From contig JBDKRC010000137.1 in NCBI GenBank assembly GCA_039683575.1, positions 23,704-87,703 on the forward strand: a stretch of DNA of 64,000 nucleotides, read 5' to 3'. The notes below the pieces were generated by a model that was not told the DNA's origin, made no database searches, and saw nothing but the letters and a program-made list of their open reading frames with translations. Below, piece by piece: positions 1 through 64,000 of this stretch. The position numbers were made by a program, and so were the translations under genes. This DNA comes from Armatimonadia bacterium (GTDB lineage Bacteria > Armatimonadota > Zipacnadia > Zipacnadales > UBA11051). Position 1 is the first letter of the stretch, and the number at the start of each line of letters is the position of its first letter.

Positions 1-385
1 CAGGCACACTCACTCGGGCCGGATCGAAGCTCACCTCAGCGCGCTCGCTCGCGAGGTTCACCGTGACATCATTTACCCCGTCCACTTTCTGCAGCGCCTG
101 CTCGACGCGGTTCACGCAGGCGGCGCAGTGCAGGCCCTTGACCGCCAGCGAGATCCTGCGCCCCAGGGCTACAGCCACGGACGCCTCATAGCCCGAAGCC
201 TCGACTGCGCTGATCAGCCTCTCCGTCGGCAGTTCGTCCACCAGCCGCACCGTGGCGGTCTCGTCCCCGAGGTTCACAACCGCCTCAGTAACCCCGTCCA
301 CGCCCCGCAGTGCTTTCTCCACCCGCGCCACGCACGCGGCACAATGCATGCCCTTGATGTCCAGGCGGGTCGTTTTCTCTGCCAT
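1..385 (-). CDS. copA: Heavy-metal (Cu+) P-type ATPase, N-terminal part; truncated by window edge
   Basis: Manual translation from ATG 385: MAEKTTRLDIKGMHCAACVARVE...KGLHCAACVNRVE, two tandem HMA CxxC domains; next to copZ. Confidence 0.75.
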   Translation of the reverse strand, partial: MAEKTTRLDIKGMHCAACVARVEKALRGVDGVTEAVVNLGDETATVRLVDELPTERLISAVEASGYEASVAVALGRRISLAVKGLHCAACVNRVEQALQKVDGVNDVTVNLASERAEVSFDPARVSVP

Positions 386-406
386 TCAGGGCCTCACAAG
401 GTGGCA

Positions 407-637
407 CTATTTCGCATGCTGGGCGATCCGCGCCTCGTAGCCGGCCTTCTCTACCGCTCTGGTCAGGTCTTCCTCGATCACCCACTTCTCCGCCGTCACC
501 ATTGCCCACTGCGAATCCAGGTCCACTGTCGCCTTCCTGACCCCGGAGACGCTCTTCAAGGCCTGTTCCACGGTGTTGGCGCAGTGCGTGCACGACATGC
601 CGTGGATCTCTATCTCAATTGTCACCAGATTCTCCAT
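407..637 (-). CDS. copZ: Copper chaperone, single HMA domain
   Basis: 76 aa with GMSCTHC motif; GGAGG RBS upstream. Confidence 0.85.
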   Translation of the reverse strand: MENLVTIEIEIHGMSCTHCANTVEQALKSVSGVRKATVDLDSQWAMVTAEKWVIEEDLTRAVEKAGYEARIAQHAK

Positions 638-956
638 CTGTATCCTCCACATGCTCTGGTTCCGCCGCTGGTTTGCCTTTGACGGTCTGGCGGCATTCCT
701 CATAGACGTCTTTCGGCACCAGTTTGAGCGATAGATAGACCAGCAGCGGGAGGATTATGACATCATCGAGCAGGCCAAGCACCGGAATCCAGTCTGGTAT
801 CAGGTCAAAGGGCATCATGGCATAGCCAATCGCCAGTAGCAGCAGCCACCTCGCGATCCGCGGCGTGCGCGGATGGCAGGCCACGAGCCGGTACAGTTGC
901 ACCTGCCGCTTGAACCCGCGTCCCAACTCTCGCAGTCGCTGCGTCACGCGTGCCAT
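615..956 (-). CDS. DUF1232/YkvA family membrane protein
   Basis: YAMMPFDLIPDWIPVLGLLDD motif. Confidence 0.85.
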   Translation of the reverse strand: MARVTQRLRELGRGFKRQVQLYRLVACHPRTPRIARWLLLLAIGYAMMPFDLIPDWIPVLGLLDDVIILPLLVYLSLKLVPKDVYEECRQTVKGKPAAEPEHVEDTDGESGDN

Positions 957-1043
957 GGTTTCTGCCTTCGCCGTTGTCCGTCTGAACCCTCCGCGCCCGT
1001 AGCGCGTATGAACCACTGGACAACCTGGCGAGGAGGAATGAGG

Positions 1044-1508
1044 ATGTTACCCAAGACCACAACTCGGGTGCAGGAGAACACCGCGCCCGAGATCAACGAG
1101 CGCATCCAGCAGGAGATCCGAGATAACGTGCGCATGTACTCGTGCGCTTGCCCGGAGTTGATCGAGAGGCGGCTGCAGGAACTGGACGCCGAGTGGGATA
1201 TCGAGCGAACACTGGAAGCCGGCGCCGGAGCCGTTGGCTTCACCAGCCTTTTGCTCGGCCTGACCGGGAAGCGTGCCTTCCTGGCTCTGCCGGTGCTCAT
1301 CACCGGGTTCCTACTGGTGCATGCCGTGCAGGGCTGGTGCCCGCCGCTGCTATTCCTCCGCCATCTGGGTGTTCGCACCCCCGGCGAGATTGAGCAGGAG
1401 CGTCAGGCGCTCAAGGCCTTGCGCGGGGACTACAAGGGCTTGAAGCCTGTCGGCGAGTGCCACTGCATGGAGGACGTCTCCGCCTATGTTGAGGCCGCCC
1501 AACGCTAG
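1044..1508 (+). CDS. DUF2892/YgaP-like membrane protein
   Basis: EWDIER...HAVQGWCPP motif; AGGAGG RBS. Confidence 0.75.
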   Translation: MLPKTTTRVQENTAPEINERIQQEIRDNVRMYSCACPELIERRLQELDAEWDIERTLEAGAGAVGFTSLLLGLTGKRAFLALPVLITGFLLVHAVQGWCPPLLFLRHLGVRTPGEIEQERQALKALRGDYKGLKPVGECHCMEDVSAYVEAAQR

Positions 1509-1521
1509 TGTCAGAACCATA

Positions 1522-1549
1522 CATGGGAGGGGCAGCCGCCCCTCCCATG
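1522..1549. terminator. Hairpin between convergent genes
   Basis: CATGGGAGGGGC-agcc-GCCCCTCCCATG, perfect 12-bp stem, no clear U tract. Confidence 0.6.
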
Positions 1550-1573
1550 GTGTTGTCCGTTGATTGTCCGTCG

Positions 1574-4078
<2,505 letters not shown>

Positions 4079-4088
4079 ATGTCATCAC

Positions 4089-4763
4089 TCAGTTGATTAT
4101 TCTCGGTCTCCTCCCGCCAAAGCCACCGCGCGACTGGAGCAGGACCATACGTGCCACCATCACGGCCATGGCAAAGACCAGGAGGTTGATAACTACTTGG
4201 TGCTTTTCCTGAAGCCACGGCAACGGCCACAGGATCAGGCTCAGCGCGATCCAGACCAGGGCTGCTACTGCCAGTACCTGTCGTCGGGGGAAACACACCC
4301 TCGTCCGATGCAACCACTGCGCAAGCTCAACGCCACGCCATAGCAGGCCGATGCTTATACCGATACCTATAGCTCCAGTCAGGCGTGCTGAGTGCTCGCT
4401 GGCGCCCATCAGGTACGTAAACGCGCCCCCGATGAGCATCACGCTCGCCTTCAGAAGCCAATACCACTGAGCCACGGCCCGCACCGGCTGGGGGACCTCG
4501 ATGTGCTCCTGTGCGCGCAAGATCTCCGCTGCCTCGTCCGCGCCGTCCGGGGAGGTCCAGACCACTATCGGCAGCACCCCGGGCACGCCCACCTTCAACA
4601 CCGCCGTCTGCGGCTCAAGAGGGACCCGCATTGCCGGCAATCCCGCACCTTTCAAAGTACACACCGCCAGATCGGCCTCAAGCTCCTGAAACAGCCCGTG
4701 GTAGCTGGCTACTGGAACCCACTGGCTGGGTAGACCGGGCGTCATGGCTTGCTCGGCGCTCAT
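4089..4763 (-). CDS. DUF2007-like N-terminal domain plus about 4 TM helices
   Basis: WVPV...EADLAVCTLKGAGLP...DEAAEIL pattern shared with the two upstream genes; hydrophobic C-terminal half. Confidence 0.55.
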   Translation of the reverse strand: MSAEQAMTPGLPSQWVPVASYHGLFQELEADLAVCTLKGAGLPAMRVPLEPQTAVLKVGVPGVLPIVVWTSPDGADEAAEILRAQEHIEVPQPVRAVAQWYWLLKASVMLIGGAFTYLMGASEHSARLTGAIGIGISIGLLWRGVELAQWLHRTRVCFPRRQVLAVAALVWIALSLILWPLPWLQEKHQVVINLLVFAMAVMVARMVLLQSRGGFGGRRPRIIN

Positions 4764-4793
4764 CGGAGCACCCCCTGCGCGACAGATGCACAC

Positions 4794-5021
4794 CTACTCC
4801 TTTAGCAACTCCGCCGCCTCTTCCGCCCGGTCCGGCGGCACCAGCACCCTGATCGTCTCAGGGAATTGGGCGAAAGTGGACTGCATCACCGGGAACCGCA
4901 CCACTGGAATCCCTGCCCCCTCAAGGAAGCTGACGCATGCGTTCGCGGCGCCGTCCGTCCCGAAGTCCGCCACCACCACCCAATCGTCATTCCTGGTGCG
5001 CGGTGATGTCGATTTCGGCAT
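4794..5021 (-). CDS. DUF2007-like small protein
   Basis: DWVVV...FLEGAGIPVVR...VLVPPDRAEEAAELL. Confidence 0.65.
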   Translation of the reverse strand: MPKSTSPRTRNDDWVVVADFGTDGAANACVSFLEGAGIPVVRFPVMQSTFAQFPETIRVLVPPDRAEEAAELLKE

Positions 5022-5256
5022 CGCTCAGCAGCTCCTTGGCGTCGGCTTCCCGGTCCGGCGGCACGAGCACCTTCACCGGCATCATCGGCCCGCCGAACCC
5101 GTCGAACACCACGGGCGCCCCAGACGGTGGGATGCGAACCACCGGAATGGCACTGCCCTCAAGCAGCGATACAACCAGGTCGGCCTCAATATCAGCCTCA
5201 TGCCCCGCGCGGTGCCACACCACGACCCAATCCTCAGTCCGAGCTTCATCCGCCAT
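4987..5256 (-). CDS. DUF2007-like small protein
   Basis: DWVVV...LLEGSAIPVVR...VLVPPDREADAKELL; GAGGAGG RBS. Confidence 0.65.
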   Translation of the reverse strand: MADEARTEDWVVVWHRAGHEADIEADLVVSLLEGSAIPVVRIPPSGAPVVFDGFGGPMMPVKVLVPPDREADAKELLSDAEIDITAHQE

Positions 5257-5274
5257 GTCGGGCCTCCTCTGCGC

Positions 5275-5640
5275 TTACTCGTCCTCCGCCTGGATTCTGA
5301 TCTCCACCCGTTGCCGCTCAGGTGCTGCCTTGAGCCGCAGGGGACCATGGTCCCTCTCATATTTCAGACGCTCGATCTGCCCCTGCAGGTCTGCGATCTG
5401 GTCCAGCAGCTTCAGCACCACATCCACGCCTGCTAGATTGACGCCCAGCTCCTGCGTCAGCCGCTGAATCTGTCGCAGCCGCTCGATGTCGCGCTCCGAG
5501 TACAGCCGCAAGCCCTGAGGCGTCCTCCGTGGCTGCACGAGCCCCGCGCGCTCATACATCCGCAAGGTCTGCGGGTGCGCCGAAATCAGCCGCGCCGCAA
5601 TGCTTATGTAGTAGACCGGTTCGTCTTGAGTATGCTTCAT
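5275..5640 (-). CDS. hspR: Heat-shock repressor HspR (MerR family)
   Basis: PVYYISIAA..HPQTLRMYER.GL..P.RT..G.RLYS..D...LTQELGVNLAGV; downstream of dnaJ. Confidence 0.9.
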   Translation of the reverse strand: MKHTQDEPVYYISIAARLISAHPQTLRMYERAGLVQPRRTPQGLRLYSERDIERLRQIQRLTQELGVNLAGVDVVLKLLDQIADLQGQIERLKYERDHGPLRLKAAPERQRVEIRIQAEDE

Positions 5641-5688
5641 CTATGTCATCCTCCGCCAAGTGACGGAACAATCAACTCTCGAACTCAT

Positions 5689-5774
5689 CTGTACGAGCGA
5701 TCACTGATCGCGACGCCTGCCGCTATCCGTCGCTGGCCCCACCCACTGATCGCGACCGGTGATCGCTCGTACAG
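5689..5774. repeat. 86-bp element with 16-bp terminal inverted repeats and an internal 13-bp direct repeat
   Basis: CTGTACGAGCGATCAC (5689-5704) / GTGATCGCTCGTACAG (5759-5774); CACTGATCGCGAC at 5702 and 5744. Confidence 0.7.
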
Positions 5775-5789
5775 GGAGGGGCAAGTGGG

Positions 5790-6905
5790 CTACTCCAATC
5801 CCTCCCGCACGTCCTCCTCCCAGGTCTGCCCAAACTCTTCCAGCAGTTCCTTCTGCCGCTTGTTCAGCTTCTTGGGCGCCACCAGGTACACCTCGACGTA
5901 CTGGTCTCCCCTGTCCTGGCCGCCCAGTTTCGGCGCGCCCTGCCCGCGCAGGCGGAACCGTTGCCCGCTCTGCGTCCCGGCCGGGATGCTCAGCGACACC
6001 TTGCCATGCACCGTCGGCACGCTAATCTTCGCCCCCAGCGCCGCTTCCACGAAGCTGACCGGAATCTTCACATGGATGTCGTCGCCCTCGCGCTCAAACA
6101 ACTTGTGTGGGTGAACGCGAATTGACATGATCAGATCACCATCCGGTCCTCCGCGCGCGCCTTTGCCGCCCTCTCCTGCCAGCCTGATCTTGCTGCCCGT
6201 GGTCACCCCCGGCGGGATCTTCACATTGATCCGCCGGTTGCGCACCACTTCCCCACCTCCGGCGCACTTCGCGCAGCGGCTCTTGATCTGCTGACCTGTC
6301 CCCTGGCACGACGGGCAAGCCTGCCCCATGCCAAAGAACCCGCCCTCGGTCACGCCCTGGCCCCGGCACGCGGTGCAAGTCGCCACCTGCCCGCCGACGC
6401 CGCCACAATCCGGACAGCGGTCGGCAATACTCAGCGACAGGCCCTTCTGCGCCCCGGTGATCGCTTCCATGAAATCTACAGCGATCTCATGAGTGATATC
6501 CTGACCACGCTCCGGCCCCGTGCGCGTCCCGGCCCGTGCGCGTCCCACGCCACCGCCTTGCCCGGTGCGCATCTGCCCGAACAGGTCCCCAAACAGGTCT
6601 GCAAAGCTCCCCGCGCCATGCTGCTGGTAGACGAAGTTGCCAAAGTCCCCGCCCTGCCACTGCCCGGTCTGCTGGGCCTGCTGCCACTCCTGACCATACT
6701 GGTCATACTTCGCGCGCTTCTCAGAGTCGCTCAGCACCTCATAGGCCTGGCTGATACGCTTGAACCGCTCCTCGGCCTCAGCATTACCAGGATTCACGTC
6801 CGGGTGATGCTTCCGCGCCAGCTTGCGGTAAGCACTCTTAATCTCTTTATCCGAGGCCCCCCGGCTAACGCCGAGCACCTCGTAAAAATCTGGTTCTTTG
6901 GCCAT
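5790..6905 (-). CDS. dnaJ: Chaperone DnaJ
   Basis: J-domain HPD, G/F region, four CxxCxGxG repeats, C-terminal domain. Confidence 0.95.
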
Positions 6906-6913
6906 GTCTGCCT

Positions 6914-7423
6914 TCAGTAAAGTGTCATCCCGCCGGCTACTCCGAGGTGCTTGCGCAGTGATTTGTAGTGCTGCGAATCCGCTGTCCTAAGAACCTCTTT
7001 CAGGGCGTCTTCACTACCACTCAGGAATGTGTTGACTTCCTGCTCCACCTTGTCGCGGTCAAACGTGGGACGGGCTAGAGCATCATCGATTGCAGCACAC
7101 ATCTGGGCAATTGTAGCGTCGGTAATGCCTGCTTGCTTCGCCGTGCTGCGGTAGGCCGGCCACTCAAAATCGGGTATTTGTGACTTGTGGCGAAGGTAAT
7201 CCCGCAGTGTCGCGTGTGTCTGAAGAGTTGCCCGCAGTGTATTCGCCTGGTGCACCGACTGTGCAGTCTCTTCAAGGTCAATCTGCTGCTTAACGAGGCG
7301 ATTCTGCTCCCGCATCTCTTCCACTTGCTCCGCAGAGTGCCGAGCCTGTTTTGATGTGGCCAGCCATGAAAGAAGTGCGAAGCCAGCGCTGAATATGCTG
7401 ATAACCAAGGCAGCGGTAGCCAT
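6914..7423 (-). CDS. Hypothetical protein, N-terminal TM plus coiled coil
   Basis: Fills the hsp20-dnaJ gap; AGGAGG RBS; visibly lower GC than neighbours. Confidence 0.65.
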
Positions 7424-7443
7424 GTTCCCCTCCTAAGTTGTCG

Positions 7444-7881
7444 CTACTCCACCACAACCTCAACCTTCCGCGGTGCCGCCTCTGCCAACCTCGGTATCCG
7501 CACCTCAAGCTCCCCCTGACGCAGCTTCGCCGACACTTGCGACAGATCCGCCTCGTCCGGCAGTGGGATCGTGCGGCTGAACGTCCCGTAGGTCCGTTCC
7601 CGCCGCAATACCACCGGGTTCTCGTCCCCCTCTTCCATCTGCTTCGTGCCGCTGATGACCAGCGCCCCGCGCTCCACCTGCACCTCCACGTCGTCCTTCG
7701 CCACCCCCGGCAGGTCCACCAGGACCACCAGCCCCCGCTCGTCGCTCATCAAATCAACCACCGGCGCCAGCATCCCCGCCGGCCTGCACACCCGCTCCTG
7801 CTGCTGCGCCGCGCGGAAGGCCTGCTCCACCCTCGCCCGAAGCTCCCTGATCTCACGCCTCGTGTCCCAGTAGTAGGTCAT
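7444..7881 (-). CDS. Hsp20/alpha-crystallin small heat-shock protein
   Basis: DLPGV..DDV...RERTYGTFSRTIPLP...A.L.QGEL. Confidence 0.9.
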   Translation of the reverse strand: MTYYWDTRREIRELRARVEQAFRAAQQQERVCRPAGMLAPVVDLMSDERGLVVLVDLPGVAKDDVEVQVERGALVISGTKQMEEGDENPVVLRRERTYGTFSRTIPLPDEADLSQVSAKLRQGELEVRIPRLAEAAPRKVEVVVE

Positions 7882-8273
7882 CGCTGCTCCTCCCCCGCCT
7901 GCGCCTTCTTCACCCGCACAGTCAGCACCCCGTCACGCAAACTCGCCGACAGGACCCAGTTCCCCTCTGGCAGCGCCAGCGACCGCTGGAAGCGCCCTGC
8001 GAGCCTCTCGCGCCGGTGATACCGCCCCTCGCGCACCTTCCGTTCGCCGCTGATGCTGAGCGTGCTGCCCTCAAGCTCCACATTCACATCATCCCGCGCC
8101 ACGCCCGGCAGTTCCACCGTCACCACCATGCCCTCCCCCAGCGCGACGATGTCCAGCGCCGGCATGAAGCCCATCCCTGCCTGCCCAGCCCCCGCCGCCT
8201 CGCTCTCCAGCGCGCGATAGAGCCGCCGCCGCAGGTCCAGCAGCGCGTCAAGTTGTTCGGTCATCCCCAGCAT
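7878..8273 (-). CDS. Hsp20/alpha-crystallin small heat-shock protein
   Basis: ELPGV..DDV..ISGER..RERLAGRFQRSL.LP..A.LRDGVL. Confidence 0.9.
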   Translation of the reverse strand: MLGMTEQLDALLDLRRRLYRALESEAAGAGQAGMGFMPALDIVALGEGMVVTVELPGVARDDVNVELEGSTLSISGERKVREGRYHRRERLAGRFQRSLALPEGNWVLSASLRDGVLTVRVKKAQAGEEQR

Positions 8274-8314
8274 GGCCTGCTCCTTCAGCTAACTCTTCAT
8301 CCGACCCGCGGGTG

Positions 8315-8351
8315 GGCCGGATACCGGCGATGAGACTGCCGGTATTCGGCC
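8315..8351 (-). other. Intercistronic stem-loop after dnaK
   Basis: GGCCGGATACCGGC...GCCGGTATTCGGCC. Confidence 0.5.
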
Positions 8352-8366
8352 CCTCCGTTCGTTCGC

Positions 8367-10328
<1,962 letters not shown>

Positions 10329-10344
10329 TCATTTACTGAAACCG

Positions 10345-10374
10345 AGTATAAGACTTGAGTGTATTACTGTCAAG
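10345..10374 (-). promoter_or_regulatory. sigma70 promoter of the dnaK operon overlapped by an HspR HAIR operator
   Basis: Minus strand TTGACA-17-TATACT; CTTGAGT-N7-TGTCAAG at 10354-10374 versus HAIR consensus CTTGAGT-N7-ACTCAAG. Confidence 0.85.
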
Positions 10375-10456
10375 TGTCTGAACGAAATAATGTAGCGCTC
10401 TCCAGTCCCTTCCCTGCTTCTTTGTGACGAATACTTCCCCCCCGGGTTCTAACACT

Positions 10457-10480
10457 CGGGCAAGGATGCCCGCGCTCCAC
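10457..10480. repeat. REP-like palindrome (GTGG variant)
   Basis: CGGGCAAGGATGCCCGCGCTCCAC, similar to the copies at 49601 and 50834. Confidence 0.5.
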
Positions 10481-10528
10481 ACGGCAATAAGGCAGGTCCC
10501 ACCCCCTCACACGCCGAACCCACACCCC

Positions 10529-12622
10529 ATGAACAACCTCCTGTGTCTTCTCGCCGCCGCGGTAGTCATCAGCCTGGCCGCGCCTGCCCGCGCCGCCACC
10601 ATTCGCGTGGACGTCAACTCCATGCCGCGCATCGTCTTCACCGGCGACTCCCAGACCTGCGGCCGCGTCGGCGCCCTCGACTATCCCCAGATGCTCTCGT
10701 GGGAAGTCCCCCTGAGGGTCTTCAACACTGGCGTCGGCGGCACCAGCATCACCCACCTGATCAGGGAGAAGAGCGGCGGCACAGCCACCCTCAAAGCCGG
10801 CGAGAAGGTTGCCCATGGCGAGAAGGTCGGCTGGGGCAGCGGCCCCTATCCCGGTCAGAAGATCCGCTTTGGGACGCAAAACTACGTCGTAGACCGCATC
10901 GAGATGGTCGACTACAAGGCCGCGCTCTACAACGTCTACCTCACCGAGCCGGCCCGCGAGGACTTCACCGGCACCGACTTCTCCGTCGAAGAGGGCTGGC
11001 GCGTCCGCATTGCCGAGATCAAGCCCCAGTACGCCGTCTTCATGTACTCGGTGAACGATCCGAGCTGGACTTCCGAGCAGTTCAAGGGCTACCTCGCCGA
11101 GATCACCCGCCGCTGCCGCGAAAGCAACATCACCCCCATCTTCCTGAGCGGCTTCCCGCTCATGGAAGCCCCCAGCGGGGGCTCCCACCCCGGCACGAAC
11201 GACAATGTGCTCAAGCGCCCCCAGGACATGCTCGAATTCTGCCAGGCCGAGAAGCTCGCCTTCGGCGACGTCTTCCGCACCCTCATGCTCCTCGACGAGC
11301 AGCGCACCTCGGTCTGGGTAGACACCGTCCACCCGACCACCGACGGCTCGCTGCCTGCCATCCAGGCGATGCGATACCTTCTCAAGCAACTGGGCGCGGT
11401 CAGCGGCCCGTTCGTCCGAGGCTACCGCGTGCCCGGTTCCGAACTGCCCTGCACCTTCGACAATCTCTCCCCCATCACGCCCAGCCAGCCCGACTACAAC
11501 GCCAGGAACGAGCCGAGGGACAACGAGTTCGATCTCGAGTCCATCCGCGTCCGCGACGAGTACGGGTTGCTGGCAACGGCTGACGGGCAATGCCTGAAGA
11601 GCGAGCAGCCGCTGGTGCTCGAATTCGGACAGCTTCCGGCGGGAATGCTCGACCAGGCCGCGGTCGAACTGGTGTCGCCGGAGCAAGTACTCGTCTCCTA
11701 TTTCGATCCTGAGAAGAACCAGTGGGTGAAGCTCTGTGAGGGTAGTGGGAAGCTTCGCGGCGAGGTGCCTGCGAAGCTGGCGCAGACAGGGCTTTTGCGC
11801 GTAGCAGTGCAGGGCAAGCCCGTCCTGCTGGACTATGCAGGGCTTGAGTTGAAGGGTGATTTCCCCCCTCCGCCGCCCGCAGCCGCCACGCCGCAACCCC
11901 TCATCTGGCCTGAGCCGGGCCGGTACGCATGGCCCGCGAGCGGCAACCTGATCGCCAACGGCGACCTGACCAGGGCCGCCAGTGGCACTCCCGACTGCTG
12001 GGTGAGGCGCGGAAACGCCGCCTACCAGCCAGCGGGCACGATTGCGAAGGGGACAGGGGATTTCAGAGAGGAGCGTCTCGACCAGTTCCAGGCCGCAGGG
12101 CAGGCCTTCAACAGTTCCGTTCGCCCCTTGGACATGGTAGTCATTGAGAAGGGCCCGGAGGGCGTCACCGGCAACTTTCTCATTCAGAGTATCATAGATG
12201 ACGAAACGCTGGACTTCCGCCGGTTTGCCAAGGCGCCAACCAATGGACTGGCCTTCACGGTCCAGCGCAAGTCAGGCCTTCCGGCGGTGCCAGGGGGTTG
12301 TCTGATTGAGACTGCATCGGGTGGCGAGTGGGAAACGCGGCTGGAACTTGCTCCCGGAACGTATGATCTGACCTTCTACCACCGTGTGTTTGACCCGACC
12401 TCCATGACCGCCAGAAGCCGCCCAGACCGTGTGGCTAAGGTAGAGGTCCTCGACGCCAAGGGCAAAGTTCTGCACACTGCCGTCCCCCGGGAGTGCAGCT
12501 ACTCCTGGCAGCGAGACAGCCTGAGCTTCGATCTGCCGAAGGCTCAGGCTGTCGTAATTCAGGCCACAACGGCTAGTCTCGTGAAGGTTCAGTACACGGG
12601 CTTCGCCCTGCTCAAGCGGTAG
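10529..12622 (+). CDS. Secreted SGNH/GDSL hydrolase with extra beta/CBM-like domains
   Basis: Signal peptide; blocks GDS(QT), NTGVGG, SVND, DTVHP. Confidence 0.75.
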   Translation: MNNLLCLLAAAVVISLAAPARAATIRVDVNSMPRIVFTGDSQTCGRVGALDYPQMLSWEVPLRVFNTGVGGTSITHLIREKSGGTATLKAGEKVAHGEKVGWGSGPYPGQKIRFGTQNYVVDRIEMVDYKAALYNVYLTEPAREDFTGTDFSVEEGWRVRIAEIKPQYAVFMYSVNDPSWTSEQFKGYLAEITRRCRESNITPIFLSGFPLMEAPSGGSHPGTNDNVLKRPQDMLEFCQAEKLAFGDVFRTLMLLDEQRTSVWVDTVHPTTDGSLPAIQAMRYLLKQLGAVSGPFVRGYRVPGSELPCTFDNLSPITPSQPDYNARNEPRDNEFDLESIRVRDEYGLLATADGQCLKSEQPLVLEFGQLPAGMLDQAAVELVSPEQVLVSYFDPEKNQWVKLCEGSGKLRGEVPAKLAQTGLLRVAVQGKPVLLDYAGLELKGDFPPPPPAAATPQPLIWPEPGRYAWPASGNLIANGDLTRAASGTPDCWVRRGNAAYQPAGTIAKGTGDFREERLDQFQAAGQAFNSSVRPLDMVVIEKGPEGVTGNFLIQSIIDDETLDFRRFAKAPTNGLAFTVQRKSGLPAVPGGCLIETASGGEWETRLELAPGTYDLTFYHRVFDPTSMTARSRPDRVAKVEVLDAKGKVLHTAVPRECSYSWQRDSLSFDLPKAQAVVIQATTASLVKVQYTGFALLKR

Positions 12623-12625
12623 GGG

Positions 12626-15600
12626 TCACAGGCCCTTTGCGAAACTCTCGCAGATCGGCGCCGCGTGTGGCTCGGGAAACAGCAACTGCGGCGCCGGTTT
12701 GCCGTCTGCCAGTAGCTGCATCGTTCCGACGTTGCCCGCCAGGATGATCTCCCAGCACTGTCCCGCCTGCCCCACGGGAGCCAGCGTCAGGACCTGCTGC
12801 TGCTTCTCGGGCACAGCGACCGACACCAGGCGCTGCTTCCTGTCGGGCGAGGTCGCCTGCGCCGAAGGAATGTCTCCGTTGACGCCGCCGAACTCGATCT
12901 TCATCTCGCGCGTGCCGGCAGGGATGTAGACGTAGTACTTCGCCCCATTCGCCGGCACCAGCCGTCCCGCCAGGGGGAACGCTGACGGCAGCTTCGGCGT
13001 CACGGTCACCGGATCGCAAACCCGCCCCATACTGCCCTCAGCGGCCACTGTGAAGCGGTAGAGGCCCGTCTGACCGTCCGCGGGCACCTTCAGCGATAGC
13101 ACCTTCTCGCCTTTCGGGTACGTCTCATCGTGTTGCGCCACCTGCTTGCCATCCGGCGCCACGGCCGTCAGCGAATAGGTGCGGGTCTCGTAGGTATGCG
13201 TGGTCGGGAAGCTGACGCTGAACTCCTGGTCCTTGTCTTCGAGGACCCAGAAGTCCACCGTCTCAATCTTCCTGGTCTTACCATCCACCTCCGGGCGAGT
13301 CCGAGTGAAGAGTAGCTGATAACCCGGCACTCCCACCATCAGCGGGTCTGGGGCCACCGGCTTGCCATACTCCGCCAGCGCTTTCATGAAAGCCGGGAGC
13401 CGCTGGATGATGTAGCCTCCCAACGACACCTGCCCCGACTGCATGAACCCCGCCAGCAGCGGGTCATCCCCGGCATAGACCGACGCGACCGCCTTGTCAC
13501 ACTCCCACACGCCGCGCCCCAGATACTTCGGGTCCTTCGTCACGAGGTAGGCATAGGCGAGGATGTTCATGTACTCCCGCGTCCCCCACAGCGACGACAT
13601 GTCGCCATAGCCTTCCATATAAGAGTCCGTCCACGCCACCAGCGCCTTCTTCGCCGCCTCGCTGTGGGTCAGGTCCCAGTACCGCTCGATCCACGGCGCA
13701 TAGTTCTCCCATTCGGGGAACGAGCCCAGCGGCGTGACCTTGTCCTTGTAGTGCGGCCAGTATGACAGTACATGGGCGGAGTACTTGACCGTCCCGTCCA
13801 CATTCTGCACCTTGGTCGTCAGGTGGGTGAAGAACGCCTCGATGATCGGCCGGTAGCTCTCATCCCAGGTGTCGGTGTACAGGTCAATGAGCGCTGACAT
13901 CGTCCCCGTGCCGGAGCGGCTCCCGAAGGGCGCGGTGTACTTCGCCTTCACCGCCTCGCCCCAGTCCTTGGCGACCTCAAGCCCCACCTGTCCCCTGTCA
14001 TGTGCCAGTACCACAGCGCGAAGTCCGTCATAGAGTTGTAGTCGGTCAGCCGATTGCCCGAATGCCAGTGCACGATGCCCTTGTAGTCGTTCAAGGCGCC
14101 CTTCAGCTTGCCCTGGGGGTACTCCAGCGCCTCGAACTCGGGCGTGCTGTAGTGGCAGAAGTCCACATCGAGCACGTGCCGGGTGTTGCGGATGGCATAG
14201 TCCAGGTACTTTGTATCTCCTGAGCGCAGGTACAGCAGCCACGGCACCCGCGGCGCCCCGTGGTGGGTGTTGCGCCAGCAGCGGTAGGCATCGCTCCACC
14301 GGCGCTTGCCCATGTCCCACGAGGTGTGGCTGTCTCCATAGTTCCACAGGCCATAGTCGCGCGTGAAAGCCTGCATGCGTCGCTCAGCATCGAAGTTGTC
14401 TGAGATCAGCTTCTCATACTTCGGAAACAGATCGGGGCTATAGGGCTGCATGGCCCCAAAGACGCCGGAGTCGCACATCCACTTCACATCGGCGAGCGCC
14501 GCAGGCGGATTCTGCCGTACGCGAGCCGTAATGAGGTCCACCTGCGTGCCGGGAGCGCTGAAGGTGAGCCAGAATTCGTGGGTCTTGGCGACGCCCATCC
14601 CATTGGCGTTTTTGGAGGACCGCAGGTAGCGGTAGTCGTTGTCGCTCAAGCCCTCCTGGTGGCTGTAGAAGGCCTCTGGAGCCTGGAAATCGAGCACCTC
14701 ACCCTCATGGGCATACCAGGCATATTGCAGATTCGCGTCCTCGATCTTCCGGTCGGGGTTCTTGACGCCATGGGCCGGCCAGACGTGGAAATTCAGGCTC
14801 GTAGGGGTGACAGTGAACTCCTTGGGAAAGAGTTGGCGGAAGTCGCGCACCTGCAGCGTGCAGTTGGCCCTGGGGCCCGTAGTCGTCACCAGACCCAGTG
14901 GCTGTGCGGACGGGCCACACGGGCCGGAGAGCAGTTTGAACTTGTCGAAGTCATACTGCACGAGCCCCACGGGATTGTCGCCCACCGCTGCCTCAAGCGC
15001 TTTGCCATCCTCCATCACAAATCCCGCCCGCGTGCTCTCTACGGGCACTGAGAAGCCGATATCGCGGAATCGCAGCTTCCGGGAGTCCTCGGTCATGAGC
15101 CACGTATACATGACCCGCACGGTGGGCTGCCCGGCATAGAAATGGTACCGGATGATGAACTGGCACTTGCGGTCACCAGTGTCGCTGACATACCAGCCGC
15201 GGGTGGCAACAACCGTCCGCAGCGGCCCCTCTTCCTCGACTTGGACGGACGGCTTGTCGTCCCTTGAGGCACGGAAGATCTGTCCGCCATCGGTGACGAA
15301 ATACGCTCCAGAAGTGGGGTCAATTGCACAAACGGAGTTAACCGATGTAACGATTTGGCCGATTCCTGAGCACCTCGTTCTGCTCATTGAAACCTGCATC
15401 GGCCCGGTATCAATGTCAACCAAATCCGCCGTCTGCTTCACCCGTAAAGCCTTCGCCACCGGCGCCCGTCTGACACCCTCGCCGAACTCCAACCCCAGCT
15501 TCCTCCCGGTCGCCGAGAGGTCGCTCTGGAAGTCGAGCAGCAGCCATCTGACGGACCCATCCCGGTGCTTGCCGGTACAGAGGGCCTGCAGCGGCAGTTC

Positions 15601-15792
15601 CCGCCCCTGCTCGTCCAGCAGACGCACGTTGTCCGCGGATTTGAGGGCACCCTCGGGAAAGGGCACCCCGGTGGTCACCGGCCACGCGGTGACAGCTTGC
15701 CCGGCGGGGTTGCTGACGTTGAGGTCTATTCTCGCCGCAAACGTGCCAGCAGCCAGCAGGAGCGCGCTCAGGAAGCAGGTCAGGCGGATCAT
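12626..15792 (-). CDS. Large secreted protein, exo-rhamnogalacturonan-lyase/YetA-like; one frameshift near 13983
   Basis: Signal peptide; VTTGVPFPEG, DGSVRWLLLDF, YGLWNYGD, RHVLDVD; two ORFs join as TGDRWG/LEVAKDW at a G4 run. Confidence 0.6.
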
Positions 15793-15817
15793 CCGGATAC
15801 TACCTCGCGACGTGGTA

Positions 15818-18344
15818 TTACAGCGTTGGCATCTCGGCTGGGGCCAGGGGCGCGGTCTTGAGCGCCTCGGCCATCTCCCGCCGCCAGCGGTATACATCCG
15901 CCGGATCGCTGGTGTATTCGGTCATACTCCTGCAGAGCGAGGAGGGCACGCTGAGGGCCGCTTTGGCCCTCTCAAGCCATTTTGCGTCCGCGGCGGGGCC
16001 GGCTTCGACGCTGGCAATGGCCTTCTCAAGCAGCCGCGCGTAGGCGTAATCTTCCAGCCCGTCGCGGAAGTTCTCGAGGCGGATGGTGGGCAGCGGCGTG
16101 CCGTCGGGCCCGGCGCAGAGCCATGAGCCATCGCCGTGGTAGGTGGTCCAACTCCGCGGGTCCCAGTCGGTGAAGGGCCCGCCGGTGATGGGCTTTTGGG
16201 AGTTCCAGATGCTGGTCTGGTAGTAGAGGAAGCCGTCGGGCCGGTACTTGGCCGTCTGCGCCCCCATCAGCACCCGGCCCTCGATGGCGGGGTACTCAAC
16301 GAACATATTAGCGAAGGGGTGGTGCGGACCGCAGCAGATGTACCACCAGACCTGCTGGCCCTTGGCCCGCACCTGGTCGGCCAGCGCCCGATCATACTTG
16401 GGCGTCAGCGGGCAGAAGGCGTCCATGGACTTGATGACCGAGTTGGTGCCGAAGCTGTGGTCATACGTCGTGGTCATCACCGCCACACCGGGGCATTCCT
16501 GCTTGAAGACCTCCGCCGCGCGCTGGACACCCGGGAAGAGCTCGGCAGGGTTCTCGTCGCAACCATAGATATAGGCATGGTCGAGGAGGCCGAGAGCCTT
16601 GGTCTGCTCGTAGGCCGCCTTGATGCGGGCGAGGGTCTTCTCGCGCCAGACTTCCTGCTCGGCTGGCTTGTCGCCGAGAATGGCGTAGTAGCCCAGGTTG
16701 AAGCGCCCAAGCTGCCCGCGCTCGTGCAGGCGCTTCAGAATCTCGAAGTCGGGACTGCCGCTGTGGTAGAGGCTGTCGTAGGTCAGGTAGTAATCGGCCA
16801 GGAAGTCGCCCCACTGCAGGCGGTGCTTCTTCCAGGCGTTCATCGGGTAGTCTTCGGACTTGCGCCATTCGGCCTGCTGAGCCTTCGTCAGTTCGGTCGG
16901 ATGGTCGTGAGGCGAGAAGGTAACCGCCAGGTCCAGCGGGGAGCGATCGGGCAAGGTGAAGGGATATACCTCAACGCGCAGGTTAAAGGCGTAGAGGGGG
17001 TTTGCCGGCGGCAAGGACCTCCAGCTTGCCGCGGTAGACGCCGGGCTGCTGGTCTTTCGGGGCGCGGAAGCGAACCCAGAAGGCCTGTGCGTCGCCGGGT
17101 TGCACGTCAGCGGCATCCATGAAGTCGAGTATCGGGTCGGGCCACCAGCCGATGTGAGAGGTACCGTAGGGCGGCCGGGCCTTGGTCTCGACGTAGCCCA
17201 CTGGTACAGGCTCGATGTAGCGGTCCGCAAAGGCGGCACCCCCGGGAATCTGCAGGTCGCGCACCCGCACCTGAACCCGCTTGAGTGGTTGCTCGCAGGG
17301 CAGCACAACGACCTGGAGCGATTCCTTCTCGTTGCGTGCGAGCGCCAAAGAGGCATCGGGAGCGAGGCGGAAGGTCGGCGGAACCCCGCGCGGCAGGACC
17401 TTCTCCATTGAGGTGGCAAAGCCGACGACAACATCGCTGGGACCGGCCTGCGTGGTCTGTGTCTGCAGGCGCACCGGCTCGAATTCGGCGCGCAAGGCGC
17501 TGCGGGCTTTGACGGTGGCAATCTCGGACTGCAGGTTCAGGCTGAGTTCATCGCCTTTGAGCATGGCAGGATCTCCCTGCGCGACGAGTTTGGCAAACTG
17601 CTCGACCTGCCGCTCGCAGTCGGCCAGGCGGGCGTTGGCCCAGGCGGCTACGCGGGGCAGCCGGGAAACGGTGTCGCGCACGCTATCACGAGCTTCCTGC
17701 AGCATCTGCCGGAGCAGCGGAAGGTGGCGCTCCTGCAGAGCTGCGAACTGCCTGATGTAGTCGGCAGACACTTCGGGAGCTTTCTCACCTGGCTTGAGAA
17801 GCTGCAGCGCGTCCAGGCAGATCTCCATGTCGCCGACGGGGCGCTGAGTGAAGAAGTGCAGGATGGAGATGTCCTTCGCATCGACGTTCTGCGTCGCCAA
17901 GCCCGCCAGAGGCACCTGCACTGGCACGTAACTGTTGGCCGGAATGGTTACGTTGAAGCTCAAGCCCTTACGGACGGGCAGCTTCGAGTCGGAGATGAAG
18001 AGACTCAGGCCGTGGTTGTAGGGGGTGGGGTTGGTGACCGCAAAGAAGAGGCGGTCATAGCCCGTCCAGTCTTTGAGGGCGGGGTTAGCCTCGACTGCCG
18101 GCCATTCGCCCATGCCCTGTTTCCACTGCGGCGTCCGCAGGCATAGCGCGTGCGTCCCCGAGGTCGCGAAGCGGGCCTCGCACGCGACGGGGAAGCTGCG
18201 GTTGGTCGTGCGGCCCTCATCATGCCACGCTTTGACGTCGGCCTCATTCTCGAAGTCAAAGAGCATGGTGCCCGCCTGACCCGGCAGGGCCGAGAGCAGG
18301 CACAATGCGGCCAGCCATAGGACGATGTGTTTCACGGTGATCAC
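15818..18344 (-). CDS. Secreted DUF4091/GH123-like glycoside hydrolase; one frameshift near 16998
   Basis: ARNEKESLQV, WWPDPI, YGCDE, WWYIC, GDGSW, IRLENFRDGLEDY; ORFs join as AGKP/LYAFNL at a C5 run. Confidence 0.7.
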
Positions 18345-18362
18345 CTCGAAGGATAGTTCGCG

Positions 18363-21362
18363 CTAGCGCGGAGCGGCTTCAAGCAGACTCTCGGCTTGCG
18401 TGATGATACGCTCAAGTTCCTCTGCATTGGTGTTGAATTCGCTATAGCTTGTCACGACCGCGTCGGCGGCGGTGAGCACGGCCTGCGCTTGACGCCGCCA
18501 CTCGCCCCCTTGTTGGTTGCCCTGTGAGGCGGCGAGTTCCTCAGTTAGGAGGGCCAAGGTATCGTAGTCGTTGAGCCCCTCACGGAATAGCTCCCAGCGG
18601 ATCGAGTTCAGGATGCCATCCCTGTTCGGAGTGGGATACAGCATCCAGCCATCCCCGTGGCGGCGAGGCTTGCCGTCAAGGCCCTCGGTCCAGGGGTCGA
18701 GTTCGTTGACTCCCCCGGTGCCGCCCCAGTAATTGATAGACCACCAGATCAGACCGTCGAGACCGACTTTGCGCGCCACCCATGGAAGGATGCGAGCATT
18801 GATAGCCGGGAGGTCTATGAGAGCGAGCTCATTGTGGTAGGCCCAGAGCTTGCCGCCTGCGGCGTGTATGGCCTGCACCGCACCGGGGCTGAGGTCGGGG
18901 GCACCGAAGTACAGGGCGGGACACCAGAGGTCCACGAGGCCCTGAAGCTCCGGCAGGGGGGAGTTGGAGATGAAGATGGGCAGGTCGGGGGCGGCCTGCC
19001 GGACTAGGCGCGCGAGTTTGGGGAGTTTGTCGCGCAGGACGGCGTCTTTGGCCCAGAACGGCTCGTCCCACAGCCAGAGGGCCGTGCGGTCCATCCAGCC
19101 CTCGCGGCGGAAGACCTCGGCTATCTCCCGGATCCTCGCCTGGAAGCTGGCGGCAAAGGCGGGGTCGTCGGGGTCAAGGTCGAGGTCGCCCCACTTGCGA
19201 CGGCCGTCCCAGCCGCCCGCGCCGAGGAACTGCACGGGAAACCACGCGAAGCGCAGGCCGGTGGCGAAGTAGCGCTTACCGGCGGCGGCGATGTCGCCAT
19301 CTTCGCCGATCCGGAAGCGCCCGGTGCTGGCGCAGCGGTGGGCGGCAGCGTTTTGGGCGAACTGCTCCCAGGGAATGTTGCCGTACTTGGTCTGATATAT
19401 GCCCCAGCCGTACCAGACATCGGCGGCGACGCGGAGGCGGCTAAGGTCAGGAAGCTCGTACTTGAGCACCCGCAGGCGCAAATCGAAGTCTTCACTGACG
19501 CCCTCGCCGAGAAGATGGGCTTTGCTCTGATAGACGCCGGGCTTTGCATCGCGTGGGACTGCGACCGTCAGCCAGAAGACAACGTGCGCGGGGCCTGTGG
19601 CGTCCACGGGCGTCGGGGGCAGCAGCGGGTCGGGCCAGTCCCCCGCAAAGGTGGTCTGGTCGGAAGGGGTCTTGATGGTGACGTAGCCGACGTTATTGAG
19701 GCGCAGGCACTGGGCGGACAGCTTGCCCTGTGCCGAGGTGAGCTCGTCGAATTGCAGCCGCAGGCCGCGCAGGGGCATCTGGCGGGGCGTCAGGCCGATC
19801 TGCAAGGCGCGGGTCTGGTTGCGAGCGGCCTGCAGCTCAAGGACAGGGCGCGGCGCGGTGGGCTCGATGCGATCCGAGGGCAGGACCTTGTAGGTGGGGC
19901 TGAGCGACCAGAGCAGGAAGCGGGGCGTGGCGGCGAGGACCTGGGGGCGCAGCACCTGCACGTCGGCAGTCTGCGGGAGGGCGTAACGGCACTGTGAGAC
20001 GGGGCTGCCGGCGGCGAGCAGCTTGACGTAGAGGTCCTGCTTGCCGGTTTCGGCCAGCTTGAGGGGCATCACGAAGGGGGCAGTGCTGACGGACTGTTCG
20101 GTGGTAGTTGTCTCGCCGCTACGCTTGACGGCGCTGCAACGGAGAGTCGTCTGGGCAGCGCCGGTGACGGTACCGCGAAGCTCCTGGCCTTGCAGAGAGG
20201 CGATGGTTAGGCCCGGCGGCTGCTCGCCGAAGATCAGCAGGCCCCATTCGGCGGGATTGCACCAGTCCTTCTGGCGCGCGAAGAGCGAGCAACTGGTCCC
20301 GTGCGGTCGATTCCGACCGACTTGCAGGGCCCATGCGCCGCTCGGGCCGCGGCCGAGGTCGGCGAAGGGAACGGCCATCTCGGCGCTCCAGCCGGTGGAC
20401 GTGCGCACGGCGCGCACCTGCCACTTGGGCTCCCACGACAGGTCGAGCTTAGCGGTCCCGTTCTTGTCCCGCGTACCGCGCTGGCTGTACGGCGTCCCGA
20501 GGGGATTGGCGGCGAGTTGGAGGTAGCCGGTCCCGGAACGGTCGGGGTCGAGGAAGACTTCGAAGGAATCGTCGCCCCATACCGGGCCGTCGGGCTGGGT
20601 CTCGCGGGCGATGAGCTTGGCGGGATCGTCGGTGCTCTGCATGGCGAGGTAGAGGCGGGTTGCATCATAGCCTACGCGGAGGGCCACGGGCTGGGCGCAT
20701 GGCCGGGCGTCGAAGTCGGCGAAACTGCCGAGGGGCGCAACGGATTTCCAGGCGGGGTCATCGAGTTGGCCGTCAATCGTGGGCGCGGCGGGGAGGCGGC
20801 TGGCGGTGATGAACAGGTCGCGTTCCTGGACCTGTGGCACGTTGTCGGTGAGGGTCACGTTGTCGAGCAGTAGTGCGTGGGCGCGCCCTTCGGAACCCTC
20901 GGCGCGCTTCTGGCCGATCCACAGTCGCGTGATCTGGGCACCGCTGACGGCCTGGCGGAAGCTGCGGGCCAACGGGAGGTCCACGTGGACCCACTGGTTG
21001 AGCTTGGGGCGCAGGGAGGGCATCGCGCCATACTCTTTGCCGTCGGCGGTCGTGACGAGTACCTGGATATAGTACGGCTCGGCGGGGCCGAGGGAGCAGA
21101 AGTCGAAGCTGAGGCAGGAGTCGCGGTCAGTGAACTGCCAGCCTGGGCTGACATAGAGGACGCCTGAGGTGGACTCTGCCTGAAGAGCGGCGCCGGTCGG
21201 ACCTGCGGCGAGGCGGTGGGTGAGTTTGACGGCGGCGGGCGAGGAGGTGACCCAACCATCGAGGCCAGTCTCGAAGTCGCAGGTTTTTGCAGGGGCTGCA
21301 AGGGCCGCCACACACGGCAAGATTGCGAGCAGGCTGAACCAGTAGCGGAAGGCTGAGGGCAT
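18363..21362 (-). CDS. Secreted CBM9-like plus DUF4091/GH123-like protein
   Basis: PTIDGQLDDPAW...DDSFEVFLDP...WSAEMAVPF; WPDPL, WDEP, GDGWMLYP, SIRWELFREGLNDY. Confidence 0.75.
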   Translation of the reverse strand: MPSAFRYWFSLLAILPCVAALAAPAKTCDFETGLDGWVTSSPAAVKLTHRLAAGPTGAALQAESTSGVLYVSPGWQFTDRDSCLSFDFCSLGPAEPYYIQVLVTTADGKEYGAMPSLRPKLNQWVHVDLPLARSFRQAVSGAQITRLWIGQKRAEGSEGRAHALLLDNVTLTDNVPQVQERDLFITASRLPAAPTIDGQLDDPAWKSVAPLGSFADFDARPCAQPVALRVGYDATRLYLAMQSTDDPAKLIARETQPDGPVWGDDSFEVFLDPDRSGTGYLQLAANPLGTPYSQRGTRDKNGTAKLDLSWEPKWQVRAVRTSTGWSAEMAVPFADLGRGPSGAWALQVGRNRPHGTSCSLFARQKDWCNPAEWGLLIFGEQPPGLTIASLQGQELRGTVTGAAQTTLRCSAVKRSGETTTTEQSVSTAPFVMPLKLAETGKQDLYVKLLAAGSPVSQCRYALPQTADVQVLRPQVLAATPRFLLWSLSPTYKVLPSDRIEPTAPRPVLELQAARNQTRALQIGLTPRQMPLRGLRLQFDELTSAQGKLSAQCLRLNNVGYVTIKTPSDQTTFAGDWPDPLLPPTPVDATGPAHVVFWLTVAVPRDAKPGVYQSKAHLLGEGVSEDFDLRLRVLKYELPDLSRLRVAADVWYGWGIYQTKYGNIPWEQFAQNAAAHRCASTGRFRIGEDGDIAAAGKRYFATGLRFAWFPVQFLGAGGWDGRRKWGDLDLDPDDPAFAASFQARIREIAEVFRREGWMDRTALWLWDEPFWAKDAVLRDKLPKLARLVRQAAPDLPIFISNSPLPELQGLVDLWCPALYFGAPDLSPGAVQAIHAAGGKLWAYHNELALIDLPAINARILPWVARKVGLDGLIWWSINYWGGTGGVNELDPWTEGLDGKPRRHGDGWMLYPTPNRDGILNSIRWELFREGLNDYDTLALLTEELAASQGNQQGGEWRRQAQAVLTAADAVVTSYSEFNTNAEELERIITQAESLLEAAPR

Positions 21363-21385
21363 CAGGACGTGGCTCCAGTGAGTCT

Positions 21386-22345
21386 TCAGTTGCAGAGTTC
21401 CAGCAGTGTCAGGATGTTCTCGTGCGGTGTCTCGTACGGGATCGCGCCGGTGCCGAGCAGCAGGTTGGGGCGGGTTGAGGCAAGGTGTATGACTTCATCT
21501 ACAGCCTCGCGCATCTGCTCGCGGGTACCGGTGGTGTACAGGCGCGGGTCGAGATTGATGCGAACGCGGACTTCGGGATGTGACTGCATTGCCGCGAGGA
21601 ACTGCGCGCGGTTCGTTTCGGCGGGGCAGATGAGGAAGTCAGTGCCAGTCTGCAGCAGGTCCTCGACGATCGGCGCGGTGTCGCCGCCGATGATGCACGG
21701 GATGGGTACCCCGGCGATGGAGGAGACCTGCTGGATGAGCTGCTTGAGCACCGGAAGCTCTATCTCGCGGAACTGTGACGGCGACAGCAGAGGCGGGGCG
21801 GCGGCGGATTCGAAGAAGGCGACCTGCAGGCCTGCTTCGAGGATTGCTTCACAGTAGCGTATCTGGGCGGGAACGAGGGCCTGAAGGAAACTGGCAACCG
21901 CTGCCGGTTCGAGAGCGGCGCCCATGACAAGCGTCTCGAGCCCGAGCAGGCTCTGGGCGATGGAGAAGGGGCCACTGACAGGCAGGCGGACGTCAGCGTC
22001 GGGGAACTCGTCCTGCAGCCTACGAGCCACCTTGAGCATCATGGGGACGCGTCCGGCGGTCTGGGGATCGAAGGGGCTCAGGGCGGAGGCGTCGGCAAGG
22101 GACATGATTGGCCGGGTGACGGCAGGGATGCCCGTGCCGGCGGGGCGAGGGATCTCGGCCCCGTAGGCCTCGGCCTCGAGGTTGTAGATGTCTATGCCGA
22201 CGACGAGGGGGAAGTGATGGTAGGCGAGGTAGGCAGCGCGATGGGCCCGGTAGATGAGGTCACCGTCCCGGCAGACCTCCCAGGGGGTCAGGCCCAGGAA
22301 GCTGGCGGCATGCTCATAGACTGATAGGGACAGAGGAATTCGCAT
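21386..22345 (-). CDS. Uroporphyrinogen decarboxylase (URO-D/MtaA-like) family protein
   Basis: EAEAYGAEI, GRVPMML, SGPFSIA, LLSPSQFRE, IPYETP.EN. Confidence 0.75.
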   Translation of the reverse strand: MRIPLSLSVYEHAASFLGLTPWEVCRDGDLIYRAHRAAYLAYHHFPLVVGIDIYNLEAEAYGAEIPRPAGTGIPAVTRPIMSLADASALSPFDPQTAGRVPMMLKVARRLQDEFPDADVRLPVSGPFSIAQSLLGLETLVMGAALEPAAVASFLQALVPAQIRYCEAILEAGLQVAFFESAAAPPLLSPSQFREIELPVLKQLIQQVSSIAGVPIPCIIGGDTAPIVEDLLQTGTDFLICPAETNRAQFLAAMQSHPEVRVRINLDPRLYTTGTREQMREAVDEVIHLASTRPNLLLGTGAIPYETPHENILTLLELCN

Positions 22346-22453
22346 GCTGGGCAATGGTCCGCCAATAATCTGAATCAGCCTGCAAATGCAGCAGGACACT
22401 ACCTTACTCTAGGCGAAGCAGTTTAGTAACAAGTGTACCAGGAGGGAGATCAG

Positions 22454-23056
22454 ATGAGACGCGGCTTCACGTTGATAGAGTTGCTGGTTGTGATTGCCAT
22501 TATCGCCATCCTCGCAGCGATCCTGTTCCCGGTATTCGCCAAGGCGCGAGAGAAGGCGCGGCAGGCATCGTGTCTATCGAACGTTCGCCAACTGCTGACC
22601 GCAATCCTGTCTTACTCGCAGGACTATGACGAGCGCCTGCCACTCACCCCCGATCCGGGAGCACTCTCCTACCTGTGGTGGGACATCACGCTTCAGCCGT
22701 ATATCAAGAACACGCAGATTCTCAAATGCCCAAGCGCGGTAGACCGCCCGGTGGGGTATGGCTTCAACTACCGGCATACACGCGTTGATGGCTGGGGTGG
22801 CGGAATTTCGCTGGGAGAATGCAAGGAGCCTGCGAGCCAGTATATGCTCATGGATGGCTACACACACTGTGTGTACTGCGTCTATTGCTGGCCGACGGTT
22901 GCCAGTGAAGGGCCGTACGGCAACAACTGGTATATCGGCAAGCGCCACAATGACGGGTCAAATGTGGGCTTCATAGATGGTCATGCCAAGTGGCTTAGCA
23001 ACAACACCCTGGTCAGTTGGACCTCGGCCAGCCAGGTGGCGTGGATGCATCCGTAG
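22454..23056 (+). CDS. Prepilin-type N-methylation / DUF1559 / H-X9-DG protein
   Basis: [52 protein letters not shown]. Confidence 0.9.
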
Positions 23057-23062
23057 GGGCAA

Positions 23063-23851
23063 TCAGCCCTTGCGGCGGGCGATGAGGAGGCAGTTGTAGG
23101 CCCAGCGGGCGGCGCCGGGGAGGCGGGTGAAGAGGTGGCTGAGGGCGATGGTGAGGGCTGGGGGCAGTACGCGCCCGAGCGGCAGGCGATCAGACATCAC
23201 CGCGCTGCCCTCGTAGCGCGCGTGGAGGGGCTGAAAGCCGGCGCCGGCGACGAGTTCACGTAGTCCTCGCAGAGTGAATGCGAACAGGTGCCCGGCGGCA
23301 TCGGCCTCCGGGCGCGCTTGTTTCTGGGTGTCATGCGCCGAGTAGCAGGGGAGGGTCTCGCCGCTGCGGGTGGCGTTGGGAGTGGTGACTATCAGGAGGC
23401 CGTTGGGTTTGAGCACCCGGCGGGCCTCGGCGAGGGCCTGCAATGGCTCCGGCAAGTGCTCGAGGAGTTCGAGGAGCAGGACCGCGTCCATCGTCTCTGA
23501 AGCGAAGGGTAGAGCCACAGCGTCACCACAGACAGCGGCGAATGAGCCGGTGGTGTGCTTTTTGAGAGCATAGCCGAGGGCTCTCGGCTCACGGTCGAGG
23601 GCAATCGCTTGCAGGCCGCGCTCGGCAGCGTGGAGGCCGGCATTGGCCTGGGAGGAGCCGACCTCCAACACCCGCGCGCCGGTGGGCAGATGGCGAAGTG
23701 GCTCAAGGGCGGAGTGCAGGCGGCTGCGGTACTTCAGCGCCCACATCGTCCGTGGGTCAGCCGCGTCCAGGTCGCGCAGGTCAAACTCCCTGAGCCAGGC
23801 TTCATAGTCGCTGGCGGGGGTGAGGTCGCGGCTGCTCTTCATGTGACGCAT
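23063..23851 (-). CDS. Class I SAM-dependent methyltransferase
   Basis: VLEVGS, GDAVALPF, LLEHLPEP, RVLKPNG; start is 23851 or 23842. Confidence 0.8.
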   Translation of the reverse strand: MRHMKSSRDLTPASDYEAWLREFDLRDLDAADPRTMWALKYRSRLHSALEPLRHLPTGARVLEVGSSQANAGLHAAERGLQAIALDREPRALGYALKKHTTGSFAAVCGDAVALPFASETMDAVLLLELLEHLPEPLQALAEARRVLKPNGLLIVTTPNATRSGETLPCYSAHDTQKQARPEADAAGHLFAFTLRGLRELVAGAGFQPLHARYEGSAVMSDRLPLGRVLPPALTIALSHLFTRLPGAARWAYNCLLIARRKG

Positions 23852-24047
23852 CTTCGCCGCAGGCCGGCGCGCTCCTGCCGCTCTTGTAGTAATTGGCCAA
23901 GTGAAATATACTGTGACACCGTAGTTTTCGCAGAGAGGTTTCGCCGTGGCCCCGGCGAAGATGTCATTCTCCGGGCGCCCGCGCCGGGACCAGCCGCGGT
24001 GGTAACTCTCTTGCGGTGGATTTTTCGTACCTAGGAGACTGGCTTCC

Positions 24048-25046
24048 ATGGAGATACGCAGTTACCGTCAGGCTGTAGTCAACGGCCTGAAGTGGATTTT
24101 GACTCAGCAGGATCCCGATGGGTCATTCAAGCCGATCGAGCATGGCATCAACACCTTCCACAAGGTCCCGTACGCTCTGGCTCTGACCGGACAGATGGAG
24201 AGGGGCTCGCGGCTGTGTGCCTGGATTCAGCAGCAGGTCATGGACGAGGAGGGGGACTTCACCCGGCGCTTTGACCGGGAGGGCCCGCTCGCTTCCTTCT
24301 ACCATTACGGCAATTCCTGGCTGGTCATGGGCGCGCATCGGCTGGGTCAGTACGGCATGTCCATGCGGGCGGCGGACTTTCTGTCCACCATGCAGCACCC
24401 GCAGACCGGGGGCTTTCTGACGCTTGGGCCGGAGTCTTCGCTCGACGGCATGCAGGACATGATGAGCAGCGCGCTGGCCGGGCTGGCCATGCTGACCACC
24501 GGCCGGCTGGCCGAGGCCGAGGCCACGGGCGGGTTCCTGGTGTCAATGTATGACCGGCAGCCGAAGCTGGGCAGCCAGCTGCTGTTTGTGCAGCAGAAGG
24601 GTGACCGGCTGGTGAATGAGTGGCCGGAGGATCAGGCGCAGGCGTTCTCGCTGACGCTTCGCGGCCCGGATCAGTGGTATTTCGTGCCGGGCCTGGCGGC
24701 CGGCTTCCTGGCCAAGCTTTACGATGTAACCGGCAATGAAGACTACCTGCGCGCGGCCCAGGGCTACGTGCAGTTCGCCGACTCGTCGGGTGCCGACCGG
24801 TATTCCAGCCCCAACTCCTGGTGGCTGGGCTGGGGAGCCGCGATGCTCTATGCGACCACCGGCGTAGCGGCCCACCGCGCAATAGCAGAAGCTGTGTGTG
24901 ACCAGATCGTGGAGAGCCAGATGTCGAGTGGCTCGTGGGCAGCAGGCAGCATGGGCTATGAGCCCCCGGCACCGATCATCGACGCTACGGCGGAGGCGAT
25001 GGTGGCGCTGGCCGAGATCCTGCAGGCCCTGGTAGTCGGCGAGTAA
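24048..25046 (+). CDS. Hypothetical protein, probable alpha/alpha toroid (QxxxGSF/W repeats)
   Basis: QQDPDGSF, QHPQTGGF, QMSSGSW; AGGAG RBS. Confidence 0.6.
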   Translation: MEIRSYRQAVVNGLKWILTQQDPDGSFKPIEHGINTFHKVPYALALTGQMERGSRLCAWIQQQVMDEEGDFTRRFDREGPLASFYHYGNSWLVMGAHRLGQYGMSMRAADFLSTMQHPQTGGFLTLGPESSLDGMQDMMSSALAGLAMLTTGRLAEAEATGGFLVSMYDRQPKLGSQLLFVQQKGDRLVNEWPEDQAQAFSLTLRGPDQWYFVPGLAAGFLAKLYDVTGNEDYLRAAQGYVQFADSSGADRYSSPNSWWLGWGAAMLYATTGVAAHRAIAEAVCDQIVESQMSSGSWAAGSMGYEPPAPIIDATAEAMVALAEILQALVVGE

Positions 25047-25174
25047 ACCCATACGGCGGATACTGGCGCTTTTCACGCGCTTGATCACAATGGCGAACGG
25101 GCGGCCACCACGGCCGCCCCAATGCCGTGCCGGGCGAGAGTCCCGGTCTGCGAAGATTACGGAGGAATAGTCTC

Positions 25175-26278
25175 ATGCCACCCAAGAAGACCGCTGCCAA
25201 GAAGTCCGGCGCCAAGAGCGACCGCCTCGGCTGGGGCATCATCGGCTGCGGAGTGATCGCGCCGACTCACGCCAACGCCGTCCGCGACTCCGGAACTGCC
25301 AACGTCGTCGCCTGCTGTGACGTAGTCCCGGGGCTGGCCAAGCAGTTTGCCGAGAAGTATGCGCCAGGCGCTCGCACCTACACGTCGATGGACGAGATGC
25401 TGAACGACCCGGAGATCCAGGCCGTGTCCATCTGCACGCCGAGCGGCATGCACTCTCAGTGCTGCATCGCCGCCGCGCAGGCCGGCAAGCACATCCTGTG
25501 CGAAAAGCCGTTGGACATCTCCTTGCAGGCCATTGACGCTGCCATCGCCGCGTGCAAGGAGTATGACGTCAAGCTCTCCGGCGTCTTCCAGCGCCGCACG
25601 TACGCGTCATCGAAGAAGGTCCGAGAGGCCGTAAAGAGCGGCAAGCTTGGCAAGCTCGTCATCGGCGACGCGTATCAGAAGTACTTCCGCTCACATGCGT
25701 ACTACGCGAGCGGTTCGTGGCGCGCCACATGGGAACTGGACGGCGGCGGCGCACTGATGAACCAGGGCGTGCACGGCATTGACCTGTTGCTCTACCTGAT
25801 GGGCGACGTCAAGCGCCTGAGCGCATACGCCCGCCGGCTGGTGCGCAATATCGAAGTGGAAGACACCGCAGTGGCGATCGTCGAGTTTGTGAATGGCGCG
25901 GTAGGCGTCATCGAGGGCACGACCTCCGTCACCCCTGGCTATGGCTGCCGCATCGAGATCAGCGGCGACAACGGCACGATCGTCCTGAACGAGGACAAGA
26001 TCACGACCTGGGATATCCCGGGCGAGGACAGCGAGGCCGAAGGTGGCGCTGCGAGCAAGAGCACAGCGGCCGACCCGACTGCCCTGACCGCGAGCGGCCA
26101 CACCGCGCATGTTATTGACTTGTGTGGCGCGATCCGCGACAACCGTGAGCCGGAGATCCCCGGCAGCGAGGCCCGGCGGGCCGTACAGGTCATCAAGGCC
26201 ATCTATAAGTCATCCCGTGAGGGTGGCGCGACGGTTGAGTTCCCGCTGTCGTACTGCGACGATGGTCCTGGGATCTAG
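25175..26278 (+). CDS. Gfo/Idh/MocA oxidoreductase
   Basis: GIIGCGVI, CEKP, GGGALMNQGVHGID. Confidence 0.9.
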   Translation: MPPKKTAAKKSGAKSDRLGWGIIGCGVIAPTHANAVRDSGTANVVACCDVVPGLAKQFAEKYAPGARTYTSMDEMLNDPEIQAVSICTPSGMHSQCCIAAAQAGKHILCEKPLDISLQAIDAAIAACKEYDVKLSGVFQRRTYASSKKVREAVKSGKLGKLVIGDAYQKYFRSHAYYASGSWRATWELDGGGALMNQGVHGIDLLLYLMGDVKRLSAYARRLVRNIEVEDTAVAIVEFVNGAVGVIEGTTSVTPGYGCRIEISGDNGTIVLNEDKITTWDIPGEDSEAEGGAASKSTAADPTALTASGHTAHVIDLCGAIRDNREPEIPGSEARRAVQVIKAIYKSSREGGATVEFPLSYCDDGPGI

Positions 26279-26298
26279 CTGCGTAGGCAAGTCTACAG

Positions 26299-26336
26299 AC
26301 AGGGCCGGCACCAGAAGGTGCCGGCCCTGTTGCTTT
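26299..26336 (+). terminator. Intrinsic terminator
   Basis: ACAGGGCCGGCACC-agaa-GGTGCCGGCCCTGT followed by TGCTTT. Confidence 0.7.
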
Positions 26337-26357
26337 CCCCGACCAGGCTGGACGGGC

Positions 26358-26392
26358 AAAAAAAAAGGCTCCGGCGGATGCCGGAGCCTTTT
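26358..26392 (-). terminator. Intrinsic terminator of the SLH-porin gene (possibly bidirectional)
   Basis: A9-GGCTCCGGC-ggat-GCCGGAGCC-T4. Confidence 0.85.
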
Positions 26393-26416
26393 CGTTACGT
26401 CAGGTCTTCGAAGTGC

Positions 26417-28168
26417 CTAGAAGCCAACGGTGACGCTGGCCTGCAGCAGCTTCTGGTCCTCGGGGCGGGCGACGCTGATCGCGTCAGCGGCGTCCTCGAT
26501 CTCGCTGCTCACGTTCTGCTGAGCATAAACGAGGTTGGCGGTGATGCCGTCAGCCAGCTGCTTGCTGGTGCCGATGGCCCACAGCTTGTCGTAGAAGACC
26601 GGGCCTTCCTTGGCGTCGACGTCAAAGTAGGCGACGGTGAAGGGCATTGAGCCCATCCGGAAGTCCAAGTGACCACCGAGTACGCGATGGTTCGTCATGG
26701 CCAGCGGGTTGCGCAGCCACTGCTCGAAAGCGGTGGCGGTGACGCCGAGGGCGTTCGCAGCCGCGACGATCTCGCGCTCGTTAGCACCGCGGAACTCGTA
26801 GTACGGGTGCAGGATCGAGTAGACAGCGTCATAGTTTGCATCAACGCTGCTGTAGAAGCCGGTCAGGCGCCAGTCGGTGCCGCGCCAGATGTCGGCCGAG
26901 CCCATGAAGGCGTTGGCACTATCGGGATCGTCACCGAAGATGCCATTGGTCAGCTTCGCGTACTCCATGCGGATGTCGCGACCCCAGATCTGAGCGGACA
27001 GGTCAGCGCTCCACGCCTCTTCCCTACCCACGCCGTCGGCGAGCCAGTTGACGCCGACATTCCAGGTCGGGCGGGCATAGGCGAGACGAACGCTGCCATA
27101 GCCATCGTTGTCGCCGTAGAACGAGTTGAAGTTCTCGTCCACGTTGAAGCTAAAGTCGTCGCTCGCCATAGGGGTGAAGACCCCGTCGACGCCGCCAGCG
27201 AACAGATCGAGATCGAAGTTGCTGCCGAAGATGTCGTTGACCTGCATGCGGACGCCCTGCTGGGACTTCCGCTCATTGTCAACGAGCAGGCCCATGCCGT
27301 AGCTCTGGAACTGGCGGCCGATGGTCCACGTCGCGGGCAGCAGGAACTTGCTGTTGACCACTACGTTGGCTTCGTCGATCCACAGGGTCTCGGCGAGGTT
27401 GCCATCAACTGCGGGCATCGAGGTGTCGAACGTACCGGTCTGGGTGGTGTCGATACCGTCGAAGCCGCCCAGCCACTGGTCATCGGTGTCGCGCATCTTG
27501 ATCGCGATCCGGCCGGAGACGGAGTCGCTGATCTTGCCCTGCACGCCAACCATCGCGGTGAGGTTGTCGAACTCGTTGTCGAAGTCGACCTTCTCACCAG
27601 CGGTGCCGATGCGGTAGTCGAGCCAACCAAAGACCTTCGGGCCCTTGGCCTGCTCTTCGAGGTACGCTACGCGCTCGCCGAGCTCAGCAACATCGTCGCC
27701 GAGCAGGTCGAGGTCGCCGCGCAGGTCCTTGAGCTCGTTCTTGAATTCGTCACAGAGCTTGTTGACCAGAGCAGCGATCTTGGCTTCGTCAACGACCCCT
27801 GCGGGTCCCTGATCGCCCTTGTCACCCTTAGCGCCAGGAGCGCCGGGGGCGCCAGGAGCGCCGGGGGCGCCGGGGGCGCCGGGAGCGCCAGCAGCGCCGA
27901 TAGCGCCAGTGTCGCCCTTCTCGCCCTTGGCCTGCTGCACGACGTCGAGCAGCCGGCTGATGGCCATCGCGAACTCGTAGCGAGTCATCGCGCGGTCACC
28001 CTTGAAGGTGCCATCGGGATACCCGATGATGATGCCCCGCTCGACCAGCTGGTTGACGGCGTCATACGCCCAGTGGTCGAAGGGCACGGTCTGCGCCGGA
28101 TTGGCCTGCGCGAAGCAGGGGGCCACGGCGATTACGGCCAGGATTGCAACCAGAATCAGTTTACGCAT
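26417..28168 (-). CDS. SLH domain, collagen-like stalk, coiled coil and beta-barrel; OmpM/Omp-alpha-like envelope protein
   Basis: Signal peptide; VPFDHWAYDAV..GYPDGTFKG..TRYEFA; 14 G-X-Y triplets; C-terminal ASVTVGF. Confidence 0.8.
   Translation of the reverse strand: MRKLILVAILAVIAVAPCFAQANPAQTVPFDHWAYDAVNQLVERGIIIGYPDGTFKGDRAMTRYEFAMAISRLLDVVQQAKGEKGDTGAIGAAGAPGAPGAPGAPGAPGAPGAKGDKGDQGPAGVVDEAKIAALVNKLCDEFKNELKDLRGDLDLLGDDVAELGERVAYLEEQAKGPKVFGWLDYRIGTAGEKVDFDNEFDNLTAMVGVQGKISDSVSGRIAIKMRDTDDQWLGGFDGIDTTQTGTFDTSMPAVDGNLAETLWIDEANVVVNSKFLLPATWTIGRQFQSYGMGLLVDNERKSQQGVRMQVNDIFGSNFDLDLFAGGVDGVFTPMASDDFSFNVDENFNSFYGDNDGYGSVRLAYARPTWNVGVNWLADGVGREEAWSADLSAQIWGRDIRMEYAKLTNGIFGDDPDSANAFMGSADIWRGTDWRLTGFYSSVDANYDAVYSILHPYYEFRGANEREIVAAANALGVTATAFEQWLRNPLAMTNHRVLGGHLDFRMGSMPFTVAYFDVDAKEGPVFYDKLWAIGTSKQLADGITANLVYAQQNVSSEIEDAADAISVARPEDQKLLQASVTVGF
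27836..27889 (-). repeat. Six 9-bp tandem units encoding (GAP)6
   Basis: GGCGC(T/C)CC(C/T) repeated 6 times. Confidence 0.9.
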
Positions 28169-28487
28169 TTGCTTTCTCCTCCATATTATTCCCTTCGGAA
28201 CTGGCCATGGTGAGATACCTCATCACATGGCTGTCCCGCGGGAGCCGCGCCCTGGGGAGAAGCTCGCTGAAGTATCCATGTTCCCTTCAGGCTGTTCTCG
28301 ATTCGGGCCGTGCTTCCGCTCTCCAAGCGTTGGGACCTGACGATCTGGCAGGAGTCCCTCCCTTCGTTGCCGATTTGGACCGTCAGAACGCGAGAATACT
28401 GATCTGTTTGCGACTGCGGAAGGGAAGGCTCCCTTCCGGTACGGCCTTGCGAATAGACGCAGCCTGAACTCCTCTGCGCCATGAAAT

Positions 28488-28516
28488 AGACTAACACCGC
28501 GCTATGGGCGAGTCAA
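28488..28516 (-). promoter_or_regulatory. sigma70-like promoter of the SLH-porin gene
   Basis: TTGACT-17-TAGTCT. Confidence 0.55.
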
Positions 28517-28527
28517 TAAGCATCGTC

Positions 28528-29100
28528 TTAATCTTCTACTCCGCCTTTGGGCGACGCAGTTGACTTACCCGTATGATACGTGGCTGACTTGCCGTCGGTT
28601 GTTCCCTTAGACAGGTCTGTGGGCCTGTCGTTGCAGACTTTGGGTGGCTGATCTAATGGTCGAAGTTTGAAGAAACACAGCAGCACCTCACCCAGGCAAT
28701 GCAGGTTGCGTGCGCTGGAGACGCGCTGCTGGTTGATCCAGTTCCGGAAGCGATGGGGTTGGTCGGGGGGGGTAACAGGCGGCGCCGGCTCCACAACCAC
28801 TTGCCCCACGCTCTGGCCAGGCTTGACCATGCCGGTGTACTTATAGACGGCCCACTCAGTGCCTTGTGCGGTCTTGAGATACGCGACTTCGGCCGCAAGC
28901 GCCTCATTGTTATTGATCCGGCGCTGATACTCACAGGAATCAGCGACGATGCTCCGGGAAACCTGTATCCCGTGAGCCACCGGGCGGAAGAAACGCGTGC
29001 CCAGGCTGAGCCCCAGGCCGATCACGCCAACCAAGGCCCAGGTCAAGGCGGTTCTGCCCAGCGGAGGGGTTCGACCCTCTACGGCCGCCGGTGCAACCAT
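28528..29100 (-). CDS. FtsB/DivIC-like septum formation protein
   Basis: TM segment, then NEALAAEVAYLKT...GMVKPGQ; downstream of eno. Confidence 0.55.
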   Translation of the reverse strand: MVAPAAVEGRTPPLGRTALTWALVGVIGLGLSLGTRFFRPVAHGIQVSRSIVADSCEYQRRINNNEALAAEVAYLKTAQGTEWAVYKYTGMVKPGQSVGQVVVEPAPPVTPPDQPHRFRNWINQQRVSSARNLHCLGEVLLCFFKLRPLDQPPKVCNDRPTDLSKGTTDGKSATYHTGKSTASPKGGVED

Positions 29101-29160
29101 CCACTACTCCTCTATGTCATCAACTGGGCTGCAACAGAGAAGCGCCTGCGTCGTGACGAG

Positions 29161-29189
29161 ATTATATCCTGTTGAAGAACAGGAAGCAA
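29161..29189 (-). promoter_or_regulatory. sigma70 promoter of the ftsB-like gene
   Basis: TTGCTT-17-TATAAT. Confidence 0.6.
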
Positions 29190-29243
29190 CCCATCAAGGG
29201 TGCTTTCTTCCAGAAACACCTGAAATTGCGGATAGACAAACGC

Positions 29244-29272
29244 AAAAGCGGGAGGGGCCAAGCCCCTCCCGC
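29244..29272 (-). terminator. Intrinsic terminator of eno
   Basis: GCGGGAGGGGC stem followed by U4 on the minus strand. Confidence 0.75.
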
Positions 29273-29294
29273 GGGTGTGACTCAGGGGTCGAGA

Positions 29295-30653
<1,359 letters not shown>

Positions 30654-31727
30654 TTAGCGCCTGCACTCGCTGATGGCGTCGGTAAAGACCATTACCAGGT
30701 CCTCCGCGGCGCCCTGCGGGCTGAAATCTCTCTCAATCAGCGGCGGGGCCCACTGGCACGTTGGCTCCTGCTTCCAGGCGTCATAGGCTTCGAGCAGATT
30801 GCCCGTGTAGTCTTCCGCCGTTCCCTGGCCCGGCGCCGCATGGTCGCCGAAGTTGGCGTCACGGGCTGCGATGAAGTTGCTCTCGCGCAGATAGCCGATC
30901 AGACCCATGCTACCCGCGGCGATCACGTGCCGCCCGCAGGCCAGTGCCTCCAGGGCCACGTAGCCTGTTCCGACCACGACCGCCGCATTGTGGTAGACGT
31001 CCTCGACATCGAAGCGCGGCCCAGTGACCTCGACGGCCTGCCGACCCAGCATTGAGTTGATCTCAGCCGCTCTCTGCCGGACTTTGCCAACCTGTGAACG
31101 TCCCCCGACAATCTGAAGCTTCAGACCCGGGATCTGCTCATTCAGCGCCAACACCGCTTCCATGAGCGCGTAGGCGGGGCGGGACTTCACTTTCGAGAGC
31201 CGCGCCACGTAGGCCACCGTGAAGCCTTCACCCGGTGCCGCGTCGCGCTGCTGAAAGCGCGTGACATCGACGGGCAGGTACGATACTACAGTCTTCTCGG
31301 CCACACCGGGGACCTGTGACACCCAGCGGCCGGTCGTGACATTGAGCGCCACCACGCGCGTAGCCGCCTCCAGGCCCGGCGTCGCCTCCTGCAGGTTTAT
31401 GAGGCCATGGACGTGTGACACCAGAGGTATGCCAAGGCGCTGGCACACTGTCGCCGCCGCGTTTGTGGCGCTGATCCCGTGGGCATTGACTACATCGATA
31501 CCAAGCGCGCGCACCAGACCCGGCAACTGGCTGCGCACGAGTACCGAACCTGGGAGGTTGAGGAACACTTTTCCCGCGCAGGCTTGCCTCATGGCCTTGC
31601 GATATGGCCCCAGGCCTACCATCAGATGCACGCGGTGCCCGAGTGCTTCCAGGGCAGGCATCACGGTGCACTTGTAGGTGTTGCCGCCGCCAATCTGGGC
31701 GTTGCGGCCAAGCATGAGGACATTCAT
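30654..31727 (-). CDS. GT4 family glycosyltransferase
   Basis: IGGGNT, VNAHG, VARLSKVK, ALEALACGR. Confidence 0.8.
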   Translation of the reverse strand: MNVLMLGRNAQIGGGNTYKCTVMPALEALGHRVHLMVGLGPYRKAMRQACAGKVFLNLPGSVLVRSQLPGLVRALGIDVVNAHGISATNAAATVCQRLGIPLVSHVHGLINLQEATPGLEAATRVVALNVTTGRWVSQVPGVAEKTVVSYLPVDVTRFQQRDAAPGEGFTVAYVARLSKVKSRPAYALMEAVLALNEQIPGLKLQIVGGRSQVGKVRQRAAEINSMLGRQAVEVTGPRFDVEDVYHNAAVVVGTGYVALEALACGRHVIAAGSMGLIGYLRESNFIAARDANFGDHAAPGQGTAEDYTGNLLEAYDAWKQEPTCQWAPPLIERDFSPQGAAEDLVMVFTDAISECRR

Positions 31728-31849
31728 CAGCCGGTTTTCCTTCGTCAGCACATGGGCCGGGAGGGACACAGGCGTCACCACCTGGCGCCTTCCCGGCCCT
31801 GTGTGCGAGCCGAACGTTACGTCGCGTTCAGCGCTTGTGCTTATTCAGG

Positions 31850-34564
31850 CTACTCGCCGAGGCTGCCGGCGCCGCCGATGTTGGCCTGAGCGGCCGCGAG
31901 GCGTGCGATGGGCACACGCAGCGGGCTGCAGCTCACGTAGTTCAGGCCGACCTTGTGGCAGAACTCGACGGACTTGGGGTCGCCGCCGTGCTCGCCGCAG
32001 ATGCCGAGCTCGAGCTTCGCGTTCGAAGCGCGGCCCTTCTTGCAGGCCATGTCCACGAGACCGCCAACGCCACGGGTGTCCAGGGTCTCGAAGGGGCTGA
32101 CCTGGAAGATCCGCTGCGTGACGTAGGAGGGGAAGAACTTGCCCTCGACGTCGTCGCGGGAGAACCCGAACGCGGTCTGCGTGAGGTCGTTGGTGCCGAA
32201 GGACACGAACTGCGCGATCTGAGCGATCTCGTCAGCGATGACGCACGCGCGCGGCAGCTCGATCATCGTGCCGATCATGTACTCGACTTCGACCTTCTTG
32301 GCAGCCATGACTTCCTTGGCCACGCGGTTGGTGTACTCGAAGCAGATCTCGAGCTCGCCCAGGAGGCTGACCAGCGGGATCATGACTTCGGGGATGGGGT
32401 TGAGGCCCTTCTTCTTCAGGTCGCAAGCGGCCTCGAAGATCGCGCGGACCTGCATCTCGTAGATCTCGGGGAAGGTGACGCCGAGGCGGCAGCCGCGGTG
32501 GCCGAGCATCGGGTTGAGCTCGTGCAGGCTGGCGGCCTTGTCCTGGATCTCCTTGACCGTCTTGCCAGTGGCAGCGGCACACTCCTTGAGCGTGTCAGGG
32601 GTGTTGGGCAGGAACTCATGCAGCGGCGGGTCCAGCAGGCGGATGATGACGGGCTTGCCGTCCATGGCCTTGAGGATGCCCAGGAAGTCCTTCTTCTGGA
32701 AGGGCAGGAGCTCCTTGGCCGCGGCGGTCCGCTCTTCGACGGTGTCGGACAGGATCATCTTGCGGAACGTGAGGATCCGGTCTTCGCCAAAGAACATGTG
32801 CTCGGTGCGGGTCAGGCCGATGCCCTCAGCGCCCAGAGCGATTGCCAGCGCGCTGTCTTCGGGGGTGTCAGCGTTGGTGCGCACGCCCAGCCTGCGGTTC
32901 TCGTCGGCCCACTGCATCAGACGCGAGAAGTAGCCATACAGCGGGTCCTTCTGCGCCTTCTTGTTGCCCTTGAGGGCGAGGATGACGGGGCTGTCGCCGG
33001 TCGGTACGTCGCCCGCCATGACTTCGCCGGTGGCGCCGTCAATGGAGATGTACTCGCCCTGCTTGACGACTTTGCCGCCGACGGTGAACTGCTTCTTCTT
33101 GTAGTCGATCTCGATCGCGCTGCAGCCGACGACGCACGGCTTGCCCATCTGGCGGCCCACAACGGCGGCGTGGGAGGTCTTGCCACCGAACTGGGTCAGA
33201 ATGCCCTGCGCGGCCGCCATGCCACGGATGTCCTCGGGGGAGGTCTCCGTGCGGACCAGCACTACGCGGTTGCCCTTCTCGGCTTCCTTGACGGCGTCGG
33301 CGGCGAGGAATACGACTTCGCCAGCGGCAGCGCCGGGAGAGGCCGGAACGCCCTTGCCCATGGCCTTCGGCTTGGCCTTGGAGTCAAACTGCGGGTGCAG
33401 GACCTGGTCGAGCTGGTCCGGCGGTACGAGCATGACAGCGTCCTGCGGGGTGATTGCGCCCTCGTCAACGAGGTCCACAGCGATCTTCAACGCGGCCTGC
33501 GCGGTGCGCTTGCCGTTGCGGGTCTGCAGCATGTAGAGCGTGCCCTTTTCGACCGTGAACTCTACGTCCTGCATGTTCTTGTAGTGCTTCTCGAGCTTCT
33601 GGGTGATGGCGATGAACTGGTCGTAGACCTTCTTGTTCAGCTTCGCCAGCTCGGAGATGGGCATGGGGGTGCGGATGCCGGCCACGACGTCCTCGCCCTG
33701 CGCATTCTGCAGGTACTCGCCGTACATGACCTTCTCGCCGGTTGCGGGGTCGCGGGTGAACGCAACGCCGGTGCCGGAGTCGTCGCCCATGTTGCCAAAG
33801 ACCATCGTCTGCACGTTGACCGCGGTGCCCCAGTCGTGCGGGATCTTGTTCATGTTGCGGTACGCGATGGCGCGGTCATTGTTCCACGAGCCAAAAACGG
33901 CGCTGACGCCGGCCATGAGCTGCGTGCGGGCATCCTGCGGGAAGTCCTTGCCGAGGGCCTTCTTGTAGGTGGCCTTCTCGAGTTCGACAACCTTGCGCAG
34001 GCCGGCGGCGGAGACTTCGGTGTCTTCCTTGACGCCCTCTTCCTTCTTGACCTGATCCAGGCAGGCCTCGAAGTCGTGGCGCTTGACGCCCATGACAACG
34101 TCACCGAACATCATGATCAGGCGGCGATAGGCGTCGAAGACGAACCGCTCGTTGCCGGTGGCCTTAACCATGGCCTCGGCGACGACGTCATTCATGCCAA
34201 CGTTGAGCACGGTGTCCATCATGCCGGGCATGGACTCGCGGGCGCCGGAGCGAACCGAGACCAGCAGCGGGTTCTTGGGGTCGCCAAACTTCTTGCCCGT
34301 CTGCTTCTCGAGCTCAGCGGTGCACTTGTCGATCTCTTTCTCGAGGCCGGCGGGAAACTGGTTGCCGTTCTTGGTGTAGGCGATGCACTCGGCAGTGGTC
34401 ACGGTGAACCCGGGCGGCACGGGCACGCCAAGGGTCATCATGATGTTCAGGTTGGCACCCTTGCCGCCAAGCAGGTCCTTGAGCGCCTGACCGTCTTTCT
34501 TCAGCTCAGCGGCCAATGCATTGGCATCGTCTGTAAACATGTAAACCGGCTTATACTTGCCCAT
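31850..34564 (-). CDS. ppdK: Pyruvate, phosphate dikinase
   Basis: LGGKGANL, SVRSGA, TSHAAVV, RTEHMF, NPMLGHRGCR, CGEHGGDP. Confidence 0.97.
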   Translation of the reverse strand: MGKYKPVYMFTDDANALAAELKKDGQALKDLLGGKGANLNIMMTLGVPVPPGFTVTTAECIAYTKNGNQFPAGLEKEIDKCTAELEKQTGKKFGDPKNPLLVSVRSGARESMPGMMDTVLNVGMNDVVAEAMVKATGNERFVFDAYRRLIMMFGDVVMGVKRHDFEACLDQVKKEEGVKEDTEVSAAGLRKVVELEKATYKKALGKDFPQDARTQLMAGVSAVFGSWNNDRAIAYRNMNKIPHDWGTAVNVQTMVFGNMGDDSGTGVAFTRDPATGEKVMYGEYLQNAQGEDVVAGIRTPMPISELAKLNKKVYDQFIAITQKLEKHYKNMQDVEFTVEKGTLYMLQTRNGKRTAQAALKIAVDLVDEGAITPQDAVMLVPPDQLDQVLHPQFDSKAKPKAMGKGVPASPGAAAGEVVFLAADAVKEAEKGNRVVLVRTETSPEDIRGMAAAQGILTQFGGKTSHAAVVGRQMGKPCVVGCSAIEIDYKKKQFTVGGKVVKQGEYISIDGATGEVMAGDVPTGDSPVILALKGNKKAQKDPLYGYFSRLMQWADENRRLGVRTNADTPEDSALAIALGAEGIGLTRTEHMFFGEDRILTFRKMILSDTVEERTAAAKELLPFQKKDFLGILKAMDGKPVIIRLLDPPLHEFLPNTPDTLKECAAATGKTVKEIQDKAASLHELNPMLGHRGCRLGVTFPEIYEMQVRAIFEAACDLKKKGLNPIPEVMIPLVSLLGELEICFEYTNRVAKEVMAAKKVEVEYMIGTMIELPRACVIADEIAQIAQFVSFGTNDLTQTAFGFSRDDVEGKFFPSYVTQRIFQVSPFETLDTRGVGGLVDMACKKGRASNAKLELGICGEHGGDPKSVEFCHKVGLNYVSCSPLRVPIARLAAAQANIGGAGSLGE

Positions 34565-34640
34565 CGACACAAACCTCCCAAGTTATCTCTAACACTGCGC
34601 GGCTATGGCGCTTGTGTTGGTTCCGACCAAGACTCTCTGT

Positions 34641-34910
34641 CTACAACTCCACCTCGACCCGCTCTTCCCTTAGCAGCCGCCGGTAGTCATCGCGCTTGTC
34701 TCGCGCCACCGGCCGCTCTGGGAGCCCCAGCACCTCCCACTCGGCCACCTTCAGTCCCAGCTTCAGCGTGATCTTCTGCCCCACTCGCACCTCAGCGCTG
34801 GGCTTGGCCCGCTTGCCATCAATCTCCACGAGCCCCGCGTCGGATGCTTGCTTGGCCCGCTCGCGACGAGGTACGAGGCCCGTGTTCTGAAGGAACTTAT
34901 CAAGTCTCAT
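34641..34910 (-). CDS. S4 RNA-binding protein (YabO/RqcP/Hsp15-like)
   Basis: MRLDKFL...RRE.AK...AKPS.EV..G; follows mazG. Confidence 0.85.
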   Translation of the reverse strand: MRLDKFLQNTGLVPRRERAKQASDAGLVEIDGKRAKPSAEVRVGQKITLKLGLKVAEWEVLGLPERPVARDKRDDYRRLLREERVEVEL

Positions 34911-35685
34911 GTGCATTCCGCCGCTCGTCGGCCTTTGCCTGCTCCCAAAGCACGTCCATCTCTGGCAGAGTCATCTGCGCGAGCTTTCGGCCCTGTGCTT
35001 TGGCCTGCGCCTCGACGTTGCGGAAGCGCCGCGAGAAACGCGCATTGGCCTGGCGCAGCGCGCTCTCGGGGTCCACTTTCAGGAAGCGGGCATAGTTGCA
35101 GACGGCGAAGAGCAGGTCGCCAATCTCATGTATGGCTTCGGCGGGGGATGCGGCTGCTTGCGCCTCTTGAAGCTCTTCCTCAATCTTGGCCAGGGGGCCC
35201 TGATAGTCTTCCCAGTCGAAGCCTACCTTAGCCGCCTTCTTCTGCAACTTATCCGCCTGCTGCAACGCCGGCAGGTTGTGCGGCACGCCATCGAGTGCCG
35301 ACTCCCGATCCTGATGCTCGTCTTCAGCCCGCTTAAGTCGCTCCCAGTTCGTCAGCACCTCGTCAGCGCCGCTCACCGTCACCTCGCCAAAGACGTGCGG
35401 GTGGCGGTATTCAAGCTTGTCACTGATCTTGCGGCACACATCCTGAATATCAAAGAGACCGGTCTCGGCAGCCAGTTGGGCATGGAAGACCACCTGCAGA
35501 AGCAGGTCACCAAGCTCGCCCGGAAGCCGCTCCAGGTCGCCTTCATCTATTGCTTCGAGGACTTCGTACGCTTCTTCGAGCAGATACGGCCGTAGCGATT
35601 CGTGGGTCTGCTGCGCATCCCAGGGGCACCCATCCGGGCCCCGCAGACGCGCCATGATGTCTATCAGGCGGTCAAATTCGCTCAT
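34900..35685 (-). CDS. mazG: Nucleoside triphosphate pyrophosphohydrolase
   Basis: GCPWD..QT..SL..EEAYE; ELGDLLLQVVFH. Confidence 0.93.
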   Translation of the reverse strand: MSEFDRLIDIMARLRGPDGCPWDAQQTHESLRPYLLEEAYEVLEAIDEGDLERLPGELGDLLLQVVFHAQLAAETGLFDIQDVCRKISDKLEYRHPHVFGEVTVSGADEVLTNWERLKRAEDEHQDRESALDGVPHNLPALQQADKLQKKAAKVGFDWEDYQGPLAKIEEELQEAQAAASPAEAIHEIGDLLFAVCNYARFLKVDPESALRQANARFSRRFRNVEAQAKAQGRKLAQMTLPEMDVLWEQAKADERRNAHET

Positions 35686-35811
35686 TTTACTGCCAGCACG
35701 CAACGACCGCCGGGGGTCCGGCGGATCGGGCGGTTATCATACCACATCAGAGACAGCGAAGGCTACACCCTATGCCGCTGCGGGCTCAGGAGCCCTGCGC
35801 AGACACCCCAA

Positions 35812-35839
35812 TAGGGCAGGCGTATGGTGCCTGCCCTAC
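35812..35839 (-). repeat. GTAG-type REP-like hairpin
   Basis: Minus strand GTAGGGCAGGC-accatac-GCCTGCCCTA. Confidence 0.5.
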
Positions 35840-35873
35840 TGGTTCGGTGCAGAGTTTGCGGGTTGTGATGAGC

Positions 35874-36920
35874 CTAGCTCGCCGGAACGGCGGGCGCAGC
35901 GGGCTGCTGGCCGGCCGGCGGGGCTGGGGCAGCGGGCTGCCCGGCCGGGGCCGGAGCAGCCGCGGGAGCCTTTGCACCCTCAGGCCGCTGCTCGCCAAAG
36001 GACGGCAGCGCCTGCTGCGGCTTGCCAAACATCTTCTCCATGTCCTTGTACTTCGGATCCAGGATCTGAACGCGAGCCGTATTGCGGGCTTCCTCGATGA
36101 TATCCTGAACCTGGCGCGCGTTCTGCAGCACATACTGCTCCTTCACGCGCTCCTTGATCTTCGGGTTGCTGAAGTCGGCCTTCTCCGCCGGGTTCTTGGC
36201 ATCCAGCTTGACGATATACCATTGGCTGTCAGCCTTGATCGGCTGGCTGATCTGCCCGACTGTCATGTTGGCAACGATGCCGCGCAGTCCCTCAGGCATG
36301 ACCTGCGTGATCGGCTCTTCAGGGCGAACGCCGCCGCGCTCACGGGTGTAGCCGGAAAGGGAATTCTGCCGGGCCAGTGTCGCAAAGGAGGCCTTCGGAT
36401 CGTTGAGTTGCTGCCTGATCTGGTCGGCCTTGGCCTTGTCAGCTACCACGATCTCGGAGAGAGTGACCGTCGCCGGGCGACCGAACTGCATTCGGTACTT
36501 CTCAAAGAACTTCTGCAGGTCCTGATCGGTGTACTTGACGTCCTTCTCAGCCAGCTTTTTGACCTTGAGTTGGAACGTCACGAAATCCTTGAACTGGACT
36601 TCAGTCATGCCCTGCTGCTTGAGAAAGCCCTGCCACGCCGCATCGTCCGGGGCGCGCTCACGCAGCTTCTGAATCTCGCCATTGATCTCGGCATCCGTAA
36701 CCTGCAGCTTGGCCGCGTCGAACTGTGACTGCAGCATACGCCGTGCGATCAGGTCCGCCAGCACCTGCTGGCCGCCCGTCTGCTCCAGCCGATCGTAGAA
36801 TTCCTTCTTGCTGATCCGGCTGCCATTGACGATGGCAACAGGCTGATTGCTGCAGCCGATGACCGTCAAGGTCGCCACCGCTGCCAAGAGCACCGACAAC
36901 GACCGGCATAGCTTGCGCAA
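35874..36920 (-). CDS. prsA: PrsA/SurA-like parvulin foldase lipoprotein
   Basis: Lipobox VIGC, VAIVNG..I, F..LARQNS, G.ISQPIK. Confidence 0.8.
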   Translation of the reverse strand: MRKLCRSLSVLLAAVATLTVIGCSNQPVAIVNGSRISKKEFYDRLEQTGGQQVLADLIARRMLQSQFDAAKLQVTDAEINGEIQKLRERAPDDAAWQGFLKQQGMTEVQFKDFVTFQLKVKKLAEKDVKYTDQDLQKFFEKYRMQFGRPATVTLSEIVVADKAKADQIRQQLNDPKASFATLARQNSLSGYTRERGGVRPEEPITQVMPEGLRGIVANMTVGQISQPIKADSQWYIVKLDAKNPAEKADFSNPKIKERVKEQYVLQNARQVQDIIEEARNTARVQILDPKYKDMEKMFGKPQQALPSFGEQRPEGAKAPAAAPAPAGQPAAPAPPAGQQPAAPAVPAS

Positions 36921-37130
36921 AAGAATCGCCTCTTTCCTGTGAATGGGCCGTCCACCATGCAGGCCATTGATGGCCTACAGGCCATTGATGGCTCAAGCGC
37001 GCCCAGAACGCACGACAGCAGCGCGAGGACAGGCAACAACGTGCCTGCTCGCCCTGCACGTTCGCCGCATTATAGCAGAAGACTCTGGAAAACTAAACAA
37101 GCAAATAGTGGGAAGAAGTGCCCGGCCGGG

Positions 37131-37892
37131 CTAATCAAGCCGCAATTCCCGCTGCACCGAGGCTCGCAGCCGGGCCGTGGCCTGAGTGTGGATCTGGCAG
37201 ATCCGGGACTCGGTGACGCCCATGATCTCGCCAATCTCCTTGAGGGTCAGTTCCTGCTCATAGTAGAGGCTTATTACCGTCCGTTCACGGTCTGGCAGAG
37301 CCAGGACCGCCGCTGCCACGAGCCGCCGCAACTCCACCTTCTCCATCACCGCCAGTGGGTCTGCGAACTCTTCGGAGACCTCGATACCGGCATAGTCAGC
37401 GATCTCATGCGGCTCATCCCCCAGCAGCAACTCCTCGATCGAGCCGATGGTAGCGATGCTTGCCGCGGACAGGAAACGATGATACTCCGGCAATTCCATC
37501 CCCATTGCCTCGGCGACTTCCTCCTCCTCCGGAGCACGCAGTAGCCGCCCTTCCAACTCGTTGATGACTTCCGCCAGTTGCCGCAGCTTGCGGCGCATGC
37601 TCCGCGGGGCCCAATCCTTGGCTCTCAGCGACTCCATGACCTCGCCCCGCACTACCGTGGTGGCATAGGTCTCAAACTTCACTCCGCGGTCCGGGTCGAA
37701 GCGATCCACGGCCTTGATCAGGCCGAGAATGCCCGCTGACACCAGGTCCTCGCGGTCCACGTTGTTCGGCAGATGGGTGGTGATGCGGCCGACAACATAC
37801 TTCACAATCCTGACGTGGTCACGGATCACCTGCTCGCGCTCTGCAGGCGTCTGGCACCACTCAGCAACTATCTGCCGAACCGTAGCGCTCAG
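37131..37892 (-). CDS. fliA: FliA/WhiG (sigma28) family sigma factor; probable CTG start
   Basis: DLVSAGILGL..AVDRFDPDRGVKFETYA, DWAPRS, LTLKEIG..GVTESRICQIH; first canonical start is 37829. Confidence 0.85.
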   Translation of the reverse strand: MSATVRQIVAEWCQTPAEREQVIRDHVRIVKYVVGRITTHLPNNVDREDLVSAGILGLIKAVDRFDPDRGVKFETYATTVVRGEVMESLRAKDWAPRSMRRKLRQLAEVINELEGRLLRAPEEEEVAEAMGMELPEYHRFLSAASIATIGSIEELLLGDEPHEIADYAGIEVSEEFADPLAVMEKVELRRLVAAAVLALPDRERTVISLYYEQELTLKEIGEIMGVTESRICQIHTQATARLRASVQRELRLD

Positions 37893-39892
37893 ATTGCTCC
37901 CTCCTTTATCACGGTCGCGACCGGGTCGGCCATGGGCACCTGGGCGGTGTGGATCGTGTGAACTTCAGTCAGCGGCAGCAGTTCCGCGGCCTGCACGGCG
38001 CGAAGGGCCGCGCCTGACTCTGCGATGAGTTGTGCCACCGCTCCGCGAGTCCGGGCGGTGCATAGTACGGTCGCCGGGTGCCCCGGGGCGCCGAGACGCT
38101 CTGCCAACTGCCTCAACATCGCGAACCATAGCGCTGCACGCTGAGGAGCCAAGGCCAGCGGCAGCCCCGAACGGTCCACGGCCGTTGCCAGTTCCTGCTC
38201 CAGTTCGCGCGCGAGTTCAACCACTTCGACGAAGCCACCGGGCGCCACCAGCCGCGTAATCGTCTGCGCCAGCGCGGGTCGCGCTGCCTCTGCCAGGTCG
38301 GCCGCTGTTCGGCCCTGCGCGGTTGCCAGCGCCTCCAGGAGCGATATCCGTTCAGTCAGGGGCACGCCCTCCGCCAACAGGCATCTGCCCACCTCACGCA
38401 CGTCGCTCAGCGTTACCCCTGCCTGCCTGACCGCCGCCACTGTCGCCGGATGCGTTACCTCCGCCATCTGCAGCAGTTCGGTCGCCCGCTGCAGGTCAAA
38501 CAGCTCGGCGGCATGGCTGGTCACTGACGCCCGCACGTGCAACACCAACACCGCCAGCGGGTCCAGGACATGGTAGCTCGCTGCGTCCAAAGGCTGGGCA
38601 TCGGTGTCTCGCAGCCAAGTCGCCTGCGCCCCATCCGGAAGGGCGGTTTCCAGCCCACCGCCCGGTAGCACCGCCTCCGCTACCGGAGCCACGAGCAAGC
38701 GCCCCGGGCGCAGTGTCGCCTCGGTGACCGTGCTGCCGCCCAACACGATGCGAAAACTGTTGCCCTGCAGGCCCTGCTCATCAGTCACGGCAAAAGGTGG
38801 CACCGCGAAGCCCAATTCGTCCGATAGCGCCCCGCGTGTCTTCGCCAGCAGCCCTGGCAAGTCGTGTCCGGCCACCAGGCCGATCAAGCCGAGGCCCAGC
38901 CGCAGTTCCAGTTGTCCTGCAGGCTGCTCCTCAGGCGGAGGGGGTTGCGACCACTGTGCACGGTGCAAGTACAAGCCGCAGGCGCCCACAAGCGCCGCCG
39001 ACAGCAGCAGTGGAGCCTTCGCTATCCCCGGAGCCAGTCCCACCAACAACAGGGCCATCGCCACTGCCCCGATCAGCGCGGGACGCGCCACCAGTTCGCG
39101 CAGGAACGGTCCGCCTTCCGGCTGCTCCGCTGTCCGCGCCAGCAGCAGCGCCGCCGCGGCCCCCATCAGGATCGCCGAGATCATCAGGATCGTCGCCTGT
39201 CCCAGGGCGGGAATGGCCTGATCGGCCACCGGCATCCCGTTTGCCATGCCGGCCAGCGGAATGGCAACGGTGATCACCACTATGGCGATGGCGTCCCCCT
39301 TAAGAAACCGGGCCACCCCATCCATCGCGCCAAAGAAGCTCTGCTGGGCCTCCATCCGCCGCGCCTCGGCCGCTCCGGCTTCAGGAGTGAGACGTCCCGC
39401 CGAGAGCGCCGCCTCAAGTGCCATCTGCTTGCCTGGCATGGCGTCGAGCGCAAAGCGCGCAGCAACTTCGGCAAGGCGCATGACACCGAGGTTGATCACT
39501 ATGAAGGTGACAATTACCAGCAAGGCCAGCAGCACCACGGCGCTGAGAATCTGGCTCCCGCCGCCGGTCATCTGCATCCCGAGACTCTGTGCCAGCGAGC
39601 CCGCAGCGCCTCCGGTCGTGACTGCCCGCAGCGCCCCGAGGCACAGCCCCACCCGGAGCAGGCTCGCCGTCACCATCACCACGGGCAGCGAAGCAAACCG
39701 CTCGACGCTTGCGGCCGAGGCCGCCAGAATCAGTACGGCCACCGCCAGCGCCAGATTAGCCGCGAATAGCGCGTCGAGCACCACGCCCGGCAGCGGCATC
39801 ACCAGCAACGCGAGCGCGACCAGCACGGCCAGCATTACCACGTGTTCACGTGTCAGCTTGAGCCTGGTTATTGGGCCGAGCAACTCAGCCAC
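37889..39892 (-). CDS. flhA: FlhA/SctV export gate protein
   Basis: RLAEVAARFALDAMPGKQM, FFGAMDGVARFLKGDAIA; GGAGG before GTG 39892. Confidence 0.85.
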   Translation of the reverse strand: MAELLGPITRLKLTREHVVMLAVLVALALLVMPLPGVVLDALFAANLALAVAVLILAASAASVERFASLPVVMVTASLLRVGLCLGALRAVTTGGAAGSLAQSLGMQMTGGGSQILSAVVLLALLVIVTFIVINLGVMRLAEVAARFALDAMPGKQMALEAALSAGRLTPEAGAAEARRMEAQQSFFGAMDGVARFLKGDAIAIVVITVAIPLAGMANGMPVADQAIPALGQATILMISAILMGAAAALLLARTAEQPEGGPFLRELVARPALIGAVAMALLLVGLAPGIAKAPLLLSAALVGACGLYLHRAQWSQPPPPEEQPAGQLELRLGLGLIGLVAGHDLPGLLAKTRGALSDELGFAVPPFAVTDEQGLQGNSFRIVLGGSTVTEATLRPGRLLVAPVAEAVLPGGGLETALPDGAQATWLRDTDAQPLDAASYHVLDPLAVLVLHVRASVTSHAAELFDLQRATELLQMAEVTHPATVAAVRQAGVTLSDVREVGRCLLAEGVPLTERISLLEALATAQGRTAADLAEAARPALAQTITRLVAPGGFVEVVELARELEQELATAVDRSGLPLALAPQRAALWFAMLRQLAERLGAPGHPATVLCTARTRGAVAQLIAESGAALRAVQAAELLPLTEVHTIHTAQVPMADPVATVIKEGAI

Positions 39893-39911
39893 GTAGCCCC
39901 TCCGTAATCGA

Positions 39912-40613
39912 TCATGAGCTTCTGCCCTTCCTTGCCCGCCGCTTCGCGAGCCCCGGCCCCTCCGTCTCCTTCTGCTCATCAAGAAGCTCCCGGTGTGACA
40001 GACGCGCCTGTTGCATGTATGCCGCCCGCGTCCACAGCAGGTGTAGCAGCGCCATGCCAACGAGCACCGCGAGCCATCTCCCCCACGCCTGCGCCAGCGC
40101 CGGCCGCGCCCAGAGTTCCTGCCAACTCTCCGCCCGGCCCCACGCTCCCAACAGCCCCGCCAGCACTACTCCTCCACCAGCAAGTGCCACCGTCCCCAGC
40201 ATCAGCCCCGGCCACTGCACTCCTCCACGCTTGGCCCGCCGCAAGCTTTTTCGCATCAGCCCCACGCTCTCTCCACTCCCTGCCTCACCCGTCTGCAGTC
40301 CCCGTGCGAGTGCTGCCACTATCGCAGCCGCGCCGCCCAGCGCTGTGATGACAAGCGCGCCCAGACCCAGGTGCCATGCCAGCAGGCTCCGAAGGCGCGC
40401 TGGCTCGTGCGCCACCAGTGCTTCATGCTGCAAGTCACGTGCCAGAACCAGCCGCGCGAGGTGCAGAAGCTGTGGGCCGAGGAATATCAGCCCCAGCGTC
40501 GCCCCAACCAGCACTGCCGCGCCAGTTAGCGCGGTCGTATCCGGTATCACCCCCGCTTGCCGCAACCGCGCCAGCCGTCGTGCTGTTGGTGGATAGCGCT
40601 TCAGCTCATCCAT
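39912..40613 (-). CDS. flhB: FlhB-like protein, membrane domain only (no NPTH domain)
   Basis: PPTARRL..LR..G N-terminal motif; ends RLSHRELLDEQKETEGP..KRRAR; position between fliR and flhA. Confidence 0.75.
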   Translation of the reverse strand: MDELKRYPPTARRLARLRQAGVIPDTTALTGAAVLVGATLGLIFLGPQLLHLARLVLARDLQHEALVAHEPARLRSLLAWHLGLGALVITALGGAAAIVAALARGLQTGEAGSGESVGLMRKSLRRAKRGGVQWPGLMLGTVALAGGGVVLAGLLGAWGRAESWQELWARPALAQAWGRWLAVLVGMALLHLLWTRAAYMQQARLSHRELLDEQKETEGPGLAKRRARKGRSS

Positions 40614-41337
40614 GCTGCGCCAGCCAGCGGACAAGCTCCCGCGCCGTCTCGTTCATCTGCCCGAGCATGAAGCCGCCAAGCAGTGGGGCGACGACCACCA
40701 GCGCCACGAGTGTCACGAGGTATCGCAGCCCGACCGCTACCTCCAGCGCCTGCAACCCCACCAGACATCGCTGTGCCGAGGCCGCGATCAGCGAGGCGAG
40801 CACCACCGCCAGCACCATCGGGGCTGCCGCGGCCAGGGCGACGGCGAGGAGCCTTGCCGGCCAGTAGAGCCACAGCGGGTGCGCCAGTAGTGGCGTCGTG
40901 CCGAGTAGCGGCAGAGCTTGATATGAGTCGCGAAGCAGCGCGATGAGCCAGTGAGGACCGTTCAGCACCACAAACAGTACTATGGCCAGCAAATACATCA
41001 GGTTGGCGACAGGGCCCTCTTCCCCATCCCCCACCAGGCCCTGCTCCGCCAGGTGGCCGGCGGCTTGCATGCCCCACACGGTAAGCCACAACCCGAAACC
41101 GAGAATCAGCCCAATCGCCACTTCGCGCACCAGCGCCGCGACATATAGCCCCACTGGCAGCAGCCTCACTCCGCCATCAAGCGACAACCCCAGGGGCAGC
41201 GCTACTACGGCAGCCACACCCAACCGCAGCGGCAACGGAAACTGCCGCGCGCCCGTCGGCGGCGCCAGCGACAGCGCGCCGGCGCACCGCCCGAAGACGA
41301 GCCCCCACAGTGGTAGATAGGCCGCCCAGTCTCCCAT
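40606..41337 (-). CDS. fliR: FliR export apparatus protein
   Basis: EVAIGLILG, QAAGHL, LNGPHWLI..L.DSY..LP, A.AAP. Confidence 0.85.
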   Translation of the reverse strand: MGDWAAYLPLWGLVFGRCAGALSLAPPTGARQFPLPLRLGVAAVVALPLGLSLDGGVRLLPVGLYVAALVREVAIGLILGFGLWLTVWGMQAAGHLAEQGLVGDGEEGPVANLMYLLAIVLFVVLNGPHWLIALLRDSYQALPLLGTTPLLAHPLWLYWPARLLAVALAAAAPMVLAVVLASLIAASAQRCLVGLQALEVAVGLRYLVTLVALVVVAPLLGGFMLGQMNETARELVRWLAQHG

Positions 41338-41345
41338 CGAGGCCC

Positions 41346-41615
41346 TTACCTAACGAGCTGGGGCACGCCCAGCCACAGAGTAATCCAATGTTGTGCCATA
41401 AAGGTTAGCATCCAGGCACCGAAGAGCAATAGGGCCACCGCTGCGGCCAACAGCCTCGGCGGGACGAGCGAGGCACCGTCAGGCTGAACGAGGGCCCCTT
41501 GCAGCAGGTTGGCAACGAGCCCCCCCGCCGCAATCGCACCCAGCAGCGGCAGGGCCACCCAGACGCCGAATAGCAGCCAGCTCTGCAGCAGGTTGATTCC
41601 AGTTGGCCAGTACAT
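41346..41615 (-). CDS. fliQ: Divergent FliQ export apparatus protein
   Basis: 89 aa; ALPLL..GL..LLQG...PPRL...GAWML; directly before fliR. Confidence 0.7.
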   Translation of the reverse strand: MYWPTGINLLQSWLLFGVWVALPLLGAIAAGGLVANLLQGALVQPDGASLVPPRLLAAAVALLLFGAWMLTFMAQHWITLWLGVPQLVR

Positions 41616-41646
41616 GCAGTCTCCATTCACGGGGCGCAGACCCCCG

Positions 41647-41675
41647 TTGACCCTGCACCGCAGATATGTCACAAT
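41647..41675 (+). promoter_or_regulatory. sigma70 promoter of the inserted lipoprotein gene
   Basis: TTGACC-17-CACAAT with TGn extension. Confidence 0.5.
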
Positions 41676-41724
41676 GCTGATCAACTTCTACCGCATCTAC
41701 CACTACCTCCACGGGGTGAAGCCG

Positions 41725-42570
41725 ATGTCCCGCCGCCTATTAGCCGCCCTCTTGCTCCCGTTAGCCCTGCTCATTACCGGCTGTGGTGGCGGTGGCAGTA
41801 CGCCCGTGCAGATCGCGGGCGATTTCTTTCCCCTGACCATCGGCCAGACGTGGAATTTCAATGTAGCCTTCACGATCAGGAGCGAGGGGCAGTCGCTCAC
41901 CGACCTCCAGGGGACGATGACGCGGACCCTGGTCGGGCGGGAGAGCATCACGGTTGACGGCAGACCATGCTCGACGTACGTCTTTGAGCACGAGTACACC
42001 GTCTCCAACGCACCAGACCTCAGCGGCTTCGGCAACGCGGCCCTGCGTGAGGCTCTGGGACTGCTCTTCTCCCCGGATGGCGGGCTGCAGAAAGTCCGCA
42101 GCTACTACACCGTCAGCGAGGACGCGGCTGATGGTTCCGACCGCATCACCCTCGTGGCCGTCTCCGAGGGAGACGGTCCGGTTGAGGCTATTCCAACCCC
42201 GCGCCCCTACTTGCTGAACCCGCCATATGACGGGCTCATGCAGGATGCCAGCCGCTGCTTCCCCCAGATGCCGCTCATGCCGCCTATGGACACGATCTCC
42301 AGTTCCAGGGCCACTGAGAAGCTGCTGGACTATGGTGATACCGGCGGCCCCCTGGGCACGCGCCGGTCAGTGGTCGCGATTTGCTACTTCGAGGCAGACG
42401 TCAACTTCGGTGCTTCGAGCGGTTCAATCGATGGGCGCGCACGCACTTTCTATCAAGACGGAGTTGGGATGAGCGCCAATCTCGCCGAACCATCAGACTG
42501 GTCGGCGACGGTTACTGTGCCTGGGGGTAGCGCCATCGTCACCTCGACCCTGCGCTTCGCCAACCAGTAG
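41725..42570 (+). CDS. Hypothetical lipoprotein
   Basis: MSRRLLAALLLPLALLITG-CGGGGS; FFPLTIGQTWNF. Confidence 0.75.
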   Translation: MSRRLLAALLLPLALLITGCGGGGSTPVQIAGDFFPLTIGQTWNFNVAFTIRSEGQSLTDLQGTMTRTLVGRESITVDGRPCSTYVFEHEYTVSNAPDLSGFGNAALREALGLLFSPDGGLQKVRSYYTVSEDAADGSDRITLVAVSEGDGPVEAIPTPRPYLLNPPYDGLMQDASRCFPQMPLMPPMDTISSSRATEKLLDYGDTGGPLGTRRSVVAICYFEADVNFGASSGSIDGRARTFYQDGVGMSANLAEPSDWSATVTVPGGSAIVTSTLRFANQ

Positions 42571-42592
42571 CACCCTCTGTCACTAGCCCCCG

Positions 42593-42629
42593 AAACGCAC
42601 CGTCCACTCCGTGGCGGTGCGTTTGCTTT
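42593..42629. terminator. Terminator between the convergent lipoprotein gene and fliP
   Basis: AAACGCACCG...CGGTGCGTTT then GCTTT. Confidence 0.6.
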
Positions 42630-42635
42630 GGGGCG

Positions 42636-43352
42636 CTACATGCTTCGAATCAGGGTATCGGCCAGCAGTCGCCAGCCGTCCACCATCACGAACAGCAGTA
42701 TTTTGAAGGGCAGGGAGATCATTGCCTGCGGGAGCGACACCAACCCCAGCGAGGCAATAGTCCCCGCAACCACCAACTCGATCACCAGGAAGGGCAGATA
42801 GATCACGAAGCCGATGATGAACGCAGCGCGCAACTCCGAGATCACGTAAGCCGCCGCGAGCGTGGGGAAGGCTGGTTGTCCGTCAGTGCGAGGAGGTGAC
42901 TTCTCGTAGTGGCGAAATAGCGCCAGGTCCTCCCCCCGTGCGTGGGCCGAGAGATATTTCCGCACCGGCCCCTCGGCAGCATTCGCCGCCGCCGTGAGCG
43001 ACGTCTTCCCCGCCAGCAACGGCTGCACTGCCCGCTCATTCACCAGCCCGAGCGTCCCGCTCATCGTGAACACCGTCAGCAGGATCGCAAGCCCAATCAG
43101 CACGGGGTTGGGGAGAATCTGCTGCGACCCGAGGCCTGCCCGCAGGAAGAACAGCACCACCGCAATGCGCAGGAATGACGTCAGCACTGCGAGCAGCGCC
43201 GGAGCCAGCGACACCGAAGCAAACAGCAGCACCAGCCGCAGGTACGAGGTCTCATTTCCCCCGCCCAGATCCACCCGCACCGCCCCTGCCTGCTGGGCCT
43301 GCACAGGCGCCCACACGAGAGCCAGGGCCCCGAGCCATACCAGCCGTCTCAA
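42636..43352 (-). CDS. fliP: FliP export apparatus protein
   Basis: TSFLRI..V..LRAGLGSQQ.LPNPVL.GLA, SELRAAF.IGF.IYLPFLVI, ISLPFKILLFV.VDGW. Confidence 0.92.
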   Translation of the reverse strand: MRRLVWLGALALVWAPVQAQQAGAVRVDLGGGNETSYLRLVLLFASVSLAPALLAVLTSFLRIAVVLFFLRAGLGSQQILPNPVLIGLAILLTVFTMSGTLGLVNERAVQPLLAGKTSLTAAANAAEGPVRKYLSAHARGEDLALFRHYEKSPPRTDGQPAFPTLAAAYVISELRAAFIIGFVIYLPFLVIELVVAGTIASLGLVSLPQAMISLPFKILLFVMVDGWRLLADTLIRSM

Positions 43353-43366
43353 GCCCGTAGCGCTGC

Positions 43367-43726
43367 TCAGCCCTCTTCCCCCCCTGCTTTTGCGACGTCC
43401 GTCTCAAGCAGCGTTACCCCCTGCGGCCCCGAGGCTACCAGGAGCGTCTGCCCTTCCACCTGCACGAGGTGCAACACGTTCCCGCCGGCGAGCGGCACGG
43501 ATTGCAGCACCTTCAGCGGTCCCTCACCTGTCAGGCGCAGGACGGGGCCTTGCAGCCGCCGCAAGAGGTAGTACGCGCCATAGATCAGGGCAACCACCAC
43601 GACCAGGCTGATCAGCGCCTGCAGCAGATATGGCCCTGGCTCATAGGCAGGCGGGGGCGCGACCTGCTGCTGTGCGCATGCCGCTCCGGCCACCACCGCT
43701 GCACCCGCTACCGCAAGCCACCTCAT
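43367..43726 (-). CDS. fliO: FliO/FliZ-like protein
   Basis: TM followed by LKVLQSVPL...LHLVQV.G..LLV...GVTLL; upstream of fliP. Confidence 0.75.
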   Translation of the reverse strand: MRWLAVAGAAVVAGAACAQQQVAPPPAYEPGPYLLQALISLVVVVALIYGAYYLLRRLQGPVLRLTGEGPLKVLQSVPLAGGNVLHLVQVEGQTLLVASGPQGVTLLETDVAKAGGEEG

Positions 43727-43995
43727 CGGCCAGCTACCTCAGTCACTCGCACCCCTAGCTGGTCTTCGACCATTACCACCTGGCCCAGTGCCACCACCCG
43801 GTCGCCGACCATTATCTCCGCCGGCTCGCCAACCTGCCGGTCCAGCACCAGCACGCTCCCTGCTCGCACCTTCAGAAGCTCTCCCAGCGGCACCTGCACC
43901 GTTCCCAGGCGCACCGTCACCTGCAGCGGCGCCTCGCTAAGGGATCCCAACTCATGCTCATTACTGCCAAGCACCGGCAACTTTTCGGCTACCAT
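43723..43995 (-). CDS. fliN: FliN (SPOA) C-ring protein
   Basis: V.LG....LGELL....GSVL.LDR.VGEP..I......A.GQVV.V....GVRVTE. Confidence 0.88.
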   Translation of the reverse strand: MVAEKLPVLGSNEHELGSLSEAPLQVTVRLGTVQVPLGELLKVRAGSVLVLDRQVGEPAEIMVGDRVVALGQVVMVEDQLGVRVTEVAGR

Positions 43996-44804
43996 GACAG
44001 GTCCTCCCGAACCGTAGCTACTTCCGTAACATGAACCGCCAGCCGCTCCCCCTTGGCTCCAACCTTGCCTCGCGCAAAGGCGTGCCCGTTCGCCGTCACC
44101 GCCGCCTGAAGATCCAGCGCCCCCAGTTGCAGCACATCGCCCGGTTGCAGGTCGAGCAGTTCCCGGAGCGTCAGGTCCACGCCCGGCATCATTGCCTCCA
44201 ACCGCACGACAGCCTGCTCAAGCGCTCCGAGGTCTATCGTCGCACTTTCTCTGCCTGCGTCACGGTATAACCGTCGCAGGCTCTCCCACGCGACCAGCAG
44301 CATGCCTTCACCCGTACTCTCGCCGATCCCAATCTCAAAATGCAGGCAAACGCATTCTGTGCCAGGCAACTGCCGCGTCTCTCCAATCGCCACTGCCCCC
44401 ACCGGCTGCGCAAACTCGGCCTGCACCTGCCCGGCCAAGTCTCTCAGCGGCAATTGCAGAAGCTCCAGGTCCGTGGCCGTTAACCTCTCGCGCGGGGCAA
44501 GGGCGCCATAGCCCAGCATCCCGGCCAGCACCGTCTCTGCCGCGGCGTGGTCCATCAACAGCACCCATTCCAGCCCCGGCTGCCCCCACCACGCTTCAAT
44601 GGCGCAGGAGCGTTGCTCAGGTTCGCGAAGTTCCCACCGCACCTCTCCAACGCGCGCCTGAAGGCTACTGAACCGGTTCAGGGAGGCTGTCACGACAGCG
44701 TGCAGCCGCGCTGCCAAGGCCGTCAGCGCGCGCTCTTCCGCCGGCGCCGGTGCCTCAGCGGCGGGTATGGGGTATTCCTTAGCCAGGTCCGCGGATACAA
44801 GCAT
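43989..44804 (-). CDS. fliM: FliM-like C-ring protein without the N-terminal CheY-binding peptide
   Basis: MLGYG, RLTATD, C-terminal SPOA LTLRELLDLQPGDVL. Confidence 0.7.
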   Translation of the reverse strand: MLVSADLAKEYPIPAAEAPAPAEERALTALAARLHAVVTASLNRFSSLQARVGEVRWELREPEQRSCAIEAWWGQPGLEWVLLMDHAAAETVLAGMLGYGALAPRERLTATDLELLQLPLRDLAGQVQAEFAQPVGAVAIGETRQLPGTECVCLHFEIGIGESTGEGMLLVAWESLRRLYRDAGRESATIDLGALEQAVVRLEAMMPGVDLTLRELLDLQPGDVLQLGALDLQAAVTANGHAFARGKVGAKGERLAVHVTEVATVREDLSW

Positions 44805-45235
44805 CAGGTGCGTCTCCCTCGGCTCTGCCGCAGGGCAAAGTGATCAACAAGCTCCTGCTCAGCCCGCCGCTGGCGCTGCGTCTGCGCCAATTCCAGCCGT
44901 TCAATCAGCCGCTCCAGTACCCGCGCCTCCTGCGCCGCCACGACCTCGGCTGCTCGCAATTCTCTCAGTCGCCCCTGTCGGGCCGCCAGCTCCAGCCGGA
45001 GCCGCTTCGCTTCCGTTACCAGCCACTCTCCGTACCGCCGTCGATGGCCCCGCACCGCGGCCGCTTCCCTCGCCGTCACCTGCAACGCCGTGTGCTCGTC
45101 TACCACCCGCTCCAGCGCCCCACGTCGCTGCTGAACCTCCGCCCGCTCCAGCTCTGCCTCGTGCCTCAGTGCCTCGTGTTGGCCCACCGCCGCACGGTGC
45201 AGCCGCCACAAGTTCGTCAGTCGCTGGGCCTCCAT
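44804..45235 (-). CDS. fliJ: FliJ-like coiled-coil stalk
   Basis: 143-aa helical protein after fliI; ARVLERL.ER...EQELVD. Confidence 0.7.
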   Translation of the reverse strand: MEAQRLTNLWRLHRAAVGQHEALRHEAELERAEVQQRRGALERVVDEHTALQVTAREAAAVRGHRRRYGEWLVTEAKRLRLELAARQGRLRELRAAEVVAAQEARVLERLIERLELAQTQRQRRAEQELVDHFALRQSRGRRT

Positions 45236-45238
45236 CGC

Positions 45239-46606
45239 CTACTCCGCCTCCGCCAATTGTAGCAGCCTCTGCTGCGTCTCCGCCGGGTCCGTGTACTCGT
45301 CCTCGCTCTGCCGCAGGAAGTCCTGCAGCCGCTCCCACAAACGCAGAGCCCGGTCCACGTGGGGCCGGGCCCCGGCCCTGTATGCCCCCACCGCCAGGAG
45401 ATCCTCTACCTCCCGCCGCGCTCCCACCAGTGCTCGCACCGTCCCCGCCGCCTGCCGGTGCCGCTCCCCCACTACCTGCGGCATCAGCCGTGATATGCTC
45501 CCTCCCATATCTATCGCCGGGTAATGCCCCTGGTCTGCGAGCTGCCGGCTCAAAACGATGTGACCGTCAAGTATTGCGCTGACTGTGTCCGCCACCGGCT
45601 CGCTCAGGTCGTCTCCCTCCACCAGCACCGAGTACACCCCCGTGATCGTCCCACGATCTGCCGCTCCGGCCCGCTCCAAAAGCCTTGGCAGGAACTCGTA
45701 CATTGAGGGCGGGAACCCGCGCGTGGTCGGCGTCTCGCCTGCCGCCAGGCCGACCTCTCGCTGCGCCCGGGCGAGCCGGGTCAGCGAATCCATGAGCAGG
45801 AGCACATTCAGCCCCTGATCCCGGAAGTACTCCGCGATGGCCGTGGCTGTCAGCCCTGCCGTGATGCGCACCAGTGCCGGCTCGTCCGAAGTCGCCACCA
45901 CCACCACGGCTTTGCCTCGCCCCTCACGCAGCTTACCTTCCAGGAAATCACGCACCTCGCGGCCACGCTCGCCGATCAGTGCCACCACTGTCACGTCTGC
46001 CTGGCTGTGCCGGGCCATCATGCCCAGGAGAGTGCTCTTGCCGGCGCCTGCGCCGGAGAAGATGCCCAGACGCTGTCCACGCCCGCATGTGAGCAGCCCA
46101 TCCAGCGCGCGCACCCCAAAGAACATCGGCTCCAGTACTCGCTGCCGCGTCAGCGGTGAAGGAGGCAAGGCCTCAGCAGCCCGCAGCACCGTGGGACCGA
46201 GGCCGCCCAGGCCGTCGATGGGTTGCCCAAAGGCGTCCAGCACGCGCCCCAGCGCCCCGTCGCCCACTTGAACCGTCAGAGACGTCCCCCGCGCCACCAC
46301 CTGACACCCCGGCTCGACTCCGCTTAGTCGGCCCAGTGGCAGCAGCAGCGTCATCCCCCGCCGGAAGCCCACAACCTGGGCCGCCGTCTCCCCATGCCCG
46401 TCATGTGTTTGGATTTTGCAGATCTCCCCCACCCCCGCCGGTGGCCCCTCCGATACGACAGTCAACCCGACAAGCTCCACGACCCGCCCCACAGCATCAT
46501 GGCGCCGCGTCCGCCGCACCTGTGCCGCCAGGTCCTCCAGCCACTGCTTCTCGCGTGTAACGAGAGGGCAGTGGGGGCTTGTAACGGTAGTTGCCTCCCC
46601 ACTCAT
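45239..46606 (-). CDS. fliI: FliI/SctN export ATPase
   Basis: GAGAGKST, IGERGREV, LLMDSLTR, LLERAG, DGHIVLSR. Confidence 0.93.
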   Translation of the reverse strand: MSGEATTVTSPHCPLVTREKQWLEDLAAQVRRTRRHDAVGRVVELVGLTVVSEGPPAGVGEICKIQTHDGHGETAAQVVGFRRGMTLLLPLGRLSGVEPGCQVVARGTSLTVQVGDGALGRVLDAFGQPIDGLGGLGPTVLRAAEALPPSPLTRQRVLEPMFFGVRALDGLLTCGRGQRLGIFSGAGAGKSTLLGMMARHSQADVTVVALIGERGREVRDFLEGKLREGRGKAVVVVATSDEPALVRITAGLTATAIAEYFRDQGLNVLLLMDSLTRLARAQREVGLAAGETPTTRGFPPSMYEFLPRLLERAGAADRGTITGVYSVLVEGDDLSEPVADTVSAILDGHIVLSRQLADQGHYPAIDMGGSISRLMPQVVGERHRQAAGTVRALVGARREVEDLLAVGAYRAGARPHVDRALRLWERLQDFLRQSEDEYTDPAETQQRLLQLAEAE

Positions 46607-47160
46607 GAGTGCGTCGCCTGCAGCGCCTGCGCAAGATTCCGCAACTGCGTGCCAATGGTGGCGTCCACACCGCCGCGATCGGTGCTCAGTCTGCAGCCGC
46701 CGGGCTCTATCTCCGTATCCGCCTGCCATGCCAGTTCCAGGGGGCACTGCTCCAGCAACCCCGGCTGAGCCTGCAGGTGCTCCAAATCATCGGGATGCAC
46801 CCGCACTACTACCCGGGTCGCGAAATGCAGATGCTGCAGGGCCTCCTGCAGCGTCCTTTCCACAACCGTGCGATCCACCGCAACCTCGCGCCTGATGACT
46901 TCCTCCGCCAACGCTAGAACCAACCGCAGCAGCGACGGCCGGAGCTCGCCCAGAAGCCGCTCCTGCTCCTGCACCAGTTCCGCCATCACGCGGTTGATGA
47001 GCCGCAGGTGACGGTTCAGGGTCTCGGTCTCGGGCTCTGGGACCGGTGGCGCCGACGCCACTGGTGTCGGCTCTCGTACCAGCTCCGCGAAGGGCTCATA
47101 TAGCGGCTGCACAGCCGCGGGTAGCGTCTGAGGGTCCAGGTTCTTCAGCAATTGCGCCAT
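46603..47160 (-). CDS. fliH: FliH/SctL-like protein
   Basis: AEEVIRREV, VHPDDL, D..I.PGGC......G.VDATI..QL. Confidence 0.85.
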   Translation of the reverse strand: MAQLLKNLDPQTLPAAVQPLYEPFAELVREPTPVASAPPVPEPETETLNRHLRLINRVMAELVQEQERLLGELRPSLLRLVLALAEEVIRREVAVDRTVVERTLQEALQHLHFATRVVVRVHPDDLEHLQAQPGLLEQCPLELAWQADTEIEPGGCRLSTDRGGVDATIGTQLRNLAQALQATHS

Positions 47161-47181
47161 TCGGCCATGCTCCCAGGCTTG

Positions 47182-47997
47182 CTACAGTTTGTGGTATTTG
47201 CGCCGTAAGGCCGCCGCCAGCGCCTCCCGCACTTCCCCCTCCAGTTCGTGTTGTGGTGCCATAGCCGGCTGCCTCTGCAGCCATGCCTCTACTCGCCGCC
47301 GTAGCGGACCCCGTACCTGCCGGGCCAGCACCGCTGCTACCTCCGGGCGTTCGTCCGCAAGCAGTCTCTCCAGGCCATTCGCACCTGCACCATTGAGAAA
47401 GTCAAATGGTCCCGCAGGTTCGGCAGTGTGCTTCTTCCACGGCTGCCTGGCCGCCACTGCAGCAACAACTCCCACCACAAGCGCGGCGAGCAACCACGGT
47501 ATCGGGGTCTGCCTCTGAGCAGGCAGGTTCTGGGGCTGCGTCTGCCCCTGGGCATACAGCAGCTTGCCGTTGCTCTCCACCACTGTCAGCCGCGCCGGTT
47601 GCAGTCCGGGGCAACCTTCGGTCAGGACCCTGATAAGGCTCTCAAGTACCTCTGGCGACAGTTCCCGCCCTGCCCGCGGCTTGATCAGCACCTGCGCCGA
47701 AAGCTCCTGCGCCGCCTCCCCCGTCAGCAGCACTTCCGCGCTCTGTACCGGCTCAAATCCGCGCAGCACCCCGGCGAGGCGCTTCTGCTGGCTGGCGCGC
47801 GAAGATGGCAGCGTATATGGCGCCGGAGCGAAATCGGCAGGCATGGCAAAAGCAGGGGCAACTTCGGCAGAGGCGGCCGGGGGAGGCGTCTGAGCGCCGA
47901 GAGGCATGACGAACGCAGACAAGAGGAAGATGAAGAAGAAGCTTCCGGAGTGAGAACACCGCCTGAGGTACGCGTACATCAGACGCCTGAGGGTCAC
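47182..47997 (-). CDS. Miniature FliF ring-building motif, TM and FliG middle domain fusion
   Basis: aa ~70-148 resemble FliF/YscJ RBM2 (V.SA.V...LSPE....PGL....TVV..NG.LL); aa ~196-270 resemble FliG-M (PFDFL...L.DERPEVAAVL); start uncertain. Confidence 0.7.
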   Translation of the reverse strand: MTLRRLMYAYLRRCSHSGSFFFIFLLSAFVMPLGAQTPPPAASAEVAPAFAMPADFAPAPYTLPSSRASQQKRLAGVLRGFEPVQSAEVLLTGEAAQELSAQVLIKPRAGRELSPEVLESLIRVLTEGCPGLQPARLTVVESNGKLLYAQGQTQPQNLPAQRQTPIPWLLAALVVGVVAAVAARQPWKKHTAEPAGPFDFLNGAGANGLERLLADERPEVAAVLARQVRGPLRRRVEAWLQRQPAMAPQHELEGEVREALAAALRRKYHKL

Positions 47998-48082
47998 GGG
48001 CTAAGCCCCCTGTGGATCGGGTTGGCCGCCCGAGACTAACTGAGCAGGCCCGAATGCGTATGGGGCGTCAATTCCCCACATG

Positions 48083-48109
48083 TCATCGACAAACCTGCGT
48101 CAGAATGAA
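48083..48109 (-). promoter_or_regulatory. Putative sigma28-type promoter of the export operon
   Basis: TTCA-N15-GTCGATGA versus consensus TAAA-N15-GCCGATAA. Confidence 0.4.
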
Positions 48110-48152
48110 GTCTTATGTGAAATATTATGTCGTACAGTTGCGCAAAGTGTGC

Positions 48153-49517
48153 TCAAGCCGCCATACTTGCCAAGAACGCCTCTACAACAGCCTGGCTGAA
48201 CTGTGTTCCGGTGCACCTGCTAAGCTCATTACGCGCTGCTTCGGCCGGCAAAGCATCGCGGTATGGACGCTGTGAGGTCATCGCATCGTAGGCGTCGCAC
48301 ACCGCGATGATCAGCGCGTCCAGAGGAATCTGCGAGTGATGAAGCCCAAAGGGGTACCCGCGGCCATCGAACCGCTCGTGATGGTGGCGCACCGCCGAGA
48401 CGATATGCCGCAATTGCGGGATGCAACTGATGATTGCCGCCCCGCGGTCGGGATGCACCCGCACCTCCTGCCACTCCGCCTCGCTCAGCCGCCCGTCTTT
48501 CCGCAGAATTGCAGTATCCACCGCGATCTTCCCTACGTCATGCACCACCGCGGCGGTGTAGATGTCATCAGCTTCCTGCCTGGACAGCCCCAGCGCAAGC
48601 GCCGTCGCGCGCGCCGCACCTGCCACTCGCCGCGAGTGTCCGCACGTATACGGATCTTTGGCCTCAATCGCCGCCACGAGTGCCTCAATGCTGCTCATAA
48701 ACAGGTTGCGCAGGTCTTCCACCAGCATGCGGTTGCGGATGGCCAGCGCCGCCTGGCGTCCCGTCGCCTGCAGCAACTTGGCCTCCCGTGAACTGAAGGG
48801 CGCGTCGAGCGCGCGGCTGATCGCGAGCAGGCCACACCAGCATTGATCGCGGTTAAGGCCGCTCACCAGCACATGCTTGCCCTGCATCTCAAACGAGAAG
48901 GGGAGGTCAGGACGAAGCTCATCGACCGCCCGCGCCTGCAGCCGCTCCCACACCAGGCCAATCTCGTCAGCGGGCATGTTCTCAACCGCCAGGGGCACTG
49001 CCTGGCTCGCGCCATCCACCGACAGTACGCACGCTCCGGTAGCTCCCATGGTCCCTGAGACATGAGCCAGCAGCGTTTGCGCCACCGATTCGCGCGACGA
49101 GGGCAGGCTGATCGTTTCCAAAACCCCGTAGGCAACGGACAGTTCCTGGTACGTCGCCGCCAGCTCGCGCACCGTAGCGGACATCTCCTGCTCGGCGTCC
49201 GCCGTCGCTTGCAGCGCCTCCGCCAGAGCTTTGACCACGTTCTCATCCGGCGGCTTGTGTGGCCCCCCCTGACAGGCTACCAGTTGCCCTCCTGCGTACT
49301 GCCCGCCACCCAAGGGGAAATGGTGGGCCCCACGGCAGTGGGCCCCTGCGATCAGCAGCGGACAGTCCGGCATGGTCGCGCAGGTCACTGCGGAAGGAGG
49401 CAGCAGCGCTGCCATCCGGGTACCATCAGCGCCGTACTGCGCCCAGTAGAGCCCCAGGGTCCCGACCAGAGCCGCCAGCGCCGAGGATACCTGATCTTCG
49501 CCGGTCCTCATCAACAT
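48153..49517 (-). CDS. GAF plus HD-GYP cyclic-dinucleotide phosphodiesterase
   Basis: DPYTCGHS.RV, HDVGK, HHERFDGRGYP, DAYDAMTS.RPYR; start uncertain. Confidence 0.88.
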   Translation of the reverse strand: MLMRTGEDQVSSALAALVGTLGLYWAQYGADGTRMAALLPPSAVTCATMPDCPLLIAGAHCRGAHHFPLGGGQYAGGQLVACQGGPHKPPDENVVKALAEALQATADAEQEMSATVRELAATYQELSVAYGVLETISLPSSRESVAQTLLAHVSGTMGATGACVLSVDGASQAVPLAVENMPADEIGLVWERLQARAVDELRPDLPFSFEMQGKHVLVSGLNRDQCWCGLLAISRALDAPFSSREAKLLQATGRQAALAIRNRMLVEDLRNLFMSSIEALVAAIEAKDPYTCGHSRRVAGAARATALALGLSRQEADDIYTAAVVHDVGKIAVDTAILRKDGRLSEAEWQEVRVHPDRGAAIISCIPQLRHIVSAVRHHHERFDGRGYPFGLHHSQIPLDALIIAVCDAYDAMTSQRPYRDALPAEAARNELSRCTGTQFSQAVVEAFLASMAA

Positions 49518-49600
49518 ATTGCTCACATCATCCAACTCGGTACTAAAGGCTTCTTTGCCCACAGAAGACGCGACAGGAACATGCTCCGAGCATCTGCGGA

Positions 49601-49625
49601 GCGGGCGAGACGCCCGCACTACGCG
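49601..49625 (-). repeat. GTAG-type REP
   Basis: GCGGGCGAGACGCCCGCACTACGCG; one mismatch to the copy at 50834. Confidence 0.75.
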
Positions 49626-49646
49626 GGCAGTAAGGAGGGCTCCCGC

Positions 49647-50039
49647 CTACCCCACCGCATCCAATGCCGCCAGCAGTTCCCCCGGGTTCGGCGGCTTGTT
49701 CAAGATGCCCTGAACATACTCGCGCAGCGGTCCGAGCACCTCGTTGCCGGGCAGTACTCCCGTAAGCACATACAGCGGCGTTTCCGCCAGCTTGGGCACC
49801 GCCCTGAGCCTCCGGCATAGCTCCAGCGCCTCCATACCGGGCATGTTCACATCAATGATGATCACATCGGGCTGACTGATCTCCGCCAGCGGCAGCGCTT
49901 CCTCGCCATTACCTGCGGCAAGAACCCGCGCCTGCCGAGCCTGCTCCAGGATGCAACCCACCGCGCGCGCTATGAAAGCATCATCATCAACCACGAGAAC
50001 CGTGCGTGACGCCCCTTCTGCTTGCATGGCAGCCCTCAC
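49647..50039 (-). CDS. Single-domain response regulator (receiver)
   Basis: VLVVDDD, IIIDVNMPGM, VLTG, KP. Confidence 0.9.
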   Translation of the reverse strand: MRAAMQAEGASRTVLVVDDDAFIARAVGCILEQARQARVLAAGNGEEALPLAEISQPDVIIIDVNMPGMEALELCRRLRAVPKLAETPLYVLTGVLPGNEVLGPLREYVQGILNKPPNPGELLAALDAVG

Positions 50040-50731
50040 GCGCTTCCTTCCAGGAGATCCTCAGAGGAAGCGAGCCGCATCCTTCCGATGTATGGCACCT
50101 GCAGGCAGAGCAGTCCCTCCTCCGCTACGAGCGTCATCTTCCCACCATGTGACTGCAACAGCGCCCGGGCTGAACGGTAGCCGAAACGGGTTGTATCGAA
50201 ACTCGCCGGGCGTTCGGAGGCGGCAACAACATTCAGGAGCACGCTCTCGCCTTCCACTGCTGTCGAGAGACTCAACCGGGCCTTTGGCCCTGCCCATTCC
50301 GTCTGCGTCTCGATGGCGGCCAGCATTATCTGCCGCAGCACCGGACGCGACCAGATCAGTGGCAGCGGCGCCTCATCTGCCTCACGCACCACCGCGACTT
50401 CGTGCAACTCCAGGAGGTCCCGCAACTCTTCCAGCGCTTCGTCCACCACTTCGCCCAGCACGATCTCCTCCAACTCGCCGTCTGGTGGCGGGGCCGCCAG
50501 CGAGGCGAAATAGCTCCCCATACGGCCGAGGCGCCGGGCCTCGGCGATGATTGCCTTCGCATACTTCTCCCGCGTCTCCATATCCAGCGTCGTCAGCCAC
50601 GCGAGGCACTCGGCATATGTGCAGATGGCGGTCAGTGGTGACCGCATGTCATGATTCACCTGCCGCGCCAGCTCCGCGAACGTTTCCTGGTCTGGGAAGT
50701 ACTGCCCGTGTGCATCAATGATCATCCGCAT
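50036..50731 (-). CDS. HisKA protein with degenerate ATPase domain (pseudokinase or phosphotransferase-like)
   Basis: H-box NHDMRSPLTAI intact; N, G1 and G2 boxes eroded; GAGGGA before ATG 50731. Confidence 0.7.
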   Translation of the reverse strand: MRMIIDAHGQYFPDQETFAELARQVNHDMRSPLTAICTYAECLAWLTTLDMETREKYAKAIIAEARRLGRMGSYFASLAAPPPDGELEEIVLGEVVDEALEELRDLLELHEVAVVREADEAPLPLIWSRPVLRQIMLAAIETQTEWAGPKARLSLSTAVEGESVLLNVVAASERPASFDTTRFGYRSARALLQSHGGKMTLVAEEGLLCLQVPYIGRMRLASSEDLLEGSA

Positions 50732-50775
50732 AGTTCGATCCCTCAAAATGACGAAGACCCGGCTTGCCGTTAACA

Positions 50776-50802
50776 TCATCGGCAGTCCGGGTCTTCACTT
50801 AA
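50776..50802 (-). promoter_or_regulatory. Putative sigma28 promoter of the signalling module
   Basis: TTAAGTGA-N11-GCCGATGA versus TAAAGTTT-N11-GCCGATAA. Confidence 0.55.
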
Positions 50803-50833
50803 GAGACCTGAGCGTATTTTGAGTATTGAGGCA

Positions 50834-50901
50834 GCGGGCGGGACGCCCGCACTACGCGTGATCGGTGACAAGGGTCGGCGGGGTACGAGCCCCCGCACTA
50901 C
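50834..50901 (-). repeat. Two GTAG-type REPs
   Basis: GCGGGCGGGACGCCCGCACTACGCG (50834-50858); GCGGGGTACGAGCCCCCGCACTAC (50878-50901). Confidence 0.7.
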
Positions 50902-50922
50902 AGCCCGAGGGTCGCGGCGCGG

Positions 50923-52107
50923 CTACTTCACGCCGAGTTCGAAACCCCGAGGCTCCGCCAAATCCTTCATCACGATCGCTCCGGTTGGGCATAGCTGCTG
51001 GCAGAGCCCGCATCCGTCGCAGGCCTGCTCCGGGATCTCATAGGCCTTGGTGCCCTCGACCGGCGCGTCGTAGATACACACGCGCGCGCAGAGACCGCAC
51101 TTGATGCACTTGCTGCTCTCGATGTCGGCAACCTGCCGCTTGATCCGGTCTATCTCGTCGTTGCCTTTGACCCGTCCGCAGACGTTGCCGCGGAAGTCTT
51201 CGAGCCGTTCGTAACCCTTGCGGTCCATGAACTCAGCCAGCCCGGAGAGCAGCTTACCCACCACCGAGTAGCCCTGCATCACGATGGCGGTGCAGGTCTG
51301 CACGAGTGTCGAGCCCGCCAGGATCAGCTTCGCCACGTCTGCGCCGTCGCTCACGCCGCCACTGGCTAGAATCGGCACCGGCAGCGTCGGCGATACGTCC
51401 GAAATCCAGCGCAACACATAATGAATGGACCAGGGCCCGCCGTGTCCCGCGTAGCCCCCGTGCATGATGGGCAGCTCGGTCTCAAGGTCAATATCCAGCC
51501 CTGTGAAGCGGTTGAACATCGTAACCGCGTCTGCTCCAGCCTCCGCCAGCGCGTTGGCCACCGCCCCCGGCTGCGAAAGCTGCGGGCTCATCTTGGGGAT
51601 GGCGGGAATGGCCACGGCGTCTTTGACAGCGCGAAGCGCCCGCGTCATCTCCGCCATCATGTCGGCATGTGACATGATGTGGGTGCCGTGCGGGCACGAG
51701 ACGTTCAGCTCGATCGCGTCCGCCCCTGCCTGCTCAACCAGCTTGGCCCCCTCGTTCCACCGCTCCTCGGTGTTGCAGTTCAGGCTGGCGATGATGGGTA
51801 TCTCACACATCTCTTTGGCCCGCCTGATCTGCTCGGCGAACTCATCGAGACCATATACGTTGGCCTGTTCAAAGGAATACAGGCAAAACGACTTGTCCCG
51901 TCCCAGGCCATCACGAATGACGCGGAAGCGCGGTGTGGGTGAGTGCCGCGCAGGCTCGTACTGGAAGTAGCTCTTGATGATGGCAGCGCCACATCCGGCG
52001 TCCTCGCACCGCTTCAGCCGGTCAGCCGTTTCGGTGATCCCGGCCGCCGCCGCCACGATAGGGTTGCGAAGCTCTAGCCCGCAGCACTGAACGGATAGGT
52101 CAACCAT
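50923..52107 (-). CDS. Dihydroorotate/dihydropyrimidine dehydrogenase family flavoprotein with C-terminal 2x[4Fe-4S] (PreA-like)
   Basis: ELNVSCPH, KMSP, ASGGV, CIKCGLCARVC, CDGCGLCQQLCP. Confidence 0.8.
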   Translation of the reverse strand: MVDLSVQCCGLELRNPIVAAAAGITETADRLKRCEDAGCGAAIIKSYFQYEPARHSPTPRFRVIRDGLGRDKSFCLYSFEQANVYGLDEFAEQIRRAKEMCEIPIIASLNCNTEERWNEGAKLVEQAGADAIELNVSCPHGTHIMSHADMMAEMTRALRAVKDAVAIPAIPKMSPQLSQPGAVANALAEAGADAVTMFNRFTGLDIDLETELPIMHGGYAGHGGPWSIHYVLRWISDVSPTLPVPILASGGVSDGADVAKLILAGSTLVQTCTAIVMQGYSVVGKLLSGLAEFMDRKGYERLEDFRGNVCGRVKGNDEIDRIKRQVADIESSKCIKCGLCARVCIYDAPVEGTKAYEIPEQACDGCGLCQQLCPTGAIVMKDLAEPRGFELGVK

Positions 52108-52197
52108 GTGGTTCTCCACAAACGCAGCAGGCCGGATGTCTCCGGCCCCTGGTGATTCGGCTCTGCATCTCATACGGCAGCCTGACCCTGTGTAGGC

Positions 52198-52947
52198 CTA
52201 AGCCCCAAGGGTCTCCAGCACTGCGTCAGAGATGTCGAAGTTGGCGTAGACTTCCTGCACGTCGTCGTTGTCCTGGATGTCCTCGAGCAGCTTCAGAACC
52301 CTGGGGGCATCCTCATCCGATACTTCCTTCGTTGCCGTCGGAAGCTGCGTCACCTCGGCGCGCTCAAACTCCAGGCCCATCTCGCGCAGAGCGTCATAGA
52401 CCTGCTGAAAGGCCCGCGCCTCGGTGCGGATCTCGTACATGCCGTCTTCTTCAGTGACATCCTCGGCGCCGGCGTCGACCGCGGTCATGAACAGTTCGTC
52501 ATAGTCGGCCTTGTCGCTGGGGATGGTGAGGATGCCCTTTTGCTCAAACATCCACACCACTGCACCGGCCTCAGCCATCGATCCGCCGGCCTTGCGCAGG
52601 ATGTTCCGCAGATCGGCCACGGTCCGCGTCTTATTGTCGGTGAGGACCTCGATCATCATCGCCACGCCAGCCGGTCCATACGCCTCATAGATGGCGTTTT
52701 CGTAGTTCACGCCCTCGATCTCACCGGTGCCGCGCTTGATGGCGTGGTTGATGTTATCGGCGGGCATCTCCGCCGCGCGCGCCTTGTCCACGATCAGGCG
52801 CAGTCGTGGGTTCATGTCAACATTGCCGCCGCCATCGCGCGCCGCCAGGGTAATCAGGCGCGACATTTTCGCGAAGACCTTCGACTTCTTCGCGTCCTGG
52901 CGCGTCTTGCGGTGCACGATATTAGCCCATTTTGAGTGTCCGGACAT
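52198..52947 (-). CDS. yebC: YebC/PmpR family protein
   Basis: MSGHSKWANI, YEAYGPAG, TDNKTRT, DDVQEVYAN. Confidence 0.95.
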   Translation of the reverse strand: MSGHSKWANIVHRKTRQDAKKSKVFAKMSRLITLAARDGGGNVDMNPRLRLIVDKARAAEMPADNINHAIKRGTGEIEGVNYENAIYEAYGPAGVAMMIEVLTDNKTRTVADLRNILRKAGGSMAEAGAVVWMFEQKGILTIPSDKADYDELFMTAVDAGAEDVTEEDGMYEIRTEARAFQQVYDALREMGLEFERAEVTQLPTATKEVSDEDAPRVLKLLEDIQDNDDVQEVYANFDISDAVLETLGA

Positions 52948-52987
52948 ATGAGAAAAGCGCCTCCGTCAACAGCGATTAGTGATGGAC

Positions 52988-53017
52988 AGTATATCACTGT
53001 AGGGCCTAAGGCGGCAA
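52988..53017 (-). promoter_or_regulatory. sigma70 promoter of yebC
   Basis: TTGCCG-18-TATACT with TGn extension. Confidence 0.5.
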
Positions 53018-53036
53018 GTGCGCCAGCCACTGTGAT

Positions 53037-54071
53037 CTATTGGAGCCCCTCGACTGACACATCATCGAGCCAAAGCGTGCCCTCACCCCGCTGGTAAATC
53101 GTGACTTCCACCTGCATTTGCCTGGCCGCAAGCGCCGCCGCCGGCGTCTTGGCCTCAAACGCAAGCTCCGTCCACTCTCCCCTGGGCAGAGGCGCGCCGA
53201 AGCCCATCGTGTCGTAGAACTCCCCGCTCTCGAGCTTCACCCCCGGGGCGGGCCGAAACCGCACGAAACCAGAGCACTCCCCGCTGCCCTTGTACCAGAA
53301 CCGCAGCCGCAACCCCTGGGGCGGCGTGCACGGCCGGGATACCTGCCCATAGCACGAGCGGTCGCCATGTCCGGGATACCCCACCAGGCGCGCGGAAGAG
53401 CGCCCGGAGCGGCTGGCAGTGACATCCCGCGCCAGTGCAAAGCCCCCGCCACTCACAAAGGGACGCCAGCCATCCGGGTCCCCATCTCCATCGGCATCGA
53501 GTTCGAAGCTCAGGTTCGACAGTGCTCCTCCCACGTCCACACCGGGCCTCACGAAGGCATCGTCCACCCAGGCCGTTCCGCCCGTCCCCAGCCCCTGTCC
53601 TACCGAGATCTTCAGCAGCGCCTTCGTAGCACCCACCGGCCTCTCCCCTACCACCACAAGCTGCTGCCAGGCGGCGCTGCCACTCACCAACGCCGAGGGC
53701 TGCCCGGTACCCACGACCTGCCCATGGTCATCGAGCCAATGCAGGCTCAGTTGGACGCCATCCGGGCCGGTTAGCTCCGTTTTGATCCAACAGCCGAAAC
53801 TGATCTGCTCGCAGGTGACAGGCCCGAGGCCCTGGCTGATCAGATAGCCACCGTGGCGCGGCAACTCCACCCGCAGCGAGCCCGCTCCGGAACGCTTCTC
53901 AGTCGTATCCACCGTCGCCTTGCCCTCGGCGAAGCTCACGCGGCCGCGCCACCCGGCCGGCAGTTCGTTTGGTCCGGCACTATCGAACCCCGGCGATTGG
54001 AGCGCAGGCAACTGGGCCAGGGACAGTCCTGGTAGCATCAAGAGGCAGATTAGAGCAATTGAGCGCAGCAC
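53037..54071 (-). CDS. Secreted protein of two CBM4/9-like domains
   Basis: Signal peptide; N.SFE.D.DGDG.PDGW...W.DDVSV; start uncertain. Confidence 0.7.
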   Translation of the reverse strand: MLRSIALICLLMLPGLSLAQLPALQSPGFDSAGPNELPAGWRGRVSFAEGKATVDTTEKRSGAGSLRVELPRHGGYLISQGLGPVTCEQISFGCWIKTELTGPDGVQLSLHWLDDHGQVVGTGQPSALVSGSAAWQQLVVVGERPVGATKALLKISVGQGLGTGGTAWVDDAFVRPGVDVGGALSNLSFELDADGDGDPDGWRPFVSGGGFALARDVTASRSGRSSARLVGYPGHGDRSCYGQVSRPCTPPQGLRLRFWYKGSGECSGFVRFRPAPGVKLESGEFYDTMGFGAPLPRGEWTELAFEAKTPAAALAARQMQVEVTIYQRGEGTLWLDDVSVEGLQ

Positions 54072-54306
54072 TTTGGGTTGCACCTCGATGTGTATGGCAG
54101 CCAAGTTTCTCGGCACTACCGCCGGCTTCTCCAATGCCAGCCCTATCGAACCCGGTGGTAGATGAAGTAGTCAGTGACACCTGAGCAAAGGAAGCGTGTA
54201 TTCGGCTGAATCACGGCATGCGTGGCGGGAAGGGGGTCCTGAAATGTGGTTCCATGCCAGCTGCAGTGGCCAGACAGGGTTGTCCACTGATGGCGCCTGC
54301 ATCCTC

Positions 54307-54984
54307 GTGAACGCTTACTTCATTGCAGCCTTGGCGGTCCTACTAGTAGCGGCCTGCTCGCAGGCTATGGCCGAGGACCTGCCGCAGGGCCAGGAAGCTG
54401 TGGCCCAAGCCATGGAGCAAGCACTACCGAATACGGAACTAACAGCCGGAGCCACGGACGAGGTTCCGCCGCCACCCGAACGGTTGAGCTTCCGTGACAC
54501 TTTCCAGAATGGCTTGAGAACGTTCGACGTCTCTGTCGGCACGATCACCCAGCATGACATTCCCTCGGGCCCCGTAGCAACCTTGACGGCGACCGCCTGG
54601 CGGTTGCGTGGCGGCGCTTCGAGAGCCCCAGACTCGAAAAGGGGCTCGAACTGAGCCTTTCGACCCTGGAGAATGGCACCCACAGCACGAGGGCGTGGGA
54701 GTTGGTGTACGCCCGGCGCCAGTACTTCCACGTCAGGAGCAACTACGCGCTCCACTGGAGCGTCGGAGCCGGTCTCTGCCACCTCACCAACCTCGTTCCG
54801 GAACAGGGCTCACACACCAACTTCACCGAGGAGGTCGGCGTGGGGTACATGCACCGGGCCGGTAGGCACACCGCGTGGACTGCAGAGTACCGGTTCACCC
54901 ACATCTCCGACGGGGGGGCGCAATGACCCCAACATCGGCCTGAACTGCAGCATCTTTGCTGTTGGCTGGCGCCTGCACTATTAG
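54307..54984 (+). CDS. PagL/acyloxyacyl hydrolase-like outer-membrane beta-barrel; two compensating frameshifts (near 54563 and 54915)
   Basis: Reconstructed NFTEEVGVGY...EYRFTHISDGGRNDPNIGLN...GWRLHY; signal peptide. Confidence 0.65.
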
Positions 54985-54987
54985 CCT

Positions 54988-57900
54988 CTATTGCATCGGT
55001 ACGAGCACCAGATAGTCGAGGTTGAGCAGGCTGGCCAGGCACGTCATCTCCAGGACGTGCTCCCCCGCCGTCAACTCCAAGGCCAGCGGCTGGCCCTGTG
55101 CGTTGGGTAACGCGAAAAGCCGCCACTCTTTCGGCGTTCCGCCGAAACCGTCGGTACTGGGGAAGCGATACAGCCGCGCCTCGCCCCCCAACGGCTTGCC
55201 GTCGACCGTGATCAGCCTGTCCGCCTGCGGCTCATGCGTTGCCCCCTTCACGACCACTTGGTACTTGCCGGCTTTGGGCACGCTCAACGTCCACTGCACG
55301 GACATGCCAGGAAGGGTCCAGTTGCCCATGCCCACACCGCCTGACAAGAAGGGCCGGTTCGTGTAGCGGCTTGGCGTGCCATTACTCGAGCCAGTGAAGG
55401 CCTCTGCCTCCAACATGACGGCTCCCGGCGCCGTTTCCGTCCCCGCCTCCGCAAACGGCACGGTCACCGGCTGGTCATTCTTGAGCAATCTCTCGAAAGC
55501 CAGGGAGACCCCCTTGGCGCTGGACCCGCGAACTGTGAGATTGTTGTGCGAGTTCAGCCACAATGTGTCTCCAGCCTTCGCCAGGCCGTTGTTGACTTGT
55601 ACCGCGGTGCCCTGCGGGTACTCGGCTTTCAGCACCCGTACCGGCTGCGGCTGTGCTTCAAAGCTGCCCCAGGTCAGCGTTCCGCCCGTCCACCGGGACA
55701 TGGTCTGCACCTGTTGCACCAGGGACTGGCCGTCCAGGCTCACCGACACCTGAGCCTGCGCTTGCTGCGGGGATCCGGGGTTAACCTCCAGCTTGTGCTG
55801 TCCTGCAGGTAGCTGCAGCTTCAGGCGCTCACCCGCGCAAGCATAGGAGGTCTGCGGCAGCGCCGTCCCATCCAGACTCAGCGTCTTTACTGGCTGCCGC
55901 ACCAGCAGGTCCACCTGCGTAGGTGTCTCACTCTGATAGTGAACCGTCCGCACCTCGGCGGTGGCGTTGTCCTTGCCCTGAAGCTCCAGCGTCGCCGTCA
56001 GAGGCTGCTCGCTTTGCAGGATCCGGAAGTCCCCCTGCTTGTCGTTGAGGTCCAGCGACTTCGCGCCGATGACGCTGCCCACTGCTCCGTCATTCCACGG
56101 CCCAACCACTGTGAAGTTCGGCCCGCCATCCCCCAACCATGCCGCGACGACCCCGCCCGGGTTTGGGGTAGTGCCCCAGACCAGGAGCAACAGGTCGCCC
56201 TCAAGCTTGGCCTGGACCTCAAGGTCCTGCTCCGGCTCGCTCGTCCGGGCCGGGCGAATGAAGGTCACGAAGCGCATCTTCTTGCTCTTCTCGACGGTCG
56301 TGGCGCTGGTATGCCACTCATTGGCCGGCTTTCGCACAGAGGGCGGGGTGAACTGGTCAGTCTGTTCGAGCTTCAGGCCCTGAGGCGTGATGAACTTGAC
56401 GAGGCACCGTGCCCCGCCGCGCGTGACAGTCACTTCCTGCTTGGCGGGGTCCAGCTTCATCTCCTGCTCGGCGTGAAGCGTCCAGGTGAAGGTGCTGGGC
56501 TCTGGTGCCTCAACCTCGTCCACGATGACAAAGCTGTTGGGCCGCAGGTACAGGATGTGCCGCTGGAACTTGCTCAGCTTGCCCTTGTATGCCGGCGTAG
56601 CATCGCCGAGGGCATAGTCTACCGCCGGGCTCGTGAAATGCTTCAGTATTCGGCCCTGTGCGGTCATGTCGAAGATCGGCTGGCCTTCGCCATTGACGAG
56701 GATATCGTTGTGGGCTTTGGTCTGTCGTGTGAAGCCAACGTCATGACCGCTGCCGTACCAGTCGTAGTAACCCGAGTCGATCAGCAGGGGTTCACCGTAT
56801 GCATACAGCACGAAGCTGTTCTGGTCCGCATGCGAGTGGTTGTACGAGCCATACTGCGAGCTTTTGAAGGCCAGCATGACATCGTCAGCGTCGGACAGGT
56901 CAGAATGCATGGCGACCCAGCCGATATCCGGGAAGTAGCGTCCCTGCGGCAGGTCGGCCGGGGGCCGCGCCGGTACCGTCTCATCATGCCAGAGATAGCT
57001 GTACAAGCCGAATGAGGTCTTCCCAGGCATCGTCTGCGCATACCATTGGAAATACGGGTTGCCATATTCCCTGGCGTATCGTGCCATGTTGCTTTGGTCG
57101 GTGGCGTCAGGCGCGCCGTGGTTGCCGTCGCCGAAGTGGTGCCGGTCGTTCCATGGCGGGTGCATGTACAGCTTGTACCAGCCATTGTTGCGGGTGTACG
57201 CCTTGTCGTACATGTCCAGCCCCGTCGCCGACTTCAGGGCGTCGAAGAACACCCAGGCGAAGTGCTGGCTCCACTTCCAGTAGCCAACGCCCTGGCTCCA
57301 GCCCCCCTCCTCGCCCCCCCAGGGCGGGAAGACAGCGGGATAGGTCGCCGCGATGTACTTGAACCAGGTATCGGGTTCTTCGGATTCATGGGCCAGAGCT
57401 ATGGAGATGATGCCCAGGTACCCGTAGGCCGTGATGCCATGGGAATCATACGGGTACTCGTTCAGCGACCGACCGTCCTCCGCAAAGTCCTTGTACAGCG
57501 TCCGCGCCCGAACCAGGATCGCCTCTCGCACTTTGTCTCGCTGCTCGGGCGTCATCAGATCCCAGCACCAGTCGTACGCCGTCGCCATCATCCACGCCAT
57601 ATCACGGAAGACCTGATCCTGGTTGCGGTAGGAGGTTGCCCCCATTGGATCCCACGTGGCCATCTCCAGCATCTGTGCAACTGCTGCGTCGCCATAGCGG
57701 CGATCACCGCTTAGCAGATACCCAAAGGCGAGGTTCTGCATGCGGTCGTTGGCGCTGCCCGCCATGCTCCGCAGCTTGTTGAGTTGCTGAACATCCGCAT
57801 CGGTCAGCCCCCCGGCCCCCGGCGTCACGATATACTCGCGCCCCGGCTCCTTATCTATCGGCCTGGTGAGAAGCTGCTCCAGCCGCGGCTTGAAGCTCTC

Positions 57901-59385
57901 CCACCATGCCTTCTGCTTGTCTGCCATCGGCGCCCGGAAAGCCGCGAGGGTTGACGCGGTGGCATAGACCCGGGGGTGACTGGCGGGGATGGCCTTCAGC
58001 AAGTCCGCGGCTGCCGGCACCGGGAAGGGCACCGCGGCCGCCGTAACAACGAAATCGTTTGCCTGCCCCCAATCAGACGCCGCCCCAGCCTTGTCCAGAC
58101 ACCGCACCCTCCAGTACCACGTACCATTGCCCAGGGTCCGGCTGTGGCTGTACACGTTGTACAGGCAGTTGATAGTCGCCGTATCAGCGGCTGGGAAGTC
58201 CTTGTTCTGGCTCAGTTGCAGGTCGTAGCCTGCCGCTCCGCGCACGGGCGGCCAACTGAAGTCCGGCGGGTTCTGCAGCACTACACGACCAGCGGCAGGC
58301 CGCAGCGGCATTGCCAGCACTTCATCGACCTGCGTCAGCTTCGGCTTGTATTCATCCAGCGACTCCACACTGACGTCGTCATACCAAACCGTACCCTCGG
58401 TGCGCTGGTAGAGAATGACCTCCACCCGCGCCTGCCCGGCCTTCTGCGCCGCCTCAGGTACCGCGGTCTCAAACACTAACTCGGTCCAATCCTGCTTGGG
58501 CAGGTCAACCTTGAAGAAATCAGTGCCATACTGATCGTCTTGAACCACCACGCCGGGCGCCGGTCGGAAGCGCACCACCCCGTCCGCCCGGCCCGTCCCC
58601 TTGTACCACAGCCGCAGCCGCACGGCTTTTGACGGTGTGTAGAGCGGACCGACGTGCGTGATCGCCGCCCGGTCGGCCGCGCCAGCCTGTCCAGCCAGTT
58701 TCATCGAGGCTGCACCATCATGGGCCACCGTGGTATCACGGCTGATCTCAAAGCCCCCACCGTGGATGACCTTGCCCCAAGCGTCCGGCAGCCCGTCCTT
58801 GTTCTCATCCTGTTCAAATGAGCCATTCAGCACCAGCGCCGCCGGCGCCGCCCCTTGCTTGAAGGTGGCGTCATCAGCCCATACTGTCGAAGCCTCCGCC
58901 TTCAGAGCCTCCACCACAATCACCAGCAACGCGCCATCCGCCTCCGCAGGCTTGGAGCCTATGCAGGTGACTAGTGTCCAATCCTTCTCACCTGTGAGCG
59001 GCGCCGACGGCACGTCGTTTCTGACGATCTCATTGCCCCGCCTCCACTGGACGTATGCATGGGCGTTGGCCCCGGCCGCGAGCTTGGTCTTCAGCCAGCA
59101 GCCAAACGTATACATGCCGGGCTGCGTAACCGGCAGCAGTTGTGTCACTGTGGCCCGCGCTCCTGCCTGAAGCTCAATCCGCAACGCTGCAGTGCCACCG
59201 TGCTTGACCTCTGGGTCCATCGCAAGCTGGGCGGTGCCGGTGGAGATGTACTTGCTCCAGCCATCGGGCAGGCCATCCTTATTGGCATCTACCTCCATGC
59301 CCGGTTCCTTCAGGGGCAGTTCCGCCTGCGCCGAGGCCATGGTGACGAGCATCAGGGACAAGAGAATCAGGTGCAATCGGTACAT
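54988..59385 (-). CDS. Secreted DUF4962/heparinase II/III-like lyase with CBM-like domains
   Basis: QNPPDFSW, HPRVY, GGWSQG..YW, SYNHSHADQNSF, LIDSGYY, AHNDILVNG.GQ. Confidence 0.8.
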   Translation of the reverse strand: MYRLHLILLSLMLVTMASAQAELPLKEPGMEVDANKDGLPDGWSKYISTGTAQLAMDPEVKHGGTAALRIELQAGARATVTQLLPVTQPGMYTFGCWLKTKLAAGANAHAYVQWRRGNEIVRNDVPSAPLTGEKDWTLVTCIGSKPAEADGALLVIVVEALKAEASTVWADDATFKQGAAPAALVLNGSFEQDENKDGLPDAWGKVIHGGGFEISRDTTVAHDGAASMKLAGQAGAADRAAITHVGPLYTPSKAVRLRLWYKGTGRADGVVRFRPAPGVVVQDDQYGTDFFKVDLPKQDWTELVFETAVPEAAQKAGQARVEVILYQRTEGTVWYDDVSVESLDEYKPKLTQVDEVLAMPLRPAAGRVVLQNPPDFSWPPVRGAAGYDLQLSQNKDFPAADTATINCLYNVYSHSRTLGNGTWYWRVRCLDKAGAASDWGQANDFVVTAAAVPFPVPAAADLLKAIPASHPRVYATASTLAAFRAPMADKQKAWWESFKPRLEQLLTRPIDKEPGREYIVTPGAGGLTDADVQQLNKLRSMAGSANDRMQNLAFGYLLSGDRRYGDAAVAQMLEMATWDPMGATSYRNQDQVFRDMAWMMATAYDWCWDLMTPEQRDKVREAILVRARTLYKDFAEDGRSLNEYPYDSHGITAYGYLGIISIALAHESEEPDTWFKYIAATYPAVFPPWGGEEGGWSQGVGYWKWSQHFAWVFFDALKSATGLDMYDKAYTRNNGWYKLYMHPPWNDRHHFGDGNHGAPDATDQSNMARYAREYGNPYFQWYAQTMPGKTSFGLYSYLWHDETVPARPPADLPQGRYFPDIGWVAMHSDLSDADDVMLAFKSSQYGSYNHSHADQNSFVLYAYGEPLLIDSGYYDWYGSGHDVGFTRQTKAHNDILVNGEGQPIFDMTAQGRILKHFTSPAVDYALGDATPAYKGKLSKFQRHILYLRPNSFVIVDEVEAPEPSTFTWTLHAEQEMKLDPAKQEVTVTRGGARCLVKFITPQGLKLEQTDQFTPPSVRKPANEWHTSATTVEKSKKMRFVTFIRPARTSEPEQDLEVQAKLEGDLLLLVWGTTPNPGGVVAAWLGDGGPNFTVVGPWNDGAVGSVIGAKSLDLNDKQGDFRILQSEQPLTATLELQGKDNATAEVRTVHYQSETPTQVDLLVRQPVKTLSLDGTALPQTSYACAGERLKLQLPAGQHKLEVNPGSPQQAQAQVSVSLDGQSLVQQVQTMSRWTGGTLTWGSFEAQPQPVRVLKAEYPQGTAVQVNNGLAKAGDTLWLNSHNNLTVRGSSAKGVSLAFERLLKNDQPVTVPFAEAGTETAPGAVMLEAEAFTGSSNGTPSRYTNRPFLSGGVGMGNWTLPGMSVQWTLSVPKAGKYQVVVKGATHEPQADRLITVDGKPLGGEARLYRFPSTDGFGGTPKEWRLFALPNAQGQPLALELTAGEHVLEMTCLASLLNLDYLVLVPMQ

Positions 59386-59477
59386 TTTGGGGCTTCTTCC
59401 TCAACAGATTCATCGCGGCAAATATGGGAAAATGGCTTGGGCCGGAGGTCTTTCGATATTCCGGCCCGTGACGTCTG

Positions 59478-59969
59478 CTACTGCTTTCTGGCGAACAGCA
59501 TGATCCCGGTCGTCTTGTGGTCCTTCTTCATGACCGTGACGCTGTACATCTTGCCATCTTCGTTCCAGGTTATTACGTCAGCACCCTGGACCGAGGCGGC
59601 GGTGCCGGCGTTTTTCGCGGCCTTGGCACCATACTTGTCCTTGTAGAACTTGGTGACTTTGTCGCGAGCATCGCTGGTGCTCAGTGCGGCCATCTCAGAG
59701 CCAGCCTTGGCATCAGACTGCTGCGCTTCCACCTTTGCGCCCGGGTAGTACTCAATGCCGACCTTGTTCTCCGCTGCGACGCCTTCAGAAGGCGTCTCTG
59801 CGGCTTTCTCCGCAGGTGCCGGAGTAGCGGCTGGTGCCTCCGCCGAGGGCATTACCGGTGGCGTTGGGGCCCCCGTCGCGGGCGGAGCCGTCGTACCAGC
59901 CGGCTTAGGACACCCACAAAGACATAACACTACCACCAGAACTGCTACGAGACCAAGTACACGAAGCAT
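59478..59969 (-). CDS. Hypothetical lipoprotein with Pro/Ala linker
   Basis: LCG-C lipobox; YPGAK domain; GGAGGG RBS. Confidence 0.7.
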   Translation of the reverse strand: MLRVLGLVAVLVVVLCLCGCPKPAGTTAPPATGAPTPPVMPSAEAPAATPAPAEKAAETPSEGVAAENKVGIEYYPGAKVEAQQSDAKAGSEMAALSTSDARDKVTKFYKDKYGAKAAKNAGTAASVQGADVITWNEDGKMYSVTVMKKDHKTTGIMLFARKQ

Positions 59970-60066
59970 GTTGACCCCTCCAAAGCTTGGTTTGTTGCAG
60001 CCAGTCCGTCTGCCAGGGTGTCTTTGCCTCCTTTCGCCATGGTCAGCGACATCATCGGACAGAGCA

Positions 60067-61404
60067 TCAGAAATCCCTCAGTTTCTTCCCCTCCGGGCGC
60101 ATCAGCCCCGGCTGCTGCCAGTCACACACACAGTCAAGCAGTTCCCGCCGGCTCTTCTCGATCAGCCGCTGCTGGCTCTGCGGGATCGTCGCCGGGAAGG
60201 GCAGCCTATCGCTTGCCGCCAGATCAGCCACCATCGCCCCCGCCACTTCAGCCGTGCGTGCCAGCAGGTCGAAGTCCAGCACGTCCACCTGGTCATGCTC
60301 CGAATGATGGAAGAAGCGGCTACCAAAGAAGTTGCTGCGGTGGAACCAGATGCTGGGCACGCCCAGCATGTTGAAGGGGAACTGGTCTGAGAACGGAGAC
60401 ACATCAACCAGCACCTCGGCCACGAACTTCTGCTGCCGCAGGTGGTCGGCCACGAACTTCCGCATTCGCCTGTCTCCCACGCAGTACACGTGGTTCTTGC
60501 CCATCCATGAACCAATCGCATCGAAATTGAACATGAACGCGCTCTTGGCGGCCTGGTTCTGCGGGTGAATCACGTAGTTGCGTGCCCCCTCGGACAGGTT
60601 CTCCTCCCACCCGAACGTGGCGAACTTGATCGGCCGCAGGGGCTTGGCTGCGACCATCGCCCGCGCGATCTCAAGCACTACTGCGACCCCGCTGGCATCG
60701 TCCTCCGCGCCTACGCCCAGGGCCACCGAGTCGTGATGCCCGCCAAGCACGAGCGGCGGCAGTTCCTTCCGCCCCGGCAGCGTGGCCACGACGTTTTGGG
60801 AGTGTGACTGGTACGTCTTCATATCCAGCGTCAGGCGCGCCTGCTTCGCACCCTTGCGCAGGATGTCCCATGCATGAGTGTATGGAATCGTCGCAGTGGG
60901 GATGGTCATCAGATCAATCCAGCCGGCGATGAGCCCGGAGGCTACCTTCCACTCAAACGGGAACCGATCGTCCACATAGAGCAGTGCCGCCAGCCCGGAC
61001 GTGCAGATCCGCTCCAGCCGCTCCACCGAGGCATAGGCCGAGCCGAATAGGAGACCGATCTTCCCCTTCAGGTCCTTGCCCTCGAAGTCCTGCGGCTGCG
61101 CCGTCTCGAGATACACGATCTCCGCCTCAAGCTCCCCCTCGGTGCTCGGGGACTGGGTGTTCGGTTGCACGGGGATGCTGATCCAGCGCCCGCCCGAGCG
61201 CACCTTAAGCTCCGCCTTGCCGCACGTCCACGCCACGCACGGGAACTCCTGTATCTCGGCTTCCAGCCCAATGGCGCGGAACTGCTCGGCAATATACTCC
61301 GCCCCGGCCGCTTCCTGCGGCGTCCCCGCCAAACGAGTACCAATCTCTTCGCAGAGAGCATTTAGATGTTGCTTGAGATGACCCGGCGCAACCTGAACAG
61401 ACAT
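60067..61404 (-). CDS. M28 family peptidase with PA domain
   Basis: GGHHDS, GAEDDASG, GWEE, NFD, SDQFPF, HHSEHD. Confidence 0.85.
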   Translation of the reverse strand: MSVQVAPGHLKQHLNALCEEIGTRLAGTPQEAAGAEYIAEQFRAIGLEAEIQEFPCVAWTCGKAELKVRSGGRWISIPVQPNTQSPSTEGELEAEIVYLETAQPQDFEGKDLKGKIGLLFGSAYASVERLERICTSGLAALLYVDDRFPFEWKVASGLIAGWIDLMTIPTATIPYTHAWDILRKGAKQARLTLDMKTYQSHSQNVVATLPGRKELPPLVLGGHHDSVALGVGAEDDASGVAVVLEIARAMVAAKPLRPIKFATFGWEENLSEGARNYVIHPQNQAAKSAFMFNFDAIGSWMGKNHVYCVGDRRMRKFVADHLRQQKFVAEVLVDVSPFSDQFPFNMLGVPSIWFHRSNFFGSRFFHHSEHDQVDVLDFDLLARTAEVAGAMVADLAASDRLPFPATIPQSQQRLIEKSRRELLDCVCDWQQPGLMRPEGKKLRDF

Positions 61405-61565
61405 CAGAGACCTCCAACATGGTGCAGACTTTGTGCCTGAGGTATTCCTGACGCTGCACGCAATACCTCTGCTGATTCGAGGAAGCAAGGCAGGAGAAGC
61501 CAGGGGGTGGCGGGAACGTTTCTGCAACGACCTGGCCGCACACCACCACGAGGGGGGACCTACCC

Positions 61566-62441
61566 ATGTCCAGAGTGCTGTCGTTCATGTGTTTGGCGCT
61601 GCTGCTACCACTAACGGGGTGCCGCGTAGAGGTTCCGATATCGCCAAAGGCGATGCCGGCATCCACGCCTGCCGCACAGCCGTCGCAAGTGCCTGAGGAG
61701 ACACCAGAGCAGTTCGTGGCCTCGGTACTGGACGCAAAACCGGAGACCGTTACTGGTTTCGCTGCTCGCCCGGCAAGGCTGGCCGGTGTGAGGGAGTGGA
61801 CAGGCAAGGTGAATGGCGACTCGGTCAGCGTACTGAGCCCCATGAACGGCGTCTGGTCTCTGAGCCTGACATCGCAGATCTCGAGGCGTGAGAAGGGCAC
61901 GACAACGCTGGAGCAGGCCAAGACGCTTGCCGAAACCGTGGCGCGCCGGCGGTGGCAGGGGGCCTTCGACCGCATGAAGCTGACGGAGGGCGAGAAGCTC
62001 CCTATGGGCAGTTTTCTGTTGCAGTGGGACGAACAGGTTGCTCCTGCTGTGAGCACCGGCAACAAAGTCACAGCCATGGTGAATTCTGCGGGCAAATTGC
62101 TCAGCTACGGCGAGCATCGGGCTTTGAAGCAGATAGCGCCGGAGCAGGTGAAGATATCGAAGGAACAGGCGATTGCCGTAGCCCAGAAACGCATGGCAAG
62201 CAAGCACGTGAATGAGATCATCAAGGGCGCCCGGTTGGTCCTGAGCAGTCAGCACTCCCCGGACCGGGGGCCCATCTGGTATGTTGAGAGCCAGATGATG
62301 ATCAGGACGCCTGAAGGCAGAACGTCACCATCATTTGTGAACATGACTATGGTCGATGGCATGACCGGACGCATCGTCGAGATGCGGGACTTTGACCAAC
62401 CAGCGCCGGGATCACGTCCAGGCAGTTCTACTACTCCTTGA
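61566..62441 (+). CDS. Hypothetical lipoprotein with PepSY-like C-terminal region
   Basis: LTG-C lipobox; KISKEQAIAVA...W.V...VDGMTG.IV. Confidence 0.65.
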   Translation: MSRVLSFMCLALLLPLTGCRVEVPISPKAMPASTPAAQPSQVPEETPEQFVASVLDAKPETVTGFAARPARLAGVREWTGKVNGDSVSVLSPMNGVWSLSLTSQISRREKGTTTLEQAKTLAETVARRRWQGAFDRMKLTEGEKLPMGSFLLQWDEQVAPAVSTGNKVTAMVNSAGKLLSYGEHRALKQIAPEQVKISKEQAIAVAQKRMASKHVNEIIKGARLVLSSQHSPDRGPIWYVESQMMIRTPEGRTSPSFVNMTMVDGMTGRIVEMRDFDQPAPGSRPGSSTTP

Positions 62442-62466
62442 CAAGCCATGACCACCTGAATAAGAT
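62438..62466 (+). promoter_or_regulatory. sigma70 promoter of the trp leader and trpB
   Basis: TTGACA-17-TAAGAT. Confidence 0.75.
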
Positions 62467-62487
62467 ATGGCTTGGAACAGCAATACC

Positions 62488-62538
62488 ATGAGAAATGACC
62501 TCTGCGTCTACTTCTGGGCTTGGCGCCGCTGCGGATAA
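62488..62538 (+). CDS. trpL: Trp leader peptide MRNDLCVYFWAWRRCG
   Basis: 16 aa with TGG-GCT-TGG, between the promoter and the attenuator hairpin. Confidence 0.75.
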   Translation: MRNDLCVYFWAWRRCG

Positions 62539-62582
62539 TCCGGGCGCCTGTTTTGCTGCTTTTTTGTAAACGTGTCGTAACC

Positions 62583-62619
62583 AAGCCGCAGGCTGCCCGT
62601 ATCAGCCTGCGGCTTTTTT
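62583..62619 (+). terminator. Attenuator terminator upstream of trpB
   Basis: AAGCCGCAGGCTG-cccgtat-CAGCCTGCGGC then T6. Confidence 0.85.
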
Positions 62620-62652
62620 GATTCTGCACTACCGTATCCATGAAAGGGCCTG

Positions 62653-63849
62653 ATGACGATGACCATTGAAGAAGTCTGTGAAGCCGGACGTTTCGGACGG
62701 TACGGCGGCTCCTATGTCCCCGAGACGCTCGTGACCGCCCTTGCGGAGGTTGAGGCTGCTTACAGTCATTACAAGGACGATCCCGACTTCCGCGCCGAGC
62801 TGCAGGCCCTGTTGACCGACTACGCCGGTCGGCCGTCACCCCTGTACCCGGCCAAGCGCCTCAGCGAGCGCATGGGCTGCCAGGTCTACCTCAAGCGCGA
62901 GGACCTCAACCACACGGGCTCGCACAAGATCAACAACACCCTTGGCCAGGGCCTGCTCGCCAAGCGCATGGGCAAGCCCCGCCTGCTGGCCGAGACCGGC
63001 GCTGGTCAGCATGGTGTCGCCACAGCCACCGTCGCCGCCCTTCTGGATATGCAGGGAGTGGTCTTCATGGGCGAGGAAGACGTGCGCCGCCAGGAACTCA
63101 ACGTCTTCCGCATGAAGCTTCTGGGCACGGAGGTCGTCTCTGTGACCAGCGGCACGAAGACCCTCAAGGACGCTATCAACGAAGCCATCCGCGACTGGAT
63201 GGAGAACGTGGACACCACCTACTACCTCTTCGGCACGGTCGCCGGGCCCCATCCCTTCCCGACCATGGTGCGCGACTTCCAGTCGGTCATCGGCTGCGAA
63301 GTCCGCGAGCAGTGCATGGCGAAGGCGGGCCGCCTCCCCACCAAGATCATCGCCTGCGTCGGCGGCGGTTCCAACGCCATGGGCATCTTCGCCGACTTCA
63401 TCCCTGACACCGAGGTCGAACTCATCGGCGTAGAGGCTGGTGGCCGCAGCCTCGGCATCGGCGACCACTCCGCGGCCCTAAACTTCGGCAGCTACGGCGT
63501 CCTGCACGGCGCCGCCGAGTACGTCCTGCAGGATGAGGACGGGCAAGTTCTACCCGCCCACTCCATCGCCGCCGGCCTCGACTACCCTGGCGTCGGCCCC
63601 GAGCACTGCTATCTCAAGGATACCGGCCGCGCGCGCTACGAGATCGTCAACGACCTCGAAGCCGTCCAAGCCTTCCGCACGCTCTCCCAGACCGAGGGCA
63701 TCATTCCCGCTCTCGAAAGCGCCCACGCGGTCGCCCAGCTGCTGAAGATGCAGGATGAACTCAAACCCGACGACGTCGTGGTAGTCAACATTTCGGGCCG
63801 CGGCGACAAGGACTGCGCCGAGGTTCAGGACATCCTGGACCGCGGTTAG
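62653..63849 (+). CDS. trpB: Tryptophan synthase beta chain
   Basis: [48 protein letters not shown]. Confidence 0.97.
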
Positions 63850-63875
63850 TTCGCACGTCGTACGAGCGGCATCAT

Positions 63876-64000
63876 CTGATATTTCGCACTTTGACAATTG
63901 GTCTTCCTCTAGGCTGCTCACGCTTGCGGCTACAGGCTTAGCAGGTGGTCGGGGTCGGGTAGGCCCAGGGCCTGGATGATGTCTCGTTGCTGCTCGGTCA
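63876..64000 (-). mobile_element. Probable right end of an IS1634-like insertion sequence
   Basis: Minus-strand C-terminus TEQQRDIIQALGLPDPDHLLSL* (stop 63930), followed by candidate end GTGCGAAATATCAG. Confidence 0.45.

Follow-up and report, generated by a model that had tools for sequence, protein, structure and literature searches.

A putative flagellum-derived type III export cluster alongside an ordinary flagellar set in an Armatimonadia bacterium

Gene content of the cluster

The window analyzed here, a stretch of 64,000 nucleotides on contig C137 of an Armatimonadia genome (G000), carries a cluster of 13 genes, all open frames on the minus strand between 37131 and 47997 (Table 1). In order, their products are a short FliF-like protein, FliH, FliI, FliJ, a FliM-like protein, FliN, FliO, FliP, FliQ, FliR, an FlhB without its C-terminal domain, FlhA and a sigma-28 factor. 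Adjacent genes share 4-8 bases or are separated by no more than about 25, the one exception being the gap between fliP and fliQ. Identities were assigned by Pfam and NCBIfam profile searches, with profile-profile alignment (hhalign) for the divergent members; family or profile matches for all 13 frames bear out the gene list, order and mostly tight coupling given in a preliminary description of this DNA. That description had also counted a lipoprotein gene as part of the operon, but this gene lies on the opposite strand and is therefore a neighbor rather than a member. The longest open frames of FliI, FliQ and FlhA extend beyond their likely starts. Judged from sequence, the cluster is very probably real and of flagellar derivation.

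Table 1. Features of the cluster and its surroundings (positions in the window)
Feature	Position	Strand	Basis
Short FliF-like ring protein with FliG-middle-like tail, 271 aa	47182..47997	-	Pfam YscJ_FliF, profile positions 92-178 only
FliH (ATPase regulator/stator), 185 aa	46603..47160	-	Pfam FliH 83.8 bits
FliI export ATPase	45239..46606	-	ATP-synt_ab 275.8 bits, T3SS_ATPase_C; TIGR01026 544 bits, over cut-off
FliJ-like coiled-coil stalk protein, 143 aa	44804..45235	-	hhalign to FliJ
FliM-like platform protein, 271 aa	43989..44804	-	FliMN_C at residues 195-263
FliN, 90 aa	43723..43995	-	FliMN_C 74 bits; TIGR02480 fliN 80.4 bits vs SctQ 57.9
FliO, 119 aa	43367..43726	-	Pfam FliO 35 bits; TIGR03500 54.7 bits vs cut-off 55.25
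FliP gate subunit, 238 aa	42636..43352	-	Pfam FliP 205.6 bits; TIGR01103 fliP 200 bits vs yscR 144
Lipoprotein between fliP and fliQ (neighbor)	41725..42570	+	Signal peptide and lipobox (LITGC) in translation
FliQ gate subunit, likely 89 aa (longest frame to 41684)	41346..41615	-	Bac_export_3 24.1 bits, cut-off 25; TIGR01402 fliQ E 1.7e-4
FliR gate subunit, 243 aa	40606..41337	-	Bac_export_1 93 bits; fliR 62.9 bits vs SctT 48.7
FlhB, membrane domain only, 240 aa	39912..40634	-	Bac_export_2 positions 3-108 and 179-235 of 335
Divergent FlhA, 667 aa, transmembrane and cytoplasmic domains	37889..39892	-	FHIPEP 351 bits, profile positions 2-652
FliA/WhiG-type sigma-28, 232 aa	37131..37829	-	TIGR02479 250 bits, cut-off 189.6
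Upstream signaling genes, same orientation as cluster	48153..50802	-	Pfam; HisKA-domain protein 50779-50036, response regulator 50039-49647, GAF + HD-GYP-type protein 49619-48153

The FliF-like protein consists of an N-terminal membrane anchor, a ring-building motif (about residues 65-149), a membrane helix (166-184) and a helical cytoplasmic tail (199-270). The top Foldseek matches of its AF2 model (pLDDT 82.5) are to FliF RBM2 (6sd2, 8fte, 8z5x; rmsd 1.3-1.5 A over about 80 residues), and those to PrgK/EscJ are weaker; the RBM2 ring is the one that houses the export gate. By hhalign the tail corresponds to columns 110-194 of FliG (72.8%, E 3e-5), and the tail portion of the profile also matches 315-aa ORFs directly 3' of FliF in two other Armatimonadota genomes. 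The full-length fusion occurs in 9 of 13 sampled members of the order and in none of 148 other Armatimonadota; a search of 1.84 billion representative proteins yields 48 relatives. The FliM-like protein aligns with columns 117-328 (of 334) of ordinary FliM (98.3%, E 2.6e-14). In a complex model it is predicted to be docked by the FliG-middle-like tail, with a score of 0.79 (best control 0.00), at least 95% of contacts in common between runs and partner pLDDT of at least 83; of the solved complexes, 58 of 80 attain the mark set for such models, as do 2 of 110 mismatched pairs. A passing score for this pair may merely mirror its resemblance to solved FliG-FliM complexes.

Among the ATPase components, FliH is scored higher by the NCBIfam flagellar models than by the SctL models, and the probable start of FliI is an ATG that forms an ATGA overlap with the fliH stop; the longest FliI frame reaches 46747. 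The FliJ-like protein has no match in Pfam or NCBIfam; nine of its orthologues aligned with three ordinary FliJ proteins over the full length (hhalign, 95.1%, E 2.9e-8). Of 18 related loci, 14 have a FliQ orthologue in the same position, and orthologues of the cluster-type FlhB are 237-266 aa long. The divergent FlhA scores 311 bits with TIGR01398 (FlhA) vs 242 with hrcV, both far below the respective cut-offs.

The losses had been described as coherent rather than random, and they are indeed domain-precise, falling on domains of FliF, FliG, FliM and FlhB. The outer FliF ring is gone in that, by the AF2 model and Foldseek, RBM2 alone is kept; the torque domain is missing from the FliG-middle-like tail (hhalign, complex model and profile search). 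The FliM-like protein has no N-terminal CheY-binding peptide, a motif that the ordinary FliM of the same genome (C44:61698-62693) does have, and the substrate switch is lost with the C-terminal autocleaving domain of FlhB, whereas the ordinary FlhB (C239:29375) spans profile positions 1-335. The core motifs of FliI and FlhA, on the other hand, are present as claimed: FliI carries Walker A (GAGAGKST), Walker B (LLLMDS) and GERGRE motifs, and of 103 columns with at least 95% conservation across 40 flagellar FlhAs, the cluster FlhA retains 65, among them those of the R..EV.ARF.LD.MPGKQM loop. A further 20 columns conserved to the same degree are replaced clade-specifically and kept by none of the divergent copies.

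The lipoprotein between fliP and fliQ has no family match in Pfam or NCBIfam. It is found at this place in eight loci of the window's family and is conserved there only, being absent from G001 and from the loci of family f6; its dN/dS is 0.29, its AF2 model is beta-rich (pLDDT 81) with weak fold matches, and it is covered by contigs from RNA libraries. The cluster is flanked by housekeeping (PPIase, MazG, S4, PPDK) or signaling genes, and no cargo, chaperone or effector candidate is conserved within or beside it in the loci compared.

Distribution, selection and origin

A full set of ordinary flagellar genes lies on other contigs of the genome, comprising FlhA, FlhB, FliP (C239:27689, 279 bits), FliF, FliG, FliM, FliI, MotA, rods and flagellin. 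Whole-genome searches matched two flagellins, six rod-type proteins, one MotA and seven secretins, all of them off contig C137, on which there were no flagellin, rod-type, MotA or secretin matches. The earlier statement that the system has no axial substrates thus holds for the window and fails for the genome. It had been proposed that axial genes elsewhere, depending on the cluster as their sole gate, would speak against a repurposed machine; rod, hook and flagellin genes are indeed present on other contigs, but the cluster is not their sole gate, the ordinary set having its own.

Across 67 genomes of the order, FHIPEP scores separate into a class of 813-880 bits and a divergent class of 270-440 bits; by our reading, the latter is present in about 44 genomes. 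Eighteen loci from three families share the gene order of the window. Ordinary and divergent systems occur together in G000 and about 30 relatives, and the divergent class occurs alone in 14 genomes. In 12 of these 14 (G002, G005, G006, G013, G023, G033, G037, G062, G064, G066, G067 and G068; five at least 92% complete) profile searches found no flagellin, rod or ordinary FlhA, although the genomes compared are MAGs, in which a gene not found is not proof of absence. A single FliP was present in all five flagellum-less genomes tested.

Selection was estimated (NG86) between flagellum-less G006 and flagellated G008. All 13 cluster genes gave dN/dS of 0.075-0.40 at dS of 0.41-0.69; four flanking housekeeping genes gave 0.095-0.16, and the FliF-like, FliJ-like and FliM-like genes, at 0.3-0.4, three to four times the flanks. 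The cluster proteins evolve fast (G000 vs G002: FlhA 47% identical and FliM-like protein 35%, neighboring PPDK 91%), and the FliP of G004 spans two reading frames. With dN/dS, the check proposed earlier, far below 1 and gene order kept, decay is not indicated.

In a tree of FlhA and FliP (44 rows, 968 columns, LG+C20+F+G4 PMSF, careful search) the divergent copies form a clade (support 100/100) sister to the order's own ordinary flagellar copies (95/92), and four injectisome families branch apart from it. The view that the system is neither flagellum nor injectisome therefore holds against the four families sampled. FliI alone does not separate the placements (AU p 0.40 for divergent with injectisome, 0.32 for divergent with ordinary), and a quick tree of FlhA only leaves the position of the clade unsettled. 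The sister placement suggests that a duplication within the lineage was followed by trimming: an ancestor of this Armatimonadia order would have duplicated its own fla operon, and all parts for rod, hook, filament or torque would then have been deleted. About 2 kb 3' of its ordinary flhA, G030 encodes a paralogue of FliA with 49% identity to the FliA of the window.

Sigma-28, FlgM and promoter-like sites

In a whole-genome search only the FliA of the cluster exceeds the family cut-off (next best 128 and 120 bits), and in every one of the 18 related loci fliA comes after the divergent flhA. FlgM is recognizable (62-70 bits) in flagellum-less G002, G006 and G037, and sites of the form TAAA/TCAAG-N15-16-GCCGAT lie 5' of flgM in G000, G002, G006 and G008. 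A sigma-28-like site (TTAAG-N15-GCCGATGA, a consensus match only) lies at 50802-50775, before the upstream signaling operon, and TCAAG-N16-GCCGATAA lies at the equivalent intergenic place in G002; G001 and G002 likewise have the trio of HisKA, response regulator and GAF + HD-GYP genes upstream of the cluster, a linkage limited to the window's genus. In family f6, all four loci have sigma-28-like sites between fliQ and fliR, and two of these also before fliA. Genome-wide counts of such consensus matches against a reversed-pattern control (14 vs 10, 35 vs 19, 17 vs 9) show modest enrichment.

Sigma-28-like sites are also found 5' of ordinary flagellar genes in G000 (C44:44654, before flgF/G); since its single FliA is in the cluster, the placement of fliA may partly serve the flagellum. 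In Legionella oakridgensis, FlgM and FliA persist and work without any type III apparatus, FlgM seemingly being degraded (PMC5655016). Retention of the pair therefore does not show export.

Possible roles of the export apparatus

Because relatives that have lost the flagellum still keep the cluster, its function is probably something other than flagellum building. Taken together, the 12 flagellum-less carriers, the ordinary set with its own gate and the low dN/dS make a repurposed machine more likely than before; of the earlier proposal, flagellum-independence is strengthened and the genome-wide lack of axial substrates falls away. That the cluster is functional and independent of the flagellum seems to us a good probability. 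The best reading of the sequence evidence, to which we give an even chance, is a second, flagellum-independent type III export apparatus at the inner membrane, possibly gating sigma-28 via FlgM export; FlgM export as such is offered only tentatively as its role.

An alternative that we think somewhat unlikely is a machine secreting non-regulatory cargo (enzymes, toxins or surface proteins), with FliA merely as its transcription factor. Such a machine would be similar to the needle-less type-3-like system of Myxococcus, with periplasmic delivery or an unlinked outer-membrane part; Myxococcus loci without secretin or needle are conserved and judged functional (PMC3459982). A full ATPase complex, sorting platform and gate under purifying selection would be costly for a switch alone, the clade-specific replacements in FlhA would fit a new clientele, and secretins are available elsewhere in the genome, yet none is on the window's contig and no conserved cargo, chaperone or effector gene accompanies the cluster, whose flanks are housekeeping or signaling genes. 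The periplasmic lipoprotein conserved inside the cluster, which would suit such a machine, is confined to one family and missing in G001 and family f6.

The parallel to CORE and nanotubes drawn in the preliminary description presumably belongs with another alternative, a non-exporting membrane scaffold or channel made from gate parts, which we regard as improbable. Across bacteria, a "hat-shaped" inner-membrane structure with no assigned function has been described that is tied to fT3SS genes and not to those of injectisomes (PMC9380563), and loss of the FlhB C-terminal domain, required for ordinary substrate docking, would agree with this reading. However, the catalytic motifs of FliI, together with FliH, FliJ and the cytoplasmic domain of FlhA (dN/dS 0.11-0.40), are kept and serve substrate unfolding and delivery, and the published structures come from species with an ordinary fT3SS, no separate paralogous gene set being tied to them.

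It is more improbable still that the cluster is an accessory or alternative gate of the ordinary flagellum, serving a second type of flagellum, a particular stage of development or export as a reserve route. Legionella is known to have second, partial flagellar systems (PMC5655016), and the co-occurrence of both systems, the position of the only FliA and the sigma-28-like sites before ordinary flagellar genes would all fit; but 12 genomes keep the cluster where flagellin, rod and ordinary FlhA were not found, selection is equally purifying in the flagellum-less and flagellated pair, the ordinary system owns a full gate, and the divergent FliF and FlhB lack, respectively, RBM3 and the domain recognizing rod- and hook-type subunits. 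A decaying, functionless remnant, despite the fast divergence within one genus, the many missing parts, the split FliP of G004 and scores far under the NCBIfam equivalog cut-offs, is already close to refuted by the open frames, conserved order, low dN/dS, intact core motifs and domain-precise losses.

We return, then, to an export apparatus independent of the flagellum. Here FliF would be cut down to its RBM2 ring and joined by the membrane helix to a FliG-middle-like domain, which would dock a platform of FliN and FliM without its N-terminus; the machine would retain the FliH/FliI/FliJ ATPase complex, a FliO-assisted FliPQR gate, FlhA, FlhB without its switch domain, and its own sigma-28. Since the FlhB C-terminal domain and FliK are missing, the gate presumably cannot switch substrate class and would thus accept only late-type substrates docking on FlhA; with rod and secretin also missing, these would be delivered to the periplasm. 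The sole identifiable candidate client is FlgM, which flagellum-less relatives retain, apparently with a sigma-28-type promoter in front of its gene. As a working model, the cluster may therefore provide these bacteria with a secretion-gated sigma-28 switch, perhaps with further cargo.

Gene content and distribution of the cluster

The cluster consists of 13 open frames, all on the minus strand by direct reading, each of which could be assigned to a family with Pfam and NCBIfam or, in the case of FliJ, by profile-profile comparison; the gene list of the preliminary description therefore stands, and the only frame left over is a lipoprotein gene on the opposite strand. That gene, lying in the gap between fliP and fliQ, had been counted as a member of the operon, which its strand contradicts, and the longest FliI, FliQ and FlhA frames that had been taken extend past the likely starts (for FliI, an ATGA overlapping the fliH stop). 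Together the genes supply a flagellar export gate and ATPase complex (FliPQR, FlhA, FlhB and FliHIJ by Pfam, NCBIfam and hhalign, with Walker A, Walker B and GERGRE motifs legible in the FliI translation), FlhB being represented by its membrane domain only. A full MS ring (FliF RBM1-3) and the FliG torque C-domain are absent; there is a single ring-building motif (RBM) akin to FliF RBM2 with a FliG-middle-like tail, and the sole FliG_C match in the genome lies on another contig (C99). No rod, hook, filament or stator genes occur in the cluster or on its contig, and none of the seven secretin matches in the genome is on that contig, so that no SctC is linked to the locus. For flagellin, rod-type genes, MotA and secretins, the absences noted earlier for the window agree with whole-genome family searches, in which every match to these families, the seven secretins included, lay on another contig.

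A machine with “no axial substrates” is thus a correct description of the window but not of the organism, whose assembly (6.23 Mb, 352 contigs, 96% complete) has axial genes with a gate of their own, including flagellin, FlgL and six rod-family matches in family searches. The cluster shares the gene order of the order’s fla operon with this ordinary set, and its FliI is 55% and its FliP 46% identical to the ordinary copies; for FlhA, identity is only 31%. In contrast to that set, its FliF is cut to RBM2 and its FliG to a fused middle domain, its FliM has no CheY-binding peptide, its FlhB has no C-domain, and rod, hook, FliK, FliL, FlhF/G and stator genes are missing. One of the seven secretin genes lies about 10 kb before the ordinary flhA.

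Coordinates, family evidence and dN/dS of the genes and sites discussed (window positions, unless a contig of the same genome, C44, C99, C162 or C239, is named; cluster genes are in their conserved order)
Feature	Location (strand)	Size	Evidence	dN/dS
Whole cluster	37131-47997 (-)	13 genes		
FliF-like (YscJ/FliF family)		271 aa	Pfam, profile positions 92-178 matched only	0.39
FliH			Pfam and NCBIfam	0.19
FliI			ATP-synt_ab 276 bits, T3SS_ATPase_C, TIGR01026 544 bits (over cut-off)	0.11
FliJ-like coiled-coil protein		143 aa	none by Pfam or NCBIfam; full-length alignment to ordinary FliJ 95.1%, E 2.9e-8 (profile-profile)	0.40
FliM-like		271 aa	FliN-type domain at C-terminus	0.30
FliN			Pfam and NCBIfam	0.24
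FliO			Pfam and NCBIfam	0.22
FliP			Pfam and NCBIfam	0.075
FliQ			weak, 24.1 bits against cut-off of 25	0.15
FliR			Pfam and NCBIfam	0.17
Short FlhB		240 aa	positions 3-108 and 179-235 of 335-position profile	0.22
FlhA			FHIPEP 351 bits, entire profile	0.20
FliA/WhiG sigma factor			250 bits against cut-off of 189.6	0.12
Four flanking housekeeping genes				0.095-0.16
Lipoprotein	41725-42570 (+)			
HisKA protein, response regulator, GAF and HD-GYP-type protein	48153-50802 (-)			
Sigma-28-type site upstream of these	50802-50775		consensus match	
1465-aa protein	54988-59385 (-)	1465 aa	DUF4962 and heparinase II/III C-terminal domains	
Ordinary FlhA	C44:40292		838 bits	
Ordinary FliF	C44:11861			
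Ordinary FliI	C44:14195			
Ordinary FliM	C44:61698-62693		usual N-terminal motif	
Ordinary FliG	C99:14418			
Ordinary FliP	C239:27689			
Ordinary FlhB	C239:29375	full-length		
MotA	C239:24634			
Sigma-28-like site before rpoN-like ORF preceding flgB	C44:8638		TCAAG-N15-GCCGATAA	
Sigma-28-like site before flgF/G	C44:44654		TCAAG-N15-GCCGATAA	
Secretin gene before ordinary flhA	C44:30562-31062	677-aa frame		
Orphan flgM	C162:31082-31408			
Three genes with prepilin-type N-termini	C162:26092-28341			

The dN/dS values were obtained (NG86) from a flagellum-less genome of the order, G006, and a flagellated one, G008, with FliN and FlhB assigned by position; dS in the cluster was unsaturated (0.41-0.69), and dN/dS in all 13 genes (0.075-0.40) was far below the value near 1 that the preliminary description had named as refuting. 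By these values the cluster is constrained, if less tightly than its neighbors. Between the window’s genome (G000) and its congener G002, identity is 47% for FlhA and 35% for the FliM-like protein as against 91% for PPDK; the cluster is under constraint but quickly diverging. The organisms are environmental Armatimonadia without a link to disease. In contigs from three metatranscriptome runs of one study, labeled as wastewater metagenome, the genes for PPIase, the lipoprotein and DHOD are represented, as are 159 bases of flhA, the parts left bare carrying no meaning for expression.

The best 80 loci of an FlhA pattern scan with one genome per species were ordinary flagellar loci (25-32% identity), none with the make-up of the cluster, and a search within the window’s order found the whole cluster, its gene order unchanged, in 18 loci of three families. 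Its neighbors (PPIase, MazG, an S4-domain protein and PPDK) are constant across the window’s family, and these identical housekeeping surroundings indicate vertical inheritance there. FHIPEP scores over all 67 genomes of the order form two classes, ordinary (813-880 bits) and divergent (270-440 bits), and on our reading of the score table the divergent class is present in about 44 of the 67, while seven genomes of family f5 have ordinary FlhA only and four of family f7 have neither. Most carriers hold the cluster together with ordinary flagellar genes. The divergent class stands alone in 14 genomes, and 12 of these (G002, G005, G006, G013, G023, G033, G037, G062, G064, G066, G067 and G068) are without any flagellin or rod match, five of them at 92-96% completeness; G007 and G012, which complete the 14, show a stray match or two. 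A single FliP was found in all five flagellum-less genomes tested. In genus g12, FliP and FlhA-FliA sit on separate contigs. The fused FliF-like protein was found at full length in 9 of 13 sampled members of the order and in none of 148 genomes outside it (phylum sample, 161 genomes), 70 of which match the RBM2 part alone, within an ordinary FliF of 470-630 aa; among 1.84 billion representative proteins its family has 48 members at E<=0.001, 44 of them of 319 aa or less.

Several side observations concern these loci. One genome of family f6 (G052) has two ordinary-class FlhA (848 and 813 bits) and a divergent one and may hold three gates, and the divergent FliP of G004 (locus L104, 3804-4450) is matched as two overlapping parts that differ in frame, owing to a frameshift or to faulty assembly; no other of the 18 loci shows such a break. 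The lipoprotein gene lies between fliP and fliQ in eight loci of the window’s family (24-41% identity, dN/dS 0.29) and is absent from that site in G001 and in family f6; a search of 5.8 billion proteins gave four relatives, the Atlas gave a DUF3108-like lead, and in fold its beta-rich model weakly resembles LolA3, RseB/MucB-like barrels and a putative lipoprotein (TM about 0.3). The 1465-aa protein is probably a polysaccharide lyase unrelated to the cluster.

Anatomy of the reduced proteins

In the AF2 model of the FliF-like protein (pLDDT 82.5, from a 39-row alignment), an N-terminal membrane helix is followed by an RBM at 65-149 (pLDDT >90), a membrane helix at 166-184 and a helical tail at 199-270 (pLDDT 82-94). 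The RBM has the alpha-beta-beta-alpha-beta-beta fold in single copy, and its best matches are FliF RBM2 chains (6sd2, 8fte, 8z5x and 7cgo, with 24-29% identity and an rmsd of 1.3-1.5 A across some 80 residues), whereas the E values for PrgK and EscJ are weaker by a factor of 100-1000. Neither RBM1 nor the RBM3/collar part, which forms the outer MS ring, is present. The kinship of the tail with FliG comes from profile-profile comparison and later profile searches and not from Pfam, which found no FliG family in the tails of six orthologues at E<=5. The tail profile aligns with FliG columns 110-194 (72.8%, E 3.2e-5), the middle domain with its conserved E-x-P-Q stretch, and the tail half of the family profile matches 315-aa ORFs (E 5.5e-10 and 2.9e-9) that come right behind FliF in two further genomes of Armatimonadota and which, from their position and size, we read as FliG.

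The FliM-like protein is a true FliM relative (98.3%, E 2.6e-14, FliM columns 117-328 of 334) without the N-terminal CheY-binding peptide that the ordinary FliM of the same genome has. Its predicted complex with the tail scored 0.79, whereas none of three controls rose above 0.00. Of 80 solved complexes 58 attained that mark, as did 2 of 110 mismatched pairs, and the model runs had at least 95% of contacts in common with partner pLDDT of at least 83. On the tail side the predicted interface takes in residues 56-78 and the E-R-P-E stretch at 26-31, on the FliM-like side residues 95-118 with an invariant L97-G98. It resembles the known contact between FliG-middle and FliM-middle, a likeness that may itself account for the pass; the model supports, but is no proof of, binding of the FliM-like protein to the FliF-like tail.

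FlhB ends shortly past its membrane domain in every orthologue (237-266 aa), and no separate gene for the C-domain is found in the window’s genome. Conservation of 95% or more in 40 flagellar FlhAs marks out 103 columns, of which the cluster’s FlhA retains 65, as many as four SctV sequences jointly retain; 20 of the 103 are retained by none of 19 divergent copies. Its charged cytoplasmic loop (R..EV.ARF.LD.MPGKQM) is intact in the cluster’s FlhA.

Ancestry and likeness to known systems

In our trees injectisomes were represented by the Ysc, Mxi-Spa, Hrp2 and Rhc families, with Myxococcota and chlamydial systems left out; when searched for Myxococcota SctV, the genome of locus L022 yielded flagellar-type FlhA only, and so did 60 genomes from its phylum. 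A quick FlhA tree (63 rows, LG+G4) had the divergent copies monophyletic (100) and the four injectisome families as a separate clade, without otherwise fixing the position of the divergent copies. A careful search on FliI (30 rows, site-heterogeneous model) recovered both clades and rejected neither the union of divergent with injectisome copies (AU p 0.40) nor that of divergent with ordinary copies (p 0.32). A careful search on FlhA+FliP (44 rows, 968 columns, LG+C20+F+G4 PMSF) placed the divergent clade (100/100), on a stem of about 1.5, next to the order’s ordinary flagellar copies as its sister group (95/92), and the injectisome clade attaches elsewhere, without support for that position. 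Long-branch attraction is expected to draw two long clades together, and the two were not joined here, contrary to that expectation. Phylogeny, proposed earlier as a check on the origin of the system, thus keeps the four injectisome families apart (as their own clade, 100, in the FlhA, FliI and FlhA+FliP trees), while FliI alone leaves both placements standing. In addition, NCBIfam flagellar models score above Sct models for FliP, FliR, FliQ, FliN, FliH and FlhA, and the gene order is that of the order’s ordinary fla operon. In G030 the ordinary flhA is followed, some 2 kb downstream, by a FliA paralogue 49% identical to the window’s FliA, and all 146 matches to the cluster’s FlhA in plasmid records (E<=1e-10), where annotated, are flagellar FlhA.

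Read from the sequences, the simplest history would be that the fla operon was duplicated in an ancestor of the order and then lost flgB/C, fliE, most of fliF and fliG, fliK, flgD/E, fliL and flhF/G by deletion, the ordinary fliA copy being lost later in the window’s genome. With injectisomes the cluster has in common the gate (SctRSTUV), the ATPase complex (SctN/L/O), a SpoA-domain platform (SctQ) and a small RBM ring protein, but there is no secretin on its contig, no SctD or translocon gene is apparent among its assigned frames, and its SctU/FlhB has no C-domain. The earlier verdict of “neither flagellum nor injectisome” is upheld by the lack of an MS ring and torque part, of axial genes and of a linked secretin, and by a position outside the Sct clade of the four families sampled.

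Of known systems, that of Myxococcales comes closest in kind. The “Myxo” type-3-like loci are described as needle-less and secretin-less, as placed at the base of the non-flagellar (injectisome) clade, and as judged functional because sequence and gene order are conserved over the whole order (Abby & Rocha 2012, PMC3459982), and the system has been named T3SS* (PMC12075869). Both systems are reduced and keep an export gate, an ATPase and a small inner ring, and as far as that account goes both are without FlgBCDEK, FliE, FliG(C), MotAB, secretin and needle (PMC3459982). FliO, formerly held to be flagellum-specific, is reported from Myxo systems too and is therefore not diagnostic (PMC12403147). 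In contrast to T3SS*, the cluster groups with its own order’s flagellar FlhA+FliP (95/92, in a tree from which Myxococcota sequences are absent), has flagellar-type FliM, FliJ, FliH and FliF-RBM2, a FliF-FliG(middle) fusion and sigma-28 in the operon, and coexists with the parent flagellum in most carriers. An independent origin among reduced flagellum-derived type III systems is probable.

The FliOPQR-FlhBA “CORE” of nanotubes is a non-flagellar inner-membrane use of export-gate proteins that draws on the cell’s single flagellar gene set. So does the “hat-shaped” inner-membrane structure related to the fT3SS, as described (PMC9380563), whereas the cluster, a dedicated paralogous set, brings an ATPase complex, a platform and a sigma factor of its own. 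No published description of the Armatimonadota cluster was found in the literature searched, and Dataset S2 of a study of FliO in non-flagellar contexts (PMC12403147) may list its FliO.

The sigma factor, FlgM and a possible function

FliA is the next gene after the divergent flhA in all 18 loci, and the window’s copy is the only FliA in its genome over the family cut-off (next best 128 and 120 bits). FlgM, its anti-sigma factor, has two copies in that genome (65.7 and 40.8 bits, cut-off 25), one in the ordinary flagellar locus and one orphan, and it is the orphan that matches the FlgM of the flagellum-less genomes G002, G006 and G037 (62-70 bits, same cut-off). The orphan lies between genes for a transporter of MFS type and a deacetylase resembling PIG-L; a sigma-28-type site marks its start, and 3-5 kb upstream there are three genes with prepilin-type N-termini.

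Consensus matches to TAAA/TCAAG-N15-16-GCCGAT, which we call sigma-28-type sites, stand directly upstream of orphan-type flgM in G000, G002, G006 and G008, upstream of the HisKA, response regulator and GAF-HD-GYP genes in G000 and G002, between fliQ and fliR in all four family f6 loci (and before fliA in two of these), and within flhB in G001 and G002. Genome-wide scans gave a modest excess over a reversed-pattern control (14 vs 10, 35 vs 19 and 17 vs 9), and because this enrichment is weak we draw no regulon from them. Sites before ordinary flagellar genes in the window’s genome (see table) suggest that the cluster’s FliA may also drive those genes. The HisKA, regulator and HD-GYP genes lie directly upstream of the cluster in the same orientation, a linkage confined to the window’s genus (G000, G001 and G002), and hint at a cyclic-di-GMP or two-component input.

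Gate, ATPase complex and membrane-anchored platform are encoded by a conserved and constrained gene set, which outlasts the flagellum in a dozen genomes. In the working we propose, an RBM2 ring would seat FliPQR, FlhB(TM) and FlhA in the inner membrane, the fused FliG-middle domain would hold the FliM/FliN platform directly, without a torque ring, and FliH/I/J would deliver substrates to FlhA. Because the FlhB C-domain and FliK are absent, there would be no docking site for early substrates and no switch, and only late-class substrates docking on the FlhA cytoplasmic ring would be accepted; because there is no rod, hook or secretin, release would be into the periplasm. FlgM is a classic late substrate, and it is the only flagellar-type export client remaining in flagellum-less carriers; these two points lead to a model of a secretion-gated sigma-28 switch working by FlgM export, which we hold tentatively, at somewhat less than even odds.

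Against the switch model, Legionella oakridgensis, which is non-flagellated and has no basal body or export gate, is reported to retain a working FliA-FlgM pair, its FlgM apparently being degraded (PMC5655016). Sigma-28 and its anti-sigma factor thus outlive the flagellum in both lineages, and flgM, which stands behind a sigma-28-type site here, is described as sigma-28-dependent in Legionella; the second partial flagellar system of L. micdadei and L. fallonii, without flagellin, has basal-body and hook genes (PMC5655016), whereas the cluster is an export apparatus without axial genes kept with FliA-FlgM. An exporter of some other cargo, which would have the same constrained gate and ATPase complex but not FlgM as its client, is possible and rather less probable. 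A membrane structure that exports nothing, for which the nanotube CORE offers a parallel and beside which stands the dedicated ATPase complex of the cluster, we consider improbable. More doubtful still is an accessory to the flagellum, a role for which the coexistence of the two sets in most carriers speaks, and against which the dozen genomes that keep the cluster alone speak. A decaying remnant, set beside the constraint on all 13 genes, is hardly credible even with their rapid divergence.

A fuller and more far-reaching reading, a second, injectisome-independent exaptation in which a duplicated fla operon became an inner-membrane exporter with a FliF(RBM2)-FliG(middle) fusion, gating its own sigma-28 via FlgM (and possibly handling other periplasmic cargo) without a flagellum, is a possibility that we put at well under even odds; if true, it would be a secretion-coupled transcription switch that has survived its organelle of origin. 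The route by which injectisomes arose from flagella is argued from one set of intermediates, the Myxococcus loci, and a second lineage with equal first steps (rod, hook, filament and torque parts dropped; gate, ATPase and platform kept) would be a natural replicate of that transition. These steps seem to have been taken independently here, with the parent flagellum still present in many genomes. For understanding how type III secretion evolved, the cluster, with its predicted function, holds great interest. It also outlines an irreducible core of a type III exporter, in which FliF is present as RBM2 but not RBM3, FliG as its middle without the N- and C-domains, and FlhB with the switch domain removed. 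Were FlgM the client, a free-standing signaling device would have been made from the checkpoint logic of flagellar assembly.
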